Assembly (NCBI RefSeq): GCF_001677475.2
Contig: NZ_CP015229.1
Reading direction: 5' to 3' (one strand)
Length of the DNA: 64,000 nt
DNA from: Escherichia coli
GTDB lineage: Bacteria; Pseudomonadota; Gammaproteobacteria; Enterobacterales; Enterobacteriaceae
Part shown: positions 1 through 64,000 of the stretch, piece after piece
Layout of the letters: every line of letters begins with the position of its first letter
Numbering within the stretch: position 1 is the first letter of the stretch
Program-made: the position numbers and the translations under genes
Notes under the pieces: model-generated
What the model saw: the letters and a program-made list of their open reading frames with translations, nothing else
What the model was told of the DNA's origin: nothing
Database searches by the model: none

Positions 1-8482: not shown

Positions 8483-11400
8483 ATGGACGTCAGTCGCAGA
8501 CAATTTTTTAAAATCTGCGCGGGCGGTATGGCTGGAACAACGGTAGCGGCATTGGGCTTTGCCCCGAAGCAAGCACTGGCTCAGGCGCGAAACTACAAAT
8601 TATTACGCGCTAAAGAGATCCGTAACACCTGCACATACTGTTCCGTAGGTTGCGGGCTATTGATGTATAGCCTGGGTGATGGCGCGAAAAACGCCAGAGA
8701 AGCGATTTATCACATTGAAGGTGACCCGGATCATCCGGTAAGCCGTGGTGCGCTGTGCCCAAAAGGGGCAGGTTTGCTGGATTACGTCAACAGCGAAAAC
8801 CGTCTGCGCTACCCGGAATATCGTGCGCCAGGTTCTGACAAATGGCAGCGCATTAGCTGGGAAGAAGCATTCTCCCGTATTGCGAAGCTGATGAAAGCTG
8901 ACCGTGACGCTAACTTTATTGAAAAGAACGAGCAGGGCGTAACGGTAAACCGTTGGCTTTCTACCGGTATGCTGTGTGCTTCCGGTGCCAGCAACGAAAC
9001 CGGGATGCTGACCCAGAAATTTGCCCGCTCCCTCGGGATGCTGGCGGTAGACAACCAGGCGCGCGTCTGACACGGACCAACGGTAGCAAGTCTTGCTCCA
9101 ACATTTGGTCGCGGTGCGATGACCAACCACTGGGTGGATATCAAAAACGCTAATGTCGTAATGGTGATGGGCGGTAACGCTGCTGAAGCGCATCCCGTCG
9201 GTTTCCGCTGGGCGATGGAAGCGAAAAACAACAACGATGCAACCTTGATCGTTGTCGATCCCCGTTTTACGCGTACCGCTTCTGTGGCGGATATTTACGC
9301 ACCTATTCGTTCCGGTACGGACATTACGTTCCTGTCTGGCGTTTTGCGCTACCTGATCGAAAACAACAAAATCAACGCCGAATACGTTAAGCATTACACC
9401 AACGCCAGCCTGCTGGTGCGTGATGATTTTACTTTCGAAGACGGCCTGTTCAGCGGTTATGACGCTGAAAAACGCCAGTACGATAAGTCGTCCTGGAACT
9501 ATCAGTTCGATGAAAACGGCTATGCGAAACGCGATGACACGCTGACTCATCCGCGCTGTGTGTGGAACCTGCTGAAAGCGCACGTTTCCCGCTACACGCC
9601 AGACGTCGTTGAAAACATCTGCGGTACGCCAAAAGCCGACTTCCTGAAAGTGTGTGAAGTGCTGGCCTCCACCAGCGCACCGGATCGCACAACCACCTTC
9701 CTGTACGCGCTGGGCTGGACGCAGCACACCGTGGGTGCGCAGAACATCCGTACTATGGCGATGATCCAGTTACTGCTCGGTAACATGGGTATGGCCGGTG
9801 GTGGCGTGAACGCATTGCGTGGTCACTCCAATATTCAGGGCCTGACTGACTTAGGCCTGCTCTCTACCAGCCTGCCAGGTTATCTGACGCTGCCGTCAGA
9901 AAAACAGGTTGATTTGCAGTCGTATCTGGAAGCGAACACGCCGAAAGCGACGTTGGCTGATCAGGTGAACTACTGGAGCAACTATCCGAAGTTTTTCGTT
10001 AGCCTGATGAAATCTTTCTACGGCGATGCCGCGCAGAAAGAGAATAACTGGGGTTACGACTGGCTGCCGAAGTGGGACCAGACCTACGACGTCATCAAGT
10101 ATTTCAACATGATGGACGAAGGCAAAGTCACCGGTTATTTCTGCCAGGGCTTTAACCCGGTTGCGTCCTTCCCGGACAAAAACAAAGTGGTGAGCTGCCT
10201 GAGCAAGCTGAAGTACATGGTGGTTATCGATCCGCTGGTGACTGAAACCTCTACCTTCTGGCAGAACCACGGCGAGTCGAACGATGTCGATCCTGCGTCT
10301 ATTCAGACTGAAGTATTCCGTCTGCCTTCGACCTGCTTTGCTGAAGAAGATGGTTCTATCGCTAACTCCGGTCGCTGGTTGCAGTGGCACTGGAAAGGTC
10401 AGGATGCGCCGGGCGAAGCGCGTAACGACGGCGAAATTCTGGCGGGTATCTACCATCATCTGCGCGAGCTGTACCACGCCGAAGGTGGTAAAGGCGTAGA
10501 ACCGCTGATGAAGATGAGCTGGAACTACAAGCAGCCGCACGAACCGCAGTCTGACGAAGTGGCGAAAGAGAATAACGGCTATGCGCTGGAAGATCTCTAT
10601 GATGCTAATGGCGTGCTGATTGCGAAGAAAGGTCAGTTGCTGAGTAGCTTTGCGCATCTGCGTGATGACGGTACAACCGCATCGTCTTGCTGGATCTACA
10701 CCGGTAGCTGGACAGAGCAGGGCAACCAGATGGCTAACCGCGATAACTCCGACCCATCCGGTCTGGGGAATACGCTGGGATGGGCCTGGGCGTGGCCGCT
10801 CAACCGTCGCGTACTCTATAACCGTGCTTCGGCGGATATCAACGGTAAACCGTGGGATCCGAAACGGATGCTGATCCAGTGGAATGGCAGCAAGTGGACG
10901 GGTAACGATATTCCGGACTTCGGCAATGCCGCACCAGGTACGCTAACCGGGCCGTTTATCATGCAACCGGAAGGGATGGGACGCCTGTTTGCCATCAACA
11001 AAATGGCGGAAGGTCCGTTCCCGGAACACTACGAGCCAATTGAAACGCCGCTGGGCACTAACCCGCTGCATCCGAACGTGGTGTCTAACCCGGTGGTTCG
11101 TCTGTATGAACAAGACGCGCTGCGGATGGGTAAAAAAGAGCAGTTCCCGTATGTGGGTACGACCTATCGTCTGACCGAGCACTTCCACACCTGGACCAAG
11201 CACGCATTGCTCAACGCAATCGCCCAGCCGGAACAGTTTGTGGAGATCAGCGAAACGCTGGCGGCGGCGAAAGGCATTGCCAATGGTGACCGTGTCACTG
11301 TCTCCAGCAAGCGTGGCTTTATCCGCGCGGTGGCTGTGGTAACGCGCCGTCTGAAACCGCTGAATGTAAACGGTCAGCAGGTTGAAACGGTGGGTATTCC

Positions 11401-11530
11401 AATCCACTGGGGCTTTGAGGGTGTCGCGCGTAAAGGTTATATCGCTAACACTCTGACGCCAAATGTCGGTGATGCAAACTCGCAAACGCCGGAATATAAA
11501 GCGTTCTTAGTAAACATCGAGAAGGCGTAA
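8483..11530 (+). CDS. fdnG: formate dehydrogenase-N alpha subunit (selenoprotein, Tat signal); in-frame UGA selenocysteine codon at 9068..9070
   Basis: ORF-track entries 8483..9070 and 9119..11530 are in the same frame, separated only by a TGA. The junction reads ...LAVDNQARV-U-HGPTVASLAPTFGRGAMTNHW..., the FdnG selenocysteine context. N-terminal RRQFFK twin-arginine motif. Merged length 1015 aa. Confidence 0.93.
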
Positions 11531-11542
11531 GGGGGCGAACAG

Positions 11543-12427
11543 ATGGCTATGGAAACGCAGGACATTATCAAAAGGTCCGCAACTAACTCCATCACGCCGC
11601 CTTCTCAGGTGCGTGATTACAAAGCAGAAGTCGCGAAACTTATCGACGTTTCCACCTGTATCGGCTGTAAAGCCTGTCAGGTGGCGTGTTCGGAGTGGAA
11701 CGACATCCGTGATGAAGTGGGGCACTGCGTCGGGGTTTATGATAACCCCGCCGATCTGAGCGCCAAGTCCTGGACGGTGATGCGCTTTAGCGAAACCGAA
11801 CAGAACGGCAAACTGGAGTGGCTGATCCGTAAAGATGGCTGTATGCACTGTGAAGATCCGGGCTGCCTGAAGGCGTGCCCGTCTGCTGGTGCAATCATTC
11901 AGTACGCTAACGGGATTGTCGATTTCCAGTCGGAAAACTGCATCGGCTGTGGTTACTGCATTGCCGGGTGTCCGTTTAATATTCCGCGCCTCAACAAAGA
12001 GGATAACCGGGTATATAAATGCACGCTCTGCGTCGATCGCGTCAGCGTCGGCCAGGAACCGGCTTGTGTGAAAACCTGTCCGACCGGGGCTATCCACTTC
12101 GGCACCAAGAAGGAGATGCTGGAGCTGGCGGAACAGCGCGTGGCGAAACTGAAAGCGCGTGGTTACGAACATGCTGGCGTCTACAACCCGGAAGGGGTCG
12201 GTGGTACGCACGTTATGTACGTGCTGCATCACGCCGATCAGCCGGAGCTGTATCATGGTCTGCCGAAAGATCCGAAGATCGATACCTCTGTAAGCCTGTG
12301 GAAAGGCGCGTTGAAACCGCTGGCAGCGGCTGGCTTTATTGCCACTTTTGCCGGGTTGATTTTCCACTACATCGGTATTGGCCCGAATAAGGAAGTGGAC
12401 GATGACGAGGAGGATCATCATGAGTAA
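11543..12427 (+). CDS. fdnH: formate dehydrogenase-N beta subunit (4Fe-4S ferredoxin-type)
   Basis: 294 aa with several CxxCxxCxxxCP clusters ([44 protein letters not shown]...CVKTCP); RBS-spaced start 12 bp after the fdnG stop. Confidence 0.93.
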
Positions 12428-13073
12428 GTCGAAAATGATTGTGCGCACCAAATTTATTGATCGCGCCTGTCACTGGACCGTGGTGATTTGCTTCTTCCTG
12501 GTGGCGCTGTCCGGGATTTCGTTCTTCTTCCCGACGCTGCAATGGCTGACGCAAACCTTCGGTACGCCGCAGATGGGACGCATTTTGCACCCGTTCTTCG
12601 GCATTGCGATTTTCGTCGCGCTGATGTTTATGTTTGTGCGTTTTGTGCATCACAACATCCCGGATAAGAAAGATATTCCGTGGCTGTTGAACATTGTCGA
12701 AGTATTAAAAGGCAATGAGCACAAAGTGGCGGATGTTGGTAAGTACAACGCCGGGCAAAAGATGATGTTCTGGTCGATCATGAGCATGATTTTCGTGCTG
12801 CTGGTGACCGGGGTGATTATCTGGCGTCCGTACTTTGCGCAGTACTTCCCGATGCAGGTTGTTCGCTACAGCCTGCTGATCCACGCGGCTGCCGGTATCA
12901 TCCTGATCCACGCCATCCTGATCCATATGTATATGGCATTTTGGGTGAAAGGATCGATTAAAGGGATGATCGAAGGGAAGGTGAGCCGTCGCTGGGCGAA
13001 GAAACACCATCCGCGCTGGTATCGTGAAATCGAGAAGGCAGAAGCGAAAAAAGAGAGTGAAGAAGGGATATAA
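12420..13073 (+). CDS. fdnI: formate dehydrogenase-N gamma subunit (cytochrome b556)
   Basis: ORF 12378..13073 trimmed to ATG 12420 ([19 protein letters not shown]...), 217 aa. Start overlaps the fdnH stop by 8 nt. Four-helix membrane profile with conserved His residues. Confidence 0.9.
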
Positions 13074-13093
13074 TCTCTTTTGAACTTTAAGCT

Positions 13094-13124
13094 GAAAATG
13101 GCGCTGTAAAAGGCGTCATTTTCA
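13094..13124 (+). terminator. terminator-like hairpin after fdnI
   Basis: aaaatggcgc / gcgtcatttt arms (one G-U pair) around a tgtaaaag loop, about 20 bp after the fdnI stop, followed by a T-rich run. Confidence 0.45.
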
Positions 13125-13127
13125 TAT

Positions 13128-13250
13128 TGTAGACAACGTAGGCTTTGTTCATGCCGGATGCGGCGTGAACGCCTTATCCGGCCTACAAACCCTTCAAATC
13201 CAATAGATTGCAGTGAACTTGTAGACCTGATAAGCGTAGCGCATCAGGCA
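13128..13250. repeat. REP/BIME-type palindromic repeat cluster
   Basis: gccggatgcggcgtgaacgccttatccggcctaca (13153-13187) and tgtagacctgataagcgtagcgcatcaggca (13220-13250) are canonical E. coli REP palindromic units in opposite orientation, lying between convergent fdnI and yddM. Confidence 0.75.
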
Positions 13251-13301
13251 ATGTTGCGTTTGTCATCAGTTTCAAATGGCTCTTTATAAGGTGCCATTTT
13301 T

Positions 13302-13586
13302 TTATTGCGTAACCTGACGGCGTAATCGCGACACATCCACCGTTTTTTCAGCCTCTGCCAGACTCCAGGCGTTTTGCAGATTCAGCCACATTTGCGGCGA
13401 ACTGCCGATCACCACGGAAAGTTTAATTGCCATTTCTGGCGTCAAAGCTGCTTTTCCGGTCAGCAATCGGCTTGCCGTTGAGGGAGCAATTTCCATTGCT
13501 CTGGCAAACTCGCGCAGGCTGACATTAAGTTCGTCCAGTGATTCCTGAATAATGCCCCCCGGACGGGGATGATTGGCCATTTTCAT
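13302..13586 (-). CDS. yddM: XRE/HigA-like helix-turn-helix DNA-binding protein (antitoxin-like)
   Basis: ORF 13302..13664 trimmed to ATG 13586 ([57 protein letters not shown]...), 94 aa; HTH_XRE pattern. Confidence 0.8.
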
Positions 13587-13730
13587 CAGTGTCTTTACTC
13601 TCAGTAGTGTTCCTTCACTGGGAACACCATCATTGTTGTTCCTTCTTGCGCAACAATAATCCATTTAGCCATTTCATGTTGGAGAGAGTGCGATGCTGCG
13701 ACCCGATCATGGCAGTCGCAGCAAAGCCTC

Positions 13731-14741
13731 TTAGCGGCGGAAATCAATCACCATACGGCCACGGATTTTGCCTTCTTCCATCTCGGTAAAGATGGTGTTG
13801 ATGTCCGCTAACGGACGCAGGGCGACTTTCGGCACCACTTTACCTTCGGCGGCAAACTGGAAGGCTTCAGTTAAATCCTGGCGCGTGCCGACCAGCGAAC
13901 CGACCACTTCAATACCATCCAGCACAAGGCGTGGGATATCCAGGCTCATAGACTCCGGCGGCAGACCGACTGCCACAACACGCCCGCCTGCACGGACAGC
14001 ATCAACTGCCGAGTTAAACGCAGCTTTAGCTACCGCTGTCACCACCGCAGCGTGAGCGCCACCGGTTTTTTCCTGCACAATTTTGGCGGCGTCTTCAGTG
14101 CGTGAGTTAATCGCTAAATCAGCGCCCATTTCGGTTGCCAGTTTTAACTGCTCATCGTTGACATCAATGGCGATCACTTTGGCGTTAAAGACATTCTTCG
14201 CGTATTGCAGGGCGAGGTTACCCAGACCGCCAAGACCGTAGATAGCAATCCACTGCCCTGGACGAATTTTTGACAGCTTAACGGCTTTGTAGGTGGTGAC
14301 CCCCGCACAGGTAATGCTGCTGGCCGCCGCCGAGTCCAGACCATCTGGCACTTTTACCGCGTAATCGGCGACCACGATGCACTCTTCCGCCATCCCGCCA
14401 TCAACGCTGTATCCGGCATTTTTAACTGAACGGCAGAGCGTTTCGTTACCACTGTTACAGTATTCGCAATGACCGCATCCTTCGTAAAACCACGCCACGC
14501 TGGCACGATCGCCTGGTTTTAATGAGGTGACACCTGGGCCAACTTCTGCCACCACACCGATGCCTTCATGGCCCAGAATTACGCCGGTTTTGTCACCAAA
14601 ATCGCCATTCTTAACATGAAGATCGGTATGACATACACCACAACACTCCATTTTCAGCAGGGCTTCGCCATGTTTCAGTGAGCGCAGTGTTTTATCCGTA
14701 ACGTCAACATGATGATCCTTCGTAACAACTGCAGCCTTCAT
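13731..14741 (-). CDS. adhP: zinc-dependent alcohol dehydrogenase, propanol-preferring
   Basis: ORF trimmed to ATG 14741 ([14 protein letters not shown]...), 336 aa. AGGAGG RBS immediately upstream. Zn-ADH motifs GHEGIGVV and CGHCEYC. Confidence 0.93.
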
Positions 14742-14825
14742 AGTTCCTCCTTTTCGGATGATGTTCTGCATAGCAGGTGAGGCAAATGAGATTTATTCGC
14801 CACTACCCAGTATGGATGAGATCTG

Positions 14826-14868
14826 AAAAAGGAAGAGGAAAATTGCCCGGTAGCCTTCACTACCGGGC
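14826..14868 (-). terminator. rho-independent terminator after maeA
   Basis: gcccggtag (14845-14853) / ctaccgggc (14860-14868) stem, followed on the minus strand by a U-rich tract (plus-strand aaaaaggaagaggaaaatt). Confidence 0.55.
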
Positions 14869-14874
14869 GCAGGC

Positions 14875-16572
14875 TTAGATGGAGGTACGGCGGTAGTCGC
14901 GGTATTCGGCTTGCCAGAAATTATCGTCAATGGCTTGTTGCAAAGCTTCGGCAGACGTTTTCACCGCCACGCCTTGCTGCTGCGCCATTTTGCCAACCGC
15001 AAACGCAATTGCGCGGGAGACTTTCTGAATATCTTTTAGTTCCGGTAGTACCAGACCTTCGCCGTTCAGGACCAGCGGCGAATACTGGGCAAGCGTTTCA
15101 CTTGCCGACATCAGCATCTCATCGGTGATACGTGACGCGCCGGAAGCAATAACACCCAGCCCAATGCCCGGGAAAATAAAGGCGTTGTTACACTGGGCGA
15201 TAGGGTAGATTTTATCTTTCCATACCACTGGATTAAACGGACTGCCAGTGGCGACCAGCGCGTTACCTTCAGTCCAGGCGATAATGTCCTGAGGTGTGGC
15301 TTCCACGCGTGAAGTCGGGTTAGACAGCGGCATCACGATCGGACGCGGACAGTGTTTGTGCATCTCACGGATGATCTCTTCCGTAAACAGCCCGGTCTGT
15401 CCTGAGACGCCAATCAGAATATCTGGTTTTACATTGCGCACCACGTCCAGCAGTGACAGCACATCGCTGTCGGTATCCCAGTCACTGAGATTTTCGCGTT
15501 TCTGCACCAGTTTGGTCTGGAAAGGCAGCAGGTTCGGCATCTTGTCGGTCAGCAGGCCAAAGCGATCGACCATAAAGACTTTCTGCCGCGCCGTTTCCTC
15601 GCTTAATCCTTCACGCTGAGTCTGGGCAATGATCATTTCGGCAATGCCGCATCCCGCTGAACCTGCGCCAAGGAAGACGATTTTTTTCTCGCTTAACTGA
15701 CCACCTGCCGCGCGGCTGGCTGCGATCAGTGTGCCGACCGTTACCGCCGCGGTGCCCTGAATGTCATCGTTAAAAGAACAAATTTCATTGCGATAGCGGT
15801 TAAGTAACGGCATCGCATTTTTTTGTGCGAAGTCTTCAAACTGCAACAGCACGTCCGGCCAGCGTTGTTTCACAGCCTGGATAAATTCATCAACGAATTC
15901 ATAGTATTCGTCGTCAGTGATACGCGGATTACGCCAGCCCATATACAGCGGATCGTTAAGCAGCTGTTGGTTGTTCGTCCCGACATCCAGCACCACCGGA
16001 AGGGTATACGCCGGGCTGATGCCGCCACAGGCGGTATAGAGTGACAGTTTACCGATCGGAATGCCCATCCCGCCGATGCCCTGGTCACCAAGCCCCAGAA
16101 TACGTTCACCGTCAGTCACCACAATCACTTTAATATTATGGTTCGGCACGTTTTGCAGAATATCGTCCATATTGTGGCGGTTCTGGTAAGAGATAAACAC
16201 GCCGCGTGAACGGCGGTAGATCTCAGAAAAACGCTCACAGGCTGCGCCGACGGTTGGGGTATAAATAACAGGCATCATCTCATCAAGATGATTGTTTACC
16301 AGACGGTAGAAGAGGGTTTCGTTAGTGTCCTGGATGTTACGCAGGTAGATGTGTTTGTCGATTTCGGTTTTGAATCCCTGATACTGGATCCATGCTCGTT
16401 CCGCTTGTTCTTCGATGGTTTCGACCACTTCCGGCAGTAACCCCAGCAGGTTGAAGTTACGGCGTTCTTCCATGCTGAAGGCACTGCCTTTATTCAACAA
16501 CGGAAATTCCAGCAGTACAGGGCCAGCGTAAGGGATATAAAGCGAACGCTGTTTTTTTGTTTTTGGTTCCAT
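14875..16572 (-). CDS. maeA: NAD-dependent malic enzyme
   Basis: ORF 14875..16608 trimmed to the [23 protein letters not shown]... start at 16572 (565 aa). Upstream in-frame ATGs at 16608 and 16599 are alternative starts. Confidence 0.9.
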
Positions 16573-16660
16573 GTCACTCACTCTTTTTTGAATATCCATC
16601 CCTGGCACGCTTTTATCGTCTTTGCTTTACCGCCAGGGCGTCGGCCCCAAGTATAAAGCA

Positions 16661-16698
16661 GATAAAAACAAAAACACCATTGCGCAGGCAATGGTGTT
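16661..16698 (-). terminator. rho-independent terminator after sra
   Basis: 10-bp stem aacaccattg / caatggtgtt with loop cgcagg, followed on the minus strand by UUUUGUUUUUAUC. Confidence 0.6.
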
Positions 16699-16728
16699 TA
16701 ATCGTCATTGAGGACTGATGGTTATGAA

Positions 16729-16866
16729 TTACTTTTCAGCGGGGCGTTTTCTGCCGGTTGGGTTATTTACCACGCTGGATTTGTCACCTTCGGTAACTAT
16801 TTTGCGCTGGTTAGAAATTTTATGGTCCAGTCCAAGAATATGACGTGCCTGACGGTTCGATTTCAT
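16729..16866 (-). CDS. sra: stationary-phase-induced ribosome-associated protein (45 aa)
   Basis: Below the ORF-track length cutoff; found by manual translation: [45 protein letters not shown], with GAGGAG RBS upstream. Confidence 0.88.
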
Positions 16867-16967
16867 TTTAACTCCTCAATCCTGTTGCTAGTTTTAAGGA
16901 CAACATCGCCGTAGCGAAGAAACACGTGCTAAACCCCTAAATTAGGTTGCCGATCAAGCATAGCACC

Positions 16968-17183
16968 TTAAAGCGTAGGGTGCTGGCCACTGACCACATA
17001 ATTGATCGTTTGCTGGTAGATATCACTGAGGATGTCGTTATCAGAAGCTTCCACCCATTTGGTCAGCTCCATGAGAATGTCATCTTCAGTGACAACACCG
17101 TGCTCTGCCCGAAGGCCTTGCTCAATGGCATTAACCAGAGCGGGTTCTGCTGTTGAATTTTCTGCCTGATAATAAGTAAACAT
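16968..17183 (-). CDS. bdm: biofilm-dependent modulation protein (71 aa)
   Basis: ORF 16968..17246 trimmed to ATG 17183 (MFTYYQAENSTAEPALVNAIEQG...). Confidence 0.88.
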   Translation of the reverse strand: MFTYYQAENSTAEPALVNAIEQGLRAEHGVVTEDDILMELTKWVEASDNDILSDIYQQTINYVVSGQHPTL

Positions 17184-17277
17184 AGTGATTCTCCGTGTCT
17201 GTGTATTTATGGTGTCTGCTACGGATCGCAGATTTATAAAGCACATTCAGCATGGCAAATATTTGCCGCTTCGTTGT

Positions 17278-17291
17278 TAAGATTAGTCCTG
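17278..17291. promoter_or_regulatory. RcsB-box-like motif (TAAGATTAGTCCTG) in the bdm/osmC divergent region
   Basis: 11 of 14 positions match the RcsB box consensus TAAGAATAATCCTA as I recall it; osmC and bdm are known Rcs targets. Confidence 0.35.
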
Positions 17292-17527
17292 GTTGATGAG
17301 TTTTATATTTTAACACTATGATATTGATAGGGATTGTTATTGGTGTGAATCGATTAATATTGATACAATATCTTTTGAGTCATATATTTCCTGTTATCTA
17401 TTGTGGGAATTTAATTTAAGTACAGAGATAATGTTTTCGCCGGATTTCATTCGGAATATCCTGCTTATCCTCGTGCTGTTTCTCACGTAGTCTATAATTT
17501 CCTTTTTAAGCCCACAGGAGAGCAACA

Positions 17528-17956
17528 ATGACAATCCATAAGAAAGGTCAGGCACACTGGGAAGGCGATATCAAACGCGGGAAGGGAACAGTATCCACCG
17601 AGAGCGGCGTGCTGAACCAACAGCCGTATGGATTTAACACGCGTTTTGAAGGCGAAAAAGGAACCAACCCTGAAGAACTGATTGGCGCAGCGCATGCCGC
17701 ATGTTTCTCAATGGCGCTTTCATTAATGCTGGGGGAAGCGGGATTCACGCCAACATCGATTGATACCACCGCCGATGTGTCGCTGGATAAAGTGGATGCC
17801 GGTTTTGCGATTACGAAAATCGCACTGAAGAGTGAAGTTGCGGTGCCGGGTATTGATGCCTCTACCTTTGACGGCATCATCCAGAAAGCAAAAGCAGGAT
17901 GTCCGGTTTCACAGGTACTGAAAGCGGAAATTACGCTGGTATTAGACGTCAACTAG
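17528..17956 (+). CDS. osmC: osmotically inducible peroxiredoxin OsmC, with its last residues replaced by IS-derived codons
   Basis: MTIHKKGQAHWEGDIKRGKGTV... through ...VLKAEITL, then VLDVN-stop read from the IS end. The expected native C-terminus DYQLKS-stop is found intact at 20355..20375, on the far side of the IS. Confidence 0.85.
   Translation: MTIHKKGQAHWEGDIKRGKGTVSTESGVLNQQPYGFNTRFEGEKGTNPEELIGAAHAACFSMALSLMLGEAGFTPTSIDTTADVSLDKVDAGFAITKIALKSEVAVPGIDASTFDGIIQKAKAGCPVSQVLKAEITLVLDVN
17932..17938. repeat. target-site duplication (TACGCTG), left copy
   Basis: The same 7-mer is found at 20348..20354 directly flanking the other IS end. Confidence 0.55.
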
Positions 17957-18004
17957 TTTTGCCGACTCGCGCCAACTATACTGGCCGCACCCTTCAGGGC
18001 GACA

Positions 18005-18760
18005 TCAAGTCGCGCTTGTTACTGCCTTCGCTGTCTTTTTCCTGTAGCTTTCCCCTTTCAGTTCGAACATATATCCGTGATGGATCAGCCTGTCTGCCGC
18101 AGCCACCGCCATAGTCTCATCCACGAAGATGCTGCCCCACATGCTGAACGGATGGTTACTGGTTATCACCAGGCTCCCACGTTCATAGCGATGCGCTATT
18201 AACTCGAACAGCACACCCGTTTCGGCACTATCGCGTTTGACATAGCCAAGATCATCCACCACTATCACCCGGTAGCGATCCAGTTTCAGTAGCAGCTCAT
18301 TCAGTTTCAACTGAGCTCTGGCTTTACGTAGTTCCTGCAACAGCTCTCCTGCGCTGTAGAACCGGGCCCGGTAGCCCTGACCTACTACGCCATCCACGAT
18401 CGCTGCCGCCAGATGGCTTTTCCCCAACCCGCTGGCTCCGAACAGCAGAACGTTTTCTCCTGCATCAACCCAGTCTGTCGTTTCACAGAGTTGCCGGAAC
18501 TGAGCTCCATTCAGTTCCGGCACCTGACTGAAGTCGTATTCGCTCAGCGTTTTGGCAACTGGCAACCGGGCCTCCTTTTTATAACGACGCAGTTTTTCAC
18601 TCTCGCGCCACAGGAGTTCTTCATTGCATAGCGTCAGAAGATAGCGCGATGGTGTCCAGCCTTCTGCCAGCGCTCGTTTTTCCAGAGCGTGCCATTCAGC
18701 TCCAACTCGTGTCAGGCGTAGTTTACGCAGGCTATGTTCAAGGTGATGGATATTGCTCAC
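18005..18760 (-). CDS. istB: IS21-family helper ATPase IstB
   Basis: 251 aa with Walker A GASGLGKSHLA and Walker B VIVVDDLG; start overlaps the istA stop (ATGA), typical for IS21. Confidence 0.88.
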   Translation of the reverse strand: MSNIHHLEHSLRKLRLTRVGAEWHALEKRALAEGWTPSRYLLTLCNEELLWRESEKLRRYKKEARLPVAKTLSEYDFSQVPELNGAQFRQLCETTDWVDAGENVLLFGASGLGKSHLAAAIVDGVVGQGYRARFYSAGELLQELRKARAQLKLNELLLKLDRYRVIVVDDLGYVKRDSAETGVLFELIAHRYERGSLVITSNHPFSMWGSIFVDETMAVAAADRLIHHGYMFELKGESYRKKTAKAVTSAT

Positions 18761-20256
18761 TGCGAACCTCCCTTGCCACGCAGTAGTTGCTCATAACTGC
18801 TCAGGTTATGCTGTATCACATTGACTACCGGCAACGCCTTTTCTTTTATACCCAGGAAGCGCATCAGCCGGTGCAGATCCACGTTTCCCGGGGTATTCAG
18901 CATCTGCTCCATACCTTTTGCCACGACTGAGATATCGTCGTATCCTGCAGCCAGTTTCAGGGCATGTACCATCAGCCTTCCTGCCATATCGGGCTCCAGA
19001 TGATTACATAAGCGACGCCACAGCCTCCGCCATTCATCGTCCGGCAGGATGTCATTTCTCAGCGTTGCATGGCAGAACGCACCGGGCTTTTTTGCCAGAC
19101 TGTCGATCACATGTCGGAAGTCGATACGACGGGCCCGCGTCTTCCCTTTTTCTGGTCTGACGCGAGGGCAGCTCATGACCTCGCTGCTGCCAACGTAACA
19201 GCTCAGACGATCGTCCCATAACCTGACCCGTAACAGTTGACCTACAAGCCGGGAAGGTACGCTGTAGACGACGTGCTTCACATTGATGGTACTGCTGCGA
19301 CTAACCCTCACAGTCAGCTCATCATAGTCAGCACTGCGACGAAGCGGCAGCGGTTTCAGATGAAGACGTTCTTCCTTGACCAGATCCTGATTGTTACGGT
19401 TGTGCCGCATAACCTGCTGAGTGATGAAGGCCTGATATTCTTCTATGGTGCTGAAGTCGTTACTGCCCCGCAGTATCAGCGCCTGACAGATACGCCTTTT
19501 CAGATGTCCGTGGGCACTTTCAACCGAGCCATTTTCGTGGCCCCGACCGGCATTATTGTGTACGCCCTGCATTCCGTAGTGCTGACAGAGAGTAGCATAA
19601 CGCTCAGTCAGCTCGCGGCGTCCATCTTCGCCCTGTTGTTTCCATGCTGCCCTCAGGCTGTCCGTTTTATGTTCTACCGGCACTCCGCCCAGTTGTCCGA
19701 GGGCTTCCTGCAGGCCTTCAGCCAGAGCAGAGAAGCTCTCACCACCCAGAACAACCCGCATCCAGCTCCAGTGGCTCCATTCCAGACGGAAGTGATACAA
19801 CTTATGCGCCAACAACTTACCGGCGATGGTGACAACTACACCTTTCAGTTCAGTAAAGTCCGACAGGCCTCGCAGGCCGGGCTGATGTTGCTGGCGGAAC
19901 ATGACCTCCTGCTCTGTACCATACTGTAGTTTCCATTCGCGAACCCGCCGTTGCATTGTTCTTCGAAGGCTGTTGGGGTACTGGCCGGGATATTTATCCT
20001 GTAGCATCTCCAGTAGAGTTGTTGGTGTCAGAGCCGGCCTCTCTTTCAACAGAGGAACAAGCATGCTGTCCCACACAGCTTCCAGAGGATCTTTGCGTGT
20101 GCGCCAGTGCCGAACACTGTTTTTTGCCCACTCTCCTTTTTCGATCCGACGACCAGAACGGACTGAGATACCAGCCTTCATGGCCGAGATATGCTGAGTT
20201 ATACCTTTCTTACGCTGAGTCATATAGTAACTGACCTGAGAAGTATTGAGCGTCAC
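18757..20256 (-). CDS. istA: IS21-family transposase IstA
   Basis: 499-aa ORF with N-terminal HTH and a DDE-type integrase core (HTDSLRAAW...GHENGSVESAHGHLKR); an alternative start is the internal Met at MTQRKKG. Confidence 0.85.
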   Translation of the reverse strand: MTLNTSQVSYYMTQRKKGITQHISAMKAGISVRSGRRIEKGEWAKNSVRHWRTRKDPLEAVWDSMLVPLLKERPALTPTTLLEMLQDKYPGQYPNSLRRTMQRRVREWKLQYGTEQEVMFRQQHQPGLRGLSDFTELKGVVVTIAGKLLAHKLYHFRLEWSHWSWMRVVLGGESFSALAEGLQEALGQLGGVPVEHKTDSLRAAWKQQGEDGRRELTERYATLCQHYGMQGVHNNAGRGHENGSVESAHGHLKRRICQALILRGSNDFSTIEEYQAFITQQVMRHNRNNQDLVKEERLHLKPLPLRRSADYDELTVRVSRSSTINVKHVVYSVPSRLVGQLLRVRLWDDRLSCYVGSSEVMSCPRVRPEKGKTRARRIDFRHVIDSLAKKPGAFCHATLRNDILPDDEWRRLWRRLCNHLEPDMAGRLMVHALKLAAGYDDISVVAKGMEQMLNTPGNVDLHRLMRFLGIKEKALPVVNVIQHNLSSYEQLLRGKGGSQ

Positions 20257-20347
20257 GCCATTTCCTGTTGGATCATGTAAATGACACTCAGGTTACAAAA
20301 CCGGCCAGAATAATCGGCGCCAGGCGGACTGAGTTATTGTCGTCTCA

Positions 20348-20354
20348 TACGCTG
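20348..20354. repeat. target-site duplication (TACGCTG), right copy
   Basis: See left copy; followed by the displaced native osmC 3' end gattaccagttgaaatcgtaa (DYQLKS-stop). Confidence 0.55.
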
Positions 20355-20381
20355 GATTACCAGTTGAAATCGTAAAGCGTT

Positions 20382-20403
20382 GCCGGATGACGCGTCATCC
20401 GGC
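20382..20403. terminator. perfect 22-bp palindrome (gccggatgacg/cgtcatccggc), likely bidirectional terminator
   Basis: Exact inverted repeat between the native osmC stop and the convergent dehydrogenase gene stop (20410). Confidence 0.5.
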
Positions 20404-20409
20404 GAACAC

Positions 20410-21180
20410 TTACTGCGCTACCCAACCGCCATCCATATTCCACGCCACCCCACGCACTTGTGCTGCCGCATCCGAACAGAGAAACAGCGCCAGTTCACCC
20501 AGTTGTTGCGGAGTCACAAATTCACGAGAAGGCTGTTTTTCTGCCAGTAAGGCGTCACGCGCGCTTTCCGCATCTTCGCCTTGCGCAATGCGCTTATCAA
20601 TCTGCTGTTGTACCAGCGGCGTCAGCACCCAGCCAGGGCAGAGCGCGTTGCAGGTAATACCCGTCTGCGCAGTTTCCAGAGCAATGGTCTTTGTGAGTCC
20701 CACCACGCCATGTTTTGCCGCAACATAAGCTGATTTGTCTTTCGACGCTACCAGCCCATGCACAGAGGCAATGTTAATGATCCGACCCCAGTTACGAGTG
20801 CGCATTTCTGGCAGTGCCAGACGCGTGGTGTGAAAGACAGAAGAGAGATTGATGGCGATAATGGCGTTCCATTTTTCTACAGGGAAAGATTCAACCGGGG
20901 AGACATACTGGATCCCGGCGTTATTCACCAGAATGTCCACACCGCCAAATTCCCGCCGTGCGTAGGCCATCATGTTGATAATTTGCGATTCATCGCTGAG
21001 GTCTGCCTCATGATAGCCAGGCGTTTTACCCATACGAGAAACCGCATTGATTGCCGCGTCAACATCACCGAAGCCGTTGAGGATCACTTGCGCGCCAGCG
21101 TTTGCCAGTGTCTGAGCAATACCGAGTCCGATACCGCTGGTGGACCCCGTCACCAGCGCAGTTTTACCTTGTAAATTCAT
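20410..21180 (-). CDS. short-chain dehydrogenase/reductase, 3-hydroxybutyrate dehydrogenase-like
   Basis: 256 aa; TGSTSGIGLGIA cofactor motif, NNAG, and the SxnYxxxK catalytic pattern (SAYVAAKHG). Overall resemblance to BdhA-type D-3-hydroxybutyrate dehydrogenases. Confidence 0.8.
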   Translation of the reverse strand: MNLQGKTALVTGSTSGIGLGIAQTLANAGAQVILNGFGDVDAAINAVSRMGKTPGYHEADLSDESQIINMMAYARREFGGVDILVNNAGIQYVSPVESFPVEKWNAIIAINLSSVFHTTRLALPEMRTRNWGRIINIASVHGLVASKDKSAYVAAKHGVVGLTKTIALETAQTGITCNALCPGWVLTPLVQQQIDKRIAQGEDAESARDALLAEKQPSREFVTPQQLGELALFLCSDAAAQVRGVAWNMDGGWVAQ

Positions 21181-21191
21181 GATGATTTTCC

Positions 21192-22583
21192 TTAGACAAT
21201 GCCGGTGGTGTAGTACACGCCGATGATAAACAGCACGGCCAGACTTTTAATGATCGTAATTGCGAAGATGCCGCCGTAAGCCTGACGGTGACTCAGCCCA
21301 GTAATTGCCAGCAGGGTGATCACAGCGCCGTTATGGGGCAATGTATCCATGCCGCCACTGGCCATAGATGCCACGCGGTGAAAAACTTCCAGTGGAATAT
21401 TGGCAGCGTGCGCAGCGGCAATAAAAGTGTCGGACATAGCCGCAAGAGCAATACTCATCCCGCCGGACGCTGAACCGGTAATTCCGGCAAGTGTGGTGAT
21501 GCTGATGGCTTCGTTGAGTAATGGATCAGGAATGGCGGCCAGCGCCTTTGAGAGCACCAGAAAACCGGGTAGGGCGGCGATAACCGCACCGAAGCCATAT
21601 TCTGAGGCGGTGTTCATCGCAGCCAGAATTGCGCCGCCTACCGCTGTACGGCTTCCTTCTGCCAGTCTTCCATGAATATTGCGATATCCAAAAATCACTA
21701 CCAGCAAAATTCCGGCAATGAGCGCAGCTTCGACGGCCCAGATTGCGGTGATTTTGGCGACATCTGTGGTAATCGGGGCGGTAAGTCCCGGCAACTCCAG
21801 TTGGTGGCTCGCACCGTACCAAACAGGGATCCACCAGGTAAACAACAAGTTCAACAGCCCCACCAGAATCAATGGTGAAATCGCAATGAGTGGGTTCGGT
21901 AAATTGATGTTATCTGGTGTTTCAGGTTCATTAAGTAACTCTGTGCCGTAACCTTCATTTTTTGCCTGCGCTTTACGACGCTGCCGCTCCAGATAGATAA
22001 GCCCGACGGCAATGATAAACAGTGAACCAATAAGCCCCAGCCACGGCGCGGCCCAGGCGTTGGTGCCAAAGAAACTGGTAGGAATAATGTTCTGAATTTG
22101 TGGCGTGCCGGGCAGAGCGTCCATAGTAAAAGAGAATGCTCCCAGGGCCACCGTTGCCGGTATAAGTCGTTTTGGGATGTTACTCTGGCGGAACAGTTCA
22201 GCCGCGAACGGATAAACGGCAAATGCCACCACAAACAGCGACACTCCGCCATAGGTGAGTAATGCACATACCAGCACAATCACCGGAATCGCATGCCGCC
22301 GGCCGAGAATGTTGATTGCAGCAGCGACAATCGAACGAGAAAATCCTGAAAGTTCAATCAGTTTTCCGAACACGGCCCCGAGCAGAAACACCGGGAAGTA
22401 CAATTTCACGAAGCCGACCATTTTTTCCATGAACAGGCCGGTAAATGCTGGGCCAACGGCCCCCGGATCGGTGACAAGAACAGCGCCTAATGCTGCGATG
22501 GGGGCAAAAAGGATAACGCTGTATCCGCGATAGGCTGCCAGCATTAGCAGCCCAAGCGCGGCAAGGGCGATTAATACACTCAT
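21192..22583 (-). CDS. GntP-family hydroxy-acid/H+ permease
   Basis: 463 aa, highly hydrophobic with GntP-like organisation; gene order resembles Bacillus yxjC-scoAB-bdh. Confidence 0.8.
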   Translation of the reverse strand: MSVLIALAALGLLMLAAYRGYSVILFAPIAALGAVLVTDPGAVGPAFTGLFMEKMVGFVKLYFPVFLLGAVFGKLIELSGFSRSIVAAAINILGRRHAIPVIVLVCALLTYGGVSLFVVAFAVYPFAAELFRQSNIPKRLIPATVALGAFSFTMDALPGTPQIQNIIPTSFFGTNAWAAPWLGLIGSLFIIAVGLIYLERQRRKAQAKNEGYGTELLNEPETPDNINLPNPLIAISPLILVGLLNLLFTWWIPVWYGASHQLELPGLTAPITTDVAKITAIWAVEAALIAGILLVVIFGYRNIHGRLAEGSRTAVGGAILAAMNTASEYGFGAVIAALPGFLVLSKALAAIPDPLLNEAISITTLAGITGSASGGMSIALAAMSDTFIAAAHAANIPLEVFHRVASMASGGMDTLPHNGAVITLLAITGLSHRQAYGGIFAITIIKSLAVLFIIGVYYTTGIV

Positions 22584-22628
22584 CGGGACTCCTCAATATC
22601 GTTGTTATAGTGGGTACAGCGAGAGAAG

Positions 22629-23552
22629 TTATGGTTTAAGGGCGAAGCGAAGTTGATGTTCCCGACGCTGCTGGATGTACTGCTTCCGCGATTCATCCCA
22701 GCAGTAAAATCCCTGACCGCTACGTACGCCGATGTCTCCACGTTCCACTTTTTCGGCAACTAATGACATCATGTCGCTGCCAGTCGCTAGTTCAGGGAGC
22801 AGATGGCGACAAATATCCTGCACCGTCGAAAGTCCGGTCATGTCGGCGGCCTCCAGCGGGCCGACCATGGCATAACGTCGCCCAAGCGAGGCGCGCATCA
22901 CCTGATCCACCACTTCTGCACTGGCGATGCCGCTTTTTACGATATGCAGGGCTTCACGCAACAGTGCAAATTGCAGACGGTTGCCGACAAATCCTGGCGC
23001 AGCGCGATCCAGCAACACTGCTTCCAGTTGCAGTGACACAAGCAAGTGTTGCAGCCAGTGCAAATGCTTTGGCTCGGTAACGCTGCCGGGGATAATCTCC
23101 ACAAGTGGAATGAAGTGCGGCGGATGCCAGAAATGGGCGATCAGCAGTCGTTGCGGGTAGCGCATCTTCGCGGCCAGATCATCGGGCGGCAGACCGCTGG
23201 TATTGCTGGCGACAATGGCCTCAGGAGAAATAAGCGTTTCAAGCTCGGTATATAATGCGTGTTTTAGTTCAAGTCGCTCCGGGATCGCCTCAATCAGTAG
23301 TTGCGAGTCGGCGATGTCTGCAAGAGAAGTCGTGCCGTGCAGACGTTTAAGCACATTCTCTTTTTCCGGGGCAGTAAACTGTTCGCAGCTAATCAGCTCA
23401 TCAAGAATTCCGCCTGCAACTACGTGGATTTCTGCAATCCGGCTCTGCTCGGTATCGTACAGCCAGATATCATGACCAAAGCGGGCGAAATGAGTGGCAA
23501 TCCCCACGCCCATCAATCCGGCGCCCAGTACCGCAAATTGTTCAGTTTGCAT
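22629..23552 (-). CDS. 3-hydroxyacyl-CoA dehydrogenase-family NAD-dependent dehydrogenase (subfamily with the HPP..IPLVE motif)
   Basis: 307 aa; N-terminal Rossmann fold ([12 protein letters not shown]) and [14 protein letters not shown]. That motif is the variant I associate with family members acting on free 3-hydroxy acids (L-carnitine or L-gulonate 3-dehydrogenase type) rather than classic Hbd. Confidence 0.75.
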
Positions 23553-24746
23553 GGTGTTCTCCTGTGGTTCTTTCCAGTGTCAGCGCCACGCCCTGACCGC
23601 CACCGACGCACAGCGTCGCCAGCCCTTTTTGCGCATTACGTCGCGCCATTTCATAAATGAGAGTGACCAGAATGCGGCAACCGGAAGCGCCAATAGGATG
23701 CCCAAGTGCGATTGCGCCGCCGTTAACATTCACTTTGTCGCAATCCCAGTTCAGTTCGTCGCCAACGGCCAGCGCCTGCGCTGCGAAAGCCTCGTTGGCT
23801 TCAATAAGATCAATATCTTCCAGCGTCCATCCGCAACGCTTAAGACATTCGCGGGAGCGGCGACCGGACCAATGCCCATAAAGGCAGGATCGACGCCAGA
23901 AACGGCATAACCAGCCACCCGAGCCAGCACAGGGAGACCAAGTTCGGCAGCTTTGCTGGCGCGCATTAACATGACTGCGGCGGCACCATCATTGATGGAA
24001 GAAGCATTTCCTGCGGTGACGCTTCCCGCCCCCGGAAGAAAGGCCGGTTTCAGTTGTGCTAGTTTTTCCAGTTGCGTCCCGGAACGTGGTTGTTCGTCGG
24101 TATTTACCCTGCGTGGTGGTTTTTTACCTTGTGGTACGCTGACCGGAGTAATTTCGTCTGCAAAGCGCCCGGCTTCCATTGCGGCAGCGGCTTTTTGCTG
24201 AGAACGTAGCGCGAATGTGTCCTGTCGCTCGCGACTGATGGCATATTTTTGCGCCAGGTTTTCTGCAGTAATGCCCATGTGGTAATCATTGAAAGCGTCC
24301 CATAGTCCGTCATGCACCACGCTGTCTTTCATGCTGGTATGCCCGAGGCGTAAACCTGCCCGTGCGCCATCAATAAAATAGGGCGCGTTACTCATGCTTT
24401 CCTGGCCACCTGCGATAATTATCTGTGCATCACCGCAACGGATCGCCTGTACGGCCTGGTGTACTGCTTTCAGACCGGAACCACATACCAGGTTGATGGT
24501 AACGGCGGGTGTATCGTGGCTTAACCCGGCTTTGAGCGCCGATTGCCGTGCCGGATTTTGTCCGCTTCCGGCAGTCAGGACCTGACCAAAAATCACTTCG
24601 TCGATCTGTTCTGCTGCAAGTGCTGTTTTCTCCAGCAATGAACGGATGGTGGCAGCGCCGAGATCAACCGCAGAAAGTGGGGCGAGAGCGCCATGAAAAC
24701 AGCCAATCGGTGTGCGCGTAGCGGCAACAATAACAACGTCCTGCAT
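23542..24746 (-). pseudogene. acetyl-CoA acetyltransferase (thiolase) gene interrupted by a 1-nt frameshift
   Basis: The N-terminal ORF (23751..24746; MQDVVIVAATRTPIG...GIGPV) and the C-terminal ORF (23542..23733; ...[25 protein letters not shown]...) are both thiolase but in different frames. Manual translation shows the thiolase frame resumes ([29 protein letters not shown]...) just after GIGPV, so the shift lies near plus-strand 23850-23862. Confidence 0.75.
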
Positions 24747-24755
24747 GGTGATTCC

Positions 24756-25412
24756 TCAGTTGAATTGCATTTCCGGGACATGTTCCGGCACAAACAACTT
24801 ACCGGCGGTTTTGGCGATGATTTCCGCAACGCTGATTCCCGGCGCGCGCTCGCGCAGAATGAAAGCTCCGTCAGCAATTTCCAGCAGAGCAAGGTCGGTT
24901 AAGACGCGTTTGATGCATCCGGCGCCGGTCAACGGAAGGGTACAGTCAGGAAGCAGTTTGGATTCGCCGGATTTGGAGGCGTGGGTCATTACCACAATAA
25001 TATTCTCGGCACCGGCAACCAGATCCATGGCACCGCCCATGCCTTTAACCATCTTGCCGGGGATCATCCATGAGGCAATGTTGCCATTCACATCCACTTC
25101 AAATACGCCAAGTACAGTCAGATCCACATGACCGCCACGGATCATGGCGAATGATTGCGCCGAATCGAAAATTGCCGCGCCTTTCCGCGCGGTAACGGTT
25201 TGTTTACCGGCATTAATCATGTCGGCGTCCAGTTCGTCTTCCGTAGGAAATGCGCCCATTCCCAGCAAACCGTTTTCTGACTGCAACATCACATCCATCC
25301 CGTCAGGAATGTAGTTTGCCACCAGGGTCGGGATACCAATGCCGAGATTGACGTAATAGCCATCGCGCAATTCGCGGGCGACTCGCATCGCCATTTGTTC
25401 ACGGGTTAACAT
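24756..25412 (-). CDS. 3-oxoacid CoA-transferase subunit B (ScoB/AtoA/DhcB-like)
   Basis: 218 aa; conserved ...SENGLLGMGAFP... region with the catalytic Glu of family I CoA-transferase beta subunits. Confidence 0.85.
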   Translation of the reverse strand: MLTREQMAMRVARELRDGYYVNLGIGIPTLVANYIPDGMDVMLQSENGLLGMGAFPTEDELDADMINAGKQTVTARKGAAIFDSAQSFAMIRGGHVDLTVLGVFEVDVNGNIASWMIPGKMVKGMGGAMDLVAGAENIIVVMTHASKSGESKLLPDCTLPLTGAGCIKRVLTDLALLEIADGAFILRERAPGISVAEIIAKTAGKLFVPEHVPEMQFN

Positions 25413-25414
25413 GG

Positions 25415-26122
25415 TCAGGCTCCTTTGCGGCTAAGGGTGCGTTGTTCAATGCGTTTTTCAAATTGCCCCTGAATGACGCGATTAACAAAAATCCCCGGGG
25501 TATGGATAGCGGCAGGATCAAGTTCACCAGGTGGCACTATTTCTTCCACTTCCACCACGGTGATTTTTCCGGCAGCCGCCATCAGTGGGTTGAAGTTTTG
25601 CGCGGTATGACGATAAATCACGTTGCCGTACCAGTCGGCTTTCCAGCCTTTGACCAGGGCAAAATCACCGGTGATAGCCTGTTCCATGATGTACGGGCGA
25701 CCGTTGAATTCGCGGACTTCTTTCCCTTCGGCAACGGGAGTACCGTAACCGGTGGCAGTAAAGAACGCCGGGATACCCGCGCCGCCTGCGCGCAGTTGTT
25801 CTGCCAGGGTTCCTTGTGGTGTGAGAATCGCCTCCAGTTCGCCGTTAAGCACCTGTTTTTCAAACAAAGCATTCTCGCCAACATAAGAAGCGACGACTTT
25901 ACGGATCTGTCGGCTTTCCAGTAGTACATCCAGTCCAAAACCATCTACGCCACAGTTATTGGAAACCACCGTTAATCCGGTTACTCCACGGTGGCGAACT
26001 TCAGCAATCAGATTCTCCGGGATGCCGCACAGGCCAAAACCTCCTGCCAGAATCGTCATCTCATTGGTAAGTCCTTCAAGCGCCTCGTGATACGTAGCGA
26101 CCCGTTTATCCAACCCAGCCAT
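25415..26122 (-). CDS. 3-oxoacid CoA-transferase subunit A (ScoA/AtoD/DhcA-like)
   Basis: 235 aa; MAGLDKRV... and the [10 protein letters not shown] motif typical of alpha subunits; 2-bp spacing to subunit B. Confidence 0.85.
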
Positions 26123-26263
26123 ACAGTTGCCCTCCAGTTGTCCTTTTCAACATCATTAAGGGCAAAAAATGATTTGTTAATTTTAAATTTGTGACTCATT
26201 CATTTGTATTATTTATCAATACAATGTTAATTAAATGTATTCAGTAGGTTAACGGGGTGCCAG

Positions 26264-27154
26264 ATGAAAATGAGCATCAAACAGTTACGCGCGTTTTTAG
26301 CGGTAGCTCACACTCTGAACTTTGCCCATGCCAGTGAACGGCTGAATATGTCGCAGCCTGCGCTAAGTCTTGCCATTAAAGGACTGGAAGATGCCTTAGG
26401 GGGCGCTTTACTGCTGCGTACTACGCGAAAAGTGACATTAACCCAGGAGGGGGAAACGCTATTGTCGATGGCACGGCCTTTGCTGGCTGACTGGGATAAC
26501 ACTGAGGAGGCCATGCGTCAGCGATTCACGCTCAGGCGGGGCAAAGTCTCGGTGGCAGCGATGCCGTCATTTGCAGCCAACGTTCTGCCTCCGGTGCTGA
26601 AAACCTTCCGCGATTGTTATTCAGGGATTAATGTCACCGTGCACGATGTGGTGAATGAGCAGGTGATCGAAATGGTGAGCGAAGGGCGTGTGGAGATGGG
26701 TATTGCCTTTGAACCTGACTATTGCGGCCATGTGCATTTTACCCCACTGGGCGTGGATCGGTTTGTCGCTATTGTTCCAGCCGATTCACGACTGGCAAAT
26801 CGGCAACGCGTGAGTTGGCGGGATTTGCTGACGCTCGATTTTATCACCCTCCAGCGACCGTCAGCCGTCAGGTTGATGCTGGAGGAGCAGTTGGCACAAA
26901 GTGGAACGCAACTGGAAGTGTCGCTGGAAAGCCATCAACTGGTTACGGTTGGGCGGCTGGTGGCAAACGGTTTGGGAGGAAGCGCTGTGCCTGCGCTGTG
27001 CCGCAGGCAGATGAGCGAACTGGGCGCAGTGTGTCTGGAACTGGATAATCCAGTGATTGAGCGACGAGTAGGCGTACTGCGTTCGTCACACCATAAGCTT
27101 TCTACTGCGGCGCAGGCGTTGATGGAAACGTTAAAAAAAACCTATGACGCATAA
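26264..27154 (+). CDS. LysR-family transcriptional regulator, divergent from the CoA-transferase operon
   Basis: 296 aa; N-terminal HTH (IKQLRAFLAVAHTLNFAHASERLNMSQPALSLAIKGLEDALG) plus a LysR substrate-binding domain; the start may be the ATG at 26270. Confidence 0.85.
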   Translation: MKMSIKQLRAFLAVAHTLNFAHASERLNMSQPALSLAIKGLEDALGGALLLRTTRKVTLTQEGETLLSMARPLLADWDNTEEAMRQRFTLRRGKVSVAAMPSFAANVLPPVLKTFRDCYSGINVTVHDVVNEQVIEMVSEGRVEMGIAFEPDYCGHVHFTPLGVDRFVAIVPADSRLANRQRVSWRDLLTLDFITLQRPSAVRLMLEEQLAQSGTQLEVSLESHQLVTVGRLVANGLGGSAVPALCRRQMSELGAVCLELDNPVIERRVGVLRSSHHKLSTAAQALMETLKKTYDA

Positions 27155-27190
27155 CGTTTCCGCAGACATGCAATAGCCGGATGCCGCGTC

Positions 27191-28117
27191 CTACAGCGCC
27201 CGCCAGCAACGGATCTCACGTCCGTCAGCCCGCGTCGTTAATGATTGCCGGACTTCGCATCCGCTGGTTGCAAGGGGGCAACGTTCGCGGAAAAAACAGC
27301 CTTGTGGCAACGTGCGGTTTCCTGGTAGATCCGTTTTACGTAATGCCCATTCTTCCTCCAGCGGTTTATCAATGGCGGGGAGGGAATCCAGCAATAATCG
27401 GGTGTAGGGATGTGCCGGAGCTGTCAGCACCTGTTGCGCGTCTCCTAGTTCCACAATCTGTCCGAGATACATCACCGCCACCCGATCGCTCATATGACGT
27501 ATCACCGAGACATTGTGTGAAATCAGCACATAAGTCAGCTCGCGATTTTCCTGTAGCGTTACCAGTAAATTGAGGATCTGCGCCTGCACGGAGATATCCA
27601 GCGCCGAGGTTGGTTCATCAAGCACAATCACGTCAGGCTGCGAAGAGAGTGCTCTGGCAATGGCGATACGTTGCCGCTGCCCGCCTGAGAACGCATGAGG
27701 CAAGCGGTCGAGATACTCCGGACGAATACCCACCTGCACAGCCAGCTCCTCTGCCAACGCTCGCCGCTGTTGTTCACTACTACGCTTAGCAATCCAGAGC
27801 GGTTCCGTGATGATGCGCCACACCGGTAAGCGCGGATTAAGCGAAGAGAGCGGGTCCTGAAACACCATCTGCATAATGCGTTGTGATCCTGAACGGATGT
27901 ACTGCCCGTGGCTTGGTTGCAGCATACCCATTAAAAGCTGTGCGAGGGTGCTTTTGCCGCAGCCTGACTCACCTACGATCCCTAAGGTTTCACCACGACG
28001 GATCTGTAAATCAATACCATTGATGGCATGAACATGTTCCGTAGTTTTACCAAGCCAGTTTTTTCGGGCCGGGAAATTGATATGGACGTCGCGTAACGTT
28101 AATAACGTGTCAGACAC
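27191..28117 (-). CDS. ddpF: D,D-dipeptide ABC transporter ATP-binding protein
   Basis: ORF trimmed to the GTG at 28117 (V/MSDTLLTLRDVHINF...), preceded by AGGAGG; 308 aa; Walker A GESGCGKST. Confidence 0.88.
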   Translation of the reverse strand: MSDTLLTLRDVHINFPARKNWLGKTTEHVHAINGIDLQIRRGETLGIVGESGCGKSTLAQLLMGMLQPSHGQYIRSGSQRIMQMVFQDPLSSLNPRLPVWRIITEPLWIAKRSSEQQRRALAEELAVQVGIRPEYLDRLPHAFSGGQRQRIAIARALSSQPDVIVLDEPTSALDISVQAQILNLLVTLQENRELTYVLISHNVSVIRHMSDRVAVMYLGQIVELGDAQQVLTAPAHPYTRLLLDSLPAIDKPLEEEWALRKTDLPGNRTLPQGCFFRERCPLATSGCEVRQSLTTRADGREIRCWRAL

Positions 28118-29096
28118 TAATGACCTCCTGCTGAGGATACCAACAGGCGCAGCTGTGGTTGTTGTCACCACACGCTGTCAGCGCCGGGACGTTTTCACAC
28201 TGTGCACCTGCCGCATAGCAACGATCGCGAAAAGCGCAGCCGTCAGGCAAATGGGTGAGGTTTGGTACCGTCCCTGGAATGGCGGGTAATGGCTGGCGCG
28301 GTATTCCATGTTCCGGTGCGCATTGCAGCAAACCAATGGTATACGGATGCCGGGGATGATGGATAACGTCTGCCGTCACGCCGCTCTCAATCACGCTTCC
28401 GGCATACATCACGTAAACGCTATCGCACAGTTGCGACACCACGGCCATATCATGGCTGATGAACAGTACCGCAGTTCCACTGGCGCGGGCTTTATGTTTA
28501 AGCAGACGCAGTACCTGCAACTGTACCGTGACGTCCAGCGCCGTAGTCGGTTCGTCGGCAATAATCAATTGCGGCTCGCAGGAGAATGCCAGCGCAATCA
28601 TTACCCGCTGTCGCATACCACCTGAAAGCTCAAACGGATAGCGCGACATAACTTCCACGGCATCCGGGATTTGCATTTCTTCCAGCAGGGCAATCGCTTT
28701 AGCTCTGGCTTCCCGACGACTTATTGGTTGATGATGGCGGATCACGTCCATCATCTGAAGACCTATTCGACGTGTCGGATTAAGGGCGGTCATCGGTTCC
28801 TGAAAGATCATCGCCACTCGTGCGCCGCGCCACTGACGAAGCTGCTTTTCCCGAGCGTTAAGAGCATCTTCTCCCAGCAGTGAAATATGTCCCCGATCTA
28901 CGCAATAACTGCCCGTCGGTAGCAGACGCATAATCAACATTGCAGTGACTGATTTACCCGAGCCGGATTCTCCCACCAGACCGACAATTTCACCGCGGTT
29001 GATTTTCAATGACACATTGTTGAGCGCGTGAACGTCGCCGTTAAAACCGGGGAAACTCAAATGCAGCTGTTGAATGTCCAGAACGGGTTGGGTCAT
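28110..29096 (-). CDS. ddpD: D,D-dipeptide ABC transporter ATP-binding protein
   Basis: 328 aa; MTQPVLDIQQLHLSF...; Walker A GESGSGKS; overlaps the ddpF start. Confidence 0.9.
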   Translation of the reverse strand: MTQPVLDIQQLHLSFPGFNGDVHALNNVSLKINRGEIVGLVGESGSGKSVTAMLIMRLLPTGSYCVDRGHISLLGEDALNAREKQLRQWRGARVAMIFQEPMTALNPTRRIGLQMMDVIRHHQPISRREARAKAIALLEEMQIPDAVEVMSRYPFELSGGMRQRVMIALAFSCEPQLIIADEPTTALDVTVQLQVLRLLKHKARASGTAVLFISHDMAVVSQLCDSVYVMYAGSVIESGVTADVIHHPRHPYTIGLLQCAPEHGIPRQPLPAIPGTVPNLTHLPDGCAFRDRCYAAGAQCENVPALTACGDNNHSCACWYPQQEVISV

Positions 29097-29989
29097 GACT
29101 GCTTTCCTCCTGCTTTCGGGTCAAGCAGATCGCGAATACCATCGCCAAAGAGATTAAACCCGACGGCGGTAAGCAAAATCGCTGCCCCCGGAAATGCGCA
29201 ATACCACCATTGATCGAGCACATAGTTGCGACCATTCGCCACCATCGCCCCCCATTCAGCACTCGGTTGTTGAGCACCCAGGCCAATAAATCCCAACGTG
29301 GCGGCCATTAAAATCGCGCTACCGATATCCAGCGATGCCTGCACAATCAGTGGCGGCAGGGAGTTACGTAAAATATGCCAGTTGATCAGATGCCAACGCG
29401 ACGCACCAAAGGTTTTCGCCGCCTGAACATAGGTATACTGGCGAACAACTAATGTTTGCCCCCGCGCCAGGCGCACATAAAAGGGAATTCGCACAATAGC
29501 AATCGCCAGCATGGCGTTAAACAAACTCGGCCCGAGAGCGGCTGCCAGTGCCATTGTCAGCACCAGCGAAGGAATCGACAGCATAATGTCCATGATGCGC
29601 ATGATAATCGCGTCTGCGCGTCCGCCAAGCACACCGGATAGACACCCGAGTAGCGAACCCATCATACCTGCAATGGCGACCACCACTAATCCGGCGAGAA
29701 TTGATTGCTGACTGCCGACCAGTACGCGGCTAAACAGATCGCGTCCCACTTCATCGGTGCCAAACCAGTGCGCCGCAGAAGGCGGCAAAAGGCGGGCGGT
29801 TAAATCAATGGCGTTGGGATCATGCGTCGCCAGCCACGGTGAAAAAATCATCATCAGTAGCATTAATACAATGATGACTGAGCCGGTCACGGTAAGCGGG
29901 CTGCCTTTCAGCATCCATACCAGTTTTGCACCGTTAAATCGCGTTTGTTTTGGTGGGCGCACGGCTGACGTTTCCTCGCTTAGCATCAT
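29093..29989 (-). CDS. ddpC: D,D-dipeptide ABC transporter permease
   Basis: 298 aa membrane protein; 4-bp overlaps with neighbours (operon). Confidence 0.9.
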   Translation of the reverse strand: MMLSEETSAVRPPKQTRFNGAKLVWMLKGSPLTVTGSVIIVLMLLMMIFSPWLATHDPNAIDLTARLLPPSAAHWFGTDEVGRDLFSRVLVGSQQSILAGLVVVAIAGMMGSLLGCLSGVLGGRADAIIMRIMDIMLSIPSLVLTMALAAALGPSLFNAMLAIAIVRIPFYVRLARGQTLVVRQYTYVQAAKTFGASRWHLINWHILRNSLPPLIVQASLDIGSAILMAATLGFIGLGAQQPSAEWGAMVANGRNYVLDQWWYCAFPGAAILLTAVGFNLFGDGIRDLLDPKAGGKQS

Positions 29990-31008
29990 TCACCACCTCC
30001 ACGTCCGATACGCGGATCAATCCACAAATAGAGCAAATCCACCACCAGGTTCACCAGCACATAAGCAAACGAAACCACGACGGCAAAGCCCATCACTGCC
30101 GGGAAGTCGAGCGCCTGTATTGATGTTACTACCCATGCACCCATTCCGGGCCAGGCAAAAACGGTTTCGGTGAGCACTGCGCCATACAACAAATCGCCCA
30201 GCGCCAGACCCAATACGGTAATCGATGGGATCAACGCATTGGGTAGCGCATAACATAAAACGATATACCAGCCGGGCAAGCCGCTGGCCCGGGCGGTACG
30301 AATGTAGTCTTCACTCAATTGTTCCAGCATCGCTGAGCGGATCTGGCGAGCGACAATTCCCAGGTGAACGAACGCCAGCGTTAATGCCGGTAAGATGAGA
30401 TGTTGTAGCGCATTGAAGAAGACTTCACCGTTACCTTCAAGCAGCGCATCGAGCAGATAAAAGCCGGTAACGTGCATTGGTGGATCCAGCCAGTCATCAA
30501 GCCTTCCGCCGCCGGGAAGAATTTGCAGATGACCATAAAACAGCACAATGACGCCCAGCCCAAGCCAGAACGCAGGTGTGGAGATTCCGGTAATGGCCAT
30601 TATTCGCACCAGATGATCCAGCCAGCGATTTCGCCAGACTGCAGAGAGTATGCCCAGCGGGATGCCAATCAAGAGTGCCAGCAGCAGGGCACAAAAAGCC
30701 AGTTCCAGCGTCGCCGGGAAAAATATACGCAACTCTTCCAGCACCGGACGTCCGGTACGAATGGATGTTCCCAGGTCACCATGAAACAGGTCGCTGACGT
30801 AGCGGTAAAACTGTACATACAGTGGCTGGTCCAGTCCCAGTTGCTGGCGAATATTTTCCACGATAGCATCGCTGGCGCGGTCACCCGCCAGTAACCGCGC
30901 CGGATCACCAGGGATCAGATGCGAGATAATAAACGTAATCACACAGACGCCCACCACCACGAGCACCAGCCCCCAGCAGCGTTGGCGTAAAATACTCCAG
31001 AAGGTCAC
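29986..31008 (-). CDS. ddpB: D,D-dipeptide ABC transporter permease
   Basis: 340 aa membrane protein, DppB-like. Confidence 0.9.
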   Translation of the reverse strand: MTFWSILRQRCWGLVLVVVGVCVITFIISHLIPGDPARLLAGDRASDAIVENIRQQLGLDQPLYVQFYRYVSDLFHGDLGTSIRTGRPVLEELRIFFPATLELAFCALLLALLIGIPLGILSAVWRNRWLDHLVRIMAITGISTPAFWLGLGVIVLFYGHLQILPGGGRLDDWLDPPMHVTGFYLLDALLEGNGEVFFNALQHLILPALTLAFVHLGIVARQIRSAMLEQLSEDYIRTARASGLPGWYIVLCYALPNALIPSITVLGLALGDLLYGAVLTETVFAWPGMGAWVVTSIQALDFPAVMGFAVVVSFAYVLVNLVVDLLYLWIDPRIGRGGGE

Positions 31009-31009
31009 G

Positions 31010-32560
31010 TTATTTACTCATGGTATTGATATTGAAGACCTGTTCCAGCATGGGATTGAACACAAAGCCTTTCACCTCTTTGTTCATCGCCAGTTGGTAG
31101 TTTTTCTGGAACAGGTACACATAAGCAGCGTCATCAATGACGATTTTCTGTGCCTGCTGGTAGTCCCGGGTACGCTGCGTCTGGTCGGTGGTCGCTAGCG
31201 CATTGCGCAGTAGCTTATCGACCTCACTGTTTTCATAGAACGAGCGGTTACCCGGCAGACCTTTTTTGTCTGACTCAAACCAGTAATTCATAAACATATA
31301 CGGGTCGGCAAAATCCGGACTCCAGTTGCCAATCGCGATGTCGTAATCACCTTTACCCACTCTGTCGCGCATGGTGGCGTTCGCCAGCTTTTCCAGCTTC
31401 ACATTGATGCCCAGCTTGTTGAGACTGGATTGTGTCGCCAGAGCAATAGGCTCCCAGTTCGGATCATTATCAGAATAGAGAAACGTCAGGCTGGTGGGTT
31501 TGCTCGTCACTTTATCCCATTCGGCTTTGGCTTTCGTTTCGTCATGGTTGTATTGCATTGCCGTCGCATCGTATCCCCACATGCCTTCCGGAATCGGGCC
31601 GCGCATTTGTTTTCCGTTACCACTCAGAATGCCGTTAACCATGCCCTGATAATCGGTAGACCAGGAAATGGCCCGACGCAGATCCGCCTGATTAAGTGGC
31701 GCTTTGCTGTTATTCAGATACAGATAGGTGACGCGCAGTGACGGATACTCTGCCACATTGACTTTATTTTCCTGCTTCAGGGCGTTGAGTTGATCCACCG
31801 GCAGCGCATCGGCAATGTCAATGTCGCCACGGGAGAGCTGCAGGCGACGGGAGGCACTTTCACCGATAATTTTTACCGATACTCGCTTAAAGTTCGGTTT
31901 ATTGCTAGGGTAATGCGGATTTGGCACCAGAACTAATTGCTGACCTTTTTGCCAGCTTTTCAGCATAAACGGTCCGGAGCCAGCGGTATTTTGCGCGAGG
32001 AAGCCACGGGCGTCATCCGCCGCATGTTCCTTTAAGACCGCCGGATTGATAATGGATGCACCGTCATTCGCCAGCGTGTAGAGGAACGGTGCGAATGGTT
32101 GGCTAAGGGTAAACTTCACCGTATGTTCGTCGGGAGCATCAATCTTTAAATCTTTGGGAAATGCTTCTGCTGGCCCCTGGCCGATTTTTAGTAGCCGCTC
32201 AAAAGAGAGTTTTACTGCTTCGGCAGTGACCGGTGTGCCATCGGCAAATTTAGCATTATCCTTCAGGGTAAACGTCCACTCTTTTTGATCGTCAGACGCT
32301 TTCCAGCTACTTGCCAGATCGCCTTCAACGTCGGTTGAGCCTTTATCACCGTCCGTTTTGTACTGAACCAGTCGCTGATAAGACGGGTAGGTCACTGTCC
32401 AGTCGTTATTATCAATTGTCACCGCTGGGTCGAGGGTTTGTGGGTCGGCAGCTTTACCGATCACCAGCATATCTTTCGGTACGGCGGCGTGCGCAACCGG
32501 CATTGTTGTGGCAAGGACGATCGCGAGCAATGTAGGACGAAACAAAATCGATCTCTTCAT
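31010..32560 (-). CDS. ddpA: D,D-dipeptide periplasmic binding protein
   Basis: ORF 31010..32695 trimmed to ATG 32560 (MKRSILFRPTLLAIVLATTMPVAHA signal peptide), 516 aa. Confidence 0.9.
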   Translation of the reverse strand: MKRSILFRPTLLAIVLATTMPVAHAAVPKDMLVIGKAADPQTLDPAVTIDNNDWTVTYPSYQRLVQYKTDGDKGSTDVEGDLASSWKASDDQKEWTFTLKDNAKFADGTPVTAEAVKLSFERLLKIGQGPAEAFPKDLKIDAPDEHTVKFTLSQPFAPFLYTLANDGASIINPAVLKEHAADDARGFLAQNTAGSGPFMLKSWQKGQQLVLVPNPHYPSNKPNFKRVSVKIIGESASRRLQLSRGDIDIADALPVDQLNALKQENKVNVAEYPSLRVTYLYLNNSKAPLNQADLRRAISWSTDYQGMVNGILSGNGKQMRGPIPEGMWGYDATAMQYNHDETKAKAEWDKVTSKPTSLTFLYSDNDPNWEPIALATQSSLNKLGINVKLEKLANATMRDRVGKGDYDIAIGNWSPDFADPYMFMNYWFESDKKGLPGNRSFYENSEVDKLLRNALATTDQTQRTRDYQQAQKIVIDDAAYVYLFQKNYQLAMNKEVKGFVFNPMLEQVFNINTMSK

Positions 32561-32573
32561 GACAGTTTCCTGA

Positions 32574-33155
32574 TTAACTGGCGTGCTGTGTGCCAGGGGA
32601 TATAAAACAGGTGAATTGATCAGCGAGTAGTGGGTAACTCGCTGCCTGGGGTAATTCGAAGTGCCACCATTCGCTCGGGATACCGACAAAGCCACCGCCA
32701 GTCATAATCGCATTCAGCAACAGCCGATTGCGCTGAGCGGCTGGCGGGACGGAAGGGTGATAAGCATGGGAACGTTCGTGCATTTCATCGAACTCTGCAC
32801 CCATATCCAGTATGTTCCCGTGCTCATCACGAAGCGTCAGGTCGATCGCCGTGCCACGGCTGTGATTAGAACCGACCGCCACATCAACAACATATTGCGG
32901 GTCTGGGCAGGCTTGCCACAACATCGCCTGTGCTTGTTGTGGGCGATACGCATCGTAAATCACCAGTTGTAAGCCTGACAGCTGGGCGATACTGATACTT
33001 TTCGCCAGCGCAGTAATCGCATCCTTGTGTAACAGACAACGCGCTTGCTGGTAAATAGCTTTACCTGTGATGTTATCAGCGCAGGCATATTTCAATTCGA
33101 TCTCCAGATCAGGGAAGATCACGGCTAAATCAACCAGTTCGGTGGTATCCGACAT
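32574..33155 (-). CDS. ddpX: D-Ala-D-Ala dipeptidase (VanX homolog)
   Basis: 193 aa MSDTTELVDLAVIFPDLEIELKYA...; zinc-binding His/Asp pattern of VanX-type dipeptidases. Confidence 0.9.
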   Translation of the reverse strand: MSDTTELVDLAVIFPDLEIELKYACADNITGKAIYQQARCLLHKDAITALAKSISIAQLSGLQLVIYDAYRPQQAQAMLWQACPDPQYVVDVAVGSNHSRGTAIDLTLRDEHGNILDMGAEFDEMHERSHAYHPSVPPAAQRNRLLLNAIMTGGGFVGIPSEWWHFELPQAASYPLLADQFTCFISPGTQHAS

Positions 33156-33412
33156 AAACGGTTCCTGTATAAGACAAAAATTGCTGCGCTTTCCGCTTAT
33201 GCAGATCTCATGCCATGCCGGGATAAGCGCCAGAATGCTGGCTTAAAGTTATATTTTTTAACTTTTGATCAACATTTGTGCAGCGTAGTGCAGTTTTGGT
33301 GCAAGAGGGGAAGTTAAGGAAGGAATCTCCCGGAATCGTAGCTGAAATCACAGTATTTAAGTGACAGTGTCACGTTAAATGAAAACCCGCGAGTGCGGGC
33401 GAGAGGAATTTG

Positions 33413-35812
33413 TCAGATGTTCAGCGGTAACACGCTGCTCATCCAGCCTGGAATTTCTTCGGCGGGCAGGGGGCGGGAAAAGAAATATCCCTGAATAACG
33501 CGACAGTGGATCTTGCGTAGCATCTCAAATTGCTCTTTGGTTTCGACGCCTTCCGCTACGACGGTTAAATTGAGGCTTTGCCCAATGCTGGTAATGGCTT
33601 CGAGTAAGGCAAGGATGCGTTTTTCGGTCAGACAACGATCGACAAAACTTTTGTCAATTTTGATTTCCGTTACCGGAAGACTGACTAAGCGGGATAACCC
33701 GGAAAAGCCCGTGCCAAAATCATCTACCGATAAACCCACGCCCATATCACGCAGGATCTGAATGCGCTTAAAGATTTCGGTATCGTGTTCCATCATCATG
33801 CTTTCTGTGATTTCCACCGTCAGCTGGTGGCCGTCAATACCCCAGGCGTGCATTGCATCAGATACCTGATTAGGCAGCTGATTACTGCGAAAGTGCAGCG
33901 CCGACAAGTTAACGGATAACGCCGGGATATGAATATTCTGGCTACGCCATTCTGCTAACTGACGGCAAGCTTCCGCGATGACCCAGCGCCCAATATTTTC
34001 GATTTCACCAATCTCTTCTGCGAGAGGAATAAATCGTGAAGGGGGCACATGACCATGCAGGGGATCGTGCCAGCGAGCAAGGGCTTCGATGCCGTACAGT
34101 TCACCCGTTTCTGCGAAGATTTGTGGCTGGTAAACCAGTTTCAGTTGGTTATTGCTAATCGCTTCTTTCAGCGCTGCGCCTAAAACCAAACGCTCTTTTA
34201 CCATTTCGTTCATCGCCGGGCTGAAGAACTGCCAGCCGTTACCGCCATTCTTGCGAATATAATCCATTGCATTGTGAGCAGTGGAGAGCAGGTAATCGCG
34301 GTTTTTACCCACGTCGTAGCTGATGCCAATACTCAAGGTAAGCGGGAAGGGTTTATCGTCAATCATTATCGGCTTGCTGACCACATTCCGTAGCTCATCG
34401 GCGATTTGGGTAATGTTACTGACGTCGTTTTCCAGGCTCACGAGGACAAACTGCGTACCTTCGATACGACAGAGATACTGATCCGGTTTGAGTTTTTCAC
34501 GAAAGCGATTGACCACTTCCAGCAATGCCTGATCGGCCCACGCATAGCCAAGGCTATCAATCACATCCTGAATATGGTCAACACCGATGAGATACACCAC
34601 CGGAGAGACGGCTTTGTCGACAAGGTCATCGAGGTAATTGTGCAGGTTATTGCGATTTGGCAGACCGGTCATCGGATCAAATTGGATGAGTTGTTCAATA
34701 TGCTGACGGCTTTTTTCCTGTTCCAGCGCCAGCGCGGCCATATGCTGGCTGATATCTGCCACGCGTTCGATAAAGGCGCTGGTTTCTGCTCCTGACGAGG
34801 TTTTAATTTGCAGGATCCCCGCAGGCGCGCCATCACGCTGACGAATGGTCGCTGACCAGCTTTGCGCATTTTGAACTTCTGCACCGTGCGAAGATGACGC
34901 CCAGTGTATCGGCATCCCGTTGCGCAGTGCGAACAGCGAAACATGCGATTCGTTGAGAACAGATTCGATGTTACGACAAATGATTTCCCCCATTTCATGA
35001 AATGGCGGGCTGCTGCACATGGCGGCGAGAATATTGCCTTCAAGCTGGCGTATTTGTCGTTCTTCGGTGATATCCGAGAAGGTCATTACCAGGTTCTGCA
35101 GATGCGCGAGCACGTCATAAACCGGGCTGATAGAGGCTTTAATCCAGATTTTTTCACCGGTGCGCGTCAACAGCAGAAATTCGTCCTGATCGCGGGCGGT
35201 TTTCCATAGCAACTGTTGTAAACGAATGCGGTTATCGGCAGGGAATTCAGGAATGTTCAGGAGTGTATCGGGCTGCATACCGCTGGCTTCGCTAATGCAG
35301 TAACCAAACATTTCGGTAAATGCGCGATTGCACTGCACAATATGACGTTCCGGATCGAGGACAATCACCGGTCGGTCGAGATGGTCAACGGCAATAATCA
35401 ATTGTCGGGTCTGTTCTTTTTGCGCCATTTCTACGCTGGCATCCCGTACCAGCGCCAGGTAATAAACTTTCCCCTCGGCGCTCACTTTCGATAGCGCAAA
35501 ACGGGTCCAGATTTTACTGCCGTCTTTTTTCTCCAGCTGCAGCTCCCGACTCATCCCCTCAACGCGCGCTTTACCGCCTTCACGGTTATGACGAATGTAT
35601 TCAGGATGCGCGGGACGCAAATCCTGCGGAATCAGCATATCAATGTTATTGCCAATGACTTCTTCACGTTTGTATCCCCAGAGCTTCTCTGCGGCGGGGT
35701 TGAAAAACATCACTTCATCATTTTCGTTAATTAACACCGCACCCATCATATTTTGCTCAAGGGCGGGGAAAAAAATGCCATCGGCGGCATTATCCGCATC
35801 GGTTAGCTTCAT
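33413..35812 (-). CDS. dosP: oxygen-sensing c-di-GMP phosphodiesterase (heme PAS-GGDEF-EAL)
   Basis: ORF trimmed to ATG 35812 (MKLTDADNAADGIFFPALEQNMMGAVLINEND...), 799 aa; matches DosP as recalled. Confidence 0.9.
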   Translation of the reverse strand: MKLTDADNAADGIFFPALEQNMMGAVLINENDEVMFFNPAAEKLWGYKREEVIGNNIDMLIPQDLRPAHPEYIRHNREGGKARVEGMSRELQLEKKDGSKIWTRFALSKVSAEGKVYYLALVRDASVEMAQKEQTRQLIIAVDHLDRPVIVLDPERHIVQCNRAFTEMFGYCISEASGMQPDTLLNIPEFPADNRIRLQQLLWKTARDQDEFLLLTRTGEKIWIKASISPVYDVLAHLQNLVMTFSDITEERQIRQLEGNILAAMCSSPPFHEMGEIICRNIESVLNESHVSLFALRNGMPIHWASSSHGAEVQNAQSWSATIRQRDGAPAGILQIKTSSGAETSAFIERVADISQHMAALALEQEKSRQHIEQLIQFDPMTGLPNRNNLHNYLDDLVDKAVSPVVYLIGVDHIQDVIDSLGYAWADQALLEVVNRFREKLKPDQYLCRIEGTQFVLVSLENDVSNITQIADELRNVVSKPIMIDDKPFPLTLSIGISYDVGKNRDYLLSTAHNAMDYIRKNGGNGWQFFSPAMNEMVKERLVLGAALKEAISNNQLKLVYQPQIFAETGELYGIEALARWHDPLHGHVPPSRFIPLAEEIGEIENIGRWVIAEACRQLAEWRSQNIHIPALSVNLSALHFRSNQLPNQVSDAMHAWGIDGHQLTVEITESMMMEHDTEIFKRIQILRDMGVGLSVDDFGTGFSGLSRLVSLPVTEIKIDKSFVDRCLTEKRILALLEAITSIGQSLNLTVVAEGVETKEQFEMLRKIHCRVIQGYFFSRPLPAEEIPGWMSSVLPLNI

Positions 35813-35836
35813 GATTACCTCTGCATCCTGGCGCAT

Positions 35837-37219
35837 CTAAAGACTGGCTTTCCAGAGTTCAACACGGTTTCTACCTCGTCTTTTGGCGATATACAGAGCT
35901 TCATCGGCTATTTGAATGAGGCGCTCATAGTCAGGATGACCATTAAACATGGCGGCACCGATGGAAAGTGAGAGGGCAATATCCTCGCCGTTTGCGGCTT
36001 TCAGTTTGGTTTTCTCCACCCGACTGCGAATACGTTCTGCGGTACGTAACGTTTCGTTTTCCGAAGCTTCAGTCAAAACAATGATAAATTCATCGCCCCC
36101 GTAGCGGAAAACATAATCACTACTGCGGACGTTGTCATAAAAGGCCTGAGAGACTTTACGCAGAATTTCATCGCCAGTGTTATGGCCCCACGTATCGTTG
36201 ATCTCTTTGAATTTATCAACGTCAATAATCAGCACTGACAGCGGTGTACCGGTCCGGTTGGCATGGGCAATTTCGCGTTTGAAAATAGTCGGCAGGAAAC
36301 GGCGGTTAAGTAATTTCGTCAGTACATCCATACCGACTTCGTGGCGCGATACTTCTTCAAACAATTCACGCAGCAAGGTAATAATTTGCGATACGGTATT
36401 TCTTATCTGTAATAAAAATTTCACCCGCAGACTTCTGTTATTCAAATTCCTGGTGTTACGCATGGTTTGATTGAAAATACCGTCGAAATCCTGAATCAGA
36501 CGGGAGATATGGCCCACTTCGGCAATGCCGCTAAAATAATGTCGACCTTTATGGTTAAACCACAGGCCAAAATCAGCCTGGCTTAAAGGCAAACTACTGC
36601 CTAAATCAGAATCCAGCAGGACTTTATAGATAATATCTATTTCCCATGAAAGTAATGAGGCTATTTGCCGTTCTTTTTCTTCTTCGGCATTTTCCAGTAA
36701 CGAGAAGATACGATAGTTTTCATCTTCTTTTGAGGCACTACTGTCACTAAAGGTAAACGCGCGGGTCATCACTTCCATAGCGATATCAATACTGTTAATA
36801 GAGAAATGGTAGACCTGAAGTTTTTCTGCGGCGGAATAATCCGAAGAGAAGATGACCGGATAGAGGATTTTTTTCAGCACCCGAAACCCCATCTCGACAA
36901 TTTCTACCGGAATTCCTATGCGGGCATGCACTTCCGCGACGGTATGCTGGATTTGTATTAGCCTTTCGACATCGTCAACCTGGGCAGAAAGCACGTTAAT
37001 AATCCAGCGTTCCATCGCACTTTTCAACTGCCGCTCAACTTGTTCATTACTCAAGAATTCTTCGGCATGCGGGTCGATACGGACAATTCGGTAAAACTCA
37101 ATACTCAGATAATGGGCATGCGCAACGGCAATTTCCGCGGCTTTAGCACGAATGAGCGGATCTGCTTGTTCGACAAGCCCGGTCCACTCATCTTTCATTC
37201 TTTTAAAATACATCTCCAT
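35837..37219 (-). CDS. dosC: oxygen-sensing diguanylate cyclase (globin-coupled sensor)
   Basis: 460 aa; GGDEF active site (RYGGDEF) in the C-terminal half; 24 bp upstream of dosP. Confidence 0.9.
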   Translation of the reverse strand: MEMYFKRMKDEWTGLVEQADPLIRAKAAEIAVAHAHYLSIEFYRIVRIDPHAEEFLSNEQVERQLKSAMERWIINVLSAQVDDVERLIQIQHTVAEVHARIGIPVEIVEMGFRVLKKILYPVIFSSDYSAAEKLQVYHFSINSIDIAMEVMTRAFTFSDSSASKEDENYRIFSLLENAEEEKERQIASLLSWEIDIIYKVLLDSDLGSSLPLSQADFGLWFNHKGRHYFSGIAEVGHISRLIQDFDGIFNQTMRNTRNLNNRSLRVKFLLQIRNTVSQIITLLRELFEEVSRHEVGMDVLTKLLNRRFLPTIFKREIAHANRTGTPLSVLIIDVDKFKEINDTWGHNTGDEILRKVSQAFYDNVRSSDYVFRYGGDEFIIVLTEASENETLRTAERIRSRVEKTKLKAANGEDIALSLSIGAAMFNGHPDYERLIQIADEALYIAKRRGRNRVELWKASL

Positions 37220-37595
37220 AATTCACACCCTTATAAGGCTGGGAAAGCAGACGGAATCAAAACGAAACGCAACGTGCGAGATCGACTAACTGCACCATAT
37301 TCTCCTGAAATATGAAGATATACTGAAAACAAATAAGCGACTTAGGACAGTTTCAATCTACGCTACTGTTCTTCAGAAGAGTATAGCCCATCGTAATTAT
37401 TTTTCGGTGACAGCGAATATCGTATGTTTTTTCATATTCATACATTTTTATTAGGGGATTTATGGCTATTTAACTAAGTGTGGTTAATTGCGTGGTGAAT
37501 TTGACTTAAGTAAGCATGATTACTAGTGGGATATTTCAAGAGGGTAGCAAGCCGGTGGGTAAACCACCGGCTTGTCACAAAGTATGAATGGGAGT

Positions 37596-38915
37596 TTAAC
37601 TGCCCCAACGACTTTGCAGATAGCTGACCGCTTGTTGAGTCTGCGGTTTATTCAGATAGTCCTCACGGAACAAGATGGTGCCGCTAATTTCTGGTACCGC
37701 ATCGTTAAGATCGAGCTGCTTTTTCAGTTCCGGTACGCCGCCGTTAATCATCCAGTCTGGCTCTATCTTTGAAGGTTCACCCACTTTATAGAAGGCGATA
37801 CCGATATACAGGCGGGTCCTGGTCGGTTTAACGACATCCGCCCACCATTTTGCCAACACGTCATAACGCGCGGCACTCCGTGAGAACGGCCAGTAAATTT
37901 GGGGAGCAATGTAATCCAGCAATCCTTGTTCCACCCATCGACGGGTGTCAGCGTAGGATTCGTCATAGGCTGCCGCGCCTCGGGTATCGGAACCGAGCGG
38001 ATCGTGTGATCGGTTACGCCACACGCCTGCCGGGCTAACACCAAATTCGACTCCCGGCTTAATGCTTTTAATGGTGTGCGATACCTTTGCAATTAACTGC
38101 TGAGTATTGTTGCGCCGCCAGTCTGCTTTTGACGCAAATGCGCCTCCGTATTTACGGTACGTTTCGTTATCATTTAGCCGTGAACCCGGTGATTCAGTAT
38201 AGAAATAGTCGTCAAACTGCACGCCATCTACCGGATAGCGGGAAACCACTTCCGCGACTATTGATGTGATCCAGTCCTGAACCTCAGGGATGCCCGGGTC
38301 GAGGACAAAGCGATCGCCGGACGTTCTGATCCAGTCGCGGTGTTGCACATAGACGCTCGCCGGTTGTTGAGACAGAGTGCTATTCAGTTCCCTGATAGTA
38401 CCGGGCTTCGTATTAACCGATACGCGATAGGGGTTAAACCAGGCGTGTACTTTCATCCCACGCTTGTGAGCTTCGTCGAGAATAAATTGCAGCGGATCGT
38501 AACCTGGATTTTCACCAATCTTTCCGGTCATAAGATCGGACCACGGCAAAATTTTCGATGGCCACAGGGCGGTACCGTCCGGCTTGACCTGGAAAAAGAC
38601 CGTGTTTATGCCGAGACGTTGCAGATGATCCAGTTTGTCGATCATCGCCTGTTGTTGTACACGTGCCCGGCTGGTGGGGTTACTAATGTTAACCGAGGAA
38701 ACCGGTGGCCAGTCGAGGCGAGACACCGTGGCCAGCCAGATGCCACGCATCGGTTGTGACGATTGTTGCGTCGTGGCTGGTGGCTTCGAACCTGTTGGTG
38801 GTGTCACCATTGACTCTGGGGGCGTGCTTTTGCAACTACACAGTAAAAGTGCCAGTGCAACCAGTACCGCGGGTCTTCTAATCGCTAATTTCTCGTTTCG
38901 GGAGCAGATATCCAT
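37596..38915 (-). CDS. yddW: outer-membrane-anchored lipoprotein glycoside hydrolase (GH10-like)
   Basis: 439 aa; lipoprotein signal with LLLCSC lipobox region. Confidence 0.85.
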   Translation of the reverse strand: MDICSRNEKLAIRRPAVLVALALLLCSCKSTPPESMVTPPTGSKPPATTQQSSQPMRGIWLATVSRLDWPPVSSVNISNPTSRARVQQQAMIDKLDHLQRLGINTVFFQVKPDGTALWPSKILPWSDLMTGKIGENPGYDPLQFILDEAHKRGMKVHAWFNPYRVSVNTKPGTIRELNSTLSQQPASVYVQHRDWIRTSGDRFVLDPGIPEVQDWITSIVAEVVSRYPVDGVQFDDYFYTESPGSRLNDNETYRKYGGAFASKADWRRNNTQQLIAKVSHTIKSIKPGVEFGVSPAGVWRNRSHDPLGSDTRGAAAYDESYADTRRWVEQGLLDYIAPQIYWPFSRSAARYDVLAKWWADVVKPTRTRLYIGIAFYKVGEPSKIEPDWMINGGVPELKKQLDLNDAVPEISGTILFREDYLNKPQTQQAVSYLQSRWGS

Positions 38916-39045
38916 ATATGCTGGTTTCCGGTAAACAGATGTGCGCTCATTCTCGTACTTATCCCGGTTAAGTCAATACGACAGCGAGCACGAAAAAGGG
39001 AGCGATTAATTATCGCTCCCTTGTCTTATAACCATTCAGACATGG

Positions 39046-40581
39046 TTAGTGTTTCTTGTCATTCATCACAATATAGTGTGGTGAACGTGCACGCGGGTGC
39101 AGGAAGAAGTGACCTTTTGGTGCGTTCTGACTGTTGATTGGCTCCAGAGTGACGCCGGTATTCGCTTTGCCTTTACGATCATGAACAGCATAGAGAATAA
39201 AGGGCAGGGCAAGTACCACCAGGAAACTAACGACCAGTAATTCAACATACATATCGGTAGAGTCACCCTGGATGTTATCCGGCGGCAGGAAGGAAACAAT
39301 AAACGCCATAATTGAAGTCAGCAGACCGACAATAGCCACGACCAGTTTCACCCCTTTACCACCAGGGATATTAAATGTGCGTTTTAAGTCAGGATGTTTA
39401 AGAACCAACACAATGTAGCCAATAAACAGCATGAAATAAGCACACAGATAAATCACCACCGTCAGCGCCAGTGCGATCAGGAAGGACATGTTGTTACCGC
39501 CACCGGTATTGGTGAGGATGATCAACGCGATAGAAGTAATCACCAGCTGCGAAATGACCAGCGTTACCGGTACGCCATTTTTGTTCATTTTAGCGAATGC
39601 CGCTGGCAGCAGGTTTTTCTGCGCTGTGACATACATCCCGCGAGAAGGACCAACAATCCAGGAGGCGATTTCCGCCAAAACACCCAGCAACAACAGTGCG
39701 GAGATCACGCGAACCGTCCACTCAATTTCCGGTGCCACATGGGACATCAGAACGGTAAAGGTTTGCATTACCCCTGCGGAGAGGTTGATTTCATTACCCG
39801 GAATGACCATCGCAATAGACAAACCGCCAACAGAGCTTAAGCAGATTGCCGCCACCATCAGCAGTAACATAGCCAGTGGATAGTCGCGCCCGGGGTTGCT
39901 CATTTCATTGACGTGAGTTGCGGAAGCTTCTACGCCCATATAACTCAAAATGAAGGCAACAAATACAACCAGGGTGCCCACTTTAGAGAAGTCAGGGAAG
40001 AAGGTCTTCGAATCCATTTCGATAGCAACGGGGGCACCGGAGTGCAGATAAATAGCCGCTAATGCGATCAAAATAAATGCAGGTAACAGGATACCGGCGA
40101 AGAAGCCAACTTTAGCAATTCGTGCCGTGTATTTCGTGCCACCAAACTGCGTTAATGCCAGCGCCCAAAGAATGATGAGTGCTGCAATAGTTTTGGTAAT
40201 GGGGTCTTCATTCAGCGCTGGCCATTTCAGGATGTAGGAGAGTGCCCCTAACACGAAATAGAGCATCGGAATAAAACCAATGGCGATTTGCAGATAGCCA
40301 AATGAGATCGCTGCAAATCCCCATCTCGGCCCCAGAGTATTTGATACCCAGGCGAAGACACCACCTTCTTCCCAGCCGTCGACGGTGGCCATTTCCGCAG
40401 CACAAAGTCCCACGGGAATAAACCATAAAATCCCGCCTAATAGCAGGAAGAAGACTAATGAAAAGCCCGATGTTGCGAAGGTAGGGTATTCATAAACAGC
40501 CATTACCATCGATGCCGTTATGGCAAAAAAGCCGAGTAATGTGAGCTGCTTAGCTTTACCTGTCTGTACTGATGTAGCCAT
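39046..40581 (-). CDS. gadC: glutamate:GABA antiporter
   Basis: 511 aa APC-family transporter, [33 protein letters not shown]... Confidence 0.92.
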
Positions 40582-40736
40582 ATTATCCCCCTAAAACGGT
40601 ATTCCTGTCGGAACCGCACCTGTTTTGTTCTGAAGCGTATTCAGAACAATATTTTCCGTTGCTAATGCCAGTGAACAGACTTTGGAGATTGTCCCGAAAC
40701 GGGTTCGTTTCGGGACACCGTTACCGTTAAACGTTA

Positions 40737-42137
40737 TCAGGTATGTTTAAAGCTGTTCTGCTGGGCAATACCCTGCAGTTTCGGGTGATCGCTGAGATAT
40801 TTCAGGGAGGCTTTGTAGTCTTCCAGCAACAGTTCAGCAAAGTCCATTTCGAAGCCACGACGACACATAATGCGCATCACCACGATGTCAGTGGCTTCAC
40901 CGCCGAGAGTGAAGGCCGGAACCTGCCAGCCGCGCAGACGCAGACGTTCAGAGAGGTCGTAGAGGGTGTATCCCGGATCTTCACCATCTTTCAGTTTGAA
41001 GCAGACCGCCGGGATGCCTTCGTCCGGACGACCGGTACAGATGAACTCATACGGCCCCAGTTTGGCGATCTCATCCGCCAGATAGGTAGCGACCTGATAA
41101 GAGGCGTTCTGTACTTTGGTATAGCCTTCACGACCGAGGCGCAGGAATTCATAGTACTGTGCAATTACCTGACCCGCCGGGCGGGAGAAGTTGATGGCGA
41201 AAGTACCAATCTGACCACCGAGGTAGTCAACGTTGAACACCAGTTCCTGCGGCAGCGCTTCTTCGTCACGCCAGATAACCCAGCCGCAGCCCAGCGGAGC
41301 CAGACCGAATTTATGGCCTGAAGCACTGATCGATTTCACCCGCGGCAGGCGGAAGTCCCAGACGATATCCGGGGCAACGAACGGCGCCAGGAAGCCACCG
41401 CTGGCAGCGTCGATGTGCATGTCGATGTCGATACCGGTGTCGGCCTGGAATTTATCCAGCGCATCGTGCAGCGGTTGCGGGAACTCATAGTTACCGGTGT
41501 AGGTCACGCCGAAAGTCGGCACCACGCCGATGGTGTTTTCGTCGCAGGCTTCAATCATGCGTTTCGGGTCCATAAACAACTGACCGGGGCGCATAGGGAT
41601 CTCACGCAGCTCCACATCCCAGTAGCGGGCGAATTTATGCCAGCAGATTTGTACCGGACCGCACACCAGGTTTGGTTTATCCGTTGGTTTGCCTGCAGCT
41701 TCCATACGCTTGCGCCAACGCCATTTCATCGCCATCCCGCCGAGCATACAGGCCTCGGAAGAACCAATGGTGTTGGTGCCAACGGCCTGACCATTTTTCG
41801 GCGCAGGCGCATGCCACAGATCGGCAACCATATTTACGCAACGCAGGTCAATGGCTGCGGATTGCGGATATTCTTCTTTGTCGATCCAGTTTTTGTTAAT
41901 GGATAAATCCATCAATTTGTGGACATTTTCGTCGTCCCAGGTCTGGCAGAAAGTGGCCAGGTTCTGACGAGCGTTGCCATCAAGATATAATTCGTCATTG
42001 ATAATCTGGAATGCGACATCGTCGCGCATTTCGTGCAGCGGAAAACGTTTTGATTCTGCGATAGTGGAAATAGACTTCGCACCAAAACGTGAATCGAGTA
42101 GTTCCGACCTTAAATCCGTTACTTGCTTCTTATCCAT
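40737..42137 (-). CDS. gadB: glutamate decarboxylase beta
   Basis: ORF trimmed to ATG 42137 ([24 protein letters not shown]...), 466 aa; AGGAG RBS; PLP-lysine motif [10 protein letters not shown]. Confidence 0.92.
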
Positions 42138-42216
42138 TTTAAACTCCTTAAAATGATTGGATCGCATTAAAAAAGTAGGATTTATCGATAAAGTAAGCAA
42201 GTGCAAAGGACTCGTG

Positions 42217-42236
42217 TTTAAATAACAAAATCCTAA
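42217..42236 (-). promoter_or_regulatory. GAD box (GadE/RcsB site), exact 20-mer TTAGGATTTTGTTATTTAAA
   Basis: The reverse complement of 42217-42236 is exactly the GAD box sequence, 80-100 bp upstream of the gadB ATG. Confidence 0.65.
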
Positions 42237-42454
42237 TGTTATTTATCGTGAGATATTACACGAATAATATTTTTTCATTGAAAAACAATATAATATGGAA
42301 TTCCTGGGTGGTGGTAAGGTGTTTTATGCTGTTATTTTTATGCGCATTATGTGCCTCCTGAATTATCACGTAAAAATCAGACCTTAAAATATCACTATTA
42401 GTACTTGGTTATTATTTTGAACGCATTTATAAAATTATTACATAAAAATAGCGA

Positions 42455-42493
42455 ATATTGATAAAATCCCCGCCAACGATGTGTTGACGGGGC
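42455..42493 (-). terminator. terminator-like hairpin immediately after the pqqL stop
   Basis: ccccg...cgggg imperfect stem (42468-42493), followed on the minus strand by AUUUUAUCAAUAUU. Confidence 0.4.
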
Positions 42494-42498
42494 TGTTA

Positions 42499-45294
42499 TT
42501 ATTTTGGCAATAATATTCCAGTATAAGTATTTACCGGATGAGAAAGATATTGTTTAACGGCAGTGTTAACATTCTCTACCGTCATTTGTTTCAACAATTG
42601 CTCCTGCTCAGTCCATGCTGCAGGATCGTCATATTGAATAAGACTATTTACAATAGTGTTCGCTAATTGTTGAACGCTACGCTGTTGGATATCGAGGCTG
42701 CGCTGAACGTTTTGCTGGTATTCATTCAGTTCTTGCTCACTGATCCCTTTAGCCAGACGCTTAACCATCACTTCATTCGCTAACGTTAACAGTTCATCAT
42801 GTCGTTCTGGTTGACAAGTAAAAGCCAGCAAATGACTGATATCTTTGGCCTCAGGATCAACCGAGAGGCGAGAAGAAACGCTGTATGCTCCAGATGCCTG
42901 TTCACGAATATTAACGCGTAGATCTTTTGCCAGTGCGACGTTAAAAGCATCGAGCGCCATACGCGTCTCCAGATTTACAGGTGTCCGGGAATCATAACGT
43001 TTCCACTGTGAAACCTGTGCCACAGGTTCATTTTGTTCTTTTACAGTAACCGATGCGTTGTCCGTCGCGCGAGTTAATGGTTTACCTGCGGCTAATGGCG
43101 AATCAGAGTGTTTGATTGATCCTAAGTAACGCGTAATTAACGCCACGAGTTTGTCTTCTGCGACATTACCGACAATGACAAACGTGATATCCGCTGGAGA
43201 TGAAAACAACTGGCGATCGGCAGCCAGCGCATCTGCGGCAGTAAACTGTGCAATCTGATTTTCTTGCAGTAATTTCGTGCGGTCATCAGCATAGCGCGTC
43301 TCATACATCTGCTGGGCGAATTTCTCCGCTGGACGCTGGTCGAGCGTTTTCAACGCCTGAATTTGAGCATTTTGTAGCGATGCCCAAATATTATCGTTAA
43401 TCGTGCTGTGGGTGATTCGCTGGTTAATCAACTGGAAACCAGGTTCAGGGTTATTAGTCCGCGTGCTAACAGAGAGCAATGTATTCATGCCACTGACTTT
43501 ACTGCTCATGGTTACCGAGTTTTCCGCACTCCAGCGTTTCAGGCTGGAAGAGGAGAGTTCACCAACGCCGCTTCCGCTTACTGCTTTATTTGCCAGCGCG
43601 ATAAGTGATTTTTGCTGCGCAGGGAAACTTAAATCGCCTTTATTAGATACGGCAGTAATTTGTAGCTTTTGCTCTTCACCCGCGGATTTTGCCAGAATAA
43701 CCCTGGCACCATTGGAAAGTGTTAATGATGTCAGATTCTCAGCCAGCGTTTCTTTGCTGCTAATTTCCGCCAGTGGGTCAGCGTCTACTGTTAACGATAA
43801 ATTTCTGCCTGGGAAGATGTAAGCCGCCAGCTTTTTGTTGGCGTACTCTTTTTCCAGCGCCAGGATAGCCGCAGGAGACAATGCTTTTTTGGCAGCAACC
43901 TCATTGTTTACCATTTGCTCCCAAAATGCATCCTGGTTCTTTCTTAACTGCTGCCATTTTTCCGCCAGACTTTGCACGGTAATTTGCTGCCACAGACGTT
44001 TCGAAAGTTGATATGTCTCTTCCGGCGACAAGAACGGCGTATTATTTAATGAGCTGGATGCCAGGCGACTGGTCAGCATACGTAAATCACGTTCAGCTTG
44101 CTGATCAACCGCATTTTTCAGCCAGGTGAGGCGGGTAGATTTGACATCATCGAGTTCTTCAGCAGAAAAACCATGCTGATCAATGGTTGCCAACTCTGCC
44201 ATTAATGCATTCGCAGCATCCTGCATATTATCGTCTCGTGCATTTACACGGAAAAACAGCGACTGATAATCGGGTGCAATTTTAACGCTGCGCGCAGTGC
44301 CGCCAGAAATAGTCTTCAACTCGCCCGACTGTATGCGTTCCTGCAGACGTTGATTGAACAGCTGAACTAACATGCTCCATTCCGCTTGTTCGATAAAGCT
44401 TTGCTCATCGTTCACTTGTACCATTGGCAGGCGATAATAGAGTGCGATGCCGTTCACCCGGTTTTCTTTATCATTAATGATATTAAAGCGCAGGTGATTT
44501 TCGGCTTTTGTCGGCCAGACGCGATTTTCAGCTGCTTTGTTAGCCGGAAGCTTACTTAAATTATCCTTTATCAGCGCCAGCGCTTCTTTACTGTCGATAT
44601 CGCCGACCACGATAAAGGTCATATTATTTGGTTGATACCAGCGTTGATAAAATTGGCGCAATTGTGCCGGTGTGACCGTGGCGACAGTATCCATCAGGCC
44701 GATAGGTTCACGGTCTAAATTACGGGTATTAGCCAGCAGGAAAGGGCGGCGCGCCTGAGAGGTGCGCCATTTCGCATCCTGATGGGCACGCCATTCCTCA
44801 GTAATTACGCCACGTTCAGCGTCAACTTCGAGTTTTTCAAAGGTTGCGGCATTACTCCATTCACTGAAGATTGCCATCACTTGTTGCAGATTTTGTTTCT
44901 GCGTAGTCGGCAAACTCACCTGATACACCGTTTCGTCATAGCTGGTATAGGCATTAACATCGCGACCAAAACGCAGGCCCATTGACTCAAATGTTTCGAT
45001 GACTTTATTACCCGGCCATGTTTTTGTGCCGTTAAACATCATATGTTCTACAAAATGAGCCACGCCGCGCTCATTGTCTTCTTCCTGCAATGAACCGGTA
45101 TGAATTTGCAGCCATAAATTTATCTGATCCTTTGGATGAGCATGCGGATAAATCATATATCGCAAGCCATTGTCCAGTTGCCCGGTAATTAACTTTTCAT
45201 CCTGCGGTAAGGCGGCGGCAATCAGCCGCCCGGGGAGCAACAGAGTTGCCACTAACGTCAGTAAGAAACAGAGGTTTCTCATAATTATCTCCAT
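42499..45294 (-). CDS. pqqL: periplasmic M16-family zinc metalloprotease
   Basis: 931 aa; HxxEH inverted zinc motif (HFVEHMMFNGT); signal peptide; alternative start at the internal MRNLCFLL. Confidence 0.88.
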   Translation of the reverse strand: MEIIMRNLCFLLTLVATLLLPGRLIAAALPQDEKLITGQLDNGLRYMIYPHAHPKDQINLWLQIHTGSLQEEDNERGVAHFVEHMMFNGTKTWPGNKVIETFESMGLRFGRDVNAYTSYDETVYQVSLPTTQKQNLQQVMAIFSEWSNAATFEKLEVDAERGVITEEWRAHQDAKWRTSQARRPFLLANTRNLDREPIGLMDTVATVTPAQLRQFYQRWYQPNNMTFIVVGDIDSKEALALIKDNLSKLPANKAAENRVWPTKAENHLRFNIINDKENRVNGIALYYRLPMVQVNDEQSFIEQAEWSMLVQLFNQRLQERIQSGELKTISGGTARSVKIAPDYQSLFFRVNARDDNMQDAANALMAELATIDQHGFSAEELDDVKSTRLTWLKNAVDQQAERDLRMLTSRLASSSLNNTPFLSPEETYQLSKRLWQQITVQSLAEKWQQLRKNQDAFWEQMVNNEVAAKKALSPAAILALEKEYANKKLAAYIFPGRNLSLTVDADPLAEISSKETLAENLTSLTLSNGARVILAKSAGEEQKLQITAVSNKGDLSFPAQQKSLIALANKAVSGSGVGELSSSSLKRWSAENSVTMSSKVSGMNTLLSVSTRTNNPEPGFQLINQRITHSTINDNIWASLQNAQIQALKTLDQRPAEKFAQQMYETRYADDRTKLLQENQIAQFTAADALAADRQLFSSPADITFVIVGNVAEDKLVALITRYLGSIKHSDSPLAAGKPLTRATDNASVTVKEQNEPVAQVSQWKRYDSRTPVNLETRMALDAFNVALAKDLRVNIREQASGAYSVSSRLSVDPEAKDISHLLAFTCQPERHDELLTLANEVMVKRLAKGISEQELNEYQQNVQRSLDIQQRSVQQLANTIVNSLIQYDDPAAWTEQEQLLKQMTVENVNTAVKQYLSHPVNTYTGILLPK

Positions 45295-45338
45295 GCGAAA
45301 ACCGGGCGAATTTACCCGGTTAAGTAAAATCCGAACTA

Positions 45339-47711
45339 TTAAAATTTCATGCTGACATCAAGCCAGAAAGTACGGCCACTGGCGTAGGTCGCCACACCGG
45401 TATTCGTTGTATCAACAGCGGTTTTGCTATCCAGTACATTGAGAATATCGGCACTGATCGTCAGGTTTTGTTGTTTCAGAAATTGTGGCGTCCAGGACAA
45501 GCGGGTGTCCCAGGTCAGGCTGCTATCCAGTTTTTCGTCAACATACTGCTTGTAATCTGAATATTCGCTGTTGTATTGCGCATTCGTCTTACCCAGGATA
45601 ATGCGAGCTTTACGCGCTTCTTGCCAGGCCAGCGTATTCGCCCACACCAACCCGCTCGGTTGATGCGTGAAATCCATGTTTAAGGAGATCTTTAATGGGT
45701 TATTAAAATCCGCCACTGGAACGCTATCGTAAGAAACCAGATTACCGTTATAAACCACCTGGTTATCACCGGTATTGCTCTCCTCATAACCATTGTTTAA
45801 CGACAAGTTGCCCTTGCTCTTGATATAGCTAAAGACAATTTGCGGGTTAATATCTACCTGGCTGATATGCAGGGGTTCGGCCAGTTCAAGACTGAGGTTA
45901 AACGAATGCGTTTTGGTTTTGCCGTCGTTGTTATATTCAGTAATGGTGGTTTTAGTCGCGCTGTCGGTACGACTGCTTTTGCTGATTTGATCATGCGCTT
46001 CACGGTAAACATAGTTTGCGCGCGCAATAACGTTCTTACCGAATTTTTGCTGCAATCCCATTGCCAGTTCATCGTTATAAGGCGTTTTCAAATCCTGATA
46101 ACGCGTCAGGGTTTTATTGCCTGATACAGATTCCGTCCAGCTATTGCGGATATCACGTAATCCCATATCAAGAATATTCCCGCCATAGTAACGGTTATAA
46201 CCTGCGGTAATCATTGAGGTTTGATCAGCAAAAATATCCCATTCCGTCATAAAGCGTGGGGAAATATTGTGGTTTGACAGATAGTTGTCATAGTCATACC
46301 GCACGCCGGGCATTAACGACACATTACGCCAGCTAATGCGATCCGCCATATACAGCGTGTAGTTGTCAATTCCCAGGCTGCCTTTACCTTTATGGTAAAT
46401 GGTATGGTTAGTTTTCTTTCCGGCAGCATTAATCACATAGGATTCAGACTGGTTATGGCGTTCGGTCCATGCATCGGAATAGATGTATTCCGCGCCGAAG
46501 TAGGGTTGATGAGAAACATTACCCACGGTGAATTTTTGCCAGTCCAGGCGTGTTTTGAAGGTGTAATTATCTACAGCCTGGGAAATGTGTCCTAATCCGC
46601 CACGGGTGCAACGCCCTGTAATATCACCATATGTACATGAAAGTTCGGTGTACCAGATGTCATGATCGTGACGGGTATAATCACTAATATGATCCCAACC
46701 AACGGTGGTACGTAGTTTGGCCCATGCGAGATGCGTATCCATATCCCATGCCAGACCGTAGGATTTATTACCCATTTCGCGATCAGACTGCGGGAAGGTG
46801 CTGGTATTATAATCACGGCTGGAGCCGGTATATTTTAAGGTTAAATCGTGGGTAAAGCGGTCGCTGGCAAACCAGGTAAATTTGCTCACTGCGGTATCGA
46901 TAACGTTTTTGTACTGTGCCCGACCGGCGACAATGCCGTCATTCGAAACATAATCCGCGCGGGTGATATCAGACTGGCGGCGCGATAAACCGGCGGTAAC
47001 GCCGAAGTTATGAGCGAGTTCCTGATTAAATGACAAAGTATAAAAGTTCTTTTTAAAATCTGGAGAGTAATAAGTACTTCCTGAAGAACCTTGATTAAAT
47101 GCGCTCTTGTTATTCTCATCGATATGCGATGTTAACCAGTCCGAACGCGTAGTGCGGTAACCCAGTTTCACGCTGCTATCATCAGCGTTGAAGCGTTTGA
47201 TCTTTGCATCAATTACCCCGCCATTGAAGCGACCAAATTCAACCGGCACAAAACTGTCATAAAGCGTCACATTGTCCAGTAAGCTGACATCAAGATAATA
47301 CCCCTGTGACATCCCGCTAATATTGGTTGCACTACTGGCATCGGACTCATTCGCTGGGTTCAGGTTATTAGTTGCACTAATACCGTCAATCAAATAGGCA
47401 TTCTGGTAGGGCGACGCACCGTGAATAGAGATTTTCTCCGGGCGAATATCTCCCTGGTTCAACGAGGTACTTTGCGTTGAATCCATGCGTACCGCAGGGT
47501 TGGTTCTCAGCAGATCGCTGATATTGCCATTCCCGGTCGGTAAACGCTCGATGCTTTCACTGGTGTAATGCGTGTTGCCGTTTACGGGTACAGGGACAGG
47601 AGCATAGACCGTCATCTCTTCAAAAAAATGCATGTACATGTTTTTGTCATCGACGGCCTGCGCCACATCAGCGCCACATAAAATGACGCCAGGAATAAGA
47701 ACTCGCTTCAT
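45339..47711 (-). CDS. yddB: TonB-dependent outer-membrane receptor
   Basis: 790 aa; signal peptide, plug-domain and beta-barrel features, C-terminal ...WLDVSMKF. Confidence 0.88.
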   Translation of the reverse strand: MKRVLIPGVILCGADVAQAVDDKNMYMHFFEEMTVYAPVPVPVNGNTHYTSESIERLPTGNGNISDLLRTNPAVRMDSTQSTSLNQGDIRPEKISIHGASPYQNAYLIDGISATNNLNPANESDASSATNISGMSQGYYLDVSLLDNVTLYDSFVPVEFGRFNGGVIDAKIKRFNADDSSVKLGYRTTRSDWLTSHIDENNKSAFNQGSSGSTYYSPDFKKNFYTLSFNQELAHNFGVTAGLSRRQSDITRADYVSNDGIVAGRAQYKNVIDTAVSKFTWFASDRFTHDLTLKYTGSSRDYNTSTFPQSDREMGNKSYGLAWDMDTHLAWAKLRTTVGWDHISDYTRHDHDIWYTELSCTYGDITGRCTRGGLGHISQAVDNYTFKTRLDWQKFTVGNVSHQPYFGAEYIYSDAWTERHNQSESYVINAAGKKTNHTIYHKGKGSLGIDNYTLYMADRISWRNVSLMPGVRYDYDNYLSNHNISPRFMTEWDIFADQTSMITAGYNRYYGGNILDMGLRDIRNSWTESVSGNKTLTRYQDLKTPYNDELAMGLQQKFGKNVIARANYVYREAHDQISKSSRTDSATKTTITEYNNDGKTKTHSFNLSLELAEPLHISQVDINPQIVFSYIKSKGNLSLNNGYEESNTGDNQVVYNGNLVSYDSVPVADFNNPLKISLNMDFTHQPSGLVWANTLAWQEARKARIILGKTNAQYNSEYSDYKQYVDEKLDSSLTWDTRLSWTPQFLKQQNLTISADILNVLDSKTAVDTTNTGVATYASGRTFWLDVSMKF

Positions 47712-47748
47712 TTATTTATATCTCCGTACAGCAGGGCTTTTATTGTTT

Positions 47749-49434
47749 TTATAAAACCGCGCTAATGTCACAAATATCATCAGCCAGGTTCCAGACACCG
47801 GGTTGATGTGTAACCATAATGACGCCGCTTGTGGGTAGTTTTTCACGCACTAAACGCAGTAAGCGGATAGCCTCTTGTTCCTCAAGATGAGAGGTAGTTT
47901 CGTCAAGAAATATCCATTTCGGACGTCGTAAAATTAATCGTGCCAGGGCGATACGTTGTTTTTCGCCGCTGGAAAGAATATCTCCCCAGCGATCGTGGTC
48001 ATGAATACGCGCAGCCAATTTCCCCAGACCAACCTGATGCAGTACTTCGCTCAACGATTTATCGTCTACGGGCAGGGGAAGTGCTTTACAAATAATCTCT
48101 TTCAGTAAGCCGGTTTTGATTAACGGTGTTTGTGACACATACCAACTGTCAGCAGGAGAAGAAATATAACCTTTAAACCACGGCCAGCAGTGAGATAATG
48201 TTTTAAGCAGTGTGGTTTTTCCCGCACCAGAGTAACCTTTCAGTAATAGCCATTTGCCTGGCGGAACATGAAAGTTCAGGTTCTCTAATATGATCTTATT
48301 ATCAGGGGTACGAATACTCGCGTCAGCCACTTGTACCGCATGTTGGCAATTTTTAGGCTTATTCGTAGGGCGCTGTTCGGTGAGTTGATGGAACTCATAC
48401 AAGCGATCGATAACCGCAGCCAGTTCAGCAATTTCATCATATTTATAAATAAACCAGCTTAAATTGTTCGATACCAGCATAAATGCCTGGCGCGATTTCA
48501 TAAGTCCGCCCAGATTGATCTGTCCGCTAATAAACTGCGGCAATAACAGAAAGTAGGGAAGAACGCTAAGCGAACGCGAATAAATATTCTGCCAGTAATC
48601 AAGCCACCGCTGACGATTCATTAAACGATGCCAGTTCTCTTTAATGGTATGAAAATTGTCGCTCAACTCCTGGCGTTGTAGAGACTCAGCATTGCTTAGC
48701 GCAATCAGTTCTGCCTGTTTATTATGCTGCACAAGATTAGTTCGAAATGTCGCTTCGCTACGTTGTTTTTCCACATTAAGCGGACGAATACGTTTACCCA
48801 CCTTATGGGTAAATAAAGTTCCACCGATCACAATGAGCACGACGGTATAGACCATATACCCCTGGATATTCCATTCTGTTCCACCAACAGTGAATGAGAG
48901 CGTACCCGCACTTTGCCAAAGAATAACGGTAAAGGTGATCAGCATGCTAAGCGACTGGATGAAGCCAAATGAAAGGCTGAGCGTTTTACTGATCAGTAAG
49001 AGAATGTCCTCAGCGATACGTTGGTCAGGGTTATCTGTATTTTTATGCTCGCCGTAGATTTGCGTGAAGTAGTAGTTTTTATCTGCAAACCAGCGATTAA
49101 GATAGTAATCTGTTAACCATTCGCGCCAGCGAATAGTCAGTAGTTTAATTAACCATGTTTTGTTTACGGATATTAATACAAAGATCCCCAGCAGGGCAGG
49201 GAACCAAAGAACAAGCTGCCAAAGCTTATCGGTTTCTTTCTGGCTTAGCGCATTGAAAAAATCATTATTCCAGTCGTTTAACCAGACCTGAATTTTAACA
49301 ACGCCAAGGATCATGGCGAGGATAATAATGATTAACAGCACTGAAGTTTTATTATTCTTACGCAGCCAAAAGGGCTTCAGCAGACAGAGATACTTTGCTA
49401 TCAACATACAAAACGTAATGGGAATGGTTATCAT
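47749..49434 (-). CDS. yddA: ABC transporter, fused permease/ATPase
   Basis: 561 aa; N-terminal TM domain, then Walker A GYSGAGKTT, ABC signature LSSGEKQR and Walker B. Confidence 0.88.
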   Translation of the reverse strand: MITIPITFCMLIAKYLCLLKPFWLRKNNKTSVLLIIIILAMILGVVKIQVWLNDWNNDFFNALSQKETDKLWQLVLWFPALLGIFVLISVNKTWLIKLLTIRWREWLTDYYLNRWFADKNYYFTQIYGEHKNTDNPDQRIAEDILLLISKTLSLSFGFIQSLSMLITFTVILWQSAGTLSFTVGGTEWNIQGYMVYTVVLIVIGGTLFTHKVGKRIRPLNVEKQRSEATFRTNLVQHNKQAELIALSNAESLQRQELSDNFHTIKENWHRLMNRQRWLDYWQNIYSRSLSVLPYFLLLPQFISGQINLGGLMKSRQAFMLVSNNLSWFIYKYDEIAELAAVIDRLYEFHQLTEQRPTNKPKNCQHAVQVADASIRTPDNKIILENLNFHVPPGKWLLLKGYSGAGKTTLLKTLSHCWPWFKGYISSPADSWYVSQTPLIKTGLLKEIICKALPLPVDDKSLSEVLHQVGLGKLAARIHDHDRWGDILSSGEKQRIALARLILRRPKWIFLDETTSHLEEQEAIRLLRLVREKLPTSGVIMVTHQPGVWNLADDICDISAVL

Positions 49435-49639
49435 TAGCGAAAATTGATTGTGCCATCCAATGATTGTCTATGGCAATGATTTACTGATGAAATTTATTTA
49501 AGTGTCATTTAACAATATGAAATATAAAGGAATATTTCATTTTCAGTGGTTATGGTTATGCTATTGATAATCAAGGATATTGCTAATGCTAATGCCCTGA
49601 CGCATACCACGTAAGCCAGGATTTTCGCAAGGGAAGATG

Positions 49640-49677
49640 ATGATGACGAAACACCCGACAGGAATATGTGTCGGGTG
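49640..49677 (-). terminator. terminator-like hairpin after ydeM
   Basis: Perfect 9-bp stem cacccgaca / tgtcgggtg with an 8-nt loop, then on the minus strand UUUCGUCAUCAUC. Confidence 0.45.
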
Positions 49678-49730
49678 CATTGTTAAGGTCATAAGAAGGA
49701 GGCTAAGACTGGAGCTAAGAGGGAGCGTTA

Positions 49731-50888
49731 TTAATTATTCTCCATTTGTCTTGCAACATCCATGATGTGGTAAAGCGGTACTCTGTTCTTAGCTAACTCC
49801 ACCATGGCGTTCAAATAAGGCACCATGGTTGAAAAAAGGATTTTATAACCTTCACAAAAATAGGAAACAGTCTCATTGTTTACTTTAGTAATACGATGCT
49901 TAGGACAACCGCCATTGCAGATAGGTTTATATGCACATTGCTGACATTTCGCTGAAATCCGTTTTTTTTGCGCTGTCAGTTGAACACTGTTCATCGTTTT
50001 GAGTTCAGATTTATTAATGTTTCCAATTTTGTACTGTGGATAGACAAAATGGTCGCATTCGTAAATGTCTCCATTACTTTCAACAACCAGATTATCCTTG
50101 CAGGACTCCTGGAAAATACAACTGGTATGCCCATTCCCCAAAAAACGGCTGACAAAGCTTTCAAACTGACGGATGAAAATTTCACCCACATCGTTTTTAA
50201 CCCATTGCATAAAAATGGTCGACATAAACTTGCCATAAGCCGTAGGAGGCACAGAAAAATCAATGATACGGAATGTGTTCTCACTATGACCACTGAAATC
50301 AATATTCGGCGTCCCGGTTTCGAGCAATTCGATAAATTGCATATGTTTACTGCCGATAGATTTTAAAAAATGATAAACCTCAAGAGGGTAATGGACATTA
50401 ACGTTATTAATGACGGTTAACGTATTAAACTCTACTTGATATGATTTCAGACGCTCGATGGCTGCTATCACTTTTGTAAAAGTACCGTTACCTGAATTAC
50501 TGCGTCTGTAACGGTCATGTAGCTCCTGGGGTCCATCGATCGAGATACCAACCAGAAACTCATGTTCTTTGAGAAAGGCACACCATTCATTATTCAATAA
50601 AATGCCATTCGTTTGTAATGCATTAAAAATACGTTTTTGGCCTGCATAGCGTTGTTGATAGTGAATAACTTTACGGAAAAAATCCAGGCCAGCCAGAGTG
50701 GGTTCACCGCCTTGCCAGGTAAAATAGACCTGATTGCCAGACGCTGCGATATATTGTTTGATGAACTCTTTCAGAGTGCTGTCATCCATCCATTTTTCAT
50801 GAGTAAACTGCGACTCTTTTTCAAGGTAAAAACAGTAATCACATTTGAGATTACATTGAAAACTGGAGGGCTTGGCTGTAACGTGCAT
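49731..50888 (-). CDS. ydeM: radical-SAM anaerobic sulfatase-maturating enzyme homolog
   Basis: ORF trimmed to ATG 50888 ([24 protein letters not shown]...), 385 aa; CxxxCxxC radical SAM motif and C-terminal Cys clusters ([18 protein letters not shown]). Confidence 0.85.
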
Positions 50889-50939
50889 CGCTATCTCGCT
50901 CAATAAGGCGGCGGAAAATTCCGCCGCATGAAGGTTTAG

Positions 50940-52622
50940 TTATTTCGCTTCGCTTAGTGCTTTCTTGATATTGTTAAACTTCTCCTGATTTACCTCGCTA
51001 AGCGGTGGCTGGCTGCTGTCGATAAACTCTCTTACCACGCCTTGCATCTCTTTAACGACCTGCGGATTGGCGGCGGCAAGGTTATCTTTTTGCTGTAGAT
51101 CCGTCAGTTTGTATAGACCTAACTGATTGTTTTCTACTGTATAGACAAGCGAATAATCGTTATTTCTCACCGTATAAGAGAATTGGCTTAAGTCCTCAGT
51201 GTTGGGGTTATGCGGGTAATCGTCTGACTGATGACGGACAAATTTGTGGTAATTATCCCAGAATGGAATATTTTCCTCGTCAAACCAGTGAGAATAAGAG
51301 GTTATCCAGGTCAGATTTTTATGTGGCTCGCCTTGTTTCTTATCTTGCAACCAGGGCAGCAAGGAAACGCCATCCAGCTTAAGGTCTTTTGGAATGCTGA
51401 TATCGGCTGCATCAAGAGCTGTCGGGTAGAAATCCATTGCGGAAATCAGCTTGTCATAATTACCGGGTTGAAGTTTTCCTTTCCACCACATAAACATTGG
51501 GGTGTGAGTACCGCCAGGATAGGTCTGACTCTTATAGCCTTTTTGCGCCCCGTTCAGCGGCAGAGGACCATCGATAACCGCACCATTATCGGAGGTAAAG
51601 AGAATAATTGTATTGTCATACTGTCCGTTTTTCTTCAGTTGTTCGAGAATGCGTTTTACACCCTGATCAACAGAATAAACGGAAGCGTAGTAGTTATCTG
51701 CCGTTTGACTACCGGTATTAAATTGCTTCTGATATTGCTCCGGTGCAGGATTATCATTTGGCAGGTGCGGAGCATTATAAGCCAGGTAAAGCATAAAAGG
51801 CTGGTCAAGTGTTTTGGCACGATCAACAACGCCAATTGCCTCATCGGTTAACTGATCGCTGATATAACCTTTTGCGGGGACGCGTTCACGATTTTTGAAC
51901 AGTGAAGGGGAGTTGTAATATGCCGTTCCTGCAGCGTGGAATCCCATAAAGTAATCAAAGCCACGGTTTTGCGGTTGCCATTCTTCCGCAGAAAATGTGG
52001 TGAAGTTGTCATGATAGTCACGCGTTTGTTTATCTTCCGGTACCGGCACATTACTGATTTTTGACAAGTGCCATTTACCTACTGCTGCAGTGTAATAACC
52101 ATGATTCTGGAATAATTCAGGCAAGAAAGTTTCTGTTAGCGGAATACCATCCTGAGCATCAGTATTGGAATAGACACCAAAGCGGGCGGGTGCTCGACCG
52201 GTCATTATTGCGGCGCGGGAGGGGCCGGAAACACCGTGCGCCACATAGCCGTTAGTAAAACGTACGCCTTCATCCATTAATGAAAGGAGCGTCGGCGTTG
52301 ATTTTTGCGCAGCTTCAATGGCTTTATCTATCCCTATTTTGTAGGTATCGACAACTTCACGATTTTCCATTGTTTTTGGGTCAAAAGATCCCTTATCAAA
52401 AGGAAGTTGTCCATAACCAAGATCATCCATGGTCAGTACGATAATATTTGGCTTTCCTTTGGTACTGTATTCAGTCGGCGTAAAGTCTGAGAAAGCAACG
52501 TTTGTTTTGGTTGCTTTCAGCTTTACATCATCTGCCGCATGAGCAGCAAATGCAGTCATACCAGATGCCAGTATCAAAGATATCGAGGTACTTACGACAC
52601 TTTTCTTTAATGCAGACTTCAT
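50940..52622 (-). CDS. ydeN: sulfatase (Ser-type active-site motif)
   Basis: ORF trimmed to ATG 52622 (MKSALKKSVVSTSISLILASGMTAFAAHA signal peptide), 560 aa; sulfatase signature S-G-P-S-R in HGVSGPSRAAIMTGR. Confidence 0.85.
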   Translation of the reverse strand: MKSALKKSVVSTSISLILASGMTAFAAHAADDVKLKATKTNVAFSDFTPTEYSTKGKPNIIVLTMDDLGYGQLPFDKGSFDPKTMENREVVDTYKIGIDKAIEAAQKSTPTLLSLMDEGVRFTNGYVAHGVSGPSRAAIMTGRAPARFGVYSNTDAQDGIPLTETFLPELFQNHGYYTAAVGKWHLSKISNVPVPEDKQTRDYHDNFTTFSAEEWQPQNRGFDYFMGFHAAGTAYYNSPSLFKNRERVPAKGYISDQLTDEAIGVVDRAKTLDQPFMLYLAYNAPHLPNDNPAPEQYQKQFNTGSQTADNYYASVYSVDQGVKRILEQLKKNGQYDNTIILFTSDNGAVIDGPLPLNGAQKGYKSQTYPGGTHTPMFMWWKGKLQPGNYDKLISAMDFYPTALDAADISIPKDLKLDGVSLLPWLQDKKQGEPHKNLTWITSYSHWFDEENIPFWDNYHKFVRHQSDDYPHNPNTEDLSQFSYTVRNNDYSLVYTVENNQLGLYKLTDLQQKDNLAAANPQVVKEMQGVVREFIDSSQPPLSEVNQEKFNNIKKALSEAK

Positions 52623-53023
52623 AAATGTTCCTCTTCTTATTGTACTTAATTCCAAAGTAATTTTACGAAGAGAAATAAGTGGATGTAAGTGAAGTTAGTC
52701 ACATAAAGAGATAGCAGATTTAGCTAAAAAAAGGGAAATAACAGTCCATAAAGCGTTGACATTACTTTTTGTTCTACTAAGTAATTTCTCGACGATAAAC
52801 AACTAATCTATTGATATTTAATAAATTATTGTATTTTACTGACAAAATGCCGAATTAAGATCATAAATAATCATGCAACAGGTTATGCAAATGCATAAAT
52901 ATGTGATGAATGTCACTTATTTATTTCAATAAATATATCGCCTAAAAACAACGCGGGGCAGGAAATGGCTGCCCCATTTAATTCTTACGTAGCGTGTGTG
53001 GTTGACTACTCGTTAGCAAATAA

Positions 53024-53785
53024 TCAAATAGCTAAAGCATTCATCGTGTTGCCCTTATTCATACCCGTGTGCCTTTGACAACGGTACTCCTTAGAAACTC
53101 TCTTTGGACTGTTGCCAAAATGTTTGCGGAACGCATAAATAAAATAAGATGTACTGGCATAACCACATTGTTCGGCAATTTTATTGACTGAACCTTCTAC
53201 GCGTATCAAATTTTTTGCGTGCTGCATTCTGGCATCTAAAAGAATCTGTGAGAATGTCGTTTGCTCTTGCTTAAGTTTTTTCTTCAACAGGCTTTCACTG
53301 ATGTACAGGCAGTCACAAATATCTTTCAGCTTCCATGGGTGCGCCAGCTTCATGTTGACAATATTTCTCACTTTCCCGGAAACGGATAGCACACCGTTAG
53401 TTAATAGTGTAATGAAACCTTTGCATGCGGCAAAAATAGACAGGCAAGAAAAAAGCAAAAGTTCTGAAAAATTATGATGATTGCGTTCTTCCGAGTTGAG
53501 ATAAGCAATCATTTCATTAAGCAATCCAGTCGGTACATTTGAAGCACGTAAAAACTTCGCAGGAACAGGCACCGTCACTGTCTGGATGTTAGTGCATTGT
53601 AGATATTTTTTAATGGTATTTTCATTAAATCCGATTTCTTTAAAATGCCGCTCATAAGGTTCAAAATGCGTACGAACAGCGTTATCTACCATCAAGATCT
53701 CGCCGTCAGAGAAGGCGTAATCTTTATCTAAAATGTTAGCGTTGAAGGCATGATGAATAAATATAACAGAACAAACGAGCGACAT
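53024..53785 (-). CDS. ydeO: AraC-family acid-resistance regulator
   Basis: 253 aa; C-terminal AraC HTH; matches YdeO as recalled. Confidence 0.88.
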   Translation of the reverse strand: MSLVCSVIFIHHAFNANILDKDYAFSDGEILMVDNAVRTHFEPYERHFKEIGFNENTIKKYLQCTNIQTVTVPVPAKFLRASNVPTGLLNEMIAYLNSEERNHHNFSELLLFSCLSIFAACKGFITLLTNGVLSVSGKVRNIVNMKLAHPWKLKDICDCLYISESLLKKKLKQEQTTFSQILLDARMQHAKNLIRVEGSVNKIAEQCGYASTSYFIYAFRKHFGNSPKRVSKEYRCQRHTGMNKGNTMNALAI

Positions 53786-53859
53786 TTTATCTCCTTAAAA
53801 CAATAAAGTTTTTATCGATACTTTTTTAACATTTCATATTTATAATTTGCTGTTTATTT

Positions 53860-54057
53860 TCAGTCTTGCAAACTATTGATAATGAAATGTGTAATATCTC
53901 TTGCAATGCGACCCATTTCTGAAATACCCAGCTGATCAATTGCCGAAAAAATGGCTATCAACGTAAGTGTCAGTAATAAGACAACCACAATTACAGACAT
54001 GATTTCTTTATAGTTGTCTCTTTGCGTGATTTTGTTTTTCACTGTGGTCGCATGCAT
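53860..54057 (-). CDS. safA: two-component connector membrane protein SafA
   Basis: 65 aa MHATTVKNKITQRDNYKEIMSVIVVVLLLTLTLIAIFSAIDQ...; single TM helix; directly upstream of ydeO. Confidence 0.85.
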   Translation of the reverse strand: MHATTVKNKITQRDNYKEIMSVIVVVLLLTLTLIAIFSAIDQLGISEMGRIARDITHFIINSLQD

Positions 54058-54168
54058 TTCAAATATGTTTATTTAGCGGATAACGTTAAAAATCGTTAAT
54101 CAGTATGCTTAATATAACAGGCTGGAGAAAAGAGGAAATAGGACTGGTGCTTCAGTACTGAGCGGAGT

Positions 54169-54186
54169 TTCTTACAGCTGTAGGCA
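54169..54186. promoter_or_regulatory. EvgA-box-like motif TTCTTACAGCTGTAGGCA upstream of safA-ydeO
   Basis: About 112 bp upstream of the safA ATG; nearly identical to a second copy at 56825..56842 upstream of ydeP. Both operons are known EvgA targets. Confidence 0.45.
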
Positions 54187-54304
54187 GAAGTTTATATCTT
54201 ATAGTATGTAGTTTAATTTAATCCATGTGAGCAAATTGCGCGATAATAGTCAATGAGGAATTCTTCTGCTGTGCGGATGACAGCAGAAGAAATGAGAAGA
54301 GGCA

Positions 54305-56584
54305 TTAATTTGATGGTTCTAATTCAACCGGAATACTTTTATAGCCAGGAATGCCACTTAATGGATCGTGGTTATCAAGTGTTAGCATGTGATTCGATTC
54401 TGGAAAATAGGTCACCAGTGAGCGGTCAGCCATAGGGTAAATGACCACTTTTAATCTATCCATGCGGCGTGAGCTGCGCTTACCGTCTGGCGTAAGCGCA
54501 ATAAGATTAACTCTTTCGCCGTTTTTTACACGGCAAATTTTAGCTTGTTTAGCACTCATAAAGACCACATCTCGTTGACCGAATACCCCTCGATAGCGAT
54601 CATCCATACCATAAATCGTCGTGTTGTACTGATCGTGGCTGCGTACTGTCGCCATGACCAGCTTACTATTAAACGCTGAAGAGGGATCTTCTAACAGCCC
54701 TTTGCTGGTAATGAAATTAGCCTTACCTGACGGCGTCATCCAGCGCCTTTCAGCAGCTGCATTTATCAGGTGAAAACCACCGGGATGACGGATGCGCTGG
54801 TTATAGTCGGCGAACTCTGGCAGCACAGCTTCAATGTCATTGCGAATGCGATCATAATCTTCCACCAGATACTCCCAGGCTACCACGCTCTGAGGTAGTG
54901 CTGCCTGCGCGATTCCCGCGACCACTGCACACTCTGATTTCAGCATTACACCGGCGGGTTTTAACACGCCACGCGAGGCATGAATCATCGACATTGAATC
55001 CTCAACGGTTACCGCCTGCGCACCGCTTTTTTGCATATCAATCTCGCTACGTCCCAGAACCGGCAGAATATAGCTATGCCGTGCGGTCAGCAGATGAGAG
55101 CGGTTAAGCTTAGTGGCTACGTGTACCGTCAGATCTAATTGCGTTAACGGTACAGCGCTCGCTTCCCGATCTGGCATTGCAAGTGCAAAGTTGCCCCCCA
55201 TGCAGATCAATGCTCGAGCTTGCCCCGTACATATAGCTTGCATGCTGGCAATTGCAGCATGTCCAGGTGCATGAGGTGGGGTGAAGCCATAGCGCTCACC
55301 AAGGCGAGCCAGAAACTCTGCAGACGGTTTCTCGGTGATACCGACGGTTCGGTCGCCCTGTACATTAGAGTGACCTCGTAGTGGGCAGATACCCGCACCA
55401 GGCTTGCCAATGTTACCTTTCATCAACAGCAGATTGACCAGTTGCTGTACATTCTGGGTACCATGTTCGTGCTGAGTGATCCCCATTCCGTAACAGATAA
55501 TGGTGCGTTCGGCAGCGACATATGCATCAGCCAGTTCGGCGATTTGAGTCTGACTTAATCCAGAAATACGTTCGATATCTTTCCACTCGGAATTGAGAAC
55601 GTCACGGCGTAGCTCGTCAAAGCCGACGGTATGCGTTTGAATAAATTCGTCATCCAGCAATGAGGGCCGACCTGCGGCGCTTGCAGCATCATCGCGCTCA
55701 ATTAACAGGCGCATCATCCCCTTGAGCAACGCCATATCGCCACCAATGCGCACGTTATAGTAGGCACTAGCCAACTGAGTCTCAGAGTTCGTCAGCATTT
55801 CAAACGGGTTTTGCGGTGCGGTAAATCGCTCCAGGCCACGTTCCTGTAGAGGATTGATGGCGATCATTTTCGCTCCCCGTTTCACTAAAGCGCGCAACGA
55901 AGTCAACATGCGAGGGTGGTTTGTACCAGGGTTATGCCCAATGCAAATGACTAAATCGCACTTCTCAAAGTCTTCCAGCAACACGGTCCCTTTACCCACA
56001 CCGATACTCGCTGCCAAACCCACACTGGTCGGTTCATGGCACATGTTGGAGCAGTCGGGAAAGTTATTGCTCCCGTATTCACGGGCAAAAAGCTGATAAA
56101 GAAAGGCAGCTTCATTGGAAGTGCGCCCCGAAGTATAGAATTCAACCTGATTGGGATCACTATAGCTTTGAAGGCGAGCGCCAATTTCGTCGAAAGCTTG
56201 TTGCCAGCTTAATGGCTTGTAACAGTCGCTGACGGCATCATATTTCAAAGGCTGAGTGAGACGCCCGGCAGCCTCAAGCTCGTGGTCTCCCCAGGTAAGT
56301 AATGATTGAACCGTATTCTCAGCAAAGAAAGAGGCGTTTACCTGCTTATCCGTGACTTCCCAGGCGATTGCTTTTGCGCCGTTTTCACAAATGTCGAATG
56401 ACGCACTGTGCTTAGGATCTGGCCATGCACAACCCGGACAGTCAAAGCCCTCTGGCTTATTCATGTCAAACATGGCAATAACATCCTGGCGTATATCCAT
56501 CTGCTTACGTACTGCATTCGCTACGGATTTAACAGCACCCCAACCACCGGCAGCTCCCTGGTAGGATTCAATTTTTTTCTTCAT
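54305..56584 (-). CDS. ydeP: molybdopterin oxidoreductase (formate dehydrogenase-like) required for acid resistance
   Basis: 759 aa; N-terminal Cys cluster ([11 protein letters not shown]...) and molybdopterin-binding domains. Confidence 0.88.
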
Positions 56585-56824
56585 CTGCTTATCCTGTGTG
56601 GAAATGAATTATTAGGATTTGTAATAGCGATGATGCACAGTATATACAAAGGGATTATCGTCAACATGGATATAAGAGTAGGGGACTACTCTCTTTCTAT
56701 TTTAATCTATTATCGTTAAACAAAAGATTAAATACGATAAATTAAGCATCATCTCTCGTAGTGTTTAAATTAACATATTTTTCAATATAAAAAATAAGAC
56801 TCTGGCGTTAATTGTGCGCGGATT

Positions 56825-56842
56825 TTCTTACAGGTGTAGGAT
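56825..56842. promoter_or_regulatory. EvgA-box-like motif TTCTTACAGGTGTAGGAT upstream of ydeP
   Basis: 15 of 18 positions identical to the safA-upstream copy; about 240 bp upstream of the ydeP ATG. Confidence 0.45.
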
Positions 56843-56914
56843 AATAGCCTTCACAAAATAATTATCCGCGCAATTTTCGCGAATGGAGCGCATAGACTAA
56901 GGTCAAAATCACAA

Positions 56915-57829
56915 TTATTCATAGATAAAAGTGACACCAATGACTGACTGGACGGTTCCGGCTGAAACTTTGTTTCCTGTTTGTCCATAGGTTGCGCTTA
57001 AACCCAGAGGTACTTTGCTTTTATTTACTGTCCCCAGGGAGACGTTTTCTCCCGTAGCCAGTATTTTTCCATTACGCATCAGAGAGACACCCACTCCCGA
57101 TGCTTTTGTTGCATCTGGTGCTGTGTTAGCAAACACTTGTCGGGCACTGTCAGTGGTGGCACCCGAAAGATAAAATGAGAGCTTTTGTTCACTTGAGCAA
57201 TATACGCCAAGTGGTATTTCTGCGCTTCCAGGAAAGTCCGGGAGATTCACGTTGACATTACGACTATCAACGGTGCAGCCGCCTGTTGGCATAACAACAC
57301 TGTTATTTGAAATAATATTCCACGTAAAATTACGCGGATTTCCGCTTCCTAACGTGGCAATTTTATACATATGAATACGGGCAATAACTTCCCCGGCTTT
57401 TATGACAACTCCACCGGCCGCACCGACTGGGGTAATATAGAGTTTTAACGGTAATGGCATCGGTGTCTTATCACCAATATCTAATACATTAGTATTTGTC
57501 GTCAACGGGAAGGGGTAGGTCACACTATTCCAGTACAGCGATCCTTTATATGACTGTAGGGAGCCTGCGAAAGCTGAGCCTTGTACCAGGTTTATATGAT
57601 CAGTATCGTACCAGCCGCCGTAATCATTCCAGCAACTTATATGCTGAGACAAGTCTACAACCAGATTCTGTCCCGGTTGTATTACAGGGTCGAGATTAAC
57701 ATAAACAGAGGTTGTACCTGCTCCAATACTTGCCCCGCCATCGACATTACAACTGAAGGCAAAAACTTTGCCTGCCATTAATAGAAGATAAATACCGAAC
57801 AGGACCTTTATACTGATTGTTTTACCCAT
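56915..57829 (-). CDS. ydeQ: fimbrial tip adhesin, FimH-like two-domain protein (F9/Fml adhesin type)
   Basis: ORF trimmed to ATG 57829 ([32 protein letters not shown]...), 304 aa; signal peptide then lectin-like domain plus pilin domain. Confidence 0.85.
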
Positions 57830-57889
57830 GATATATCCTAAGGTTAAAAAATTGATTAAAAAAGGAGGCAAAAAAAAATCGAATCGACG

Positions 57890-58393
57890 TTATTGCCAGG
57901 TGTAGATCACATTGATTAGCGCCTCGATCGTTCCCTGGCTTGCGTTTCCATTCACCGTGATAGCTCTTGCCTTAAGTGGAAACTGTGCATTACGAGTGAT
58001 CTCATCAACAATAACCGTTTTGCTATCGCCATTTTTTAACGTCGCATCCTGGTCATCCCTTAGCTCTATCTGAATATTTTCGGCAGTACCTTCATTTTTG
58101 TAATAACCCGTATTGTCAGTTGAACCTGTCACGATTGCCGTCACTGCACTTGTTTCAACCGGACAATCGGTTAATGACAAAGTAATATTGTGCCAGCCTG
58201 ATGCAGAACCAGGTTGTTGCAGATTGCGCGTATAAAGATCCCCGAGATTAACGTTAGCTTCTTTGGTTTGAATAGTGCAGGGTTTAGCGACTACCCGACC
58301 ATTAACAGTGATAGTGACATCGGCGGCCTGGAGAGTTGCTGTGAATAACGCGCAAAACGTAGCTAACAGGAACCTCTTGTGAAGTCTTTTCAT
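57890..58393 (-). CDS. ydeR: fimbrial minor subunit (FimG-like)
   Basis: 167 aa with signal peptide; pilin-fold sequence. Confidence 0.85.
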   Translation of the reverse strand: MKRLHKRFLLATFCALFTATLQAADVTITVNGRVVAKPCTIQTKEANVNLGDLYTRNLQQPGSASGWHNITLSLTDCPVETSAVTAIVTGSTDNTGYYKNEGTAENIQIELRDDQDATLKNGDSKTVIVDEITRNAQFPLKARAITVNGNASQGTIEALINVIYTWQ

Positions 58394-58405
58394 ATCTGAC
58401 TCTGA

Positions 58406-58936
58406 TTATTGAAATTCAAGGGTAAAGGTTGCCGAAGCCCTCACCAGTCCCGGATTGACGGAATTCTGCGTTGACTTCAAACGAGCGGAATAAGGCAAAA
58501 TATTGTTCTGTTCTGGTACCAGTGGGATCCACTGCATCCCGGCATGAAGGTCATTCAATTTCACCGGACGCATATTTCCGTCCAGTATTTCTATACCCAA
58601 ACCGGAGGCCGTATTGCTTCCTTCATCCAGTTTCAACAGAGTATTATTTTCTGCATCCTCAATCCCGTTAAATGCAACCCGAACCCCCGTTGTTCCTTTA
58701 CTGCATTCACTTAACGTAATCTGAAAAGGGACGGCTGGACCTGTGCTACCGGTCGTTGGAAATTGTCTGGCACTGTTTTTTTGGAGATCTACGGTAAAAT
58801 TAAGCGAATCCGATGAGACTGTGCAGCCATAATCGAGGACGCGCCCGCTAATTTTAATAACGCTATCTGCGGATAAAGCAGAATAGGTGGTTAACCCCAG
58901 ACATAAACCGAGGAAAATAATGTTATTGTATTTCAT
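58406..58936 (-). CDS. ydeS: fimbrial minor subunit (FimF-like)
   Basis: 176 aa with signal peptide. Confidence 0.85.
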   Translation of the reverse strand: MKYNNIIFLGLCLGLTTYSALSADSVIKISGRVLDYGCTVSSDSLNFTVDLQKNSARQFPTTGSTGPAVPFQITLSECSKGTTGVRVAFNGIEDAENNTLLKLDEGSNTASGLGIEILDGNMRPVKLNDLHAGMQWIPLVPEQNNILPYSARLKSTQNSVNPGLVRASATFTLEFQ

Positions 58937-58949
58937 AATCTATTGTTCC

Positions 58950-64000: not shown

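Follow-up and report, generated by a model that had tools for sequence, protein, structure and literature searches.

What does a 20-bp element on the minus strand at 42217..42236, upstream of a glutamate decarboxylase gene, do in the Escherichia coli genome that carries it? The gadB and gadC genes form the core of glutamate-dependent acid resistance. GadE, an activator of the LuxR family, and RcsB, a response regulator, are the factors that the sequence of this element brings to mind. However a short A+T-rich sequence next to a duplicated gene can be read in more than one way: as a working operator, as a passive trace of the duplication, as a site for other regulators of the same promoter, or as an accident of composition. 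Here we analyze the element within a stretch of 64 kb, which we refer to as the window, and weigh these readings against the anatomy of the promoter, published K-12 data and the conservation of the site.

We conclude, with high confidence, that the site is the GAD box of the gadBC promoter and the operator of the GadE-RcsB heterodimer. The genome carries an intact gadBC operon together with the canonical GadE-RcsB operator, an RcsB box and a core promoter. The GAD box at gadB is already known and is textbook-level material for E. coli acid resistance, and the significance of the result beyond annotation is slight.

In the mechanism that we propose, the GadE-RcsB heterodimer would bind the box about 52-71 bp upstream of the transcription start and 16 bp from the -35 element. 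Once bound, it would activate a weak, partly sigma-S-dependent promoter of the form TTGCTT-17-TACTTT, possibly by recruiting RNA polymerase from a class-I-like position. This promoter would drive gadB and gadC and, through them, glutamate-dependent acid resistance, while GadX/GadW sites further upstream would modulate gadBC expression. The same regulation would be expected to operate in this strain as in K-12.

The GAD box and the gadBC promoter

The window extends from fdnG to a ydeQ-fimA-like cluster, and the genes around the box stand in the K-12 order pqqL-gadB-gadC, and, as in K-12, 361 nt separate pqqL from gadB. The gadB gene (40737..42137, minus strand, ATG at 42137) is intact and encodes glutamate decarboxylase B of 466 aa, which differs from K-12 GadB by one substitution, A351T. 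Its identity as gadB follows from its N-terminus, which is that of K-12 gadB (K-12 gadA begins MDQKLLTDFR), and the annotation of homologous E. coli records also gives it this label. The gadC gene (39046..40581, minus strand), also intact, encodes the glutamate:GABA antiporter of 511 aa, a protein identical to K-12 GadC, and is the second gene of the operon under the gadB promoter. Upstream of gadB, pqqL occupies 42499..45294 on the minus strand. A terminator-like hairpin 3′ of pqqL, consisting of CCCCGTCAACACATCGTTGGCGGGG and a T-rich tail (42468..42492, minus strand) and the same in K-12, bounds the gadB regulatory region on its upstream side.

The trans-acting factors lie outside the window, gadE and rcsB mapping elsewhere in E. 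coli. Provided that both genes are present, glutamate-dependent acid resistance in this genome is probably regulated as in K-12, judging from the sequence of the locus. Three further genes of the acid response are found in the window as intact open reading frames on the minus strand: ydeO (253 aa, 53024-53785), safA (65 aa, 53860-54057) and ydeP (759 aa, 54305-56584). They belong to the EvgA-YdeO cascade, an inducer of gadE.

Read directly on the minus strand from 42236 to 42217, the element is TTAGGATTTTGTTATTTAAA, which has 20/20 identity to the GAD box and an A+T content of 80%. It is the single match in the 64-kb window when both strands are searched with up to three mismatches. At this tolerance, dinucleotide-preserving shuffles of the window give an expectation of 0.01 matches per shuffled window. 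Being unique against so low an expectation, the box is therefore not a chance match. It lies on the same strand as the intact gadB and gadC genes, which follow downstream, and its 3′ end is 80 nt from the gadB ATG, as in K-12. The initial annotation had described the reverse complement of 42217-42236 as an exact GAD box at the expected distance from gadB, and both parts of this description are borne out. The alignment with the K-12 gadA and gadB promoters that it had proposed as a check reveals a box identical to both copies.

The gadB promoter has the layout box-16-TTGCTT-17-TACTTT, with all elements on the minus strand. A 16-nt spacer, CACGAGTCCTTTGCAC (42201..42216), fixed in length and variable in sequence, separates the box from the -35 element TTGCTT (42195..42200), which matches TTGACA at 3/6 positions and is the same in K-12. 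Between the -35 and the -10 elements lies a 17-nt spacer, ACTTTATCGATAAATCC (42178..42194), which includes CGATAAATCC. The -10 element TACTTT (42172..42177) has 3/6 positions of the sigma-70 consensus and is preceded at 42178 by a C, which we take to be the -13 C typical of sigma-S promoters. The gadB leader of 34 nt between the -10 element and the ATG (42138..42171) contains the Shine-Dalgarno sequence AAGGAG (42144..42149), the same in K-12 gadA and gadB. Carried over from K-12 via sequence identity, the transcription start would fall at 42164..42165.

An RcsB box, CGATAAATCCTA, abuts or overlaps the -10 element; its extent of 42176..42187 is approximate, the exact limits being given in PMC2887963 only as a figure. 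The alignment shows that CGATAAATCC-TACTTT equals K-12 gadB, even at the base where C replaces the G of gadA: the RcsB-box region reads GGATAAATCC in gadA as against CGATAAATCC in gadB and the window.

A simple sigma-70 scan did not call the TTGCTT-17-TACTTT promoter, because each hexamer has only 3/6 of the consensus. Two hexamers that each match at 3/6 positions fit an activator-dependent promoter. The three matches that the scan did return were rejected as the gadB promoter, their number being that expected by chance and their positions lying further upstream.

Published K-12 data and related promoters

In K-12, the GAD box is a 20-bp element whose midpoint precedes the gadA and gadBC starts by 63 bp (PMC2887963), and at gadA it stands 16 bp upstream of the -35 element (PMC2887963, Castanie-Cornet et al. 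2010). GadE by itself does not bind the box and RcsB alone does not protect it; the two proteins bind it jointly, as a heterodimer, the apparent constant being ~10 nM, and on gadA they together leave a footprint from -50 to -76 (PMC2887963). A G-to-C change in the box (M1) abolishes both heterodimer binding and activation by GadE (PMC2887963). The footprint, EMSA and point mutants of that study concern the gadA promoter, not gadB, which is tied to the heterodimer by its identical sequence and to GadE by ChIP-exo. The G altered in M1, whose exact position within the box is given by PMC2887963 in figure form, is present in the window, all 20 positions being those of the K-12 gadA box. The RcsB box directly upstream of the -10 element mediates repression by RcsB at high levels, and it is kept in gadB except at its left end, where a C stands instead of a G (PMC2887963).

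The same 20-mer is quoted as the GadE site in a genome-wide study (PMC4918353, Seo et al. 2015). At gadBC, the ChIP-exo peak of GadE spans 1570144-1570175 on NC_000913.2, with its centre at -62.5 and an activating effect (PMC4918353 Suppl. Table 1); its signal-to-noise ratio is modest, at 2.78 (PMC4918353). Deletion of gadE changes gadB by a log2 value of -6.44, an RNA loss of ~85-fold, and the activation attributed to GadE is >50-fold versus <2-fold for GadX (PMC4918353). RpoS association is listed for gadBC (PMC4918353 Suppl. Table 1). The mode of activation, recruitment of RNA polymerase or displacement of a repressor, is left open in that study (PMC4918353).

To compare these positions with the box, we took the offset between NC_000913.2 and NC_000913.3 as 1976, an assumed value. 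The K-12 GAD box at 1572125-1572144 of NC_000913.3, where the gadB ATG is at 1572045, then converts to 1570149-1570168, inside the GadE ChIP-exo peak. Transferred to the window, the peak covers ~42212-42243 and includes the GAD box. The peak distances given for GadE and GadX all imply a start at 1570097 of NC_000913.2 (PMC4918353 Suppl. Tables 1 and 3), which after conversion is 27-28 nt upstream of the gadB ATG. Measured from this start as transferred out of K-12 (window 42163-42165), the centre of the GAD box is 61.5-63 nt away, and the box, the predicted operator of the GadE-RcsB heterodimer, spans about -71..-52. The mapped K-12 start thus keeps the motif within the promoter, contrary to the outcome that the initial annotation had named as one that would refute it. 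The initial annotation had also held that the regulatory architecture is conserved, a view supported for the cis elements of gadB by 100% K-12 identity from the box to the ATG.

The K-12 gadBC promoter and the window share the 20-mer, its spacing to the -35 element, the -10 element and the ATG, and all 100 nt from box to ATG. The intergenic region differs by 8 SNPs, all within the 262 nt that precede the box, at 42461, 42408, 42354, 42349, 42304, 42298, 42291 and 42260. The closest of these is 24 nt from the box, and the 8 SNPs fall in the GadX/GadW zone. The K-12 chromosome around gadB is only ~98.3-98.6% identical to the window.

With the K-12 gadA promoter, the window shares the 20-mer, TTGCTT, TACTTT and the spacer lengths of 16 and 17, as well as an RcsB box that differs at its first base only. 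The 16-nt spacer and all sequence upstream of the box are unrelated, and the downstream partner gene is gadX at K-12 gadA and gadC here. In the alignment, the 5′ end of the GAD box is exactly the point from which the gadA and gadB loci are homologous; further upstream their sequences are unrelated.

The GAD box also differs from the RcsAB and RcsB boxes, in which the partner of RcsB is RcsA or a second RcsB rather than GadE; unlike in those boxes, the right half of the GAD box is not an RcsB half-site. The GadE sites at hdeA, hdeD, gadE and yhiM have a TTAGGA-type left half and an upstream activating position in common with the GAD box (PMC4918353). The GadE sites of the acid fitness island are degenerate (TTARGAWWWWAAATA), whereas gadA and gadB carry the 20-mer in full. 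A search of the window with TTARGAWWWWAAATA gave 8 matches versus 4.3 expected. The GAD box is not among these matches, since its 20 bases do not conform to the 15-mer. Separately, the ydeN-ydeO intergenic region contains TTAAGATCATAAATA (52855-52869, plus strand), which fits the degenerate GadE motif with 1 mismatch; this GadE-like match is probably not meaningful, the motif count not being above chance.

Further upstream, at about -200 from the inferred start, the upstream activator region contains a GadX/GadW-type motif, AGGTCTGATTTTTACGTGAT (42365..42384, minus strand). It departs from the published motif AKGKCTGWTWTTWWYMYVAK at a single base, and the window contains no other match, where chance would give 0.30. 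In K-12, GadX ChIP-exo peaks have their centres on either side of this motif, at -184 and -225. In addition, the SNP at 42260 (C in K-12, T in the window) creates a perfect inverted repeat, TCGTG-N8-CACGA (window 42246-42263), which is 9 nt upstream of the GAD box and imperfect in K-12 and other E. coli. The repeat sits in the zone of GadX/GadW and H-NS action. We consider it very unlikely that the 8 lineage-specific SNPs change how GadX/GadW or H-NS control gadBC, with the GadE-RcsB core left as it is.

Conservation of the site and alternative readings

Of 5,426 complete E. coli genomes, 5,404 contain a match to a 40-mer in which the box is extended by 10 nt on each side. We estimate from these sequences that at least about 95% of complete E. 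coli genomes carry the exact GAD box, because four exact 40-mer flank haplotypes (3650, 1035, 482 and 7 records) cover ~5,170 of 5,406 records, a sum in which double counting is negligible. Some 230 records remain outside the four haplotypes, which bounds variant boxes at ~5% or less. Among seven inspected promoters with a non-identical 40-mer, no variant box was seen, the differences lying in the flanks alone.

By scanning one genome per species, 298 billion bases in all, for exact matches to the 20-mer, we found 11 loci, 8 in Escherichia and 3 in unrelated metagenome-assembled genomes (MAGs). The Escherichia loci come from E. albertii, E. whittamii, Escherichia sp. E1V33 and two records labelled E. 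coli, and at each of the 8 a gad gene stands in the same register to the box. The unbiased measure of conservation is the E. coli haplotype counts and not this exact-match scan, which is blind to variant boxes.

Across 15 promoter copies, conservation changes sharply from one promoter segment to the next. None of the 40 columns upstream of the box is invariant (0/40), and the box is invariant at 20/20 columns, partly by construction among the non-coli loci, which were picked by the exact 20-mer. The 16-nt spacer retains 1/16 invariant columns and a length of 16 nt in 15/15 copies. Invariant columns number 4/6 in the -35 element (TTGCTT being invariant in 9/9 gadB promoters), 10/17 in the 17-nt spacer and 6/6 in the -10 element. 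Across Escherichia, the 20-mer, the -35 element, the RcsB box and the -10 element form separate islands of conservation, set in a 16-nt spacer and an upstream sequence that are free to vary. The aligned non-coli lineages show flanks that are heavily diverged around a box, spacer lengths and a core promoter that are not.

Two genomes that carry the name E. coli stand apart across gadB-pqqL: E69 (CP089930.1) is ~88% and SCPM-O-B-8794 ~93% identical to the window. Judged by these identities, both probably belong to other Escherichia species or cryptic clades. The E. coli species representative is absent from the matches of the exact-match species scan.

The three matches outside Escherichia are in one Lentisphaeria MAG and two Bacteroidales MAGs (L011 143-162, L012 6379-6398, L014 4178-4197). 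No glutamate decarboxylase gene was found near these 20-mers; their context is coding-like, that of L011 reading like a Sel1/TPR-type repeat. We rejected all three as GAD boxes, and chance matches are what a search of 298 billion bases can yield.

These distant matches are what could be cited for reading the box in the window as an A+T-rich 20-mer that arose by chance, since the same sequence occurs there without a nearby gad gene. Such a reading would have to contend with the 0.01 matches expected per window at up to three mismatches and with a position, an orientation and a register to gadB that are all those of K-12, and we discount it altogether. A subtler proposal is that the 20-mer is a passive by-product of gadA/gadB duplication and gene conversion, with no regulatory role in this genome, for example through loss or inactivity of gadE or rcsB. 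The start of the gadA/gadB homology at the 5′ end of the box, which puts the box at the edge of the duplicated segment, is consistent with this proposal, as is the location of gadE and rcsB outside the window. However the 16-nt spacer differs almost wholly between gadA and gadB while the box, the -35 element, the RcsB box and the -10 element are kept. A spacer that has diverged between retained elements therefore points to selection on discrete elements and not to a single uninterrupted conversion tract. Furthermore neither gadB nor gadC is disrupted, their products carrying 0-1 amino-acid changes, and ydeO, safA and ydeP of the gadE-inducing cascade are intact in the window, so that we regard a passive relic as extremely improbable.

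The site could also act mainly via GadX/GadW or as a nucleation site for H-NS, with GadE-RcsB in a secondary role. An A+T content of 80% would suit this reading, and the gadA and gadBC promoters are known targets of H-NS, GadX and GadW (PMC2887963, PMC4918353). The GadX/GadW motif, however, differs from the box, and its sole match is ~130 nt further upstream. Binding data from K-12 argue in the same direction: GadX ChIP-exo peaks at gadBC lie at -184, -225 and +66, plus one at 1570345-1570385, and none is on the box, which is where the GadE peak is found (PMC4918353). Together with the far stronger activation by GadE than by GadX cited above, this leaves a primary role for GadX/GadW or H-NS at the box with only a minute probability, and the operator of the GadE-RcsB heterodimer is the reading that we retain.

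The wider window

E. coli PSS-15 and the window are collinear between fdnG and the ydeQ fimbrial cluster, apart from an accessory island of ~9.2 kb. The collinearity is also briefly broken at 13130-13273, near the fdnI / yddM (higA-like) junction, where one collinear block ends at 13129 and the next starts at 13274. The window lacks the IS2 element that E. coli PSS-15 carries between ydeP and ydeQ. Among the 5,426 complete E. coli genomes, the best identity to window positions 36000-50000 is ~98.4% over 14 kb, and the other collinear blocks of the window reach best identities of 97.2-98.1%, versus 99.4% for the accessory island. Such values would fit a lineage that the complete genomes do not cover, whether a divergent E. 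coli, a cryptic clade or a Shigella-like one, or else a genome left out of that set.

The island occupies 17945-27190, between osmC and ddpF, and is missing from E. coli PSS-15. Its 99.4% match extends over 76% of a 10-kb query and occurs in a minority of E. coli genomes. The annotated genes comprise a GntP-family permease, an acetyl-CoA C-acetyltransferase, a 3-hydroxyacyl-CoA dehydrogenase, a 3-hydroxybutyrate dehydrogenase and a LysR regulator, and because of these genes we read 17945-27190 as probably a short-chain hydroxy-acid/ketone-body utilisation island.

Follow-up and report, generated by a model that had tools for sequence, protein, structure and literature searches.

Fur control of the Fus-related yddA-yddB-pqqL operon of Escherichia coli maps to the yddA start codon and a site within the gene

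The window analysed here is a 64,000-nucleotide stretch of E. coli DNA. Its minus strand carries three open reading frames, all of them intact and located where the initial annotation had placed them: pqqL (42499-45294, 931 aa), yddB (45339-47711, 790 aa) and yddA (47749-49434, 561 aa), which is the first gene of the operon. The names are those annotated in E. coli records. The yddA and yddB genes share their orientation and are separated by 37 bp. An intrinsic-terminator-like hairpin on the same strand (42468-42492), with a 10-bp stem of which seven pairs are G-C and a following ATTTTAT, lies directly after the pqqL stop codon and probably marks the operon end. The neighbors of the cluster are gadB at one end and yneP with ydeM at the opposite end. 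Genes, order, lengths, intergenic gaps and flanking genes are the same as those of the yddA-yddB-pqqL operon of E. coli K-12 and CFT073 (b1496-b1494). With respect to K-12, the encoded proteins are 98-99% identical and differ by 9 residues in PqqL, 13 in YddB and 6 in YddA (555/561 identical). Among complete E. coli genomes, the nearest differs from this DNA by about 1.5%. We identify the locus as this operon, yddA-yddB-pqqL of E. coli, whose three genes form a relative of the ferredoxin-uptake (Fus) system of Pectobacterium.

The gene products agree with the initial annotation, which had described a TonB-dependent receptor, an adjoining periplasmic M16 protease and an ABC exporter-like protein. 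YddB, a TonB-dependent outer-membrane transporter and FusA homologue, matches the solved YddB structure (PDB 6OFR, E=0) and the ferredoxin receptor FusA (4ZGV, 7.1e-80). It contains a Pfam Plug domain, begins with a signal-peptide-like N-terminus and terminates in the residues SMKF. PqqL, a periplasmic M16 zinc protease, matches the PqqL structures 6OFS/6OFT (E=0) from residue 27, the start of the solved chain, and aligns over its whole length with FusC (6B03/6B05/6BRS, 1e-57 to 1e-58; 2e-58 for 6B03). It has an N-terminal signal peptide, a Peptidase_M16 and two Peptidase_M16_C domains, and an intact HxxEH zinc motif (HFVEH at residue 80). YddA fuses an SbmA/BacA-type transmembrane domain to an ABC ATPase, and its Pfam domains are those of an exporter-fold ABC transporter (ABC_membrane_2, 1.8e-43; SbmA_BacA, 8.4e-34; ABC_tran, 3.9e-18). 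The Walker A motif GYSGAGKT is found at residue 400 and the Walker B motif at residue 507. The best solved relative of YddA is Rv1819c (6TQE; 3.5e-67 over residues 35-552), and the matches to SbmA_BacA and ABC_membrane_2 place its membrane domain with those of the exporter-fold importers Rv1819c, BacA and SbmA.

The protease-associated import architecture of ferredoxin-uptake type, also recognized by the initial annotation, is borne out by the FusA and FusC homologues and has already been published. Like the Pectobacterium FusA/FusB/FusC/FusD system, the operon combines a FusA-type receptor with a two-lobed periplasmic FusC-type M16 protease, and both systems show iron- and Fur-dependent expression. 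The fused ABC transporter YddA would be the counterpart of FusD; yddA has been described as a FusD homologue (PMC5095587). Unlike the Pectobacterium system, the yddA operon runs from ABC transporter to receptor to protease, its substrate is not ferredoxin, and neither the three-gene operon nor its flanks (gadB; yneP and ydeM) encode a dedicated TonB of FusB type. FusB is not treated as universal in the wider family (Grinter 2019).

Upstream of yddA, the top promoter-like match on the gene strand in two independent scans is a predicted sigma-70 promoter at 49447-49476 (minus strand). It comprises a -35 element TTGCCA (49476-49471), an 18-bp spacer and an extended -10 element TGgCACAAT whose hexamer spans 49452-49447, and it would place the transcription start near 49440. 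The sequence of this predicted promoter is invariant across the aligned Escherichia sequences. No Shine-Dalgarno sequence precedes the annotated yddA ATG (49434); the RefSeq start of the Sakai YddA lies nine codons downstream of that ATG.

Fur sites were evaluated with a weight matrix built from 19 independent validated K-12 Fur sites, which recovered the consensus GATAATGATAATCATTATC and gave leave-one-out scores of 9.6-23.1 bits (median 17.8) for the training sites. It was applied to the 19-mers at 63,982 window positions, and chance levels were taken from shuffles. The best position in the whole window is 49420-49438, which scores 17.95 bits, agrees with the consensus at 15/19 positions (also the top value in the window) and has a probability of 0.0035 of being equalled or exceeded by the maximum of a shuffle. 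Together with an overlapping 19-bp site 6 bp away (49414-49432, 10.2 bits), it forms a 25-bp primary operator at 49414-49438, from -4 to +20 of the yddA ATG. A secondary site lies inside yddA at 49318-49336 (+98 to +116), with 12.4 bits and rank 4 in the window, and is accompanied by weaker overlapping sites across 49315-49342. Neither the start-codon cluster nor the intragenic site differs from K-12 in sequence or matrix score. Our Escherichia alignment comprises six sequences, three of which represent diverged lineages (L018-L020). These three retain the primary operator and the intragenic cluster, and the core intragenic site is invariant in all six. In a more distant orthologous operon (L021), where gene order is the same and identity is 52% for YddA, 61% for YddB and 47% for PqqL, the highest-scoring Fur match within the 15.7-kb locus (20.5 bits) lies between -58 and -40 relative to the yddA homologue.

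Like canonical E. coli Fur operators such as those of fhuF, entC, gpmA and ryhB, the 49420-49438 site scores at the median of the validated sites and, as is typical, is overlapped by a second site with an offset of 6 bp. It differs in position: instead of the -35 and -10 elements, it covers the start codon, at and immediately downstream of where transcription is predicted to start (cf. PMC2189734). The second site within the yddA coding region is a further difference.

Published data agree with this assignment. Chen 2007 (PMC2189734) predicted a 19.6-bit Fur cluster with its centre at +8, and Subashchandrabose 2013 (PMC3855560) reported GGGAATGGTTATCATTAG, which covers the start codon, as a putative Fur box; both predictions fall on 49414-49438, as do ChIP-exo peaks from three strains (MG1655, W3110 and CFT073). 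The Fur peaks lie at about -7 to +20 and +100 to +134 in MG1655, at +5 to +17 in W3110 and at +6 to +18 in CFT073 (PMC10164565 supplements), the MG1655 positions being uncertain by 1-2 bp because mapping them meant converting between genome versions with an inferred offset of some 1975-1977 bp. Thus, the MG1655 peaks cover both the start-codon cluster and the intragenic site, while those of W3110 and CFT073 cover the former. Regulation by iron and Fur, which the initial annotation had suggested, is well documented. Deletion of fur in MG1655 changes expression by log2 +3.1 for yddA, +2.9 for yddB and +2.3 for pqqL (PMC10164565 supplement), and log2 fold changes range from 2.3 to 6.9 across two K-12 strains (PMC10164565 supplements). 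The three genes are co-transcribed and up-regulated in a fur mutant (PMC3855560), and PqqL protein increases upon iron chelation (PMC6793856). A point against is that, in CFT073, dipyridyl alone gave no induction of the operon (PMC3855560). Fur binding at these sites and repression of the operon are demonstrated by the published ChIP-exo and fur-deletion data.

The initial annotation was therefore correct about Fur regulation and misassigned the operator: the actual operator is the 49414-49438 cluster, about 140 bp from the Fur box that had been proposed at 49565-49589. The quoted string, ttgataatcaaggatattgctaatg, is present 1 bp away, at 49564-49588, 130-154 bp upstream of the yddA ATG. It belongs to a weak Fur-like hexamer array (49548-49594, 114-160 bp upstream of the ATG) that reads GGTTAT, GGTTAT, GCTATT and GATAAT, then caag, then GATATT, GCTAAT and GCTAAT. 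The GATAAT-type hexamers are real, including a perfect GATAAT alongside GATATT and GCTAAT, and the 18-mers at 49554-49571 and 49576-49593, also when shifted by 1 bp, match 12/15 specified positions of (NATWAT)x3, a value attained by just 36 of the roughly 64,000 positions in the window. These features, and the location of the segment in the upstream region of a Fur-regulated operon, are what speak for a functional Fur box behind the iron regulation of the operon. Nevertheless, we regard such a role as most improbable. The initial annotation had taken a poor matrix score as refutation, and the proposed segment fails on the matrix of validated sites: every 19-mer within 49565-49589 scores below 0 bits, the best reaching -4.2 bits. 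In addition, 49564-49588 overlaps neither the predicted promoter nor the predicted start, and about 90 bp or more separate it from the best predicted -35 element downstream (49471-49476). The ChIP-exo peaks fall on the start-codon site, and none is reported over 49548-49594 in MG1655, W3110 or CFT073. One GCTAAT of the array is a 6-bp tandem duplication that is absent from K-12 and the other aligned Escherichia loci, and match lengths imply that it is also lacking in the E. coli matches listed; among the compared sequences, this duplication in the upstream spacer is seen only here and distinguishes the locus from the K-12/CFT073 operon. Finally, the much better site at 49420-49438 accounts for the Fur regulation.

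A weaker role for the whole array, as a low-affinity accessory site that cooperates with the strong sites or controls the divergent small gene yneP, is less improbable, and still distinctly unlikely. The best matrix scores across the array are 9.2, 5.8 and 5.5 bits, the first at 49554-49572. At the corresponding position, L018 scores 11.3 bits; in L019 an equivalent of 11.65 bits is found, shifted to -123 to -105, despite strongly diverged flanks. The core TGATWATCAAT of the array is invariant in all six aligned sequences, and spreading of Fur onto weak sites is known from footprints (PMC2189734). Against these points, 9.2 bits ranks only 17th in the window, falls below the lowest leave-one-out training score (9.6) and is attained in 18% of the dinucleotide shuffles of the AT-rich intergenic region; the array has no reported ChIP-exo peak, and data on yneP are absent from the Gao 2023 supplements. 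The conservation is not specific to the motif, because the whole block from -150 to +1 is about equally conserved. The array is not the operator and represents at most a low-affinity accessory site. It is very doubtful that the array is a third low-affinity site which assists the other two, for example through looping or spreading, or which places yneP under Fur control, and that the GCTAAT duplication alters this regulation by adding a hexamer. The useful outcome of the analysis is a correction: the operator covers the yddA start codon, a second site lies within the gene, and the upstream hexamers are not the operator.

Taken together, we favor a Fus-related yddA-yddB-pqqL operon that is controlled by Fur at start-codon and intragenic sites and serves protease-associated import, an explanation to which we assign a probability of roughly 85%. 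Transcription most likely runs from the predicted promoter at 49447-49476 to the hairpin at 42468-42492. Under iron sufficiency, Fe2+-Fur occupies both the strong two-site operator, which covers the yddA start codon and the predicted start of transcription, and the second site about 100 bp into yddA; judging from the geometry, it would exclude RNA polymerase or block early elongation. The substrate that YddB would carry across the outer membrane upon derepression, with the help of the housekeeping TonB, would be a bulky one, probably a small protein containing iron. PqqL, whose periplasmic location and protease activity are published, would then cleave this substrate in the periplasm, and YddA may pass the cleavage product across the inner membrane, as its homology to Rv1819c, SbmA and BacA and its operon linkage suggest. 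In agreement with this scheme, PqqL has been shown to be periplasmic, active, iron-responsive and structurally FusC-like, and YddB to have a large FusA-like binding site (PMC6793856). Human and plant ferredoxins and globins were not cleaved by PqqL, and the operon gave no growth benefit under iron limitation in LB (PMC6793856). The statement of the initial annotation that the substrate is not evident from sequence matches the published state. Both the import reading and the Fur control are already in the literature (Grinter 2016 and 2019, Subashchandrabose 2013, Chen 2007, Beauchene 2015, Gao 2023); architecture, structures, Fur dependence and operator position are all published, and the present analysis makes the substrate question no more testable. 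This Fus-like system is still of real interest; the operon contributes as a fitness factor to systemic infection by uropathogenic E. coli.

Other functions have been proposed for two of the proteins. YddA differs from the importers Rv1819c, BacA and SbmA in that one paper reports drug export (Feng et al. 2020; PMC9728188): in an acrB-deficient background, deletion of yddA increased drug sensitivity, and efflux of ethidium and norfloxacin was vanadate-sensitive. Together with the exporter-type fold, these data support an ATP-driven multidrug exporter, in which case the operon would not encode a dedicated import pathway. We consider this unlikely, since the membrane domain is of SbmA/BacA and ABC_membrane_2 type, with Rv1819c as the nearest solved relative. 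The latter protein is described as an importer. Besides, yddA is co-transcribed and co-regulated by Fur with a TonB-dependent importer and a periplasmic protease, and the same three-gene order recurs in the distant Enterobacteriaceae genome (L021). Export and import roles of YddA are not strictly exclusive. As to PqqL, its name points to pyrroloquinoline quinone (PQQ) biosynthesis, and the protein is weakly similar to PqqF (TIGR02110, 48 bits); historically, complementation of Methylobacterium pqq mutants was also described (cited in PMC3855560). We give this role next to no credence, and it is already regarded as refuted: the PqqF score of 48 bits compares with a curated cut-off of 320, PQQ is not made by E. 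coli (PMC3855560), and PqqL is a periplasmic protein with a FusC-like structure (PMC6793856).

The operon studied here is encoded on the minus strand by three intact open reading frames, yddA (47749-49434, 561 aa), yddB (45339-47711, 790 aa) and pqqL (42499-45294, 931 aa), with intergenic gaps of 37 and 44 bp. Gene order is identical in the K-12 record, where the operon lies between gadB and yneP/ydeM, and the encoded proteins differ from those of K-12 at 6 (YddA), 13 (YddB) and 9 (PqqL) residues. A strong hairpin with a T-tract is located 3' of pqqL (42492-42468), and an Rfam scan (E <= 1) returned no known RNA element in 42000-50000. It has been documented that the three genes are co-transcribed, have a fitness role in mouse bacteraemia, are induced more than 30-fold in urine and are up-regulated in a fur mutant (Subashchandrabose et al., 2013; PMC3855560). 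What the initial annotation described is a known system, both its import architecture and its control by Fur being already published.

To locate Fur sites, matches to the 19-bp Fur consensus were initially counted, giving 13/19 upstream of yddA, in the area highlighted by the initial annotation, versus 15/19 at the start codon. Because such counts are only suggestive, they were replaced by a symmetric 19-bp log-odds matrix derived from 19 experimentally supported K-12 Fur sites, with coordinates from Chen et al. (2007) and yddA left out. This matrix holds 18.6 bits of information and recovers GATAATGATAATCATTATC; leave-one-out scores of the training sites range from 9.6 to 23.1 (median 17.8). 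We found that the best Fur site of the whole window covers the yddA start codon, at 49420-49438 (-4 to +14 from the ATG; 17.95 bits), and is accompanied by a site at 49414-49432 (+2 to +20; 10.2 bits, rank 8). A secondary site, ranking fourth, lies inside yddA at 49318-49336 (+98 to +116; 12.4 bits). In dinucleotide shuffles of the intergenic region, 17.95 bits was reached in 0.35% of trials and 12.4 bits in 5%. The Fur box GGGAATGGTTATCATTAG proposed over the yddA start codon by Subashchandrabose et al. (2013; PMC3855560) maps to 49421-49438, inside our best 19-mer. Likewise, Chen et al. (2007; PMC2189734) predicted a 25-bp two-site Fur cluster of 19.6 bits centred at +8, between the promoter and the start codon, and Beauchene et al. 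(2015; PMC4676285) found Fur binding upstream of the operon.

In vivo occupancy was taken from Gao et al. (2023; PMC10164565), who report ChIP-exo peaks and fur-deletion fold changes for nine strains. The W3110 peak (1581039-1581051) falls at +5 to +17 of yddA and that of CFT073 (1764996-1765008) at +6 to +18. The MG1655 peaks (1577347-74 and 1577233-67) are given in older coordinates; applying an offset of about 1975-1977 bp, inferred from the yddA and sufA positions of Chen et al. (2007), places them at approximately -7 to +20 and +100 to +134. The peaks of these three strains fall on the two strong clusters obtained with the matrix. The six further strains have one peak each for the operon, labelled intragenic (PMC10164565). 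The placement of the Sakai peak is unsafe, given doubt over the genome version used in that study and a RefSeq gene start at Met10.

The initial annotation had instead placed a Fur box in GATAAT-type hexamers further upstream, in a string that we located at 49564-49588, and had suggested iron regulation on this basis. Fur control of the operon stands, but the proposed site does not. All 19-mers within 49565-49589 score below 0 bits, the kind of poor matrix score that the annotation itself had held to speak against a Fur box, and no peak lies at this segment among the published MG1655, W3110 and CFT073 peaks. The hexamer pattern is nevertheless real, with a 12/15 match to (NATWAT)x3 that only 36 positions of the window reach. 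A (NATWAT)x3 model flags this region, but it weights all hexamer positions equally and finds no support in the matrix, the shuffles or the ChIP-exo data. The pattern falls short of an ordinary-strength Fur site. Around it, Fur-like sites were scored at 49554-49572 (-138 to -120; 9.2 bits, rank 17), 49560-49578 (-144 to -126; 5.8 bits, rank 60) and 49576-49594 (-160 to -142; 5.5 bits, rank 65), and at least 9.2 bits was obtained in 18% of the shuffles. The core TGATWATCAAT of this array is kept in the aligned Escherichia-type sequences, and the array scores 11.3 bits in Escherichia sp. MOD1-EC7003 (L018) and 11.65 bits, in a shifted position, in a second Escherichia-type locus (L019). At most, the whole array (49548-49594) may be a weak accessory Fur site.

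The spacer between yddA and yneP also carries a 6-bp tandem duplication, GCTAAT GCTAAT (49582-49593), which is missing from K-12 and from the four Escherichia-type loci in the alignment. The listed E. coli hits match a 601-bp query over only 594-596 bp, from which it follows that the duplication is missing from them as well. The intact yneP gene (49643-49765, plus strand; 40 aa in K-12, b4747) is divergent from yddA and runs antisense to ydeM, with which it overlaps at the ydeM 3' end; additional ATG codons occur in frame with it from 49637. The hexamer array lies about 50-90 bp 5' of yneP, which has no entry in the Fur tables of Gao et al. (2023).

The best sigma-70-like promoter is predicted at 49476-49447 (-35 TTGCCA, 18 bp, TGgCACAAT), with transcription starting near 49440. 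Since the operator begins at this predicted start, Fur bound there would block polymerase binding or escape, as judged from the geometry. The annotated yddA ATG follows the predicted start by only some 6 nt and has no Shine-Dalgarno sequence before it, and the RefSeq start of YddA in strain Sakai is Met10. As a result, both the start codon in use and the length of the leader are uncertain in this region (49407-49434). Between yddB and pqqL, just 5' of the pqqL ATG, lies a 7-bp hairpin (AACCGGG ... CCCGGTT, then TTT; 45300-45321, minus strand). In published RNA-seq data, the basal level of pqqL is higher than that of yddA, and its fold change on fur deletion is smaller. Taken with the hairpin, this points to a possible partial terminator, or a possible promoter inside the operon, between yddB and pqqL.

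The association of a TonB-dependent receptor with an M16 protease had been read as protease-associated import, and this reading is borne out, having already been published. YddB, PqqL and YddA were named homologues of FusA, FusC and FusD of the Pectobacterium ferredoxin-uptake system (Grinter et al., 2016; PMC5095587). A later study defined the term protease-associated import systems, solved the YddB and PqqL structures, showed that PqqL is periplasmic, active and commoner under iron limitation, and sought the substrate but did not find it (Grinter et al., 2019; PMC6793856). In agreement with these data, YddB contains a Plug domain and matches its own structure (6OFR, E = 0) and FusA (4ZGV, 7.1e-80). 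PqqL has a signal peptide, an HFVEH zinc motif (residue 80), one Peptidase_M16 domain and two M16_C domains. From residue 27 onwards it matches its own crystal structures (6OFS and 6OFT, E = 0), and it also matches those of FusC (6B03, 6B05 and 6BRS, about 1e-58). A role of pqqL in PQQ biosynthesis was rejected, since its 48-bit PqqF score falls far below the cut-off of 320. YddA combines ABC_membrane_2 and SbmA_BacA membrane domains with an ABC ATPase whose Walker motifs are intact; among solved structures, Rv1819c (6TQE, 3.5e-67) is its best match and ABCD transporters come next. From the SbmA/BacA-type domain and the similarity to Rv1819c, we infer that YddA is an importer, although this is contradicted by a report of YddA as a drug exporter (PMC9728188). 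By analogy with the published Fus system, import by these proteins would proceed through the same transport and proteolysis steps.

Searching genome contigs with YddA yielded only eight loci, so that phylogenetic footprinting has little depth. Four are Escherichia-type and one belongs to a distant Enterobacteriaceae MAG; the others comprise a Neisseria YddA-like gene without a linked receptor or protease and two ATPase-domain-only matches. One Escherichia-type locus (JARKOR010000108.1) sits on a MAG contig labelled Candidatus Nanosynbacter. Its yddA region is K-12-like (99% protein identity), with an upstream region equal to K-12 across the aligned stretch, which almost certainly reflects a bin contaminated with E. 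coli. Aligning K-12 with the four Escherichia-type loci revealed a nearly invariant block from about -100 to +30, including the predicted promoter and the operator, and both strong Fur clusters score at least 12 bits in all of these loci. In L019, three substitutions weaken one site (12.6 bits) and strengthen its 6-bp neighbour (14.5 bits). The distant Enterobacteriaceae operon has the same gene order, with protein identities of 52% (YddA), 61% (YddB) and 47% (PqqL); its best Fur site scores 20.5 bits at -58 to -40 of the yddA homologue and is flanked at 6-bp steps by sites of 14.5, 14.5 and 10.8 bits. Fur control of the operon is thus old.

Of 5426 complete E. coli genomes, 5413 gave a megablast match to the 8-kb stretch, with yddA, yddB and pqqL annotated. 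In about 15% (831/5426), no match extends over 80% or more of the locus. The best identity of the window to any of these genomes is about 98.5-98.8% (tested for 20000-42000 and 42000-50000), indicating an Escherichia or Shigella-like lineage for which that collection contains no closely related complete genome; within this lineage the locus is not unusual. In E. coli AR_0055 (NZ_CP021935.1, 5088-6011), a clean deletion corresponding to about 43400-49720 of the window has taken out yddA and yddB together with two-thirds of pqqL at its 5' end; what is left of pqqL, 918 bp, adjoins ydeM. In some strains yddB is interrupted by IS2 or IS1 (NZ_CP059835.1, NZ_CP075697.1). Together, such insertions and deletions suggest that the operon is dispensable in some lineages. 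In addition, the pqqL homologue of Escherichia sp. MOD1-EC7003 was recovered by tblastn as two segments (residues 1-498 and 508-931) overlapping in the DNA at about 12624-12634, which is consistent with a frameshift; the gene would then be a pseudogene, unless the shift stems from a sequencing error.

Follow-up and report, generated by a model that had tools for sequence, protein, structure and literature searches.

The analysed stretch of E. coli DNA (64,000 nucleotides, hereafter the window) carries ydeM and ydeN side by side on the minus strand, and the segment singled out in a preliminary description of this DNA (49731-52622) runs exactly from the stop codon of ydeM to the start codon of ydeN. 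In the list of open reading frames, the two genes appear as minus-strand frames of 390 aa (49731..50903) and 571 aa (50940..52655), and the annotated ATG starts, at positions 50888 and 52622, give proteins of 385 and 560 aa, i.e. the lengths of K-12 b1497 and b1498, respectively. The neighbouring genes are also those of K-12 (yddA, yneP, ydeM, ydeN, ydeO, safA and ydeP). The pair had been described as intact, and this holds true: neither reading frame contains an internal stop, and the differences from K-12 are merely allelic, with two substitutions in YdeN (A23T and D295E; 99.6% protein and 99.2% nucleotide identity) and four in YdeM (A138T, P312S, M359L and K380R; 99.0% and 98.6%, respectively). 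From these nucleotide and amino acid divergences, it follows that most of the changes in both genes are synonymous. At a coverage of at least 80%, ydeN-ydeM was found in 5322 of the 5426 complete E. coli genomes. Since the interpretation first given to the two genes is that of the existing RefSeq annotation of b1498/b1497, the finding was already known: ydeN-ydeM is a long-annotated, ordinary E. coli pair and, taken as found, a textbook annotation of two y-genes that adds nothing new. The features of the locus are listed in Table 1.

Table 1. Features of the ydeN-ydeM locus, with positions counted from the first nucleotide of the window
Feature	Position	Strand	Description and basis
Terminator-like hairpin 3' of ydeM	49651..49678	-	10-bp stem followed by UUUCGUC
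ydeM CDS	49731..50888	-	385-aa radical-SAM/SPASM anaerobic sulfatase-maturating enzyme, no signal peptide; TIGR03942, PDB 4K36
Auxiliary-cluster cysteine region of YdeM	49854..50120	-	Eight Cys and Asp279; alignment to anSMEcpe
Radical-SAM motif C12-x3-C16-x2-C19 of YdeM	50832..50855	-	Aligns with anSMEcpe C15, C19 and C22
Intercistronic GC-rich stem-loop	50908..50927	-	GCGGCGGA-AUUU-UCCGCCGC; between ydeN stop and ydeM start, no strong U-tract
ydeN CDS	50940..52622	-	560-aa Ser-type S1 formylglycine-dependent sulfatase precursor; ORF, PF00884, K-12 match, AlphaFold model
Sulfatase signature S132-GPSR-AAIM-TGR	52194..52229	-	Regex match; Ser132 is the expected formylglycine residue
Predicted Sec-type signal peptide of YdeN (aa 1-29)	52536..52622	-	By eye; cleavage AHA/ADD
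Promoter-like site 5' of ydeN	52660..52689	-	-35 CTTACA, 18-nt spacer, -10 TAAAAT; 9/12 consensus matches, from consensus only
Predicted proximal CRP-like site	52688..52703	-	TGTGACTAACTTCACT; at most one mismatch, identical in K-12
Distal CRP site	52902..52917	-	AGTGACATTCATCACA (minus strand); 287 bp upstream of the ydeN ATG

YdeN spans the PF00884 Sulfatase profile in full (positions 1-301; E = 1.3e-70), and its AlphaFold model (pLDDT 91, pTM 0.89) displays the S1 sulfatase fold, matching S1 sulfatase structures with a Foldseek probability of 1.00. As previously noticed, a Ser occupies the formylglycine position, here within a complete S1 signature (S132-G-P-S-R) that is invariant, Ser132 included, across 13 YdeN orthologs; in the alignment, the same column is taken by a formylglycine-forming Cys in 21 of 26 subfamily relatives. 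YdeN itself contains no cysteine. Among 52 relatives, the ten canonical S1 active-site residues show little or no variation, with D66, D67, P134, R136, H185, H286, D345, N346 and K364 present in all sequences and K183 in at least 90% of them. The roles of these residues were assigned by motif position, according to general knowledge of the family. The protein was also said to be secreted, a prediction that agrees with the Sec-type features seen on inspection: its N-terminus, MKSALKKSVVSTSISLILASGMTAFAAHA, followed by ADD after the predicted cleavage, combines K2, K6 and K7 in the n-region, a hydrophobic core and A-H-A just before the cleavage site (-3 to -1); a twin-arginine (RR) motif was not seen in this N-terminus. 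A signal-like N-terminus is kept among YdeN orthologs, with a variable sequence, and the corresponding segment of the model has a pLDDT below 50.

As for YdeM, it passes the cut-off of NCBIfam TIGR03942 (anaerobic sulfatase maturase) with 504.2 bits vs. 349.45, over positions 1-362 of the 363-position profile, and it aligns over residues 4-360 with the Clostridium perfringens enzyme anSMEcpe (PDB 4K36; E = 2.6e-63). The radical-SAM motif reads C12-NLK-C16-DY-C19. Taking the list of cluster ligands of anSMEcpe from PMC5715301, the residue-by-residue alignment pairs YdeM C257/263/278/328 with C255/261/276/330 (Aux I), and C315/318/324/345 with C317/320/326/348 (Aux II). All 3 + 8 cluster-ligating cysteines of anSMEcpe (PDB 4K36-4K39) are thus kept, which bears out the CxxxCxxC motif and the C-terminal Cys clusters reported earlier, and both enzymes have an Asp after the third Aux I Cys. 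The two differ in their partners: anSMEcpe naturally acts on a Cys-type sulfatase, but the sulfatase encoded beside YdeM is Ser-type; moreover, YdeM scores 256 bits with the Clostridium-type equivalog NF010321, less than its cut-off of 441.

The order sulfatase-maturase is likewise found in Yersinia, Aeromonas, Salmonella, Anaerobiospirillum, a Proteus-type Enterobacterales genome and Iodobacter, and the maturase gene lies directly downstream in every YdeN-clade locus examined, with the exception of the second E. coli paralog. YdeN orthologs are 70-84% identical across orders, and the flanks of the pair are either unrelated or mobile (IS elements, integrases, resolvases and phage genes). The clade of YdeN is compact, with Ser in all members, and consists of a two-gene cassette moving between genera. 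With such flanks, its gene neighbourhood is uninformative as a clue to the substrate: in the loci examined, chondroitin lyases, GalNAc genes or a dedicated transporter never stood beside YdeN-clade cassettes, and no chondroitin/dermatan-sulfate or GalNAc utilisation locus was found for this clade, always present as a bare cassette, such loci being occupied only by Cys-type relatives. A porin gene was seen upstream of the cassette in Aeromonas and beside the second E. coli paralog, its presence being inconsistent elsewhere.

Among the closest known systems, AtsA/AtsB of Klebsiella pneumoniae likewise consists of a periplasmic Ser-type sulfatase whose gene adjoins that of a cytoplasmic, three-cluster radical-SAM enzyme converting Ser to formylglycine, AtsB oxidising the sulfatase Ser via C-beta hydrogen abstraction (PMC10114670). 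We infer from AtsB, and from the constant association with a sulfatase clade in which all members are Ser-type, that YdeM itself would oxidise Ser132. The Klebsiella gene order is presumably atsB-atsA, the reverse of the sulfatase-first ydeN-ydeM. Judging from its sequence, ydeN-ydeM is very probably a two-gene operon making a periplasmic, formylglycine-dependent sulfatase. The YdeN precursor would be synthesised with its Sec signal peptide and, still unfolded in the cytoplasm, would be the target of YdeM, a radical-SAM enzyme with three predicted [4Fe-4S] clusters, which would abstract a C-beta hydrogen from Ser132 in S-G-P-S-R and so yield C-alpha-formylglycine. As this chemistry is oxygen-sensitive, the active enzyme would be expected mainly in the anaerobic gut. 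Once exported, YdeN would hydrolyse a sulfate ester by means of the hydrated formylglycine, a divalent metal bound by D66/D67/D345/N346, and residues R136/K183/H185/H286/K364.

In agreement with the preliminary description, which gave the substrate of YdeN as unknown, PMC10878103 explicitly states that none has been reported. The subfamily to which YdeN belongs is mostly Cys-type, and its hallmark is an insertion of 27–40 aa between the DDxG motif and the sulfatase signature. The closest experimentally characterised relative found is PB_3285 of Photobacterium sp. QA16, experimentally shown to be a chondroitin-sulfate GalNAc-6-O-exosulfatase; the aligned sequence, P0407, is PB_3285, as its length (535 aa), 28-aa signal peptide, C109/P111/R113 and source name agree with the published ones (PMC8819143). 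YdeN is colinear with it, with 40% identity over 504 aa, 4 gap positions and an E-value of 4e-135, and phmmer links YdeN to the PB_3285 clade with 449 bits vs. 181 bits for the best PDB entry. Both proteins have a signal peptide, the subfamily insertion and the RDYHD motif (aa 201-205), which is common to the two clades and rare elsewhere. They differ in that PB_3285 is Cys-type (C109) and its clade is found in chondroitin/dermatan-sulfate and GalNAc loci, whereas YdeN is Ser-type and its clade a bare cassette. A strict sisterhood of the two clades was dropped, its neighbour-joining bootstrap being 53% (106/200), so that their relationship is claimed at the subfamily level only.

Three of the five subfamily relatives examined lie in chondroitin/dermatan-sulfate loci. 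The Plesiomonas relative of PB_3285, which has an adjacent anSME gene, adjoins a homolog of the 6J66 4-O-sulfatase, a KdgM porin and aga-type genes; that of Ancylomarina shares its locus with PL8 lyases and GH88, and that of Verrucomicrobium with PL8 lyases. As for the other two, one is accompanied by a fucosidase, DUF4861 and DUF1961, and the other is uninformative; the chondroitin association is therefore that of three relatives out of five, not of all. Sequence kinship with PB_3285 and these loci point to GalNAc-6-sulfate of host chondroitin sulfate as a testable substrate candidate for YdeN. The substrate would most probably be a small sulfated galacto-configured sugar, with reducing-end GalNAc-6-sulfate of chondroitin-sulfate fragments as the leading candidate, and once desulfated, the sugar would feed into ordinary catabolism. 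Weighing against this candidate are the bootstrap value of the sister grouping, the bare-cassette context of the YdeN clade and the fucosidase neighbour of one relative. In its full extent, the proposal that ydeNM is a self-contained, horizontally mobile cassette for the 6-O-desulfation of reducing-end GalNAc (perhaps Gal) in host chondroitin-sulfate/mucin fragments is put forward tentatively. If it were true, facultative anaerobes (E. coli, Yersinia, Salmonella, Proteus-type Enterobacterales and Aeromonas) would use ydeNM on fragments freed by primary degraders, in a catabolite-controlled cross-feeding on sulfated host glycans, and the Cys to Ser switch would make the sulfatase strictly dependent on the maturase transferred with it and on anaerobiosis.

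It is also conceivable, though doubtful, that the pair works as proposed but on another sulfated glycan, either Gal/GalNAc-4-sulfate, as with its S1_19 and S1_16 relatives, or mucin/keratan-type 6-sulfated Gal/GlcNAc. By both sequence and fold, the best solved relatives of YdeN are S1_19 carrageenan Gal-4-sulfatases (9HH2, 6B0J and 6PSM; E = 3e-52 to 1e-42; Foldseek E = 2e-35, TM ~0.8 on the target), not 6-O-sulfatases, followed by S1_16 (PMC6923384), and 39 positions are fixed differently between the YdeN and PB_3285 clades, which also favours a different glycan. However, the S1_19 enzymes are 25-29% identical to YdeN, are Cys-type, originate from marine algal-polysaccharide loci and have neither the 27-40 aa insertion nor the N-terminal extension, whereas PB_3285 is much closer, both in identity over the full length and in the bit score to its clade. 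Because of this low identity and of the missing insertion in the aligned structures, a placement of YdeN in S1_19 was not adopted. Mucin use was proposed in PMC10878103 from a likeness to the GlcNAc-6-O-sulfatase BT4656, but the latter (5G2V) is a weak match covering part of YdeN, and for an Akkermansia S1_19 enzyme, assays on mucin substrates revealed no activity (bioRxiv 10.1101/2025.09.11.675649). With PB_3285 acting on chondroitin GalNAc-6-sulfate (PMC8819143), the mucin-derived substrates envisaged at the outset are thus not the best-supported lead. The Akkermansia enzyme is structurally the nearest subfamily member from a mucin specialist.

Upstream of ydeN, the 115 bp that precede the ATG show 100% identity to K-12. 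The centre of the proximal CRP-like site is located ~42 bp upstream of the transcription start predicted from the -10, which corresponds to a class II geometry, and this site is one of just two CRP-site matches with at most one mismatch in the 64 kb window. The distal site has its counterpart in a K-12 site with its centre at 1582815, for which CRP binding in vitro gave a Kd estimate of 1.8 nM (PMC12871828), and ydeN is included among the CRP SELEX targets (PMC3105977). In the presence of arabinose, AraC binds in the region upstream of ydeN, and deletion of araC leads to over-expression of ydeMN (PMC3738151, PMC10878103). A search for the canonical AraC half-site TAGCnnnnnnnTCCATA with at most two mismatches gave 40 matches vs. 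48 expected, none of them upstream of ydeN, so the published binding could not be mapped. Under stress, ydeN drops along with malE, lamB, xylF and treC (PMC10746267, PMC2731931), and anaerobic cultures in rumen fluid contained the YdeN protein (PMC3936929). Transcription would be controlled by CRP-cAMP and repressed by AraC with arabinose; the two CRP sites and the reported AraC repression suggest sugar rather than sulfur scavenging.

At the transcript level, the centroid fold of the intercistronic stem-loop has an energy of -16.3 kcal/mol, and 7 loci from as many genera have a stem-loop at this position, its sequence differing between them. It may act as a partial terminator or as a stabiliser of the mRNA 3' end, and would probably keep the maturase at lower levels than the sulfatase. 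The hairpin 3' of ydeM reaches -20.2 kcal/mol (z = -3.8), with 1 of 200 shuffles folding as well. Both hairpins were found by folding, the consensus terminator scan having called neither the one after ydeN nor the one after ydeM, the latter because of its short T-run.

The sugar-related regulation bears on a further reading, which is improbable, namely that YdeN/YdeM is an AtsA/AtsB-like arylsulfatase system for sulfur scavenging, which would free inorganic sulfate from aromatic or other esters during a shortage of sulfate and cysteine. The architecture is the same as in Klebsiella, with a periplasmic Ser-type sulfatase and a radical-SAM maturase (PMC10114670, and family knowledge), the top NCBIfam match of YdeN is a model named 'arylsulfatase', and the cassette comes without a sugar transporter or glycosidase. 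Against this, YdeN obtains 124 bits with the arylsulfatase equivalog, the cut-off of which is 481, and is therefore not a member; P. aeruginosa AtsA (1HDH) is distant (E = 7e-15), the nearest relatives of YdeN are carbohydrate sulfatases, and the regulation found for ydeNM, unlike a control by sulfur supply, involves CRP, AraC and a co-variation with sugar-uptake genes, no link with sulfur starvation having been found in the literature. Besides the arylsulfatase model, those of choline-sulfatase and PehA also left YdeN far under their cut-offs.

A Klebsiella Ser-type sulfatase, foreign to E. coli, reportedly matured in this host only with co-expressed AtsB and stayed immature otherwise, from which YdeM would be silent or inactive under aerobic laboratory conditions. 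That the pair is intact but cryptic in E. coli, too weakly expressed or with an inactive YdeM, and gives no active sulfatase in nature, is nevertheless unlikely, even if a K-12 sulfatase phenotype is absent from literature reports and delta-ydeN had no phenotype in one reported assay (PMC10653809): the pair is present in the large majority of the complete genomes, its substitutions relative to K-12 are mostly synonymous, none of the catalytic and cluster-binding residues is lost, transcription is regulated and the protein detected, and the cassette is still 70-84% identical after transfer between orders.

For the preferred reading, i.e. a periplasmic sulfatase matured by its neighbour, the remaining value of the locus is that of an orphan-enzyme problem: an intact, conserved and regulated sulfatase system in E. 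coli. New in this analysis are the cassette clade, the mostly Cys-type subfamily with its insertion, the chondroitin loci of the relatives, the kinship with PB_3285 and the CRP sites. With the link to a characterised GalNAc-6-O-exosulfatase and to chondroitin loci of relatives, a wide search for substrates is reduced to a handful of disaccharides that can be bought. Should this link be borne out, E. coli would gain a defined part in the scavenging of sulfated host-glycan fragments in the anaerobic gut, and a role of YdeM as a maturase that oxidises Ser would receive its first functional support. The tryptic peptide of YdeN suited to the formylglycine check is FTNGYVAHGVSGPSR, in which the change from Ser to formylglycine corresponds to -2 Da.

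The ydeN and ydeM genes are neighbouring open reading frames on the minus strand of the window (ORF list), and the range 49731-52622, to which they had been assigned in the preliminary description, coincides exactly with their span: it opens at the stop codon of ydeM and closes at the start codon of ydeN. The pair is E. coli b1498/b1497, named in RefSeq and already known; reportedly, a study of aslB/ydeM deletions has dealt with it. No internal stops were found in either gene, and the surrounding gene order is that of K-12 (gadB, pqqL, yddB, yddA, yneP, ydeM, ydeN, ydeO, safA, ydeP and the ydeQRS fimbrial genes). Compared with K-12, YdeN has two residue changes and YdeM four, at nucleotide identities of 99.2% and 98.6%, so that most changes are synonymous. 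By megablast, the ydeN-ydeM stretch is present in 5373 of 5426 complete E. coli genomes, with at least 80% of it covered in 5322, and all matched genomes carry the annotations "sulfatase-like hydrolase/transferase" (ydeN) and "anaerobic sulfatase maturase" (ydeM). As for the strain itself, the best match among the 5426 genomes is only 97.9-98.4% identical over 25-kb stretches of positions 1-49700 (99.3% over ydeNM), and the source lineage is thus without a close representative in that set. Positions 1-25000 include a multi-copy element (median of 28 places per genome), and the best records match only 90% of this part.

Features of the ydeN-ydeM locus and its products (window positions, or residues where indicated)
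Feature	Position	Strand	Remarks
ydeN	50940-52622	-	560 aa, from annotated ATG
ydeM	49731-50888	-	385 aa, from annotated ATG
yneP (K-12 b4747)	49643-49765	+	Small ORF, 40 aa, intact; overlaps ydeM 3' end on opposite strand
Terminator-like hairpin behind ydeM	49651-49678	-	z = -3.8 (folding)
Intercistronic stem-loop	50908-50927	-	8-bp GC-rich stem; centroid fold -16.3 kcal/mol
Proximal CRP-like site (predicted)	52688-52703		Roughly 42 bp upstream of the start deduced from a promoter-like -10 element
Distal CRP site	52902-52917		Counterpart of K-12 site
Bidirectional terminator-like hairpin	52954-52976		GGGGCAG...CTGCCCC, T-runs on both sides; just downstream of ydeO
YdeN signal peptide	MKSALKKSVVSTSISLILASGMTAFAAHA		Predicted cut before ADD; Sec features, without twin-arginine motif; by eye
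YdeN subfamily insertion	aa 72-108
YdeM radical-SAM cluster	C12, C16, C19		anSMEcpe C15, C19, C22 (alignment)
YdeM Aux I cluster	C257, C263, C278, C328		anSMEcpe C255, C261, C276, C330 (alignment)
YdeM Aux II cluster	C315, C318, C324, C345		anSMEcpe C317, C320, C326, C348 (alignment)

Every testable feature of S1 sulfatases is present in YdeN. The Pfam Sulfatase profile is matched over the full length (E = 1.3e-70), the signature is complete (S132-G-P-S-R-A-A-I-M-T-G-R; tryptic peptide around Ser132: FTNGYVAHGVSGPSR), and the active-site set, located by motif position, consists of D66, D67, S132, R136, K183, H185, H286, D345, N346 and K364, all of which, apart from position 132, vary little or not at all among 52 aligned relatives. 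YdeN contains no cysteine. An AlphaFold model built from this 52-sequence alignment (pLDDT 91, pTM 0.89) is confident from residue 50 onwards, and the predicted fold matches S1 sulfatase structures. The start of the mature protein, residues 37-53 (ATKTNVAFSDFTPTEYS; positions 52464-52514, minus strand), is predicted to be unstructured (pLDDT <50) and is near-invariant in 13 orthologs from several orders, with 12 of 17 positions strictly invariant; such a conserved disordered tail suggests a role in binding or recognition, e.g. for the maturase, export or a partner.

YdeM likewise displays every testable feature of the TIGR03942 maturases. It scores 504 bits against this NCBIfam "anaerobic sulfatase maturase" model (cut-off 349), lacks a signal peptide, and aligns over residues 4-360 with anSMEcpe, the solved Clostridium perfringens maturase (4K36; E = 2.6e-63), whose cluster ligands were assigned according to PMC5715301; both enzymes moreover have an Asp right after the third cysteine of Aux I. 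In AtsB, the founding member of the family, the serine of the Klebsiella sulfatase is oxidised via C-beta hydrogen abstraction by a 5'-deoxyadenosyl radical (PMC10114670) and, by analogy, Ser132 would be oxidised by YdeM itself. The features read from the sequence in the preliminary description (S-G-P-S-R with Ser at the formylglycine position, secretion of YdeN, YdeM cysteine sets, intact pair) were all found to be correct, and its interpretation as a Ser-type sulfatase with an anaerobic maturase is the accepted one, as in the RefSeq naming.

The general mechanism very probably runs from transcription through Ser132 maturation and Sec export to periplasmic sulfate-ester hydrolysis. The ydeNM genes would be transcribed under cAMP-CRP activation when arabinose is absent and, in the cytoplasm, Ser132 of the unfolded YdeN precursor would be converted to formylglycine by YdeM, which would rely on S-adenosylmethionine and three [4Fe-4S] clusters and therefore require low oxygen. 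YdeN would be exported by Sec and, in the periplasm, would hydrolyse the sulfate ester of a small sulfated sugar able to cross the outer membrane.

Orthologs of YdeN with 70-84% identity were found in Leminorella, Salmonella, Citrobacter, Yersinia, Proteus-type Enterobacterales, Aeromonas, Shewanella, Iodobacter and Anaerobiospirillum, with Ser132 and its motif invariant throughout. The sulfatase precedes the maturase in every YdeN-clade locus examined, while the surroundings are unrelated from locus to locus and frequently mobile (IS elements, integrases, resolvases, phage genes); ydeNM thus acts as a self-contained cassette that spreads by horizontal transfer. In some E. coli strains (contigs L006:2615-5544 and L007:1497-4426) there is a second, Ser-type paralog of 565 aa (P0066), 77% identical to YdeN, with a porin gene immediately upstream and no adjacent radical-SAM gene, so that it would rely on the chromosomal ydeM in trans. 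The Aeromonas ortholog also has an upstream porin gene (L004:5156-6235).

The substrate is much less certain than the general mechanism. The best single lead, a tentative one, is the reducing-end GalNAc-6-sulfate of chondroitin-sulfate fragments. An exhaustive profile search revealed a sharp gap beneath the YdeN clade, the next relatives being at most 45% identical; these share an insertion of 27-40 aa between the DDxG motif and the signature, absent from the solved S1_19 structures. Twenty-one of 26 are Cys-type, which makes the serine of YdeN a minority state in a mostly Cys-type subfamily. A search with the Plesiomonas member retrieved P0407, identified as Photobacterium PB_3285 because its length (535 residues), its signal peptide of 28 residues and C109/P111/R113 fit the description in PMC8819143. 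PB_3285 acts specifically on the 6-O-sulfate of GalNAc at the reducing end of chondroitin oligosaccharides, among them the unsaturated disaccharide delta-C (PMC8819143). Across 504 residues, with four gap positions, YdeN and P0407 share 40% identity (E = 4e-135), and the score of 449 bits to the PB_3285 clade is far above the 181 bits to the best PDB structure. Both clades come out as sisters in a neighbour-joining tree, with a bootstrap of only 53% (106/200). They share an invariant R-D-Y-H-D (aa 201-205), rare in other subfamily members, and are separated by 39 clade-fixed differences.

Genomic context was looked up for five subfamily relatives. The Plesiomonas relative clusters with a sulfatase that hardly differs from the crystallised chondroitin/dermatan-sulfate 4-O-endosulfatase 6J66 (E = 4.6e-287), a KdgM-type porin, a radical-SAM/SPASM maturase 44% identical to YdeM, an aga-type PTS, AgaS-like and KbaZ/KbaY-like genes and a kinase. 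The Ancylomarina relative is placed after chondroitinase-ABC-type PL8 lyases and a GH88, that of Verrucomicrobium is flanked by PL8 lyases on both sides, a fourth is grouped with a fucosidase, and the context of the fifth is uninformative. Considered by itself, the compact P. shigelloides locus (L009:1-15349), among whose genes are DeoR, DUF2264, aldolase and PfkB kinase genes, resembles a full system for the use of chondroitin-sulfate disaccharides, here in an enteric gammaproteobacterium.

Against the chondroitin lead stand the modest identity, the weak bootstrap, the action of the closest solved structures on Gal-4-sulfate, and the finding of no chondroitin or GalNAc genes beside YdeN-clade members at the loci examined. 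Because the YdeN clade lacks this locus context, its membership in the PB_3285-type 6-O-exosulfatases is not established. About equally likely is another sulfated galacto- or gluco-configured sugar, with a 4-sulfate as in S1_19/S1_16 or the 6-sulfates of mucin or keratan; concerning mucin, suggested in the preliminary description, the mucin specialist Akkermansia, however, has a single S1_19 enzyme, and this showed no activity on the mucin substrates assayed (bioRxiv 10.1101/2025.09.11.675649). What the analysis adds is a narrower substrate hypothesis that can be tested cheaply, together with a view of ydeNM as a mobile Ser-type cassette that arose from a Cys-type subfamily associated with chondroitin.

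Only two sequences in the 64-kb window fit the CRP consensus when a single mismatch is tolerated, and both are inside the 401-bp ydeO-ydeN spacer. In vitro, CRP binds the K-12 counterpart of the distal site (Kd estimated at 1.8 nM; PMC12871828), and CRP SELEX targets include ydeN (PMC3105977); the proximal site has a predicted class II geometry. Both are kept in K-12, with 100% identity over the 115 bp that adjoin the ydeN ATG and 12 differences in the 285 bp beyond them. AraC binding upstream of ydeN requires arabinose (PMC3738151), and ydeMN is over-expressed by a delta-araC strain in the mouse gut (PMC10878103); no canonical AraC half-site was found upstream of ydeN. Under acid or envelope stress, ydeN drops along with malE, lamB, xylF and treC (PMC10746267, PMC2731931). 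Such regulation is that of a gene for a secondary carbon source and not of one that responds to sulfur starvation. The ydeNM pair would work like Klebsiella AtsA/AtsB, but YdeN is no arylsulfatase by the curated model, and sulfur scavenging from aryl sulfates is improbable. That the pair is cryptic and non-functional is unlikely to the same degree; YdeN protein has been detected in anaerobic rumen-fluid cultures (PMC3936929).

E. coli and a Proteus-type locus each have a gene of the AraC family upstream of the sulfatase, in the former the full-length ydeO (53024-53785) and in the latter a 123-aa HTH_AraC fragment (L013:7959-8330), which hints that such a regulator may once have belonged to the cassette. 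The bidirectional hairpin divides ydeO from the ydeN promoter region.

The ydeN-ydeM gap is 51 nt long, and its stem-loop has no strong U-tract. A GC-rich stem-loop is found right behind the sulfatase stop codon in seven of seven loci from seven genera, namely the window and L003, L004, L005, L008, L012 and L014 (Yersinia, Aeromonas, Salmonella, Anaerobiospirillum, Proteus-type and Iodobacter), with a different stem sequence in each of these six. Differing stems at one place suggest a conserved structural element setting the sulfatase:maturase ratio, possibly as a partial terminator or mRNA 3' stabiliser that would hold the catalytic maturase below its substrate. At the other end of ydeM, the terminator-like hairpin encodes the N-terminus of yneP (HPTGICVGC), which differs from K-12 at 5 of 40 residues and is far more divergent than YdeN (2/560) or YdeM (4/385).

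Follow-up and report, generated by a model that had tools for sequence, protein, structure and literature searches.

Two imperfect palindromes of 18 bp, found upstream of ydeP and of safA-ydeO in the 64,000-nucleotide stretch of Escherichia coli DNA that we analysed (the window), are very probably the operator sites, or EvgA boxes, of the promoters of these genes. They are EvgA sites already known from E. coli, and the sequence-only reading that pointed them out was correct but not new. EvgA binding to these very bases is supported by secondary citations together with sequence evidence, namely the presence of the same motif at other EvgA promoters and the two top ranks in a weight-matrix scan, and this evidence upholds the assignment to EvgA made in that reading.

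The window aligns collinearly, at 96-98% identity, with about 1.541-1.5905 Mb of E. coli K-12. As had been claimed, the two sites are located upstream of safA-ydeO and ydeP, both of which are encoded on the minus strand; ydeQ, ydeR, ydeS and then a full-length usher gene are also on the minus strand locally. The boxes, genes and intervening terminator are as follows.

53024-53785, minus strand: ydeO, AraC-family acid-resistance regulator, second gene of the safA-ydeO operon
53860-54057, minus strand: safA, 65-aa connector protein, first gene of the safA-ydeO operon
54169-54186, minus strand: probable EvgA box of the safA-ydeO promoter, TGCCTACA-GC-TGTAAGAA in gene orientation; 21.3 bits, rank 2
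54261-54291, minus strand: ydeP terminator hairpin, upstream of the safA box; -11.5 kcal/mol, z = -6.9
54305-56584, minus strand: ydeP, putative acid-resistance oxidoreductase
56825-56842, minus strand: probable EvgA box of the ydeP promoter, ATCCTACA-CC-TGTAAGAA in gene orientation; 23.4 bits, rank 1

The boxes lie 111 nt upstream of the safA start codon and 240 nt upstream of that of ydeP. The hairpin at 54261-54291 lies upstream of the safA box and terminates ydeP there, so each box belongs to a transcription unit of its own; another terminator-like hairpin is present at 56864-56884. The fimbrial usher gene farther upstream (58950-61601) is intact and encodes 883 aa, while its K-12 counterpart is the truncated ydeT only.

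On the plus strand, positions 54169-54186 read TTCTTACAGCTGTAGGCA and positions 56825-56842 read TTCTTACAGGTGTAGGAT. A direct check of the sequence bears out the reported near-identity, with mismatches at positions 10, 17 and 18 only (15/18 identical). The proposed common core, TTCTTACA-N2-TGTAGG, is present at both sites and nowhere else in the 64 kb when as many as two mismatches are allowed, although this search is circular because its pattern was itself taken from the two sites. Moreover, chance alone is expected to supply many pairs of 18-mers matching at 15 or more positions in 64 kb, from about 700 if bases are treated as independent to 2,150 according to samples drawn from the window. 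Pairwise likeness was therefore rejected as sufficient evidence, and the significance of the sites must rest on other grounds.

What we take to be the EvgA box consensus is an 18-bp inverted repeat of the half-site TTCYTACA with a 2-bp spacer (TTCYTACA-N2-TGTARGAA). Each box in the window departs from the palindrome TTCYTACANNTGTARGAA by one mismatch, and the promoter-proximal half of the safA box is a perfect half-site; 14/18 and 12/18 positions are self-complementary in the two boxes. The EvgA boxes of the K-12 regulon reportedly go back to work by Masuda & Church 2002/2003 and by Itou et al. 2009, which later papers cite.

We searched the K-12 regions of other EvgA-activated operons with this palindrome, allowing up to three mismatches. 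The 22-kb region that carries emrKY, evgAS and yfdXWUVE yields four matches where 0.34 are expected: one between emrK and evgA, a perfect palindrome upstream of frc, and two upstream of yfdX. An additional match is found upstream of yegR, in 8 kb for which 0.10 are expected. All five are intergenic and upstream of EvgA-induced operons, and the palindrome could be re-derived from these K-12 promoters (emrK/evgA, frc, yfdX and yegR).

A weight matrix built exclusively from the five K-12 boxes, with the safA and ydeP sites excluded, was then applied to the approximately 64,000 positions of the window. The two boxes occupy ranks 1 and 2, and the third-best score of 8.3 bits falls 13 bits below them. 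The matrix test is not circular in itself, but the location of its training sites is partly so, in that it relied on a consensus resembling the window sites, although their placement upstream of EvgA-induced operons constitutes independent evidence. Among 200 simulated windows (first-order Markov), the maximum was 19.0 bits and none reached 21.3. The matrix detected no further EvgA box in the 64-kb window; motif scans in total covered the window and about 100 kb of K-12.

Related elements are used by other regulators, and the main protein bound at these sites might in principle be another member of the NarL/FixJ family with half-sites of the TCCTA/TAAGA type (for example RcsB or GadE), with EvgA acting indirectly. 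RcsAB and BvgA sites do contain related TCCTA/TAAGAA elements. However, the RcsAB box differs from the 8-2-8 arrangement with its TACA-N2-TGTA centre, and the motif recurs exactly at EvgA-induced promoters, including that of emrK, the divergent partner of evgA. Direct binding by EvgA is also on record for safA-ydeO, ydeP, emrKY and yfdX/yfdW (PMC9496106, PMC8174306, PMC3720670). None of our results favours a different main binder, which we regard as very improbable.

These published data also bear directly on the two operons. The safA-ydeO promoter is given as bound directly by EvgA (PMC9496106, citing Itou 2009) and ydeP as being under direct EvgA regulation (PMC8174306, citing Itou 2009), while the dependence of both operons on EvgA is stated in PMC9496106, PMC8174306 and PMC11210196. 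An EvgA binding site accompanies every gene that is known to be a direct EvgA target (PMC4283999). Direct activation of the two operons by EvgA, which the sequence-only reading had stated, is backed by PMC9496106, PMC8174306 and PMC4283999, and both direct binding and EvgA-dependent activation are taken here from this literature, including PMC11210196. In addition, inverted repeats that EvgA binds are described upstream of both yfdX and yfdWUVE (PMC3720670), which fits the places where the K-12 palindrome was found.

Natural variation at the two boxes was examined in an alignment of nine E. coli strains, comprising the source of the window, K-12, HH97, an O157:H7 strain, 88-3493, an O166:H15 strain, SMS-3-5, M7424 and NGF1. 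The variable columns are positions 1 and 10 of the safA box and positions 2, 9 and 10 of the ydeP box, so that none of the 28 core columns varies, versus five of the eight spacer and outer columns. Variation is confined to the 2-bp spacer and the outermost distal bases. A more diverged locus, L012 (NZ_JAATUR010000028.1), is only 84% identical over ydeO-ydeP. Its intergenic DNA has largely diverged, but the longest blocks to stay conserved there contain the two boxes, in unchanged positions. This pattern indicates that the contact positions of the boxes are under purifying selection.

In a scan of species-representative genomes for the box plus its flank, only E. coli-like contigs and one Desulfosporosinus sequence were matched. 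The latter is taken as a chance match because its contig has no other similarity to the window. Neither E. albertii nor E. fergusonii matched the strict box-plus-flank pattern in this one scan.

Some of the sequences recovered have unusual labels. L012 (positions 1718-5797 of its contig) belongs to a GTDB species representative labelled E. coli SCPM-O-B-8794 and is 91.5% identical in the adjacent DNA; its safA open reading frame encodes 63 aa. It probably derives from a different Escherichia species whose acid-resistance locus is unusually diverged. A contig binned as ‘Candidatus Nanosynbacter sp.’ (JARKOR010000108.1, 142-12980) is 98% identical to the present locus over 12.8 kb and is almost certainly a contamination of the metagenome bin.

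The window also departs from K-12 at a distance from the boxes. A 9.2-kb segment (17945-27190), inserted between osmC and ddpF when compared with K-12, contains an IS21-family element (IstB, 18005-18760; IstA, 18757-20256) and a cluster annotated as a GntP permease, an acetyl-CoA acetyltransferase, 3-hydroxyacyl-CoA and 3-hydroxybutyrate dehydrogenases and a LysR regulator. About 1.5 kb at 5290-6827 is missing from the yddK/yddL region of K-12, with flanks 96-98% identical. Among 5,426 complete E. coli genomes, 5,394 of which carry the ydeO-ydeP locus (52900-57000), the best identity to this locus is 98.5%, whereas the 3-hydroxybutyrate cluster is 99.8% identical to that of E. coli PCN033; the source strain therefore lies outside the genome set and may be mosaic here.

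The two promoters have a common geometry. Each contains an extended -10 element of the form TGnTAwwTT, and the spacing from box to element is exactly 50 nt at both promoters, in the window as well as in L012, where the safA element is kept as TGCTATATT and the ydeP element as TGCTAATTT.

54111-54119, minus strand: predicted extended -10 element TGTTATATT of the safA-ydeO promoter, starting 50 nt downstream of the box end
56767-56775, minus strand: extended -10 element TGTTAATTT of the ydeP promoter, starting 50 nt downstream of the box end
56759, minus strand: position matching the first nucleotide of the K-12 ydeP 5′ leader, mapped onto the window from the methods of PMC11210196

In K-12, the ydeP leader begins 178 nt before the ATG (PMC11210196). 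The equivalent position in the window, 56759, is 8 nt after the TAATTT of the ydeP -10 element, which places the ydeP box at -66 to -83 with its centre at about -74.5. By the same geometry, safA transcription is predicted to start near 54103-54104, which would put its box at about -65 to -83. No -35 hexamer can be recognised in either promoter, a feature expected of activator-dependent promoters.

A simple sigma-70 scan proposed the pair TTAACG-16-TATATT for ydeP. We set it aside in favour of the TGnTAATTT element because the first base of the published K-12 leader is another 17-18 nt downstream, because TGnTAATTT is the element conserved in L012, and because the spacing of this element to the box matches that at safA. 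Positions 56805-56810, which are 16-21 nt downstream of the ydeP box, read TTAACG in the window and in SMS-3-5, versus TTGAAG in K-12 and most strains. Just downstream of the predicted safA start is a direct repeat, TTAACGATTTTTAACG (54086-54101, minus strand), that is largely conserved in L012 and could be a repressor site. PhoP and YdeO have each been reported to lower safA expression (bioRxiv 10.64898/2026.05.06.723403).

When six EvgA-box promoters were aligned with the box as anchor, a shared element became apparent at offsets of 24-33 nt downstream of the box, in the region normally occupied by -35.

54136-54145, minus strand: element AGTCCTATTT in the safA -35 region, 24-33 nt downstream of the box
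56792-56801, minus strand: element AGTCTTATTT in the ydeP -35 region, at the same box offset as in safA and conserved in L012

At the same offset, yegR carries AATCCTATTC, emrK AGTCCTCTGT, and frc and yfdX both carry TCTCTGATT; a CA dinucleotide at offsets 9-10 is invariant in the six promoters. The conservation of this anchored alignment is reached by 0/5000 random shifts, and in subsets that omit likely paralogues by 7/3000 and 3/3000. The element weakly resembles an EvgA half-site (GTCCTATT), with agreement at 5/8 positions in safA, ydeP and yegR. With a half-site matrix, the mean score likewise peaks at offset 25 when the matrix is oriented like the distal half-site, and 9/3000 shifts reach this value, although absolute scores are near zero. 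The distance from the proximal half-site is 32 bp, or about three helical turns.

These observations suggest that the element could be a weak third half-site, or could simply be a shared signature of the -35 region. A bolder proposal is that EvgA promoters share a rigid architecture beyond the box, with the box near -74, the CA dinucleotide and, as a substitute for the -35 hexamer, the element (A/T)(G/C)TC(C/T)T(A)TTT at -41 to -32. We offer this as a doubtful generalization, more apt to prove wrong than right.

Similarity between the safA and ydeP promoters extends beyond the boxes, which raises the prospect that they are duplicates of one ancestor and that the boxes are alike by descent and not through selection as binding sites. 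When the two are aligned on the box, they agree at 42 of the 75 positions downstream, a total reached by only 38/3000 random shifts, and the shared stretches include AA-TCCGC adjoining the box and TGTTAwwTT at offset 50; frc and yfdX likewise share CTCTCTGATT at one offset. That the two promoters arose by duplication is plausible, and this would be compatible with operator function. As a substitute for operator function, however, descent is hard to credit, since emrK and yegR carry the same box and -35-region element without wider similarity, and variation within the species spares the core.

A chance resemblance between two functionless 18-mers in AT-rich intergenic DNA is even less credible, and we consider it effectively refuted. 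The hundreds to thousands of equally similar pairs expected in 64 kb are its only recommendation, and they do not explain why an independently built matrix ranks the two sites first and second, far above the null, why the core is invariant while the spacer varies, why the boxes are kept at 84% overall identity, or why the -10 element stands at the same distance from the box in both promoters. Finally, although the inverted repeats are located downstream of ydeQ and ydeP, where terminators of these genes might be sought, a reading as RNA or DNA hairpins is refuted because a 2-nt loop cannot form one, the boxes fold no more stably than their shuffled counterparts (-1.4 and -0.2 kcal/mol), separate terminator-like hairpins are present at 54261-54291 and 56864-56884, and the region gives no match to an Rfam family.

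With the two sites taken as EvgA boxes, the best-supported scheme for their action is as follows. Under mild acid, EvgS phosphorylates EvgA, a response regulator of the NarL/FixJ family; evgAS is assumed to be present in this genome, as these genes lie outside the window and in K-12 are about 0.9 Mb away. An EvgA dimer would then occupy the two inverted TTCYTACA half-sites with their 2-bp spacer, about 74 bp upstream of the start, and activate weak sigma-70 promoters that have an extended -10 element (TGnTAwwTT) and no recognisable -35. At the box, EvgA may recruit or stabilise sigma-70 RNA polymerase, presumably by contacting it. The outputs would be YdeP, for acid resistance; SafA, which connects EvgS/EvgA to PhoQ/PhoP; and YdeO, which activates gadE and the glutamate decarboxylase system.

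The boxes thus represent the entry to the EvgS/EvgA > YdeO > GadE acid-resistance cascade and to the SafA link with PhoQ/PhoP. On the boxes themselves, our analysis adds nothing to what is known from E. coli K-12. The gain is modest: the same geometry of box and promoter is found at safA and ydeP and is shared regulon-wide, and natural variation spares the palindromic core. Both features should be useful for predicting the regulon in other Escherichia lineages.

Comparison with other regulators of this family reveals both likenesses and differences. NarL and NarP recognise 7-2-7 sites, pairs of inverted half-sites with a 2-bp gap that likewise accommodate a response-regulator dimer of the NarL family. 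Their half-site is TACYYMT, versus TTCYTACA for EvgA, and the regulons differ. BvgA of Bordetella, also of the NarL/FixJ family, binds inverted repeats of TTTCCTA-like half-sites well upstream of -35 at virulence promoters, and the EvgA half-site TTCCTACA similarly contains TTCCTA. At BvgA promoters, further dimers of low affinity probably occupy the space between these sites and -35, whereas the EvgA promoters described here show no more than a weak element at -41 to -32 that resembles a half-site. If EvgA, or EvgA together with RNA polymerase, contacts this element, activation would resemble the cooperative downstream extension of BvgA, which is the closest homologue of EvgA (PMC9496106).

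The nearest comparison is with the EvgA regulon of K-12, which has boxes at ydeP, safA (b1500)-ydeO, emrKY, yfdX, frc (yfdW) and yegR. The two boxes in the window agree with it in genes, positions and 18-bp palindrome, and no difference is of substance. The safA box is identical in the two genomes, while the ydeP boxes differ by one outer base (ATCC... in the window, AGCC... in K-12), which leaves the ydeP box of the window one base nearer to the palindromic consensus than its K-12 counterpart.
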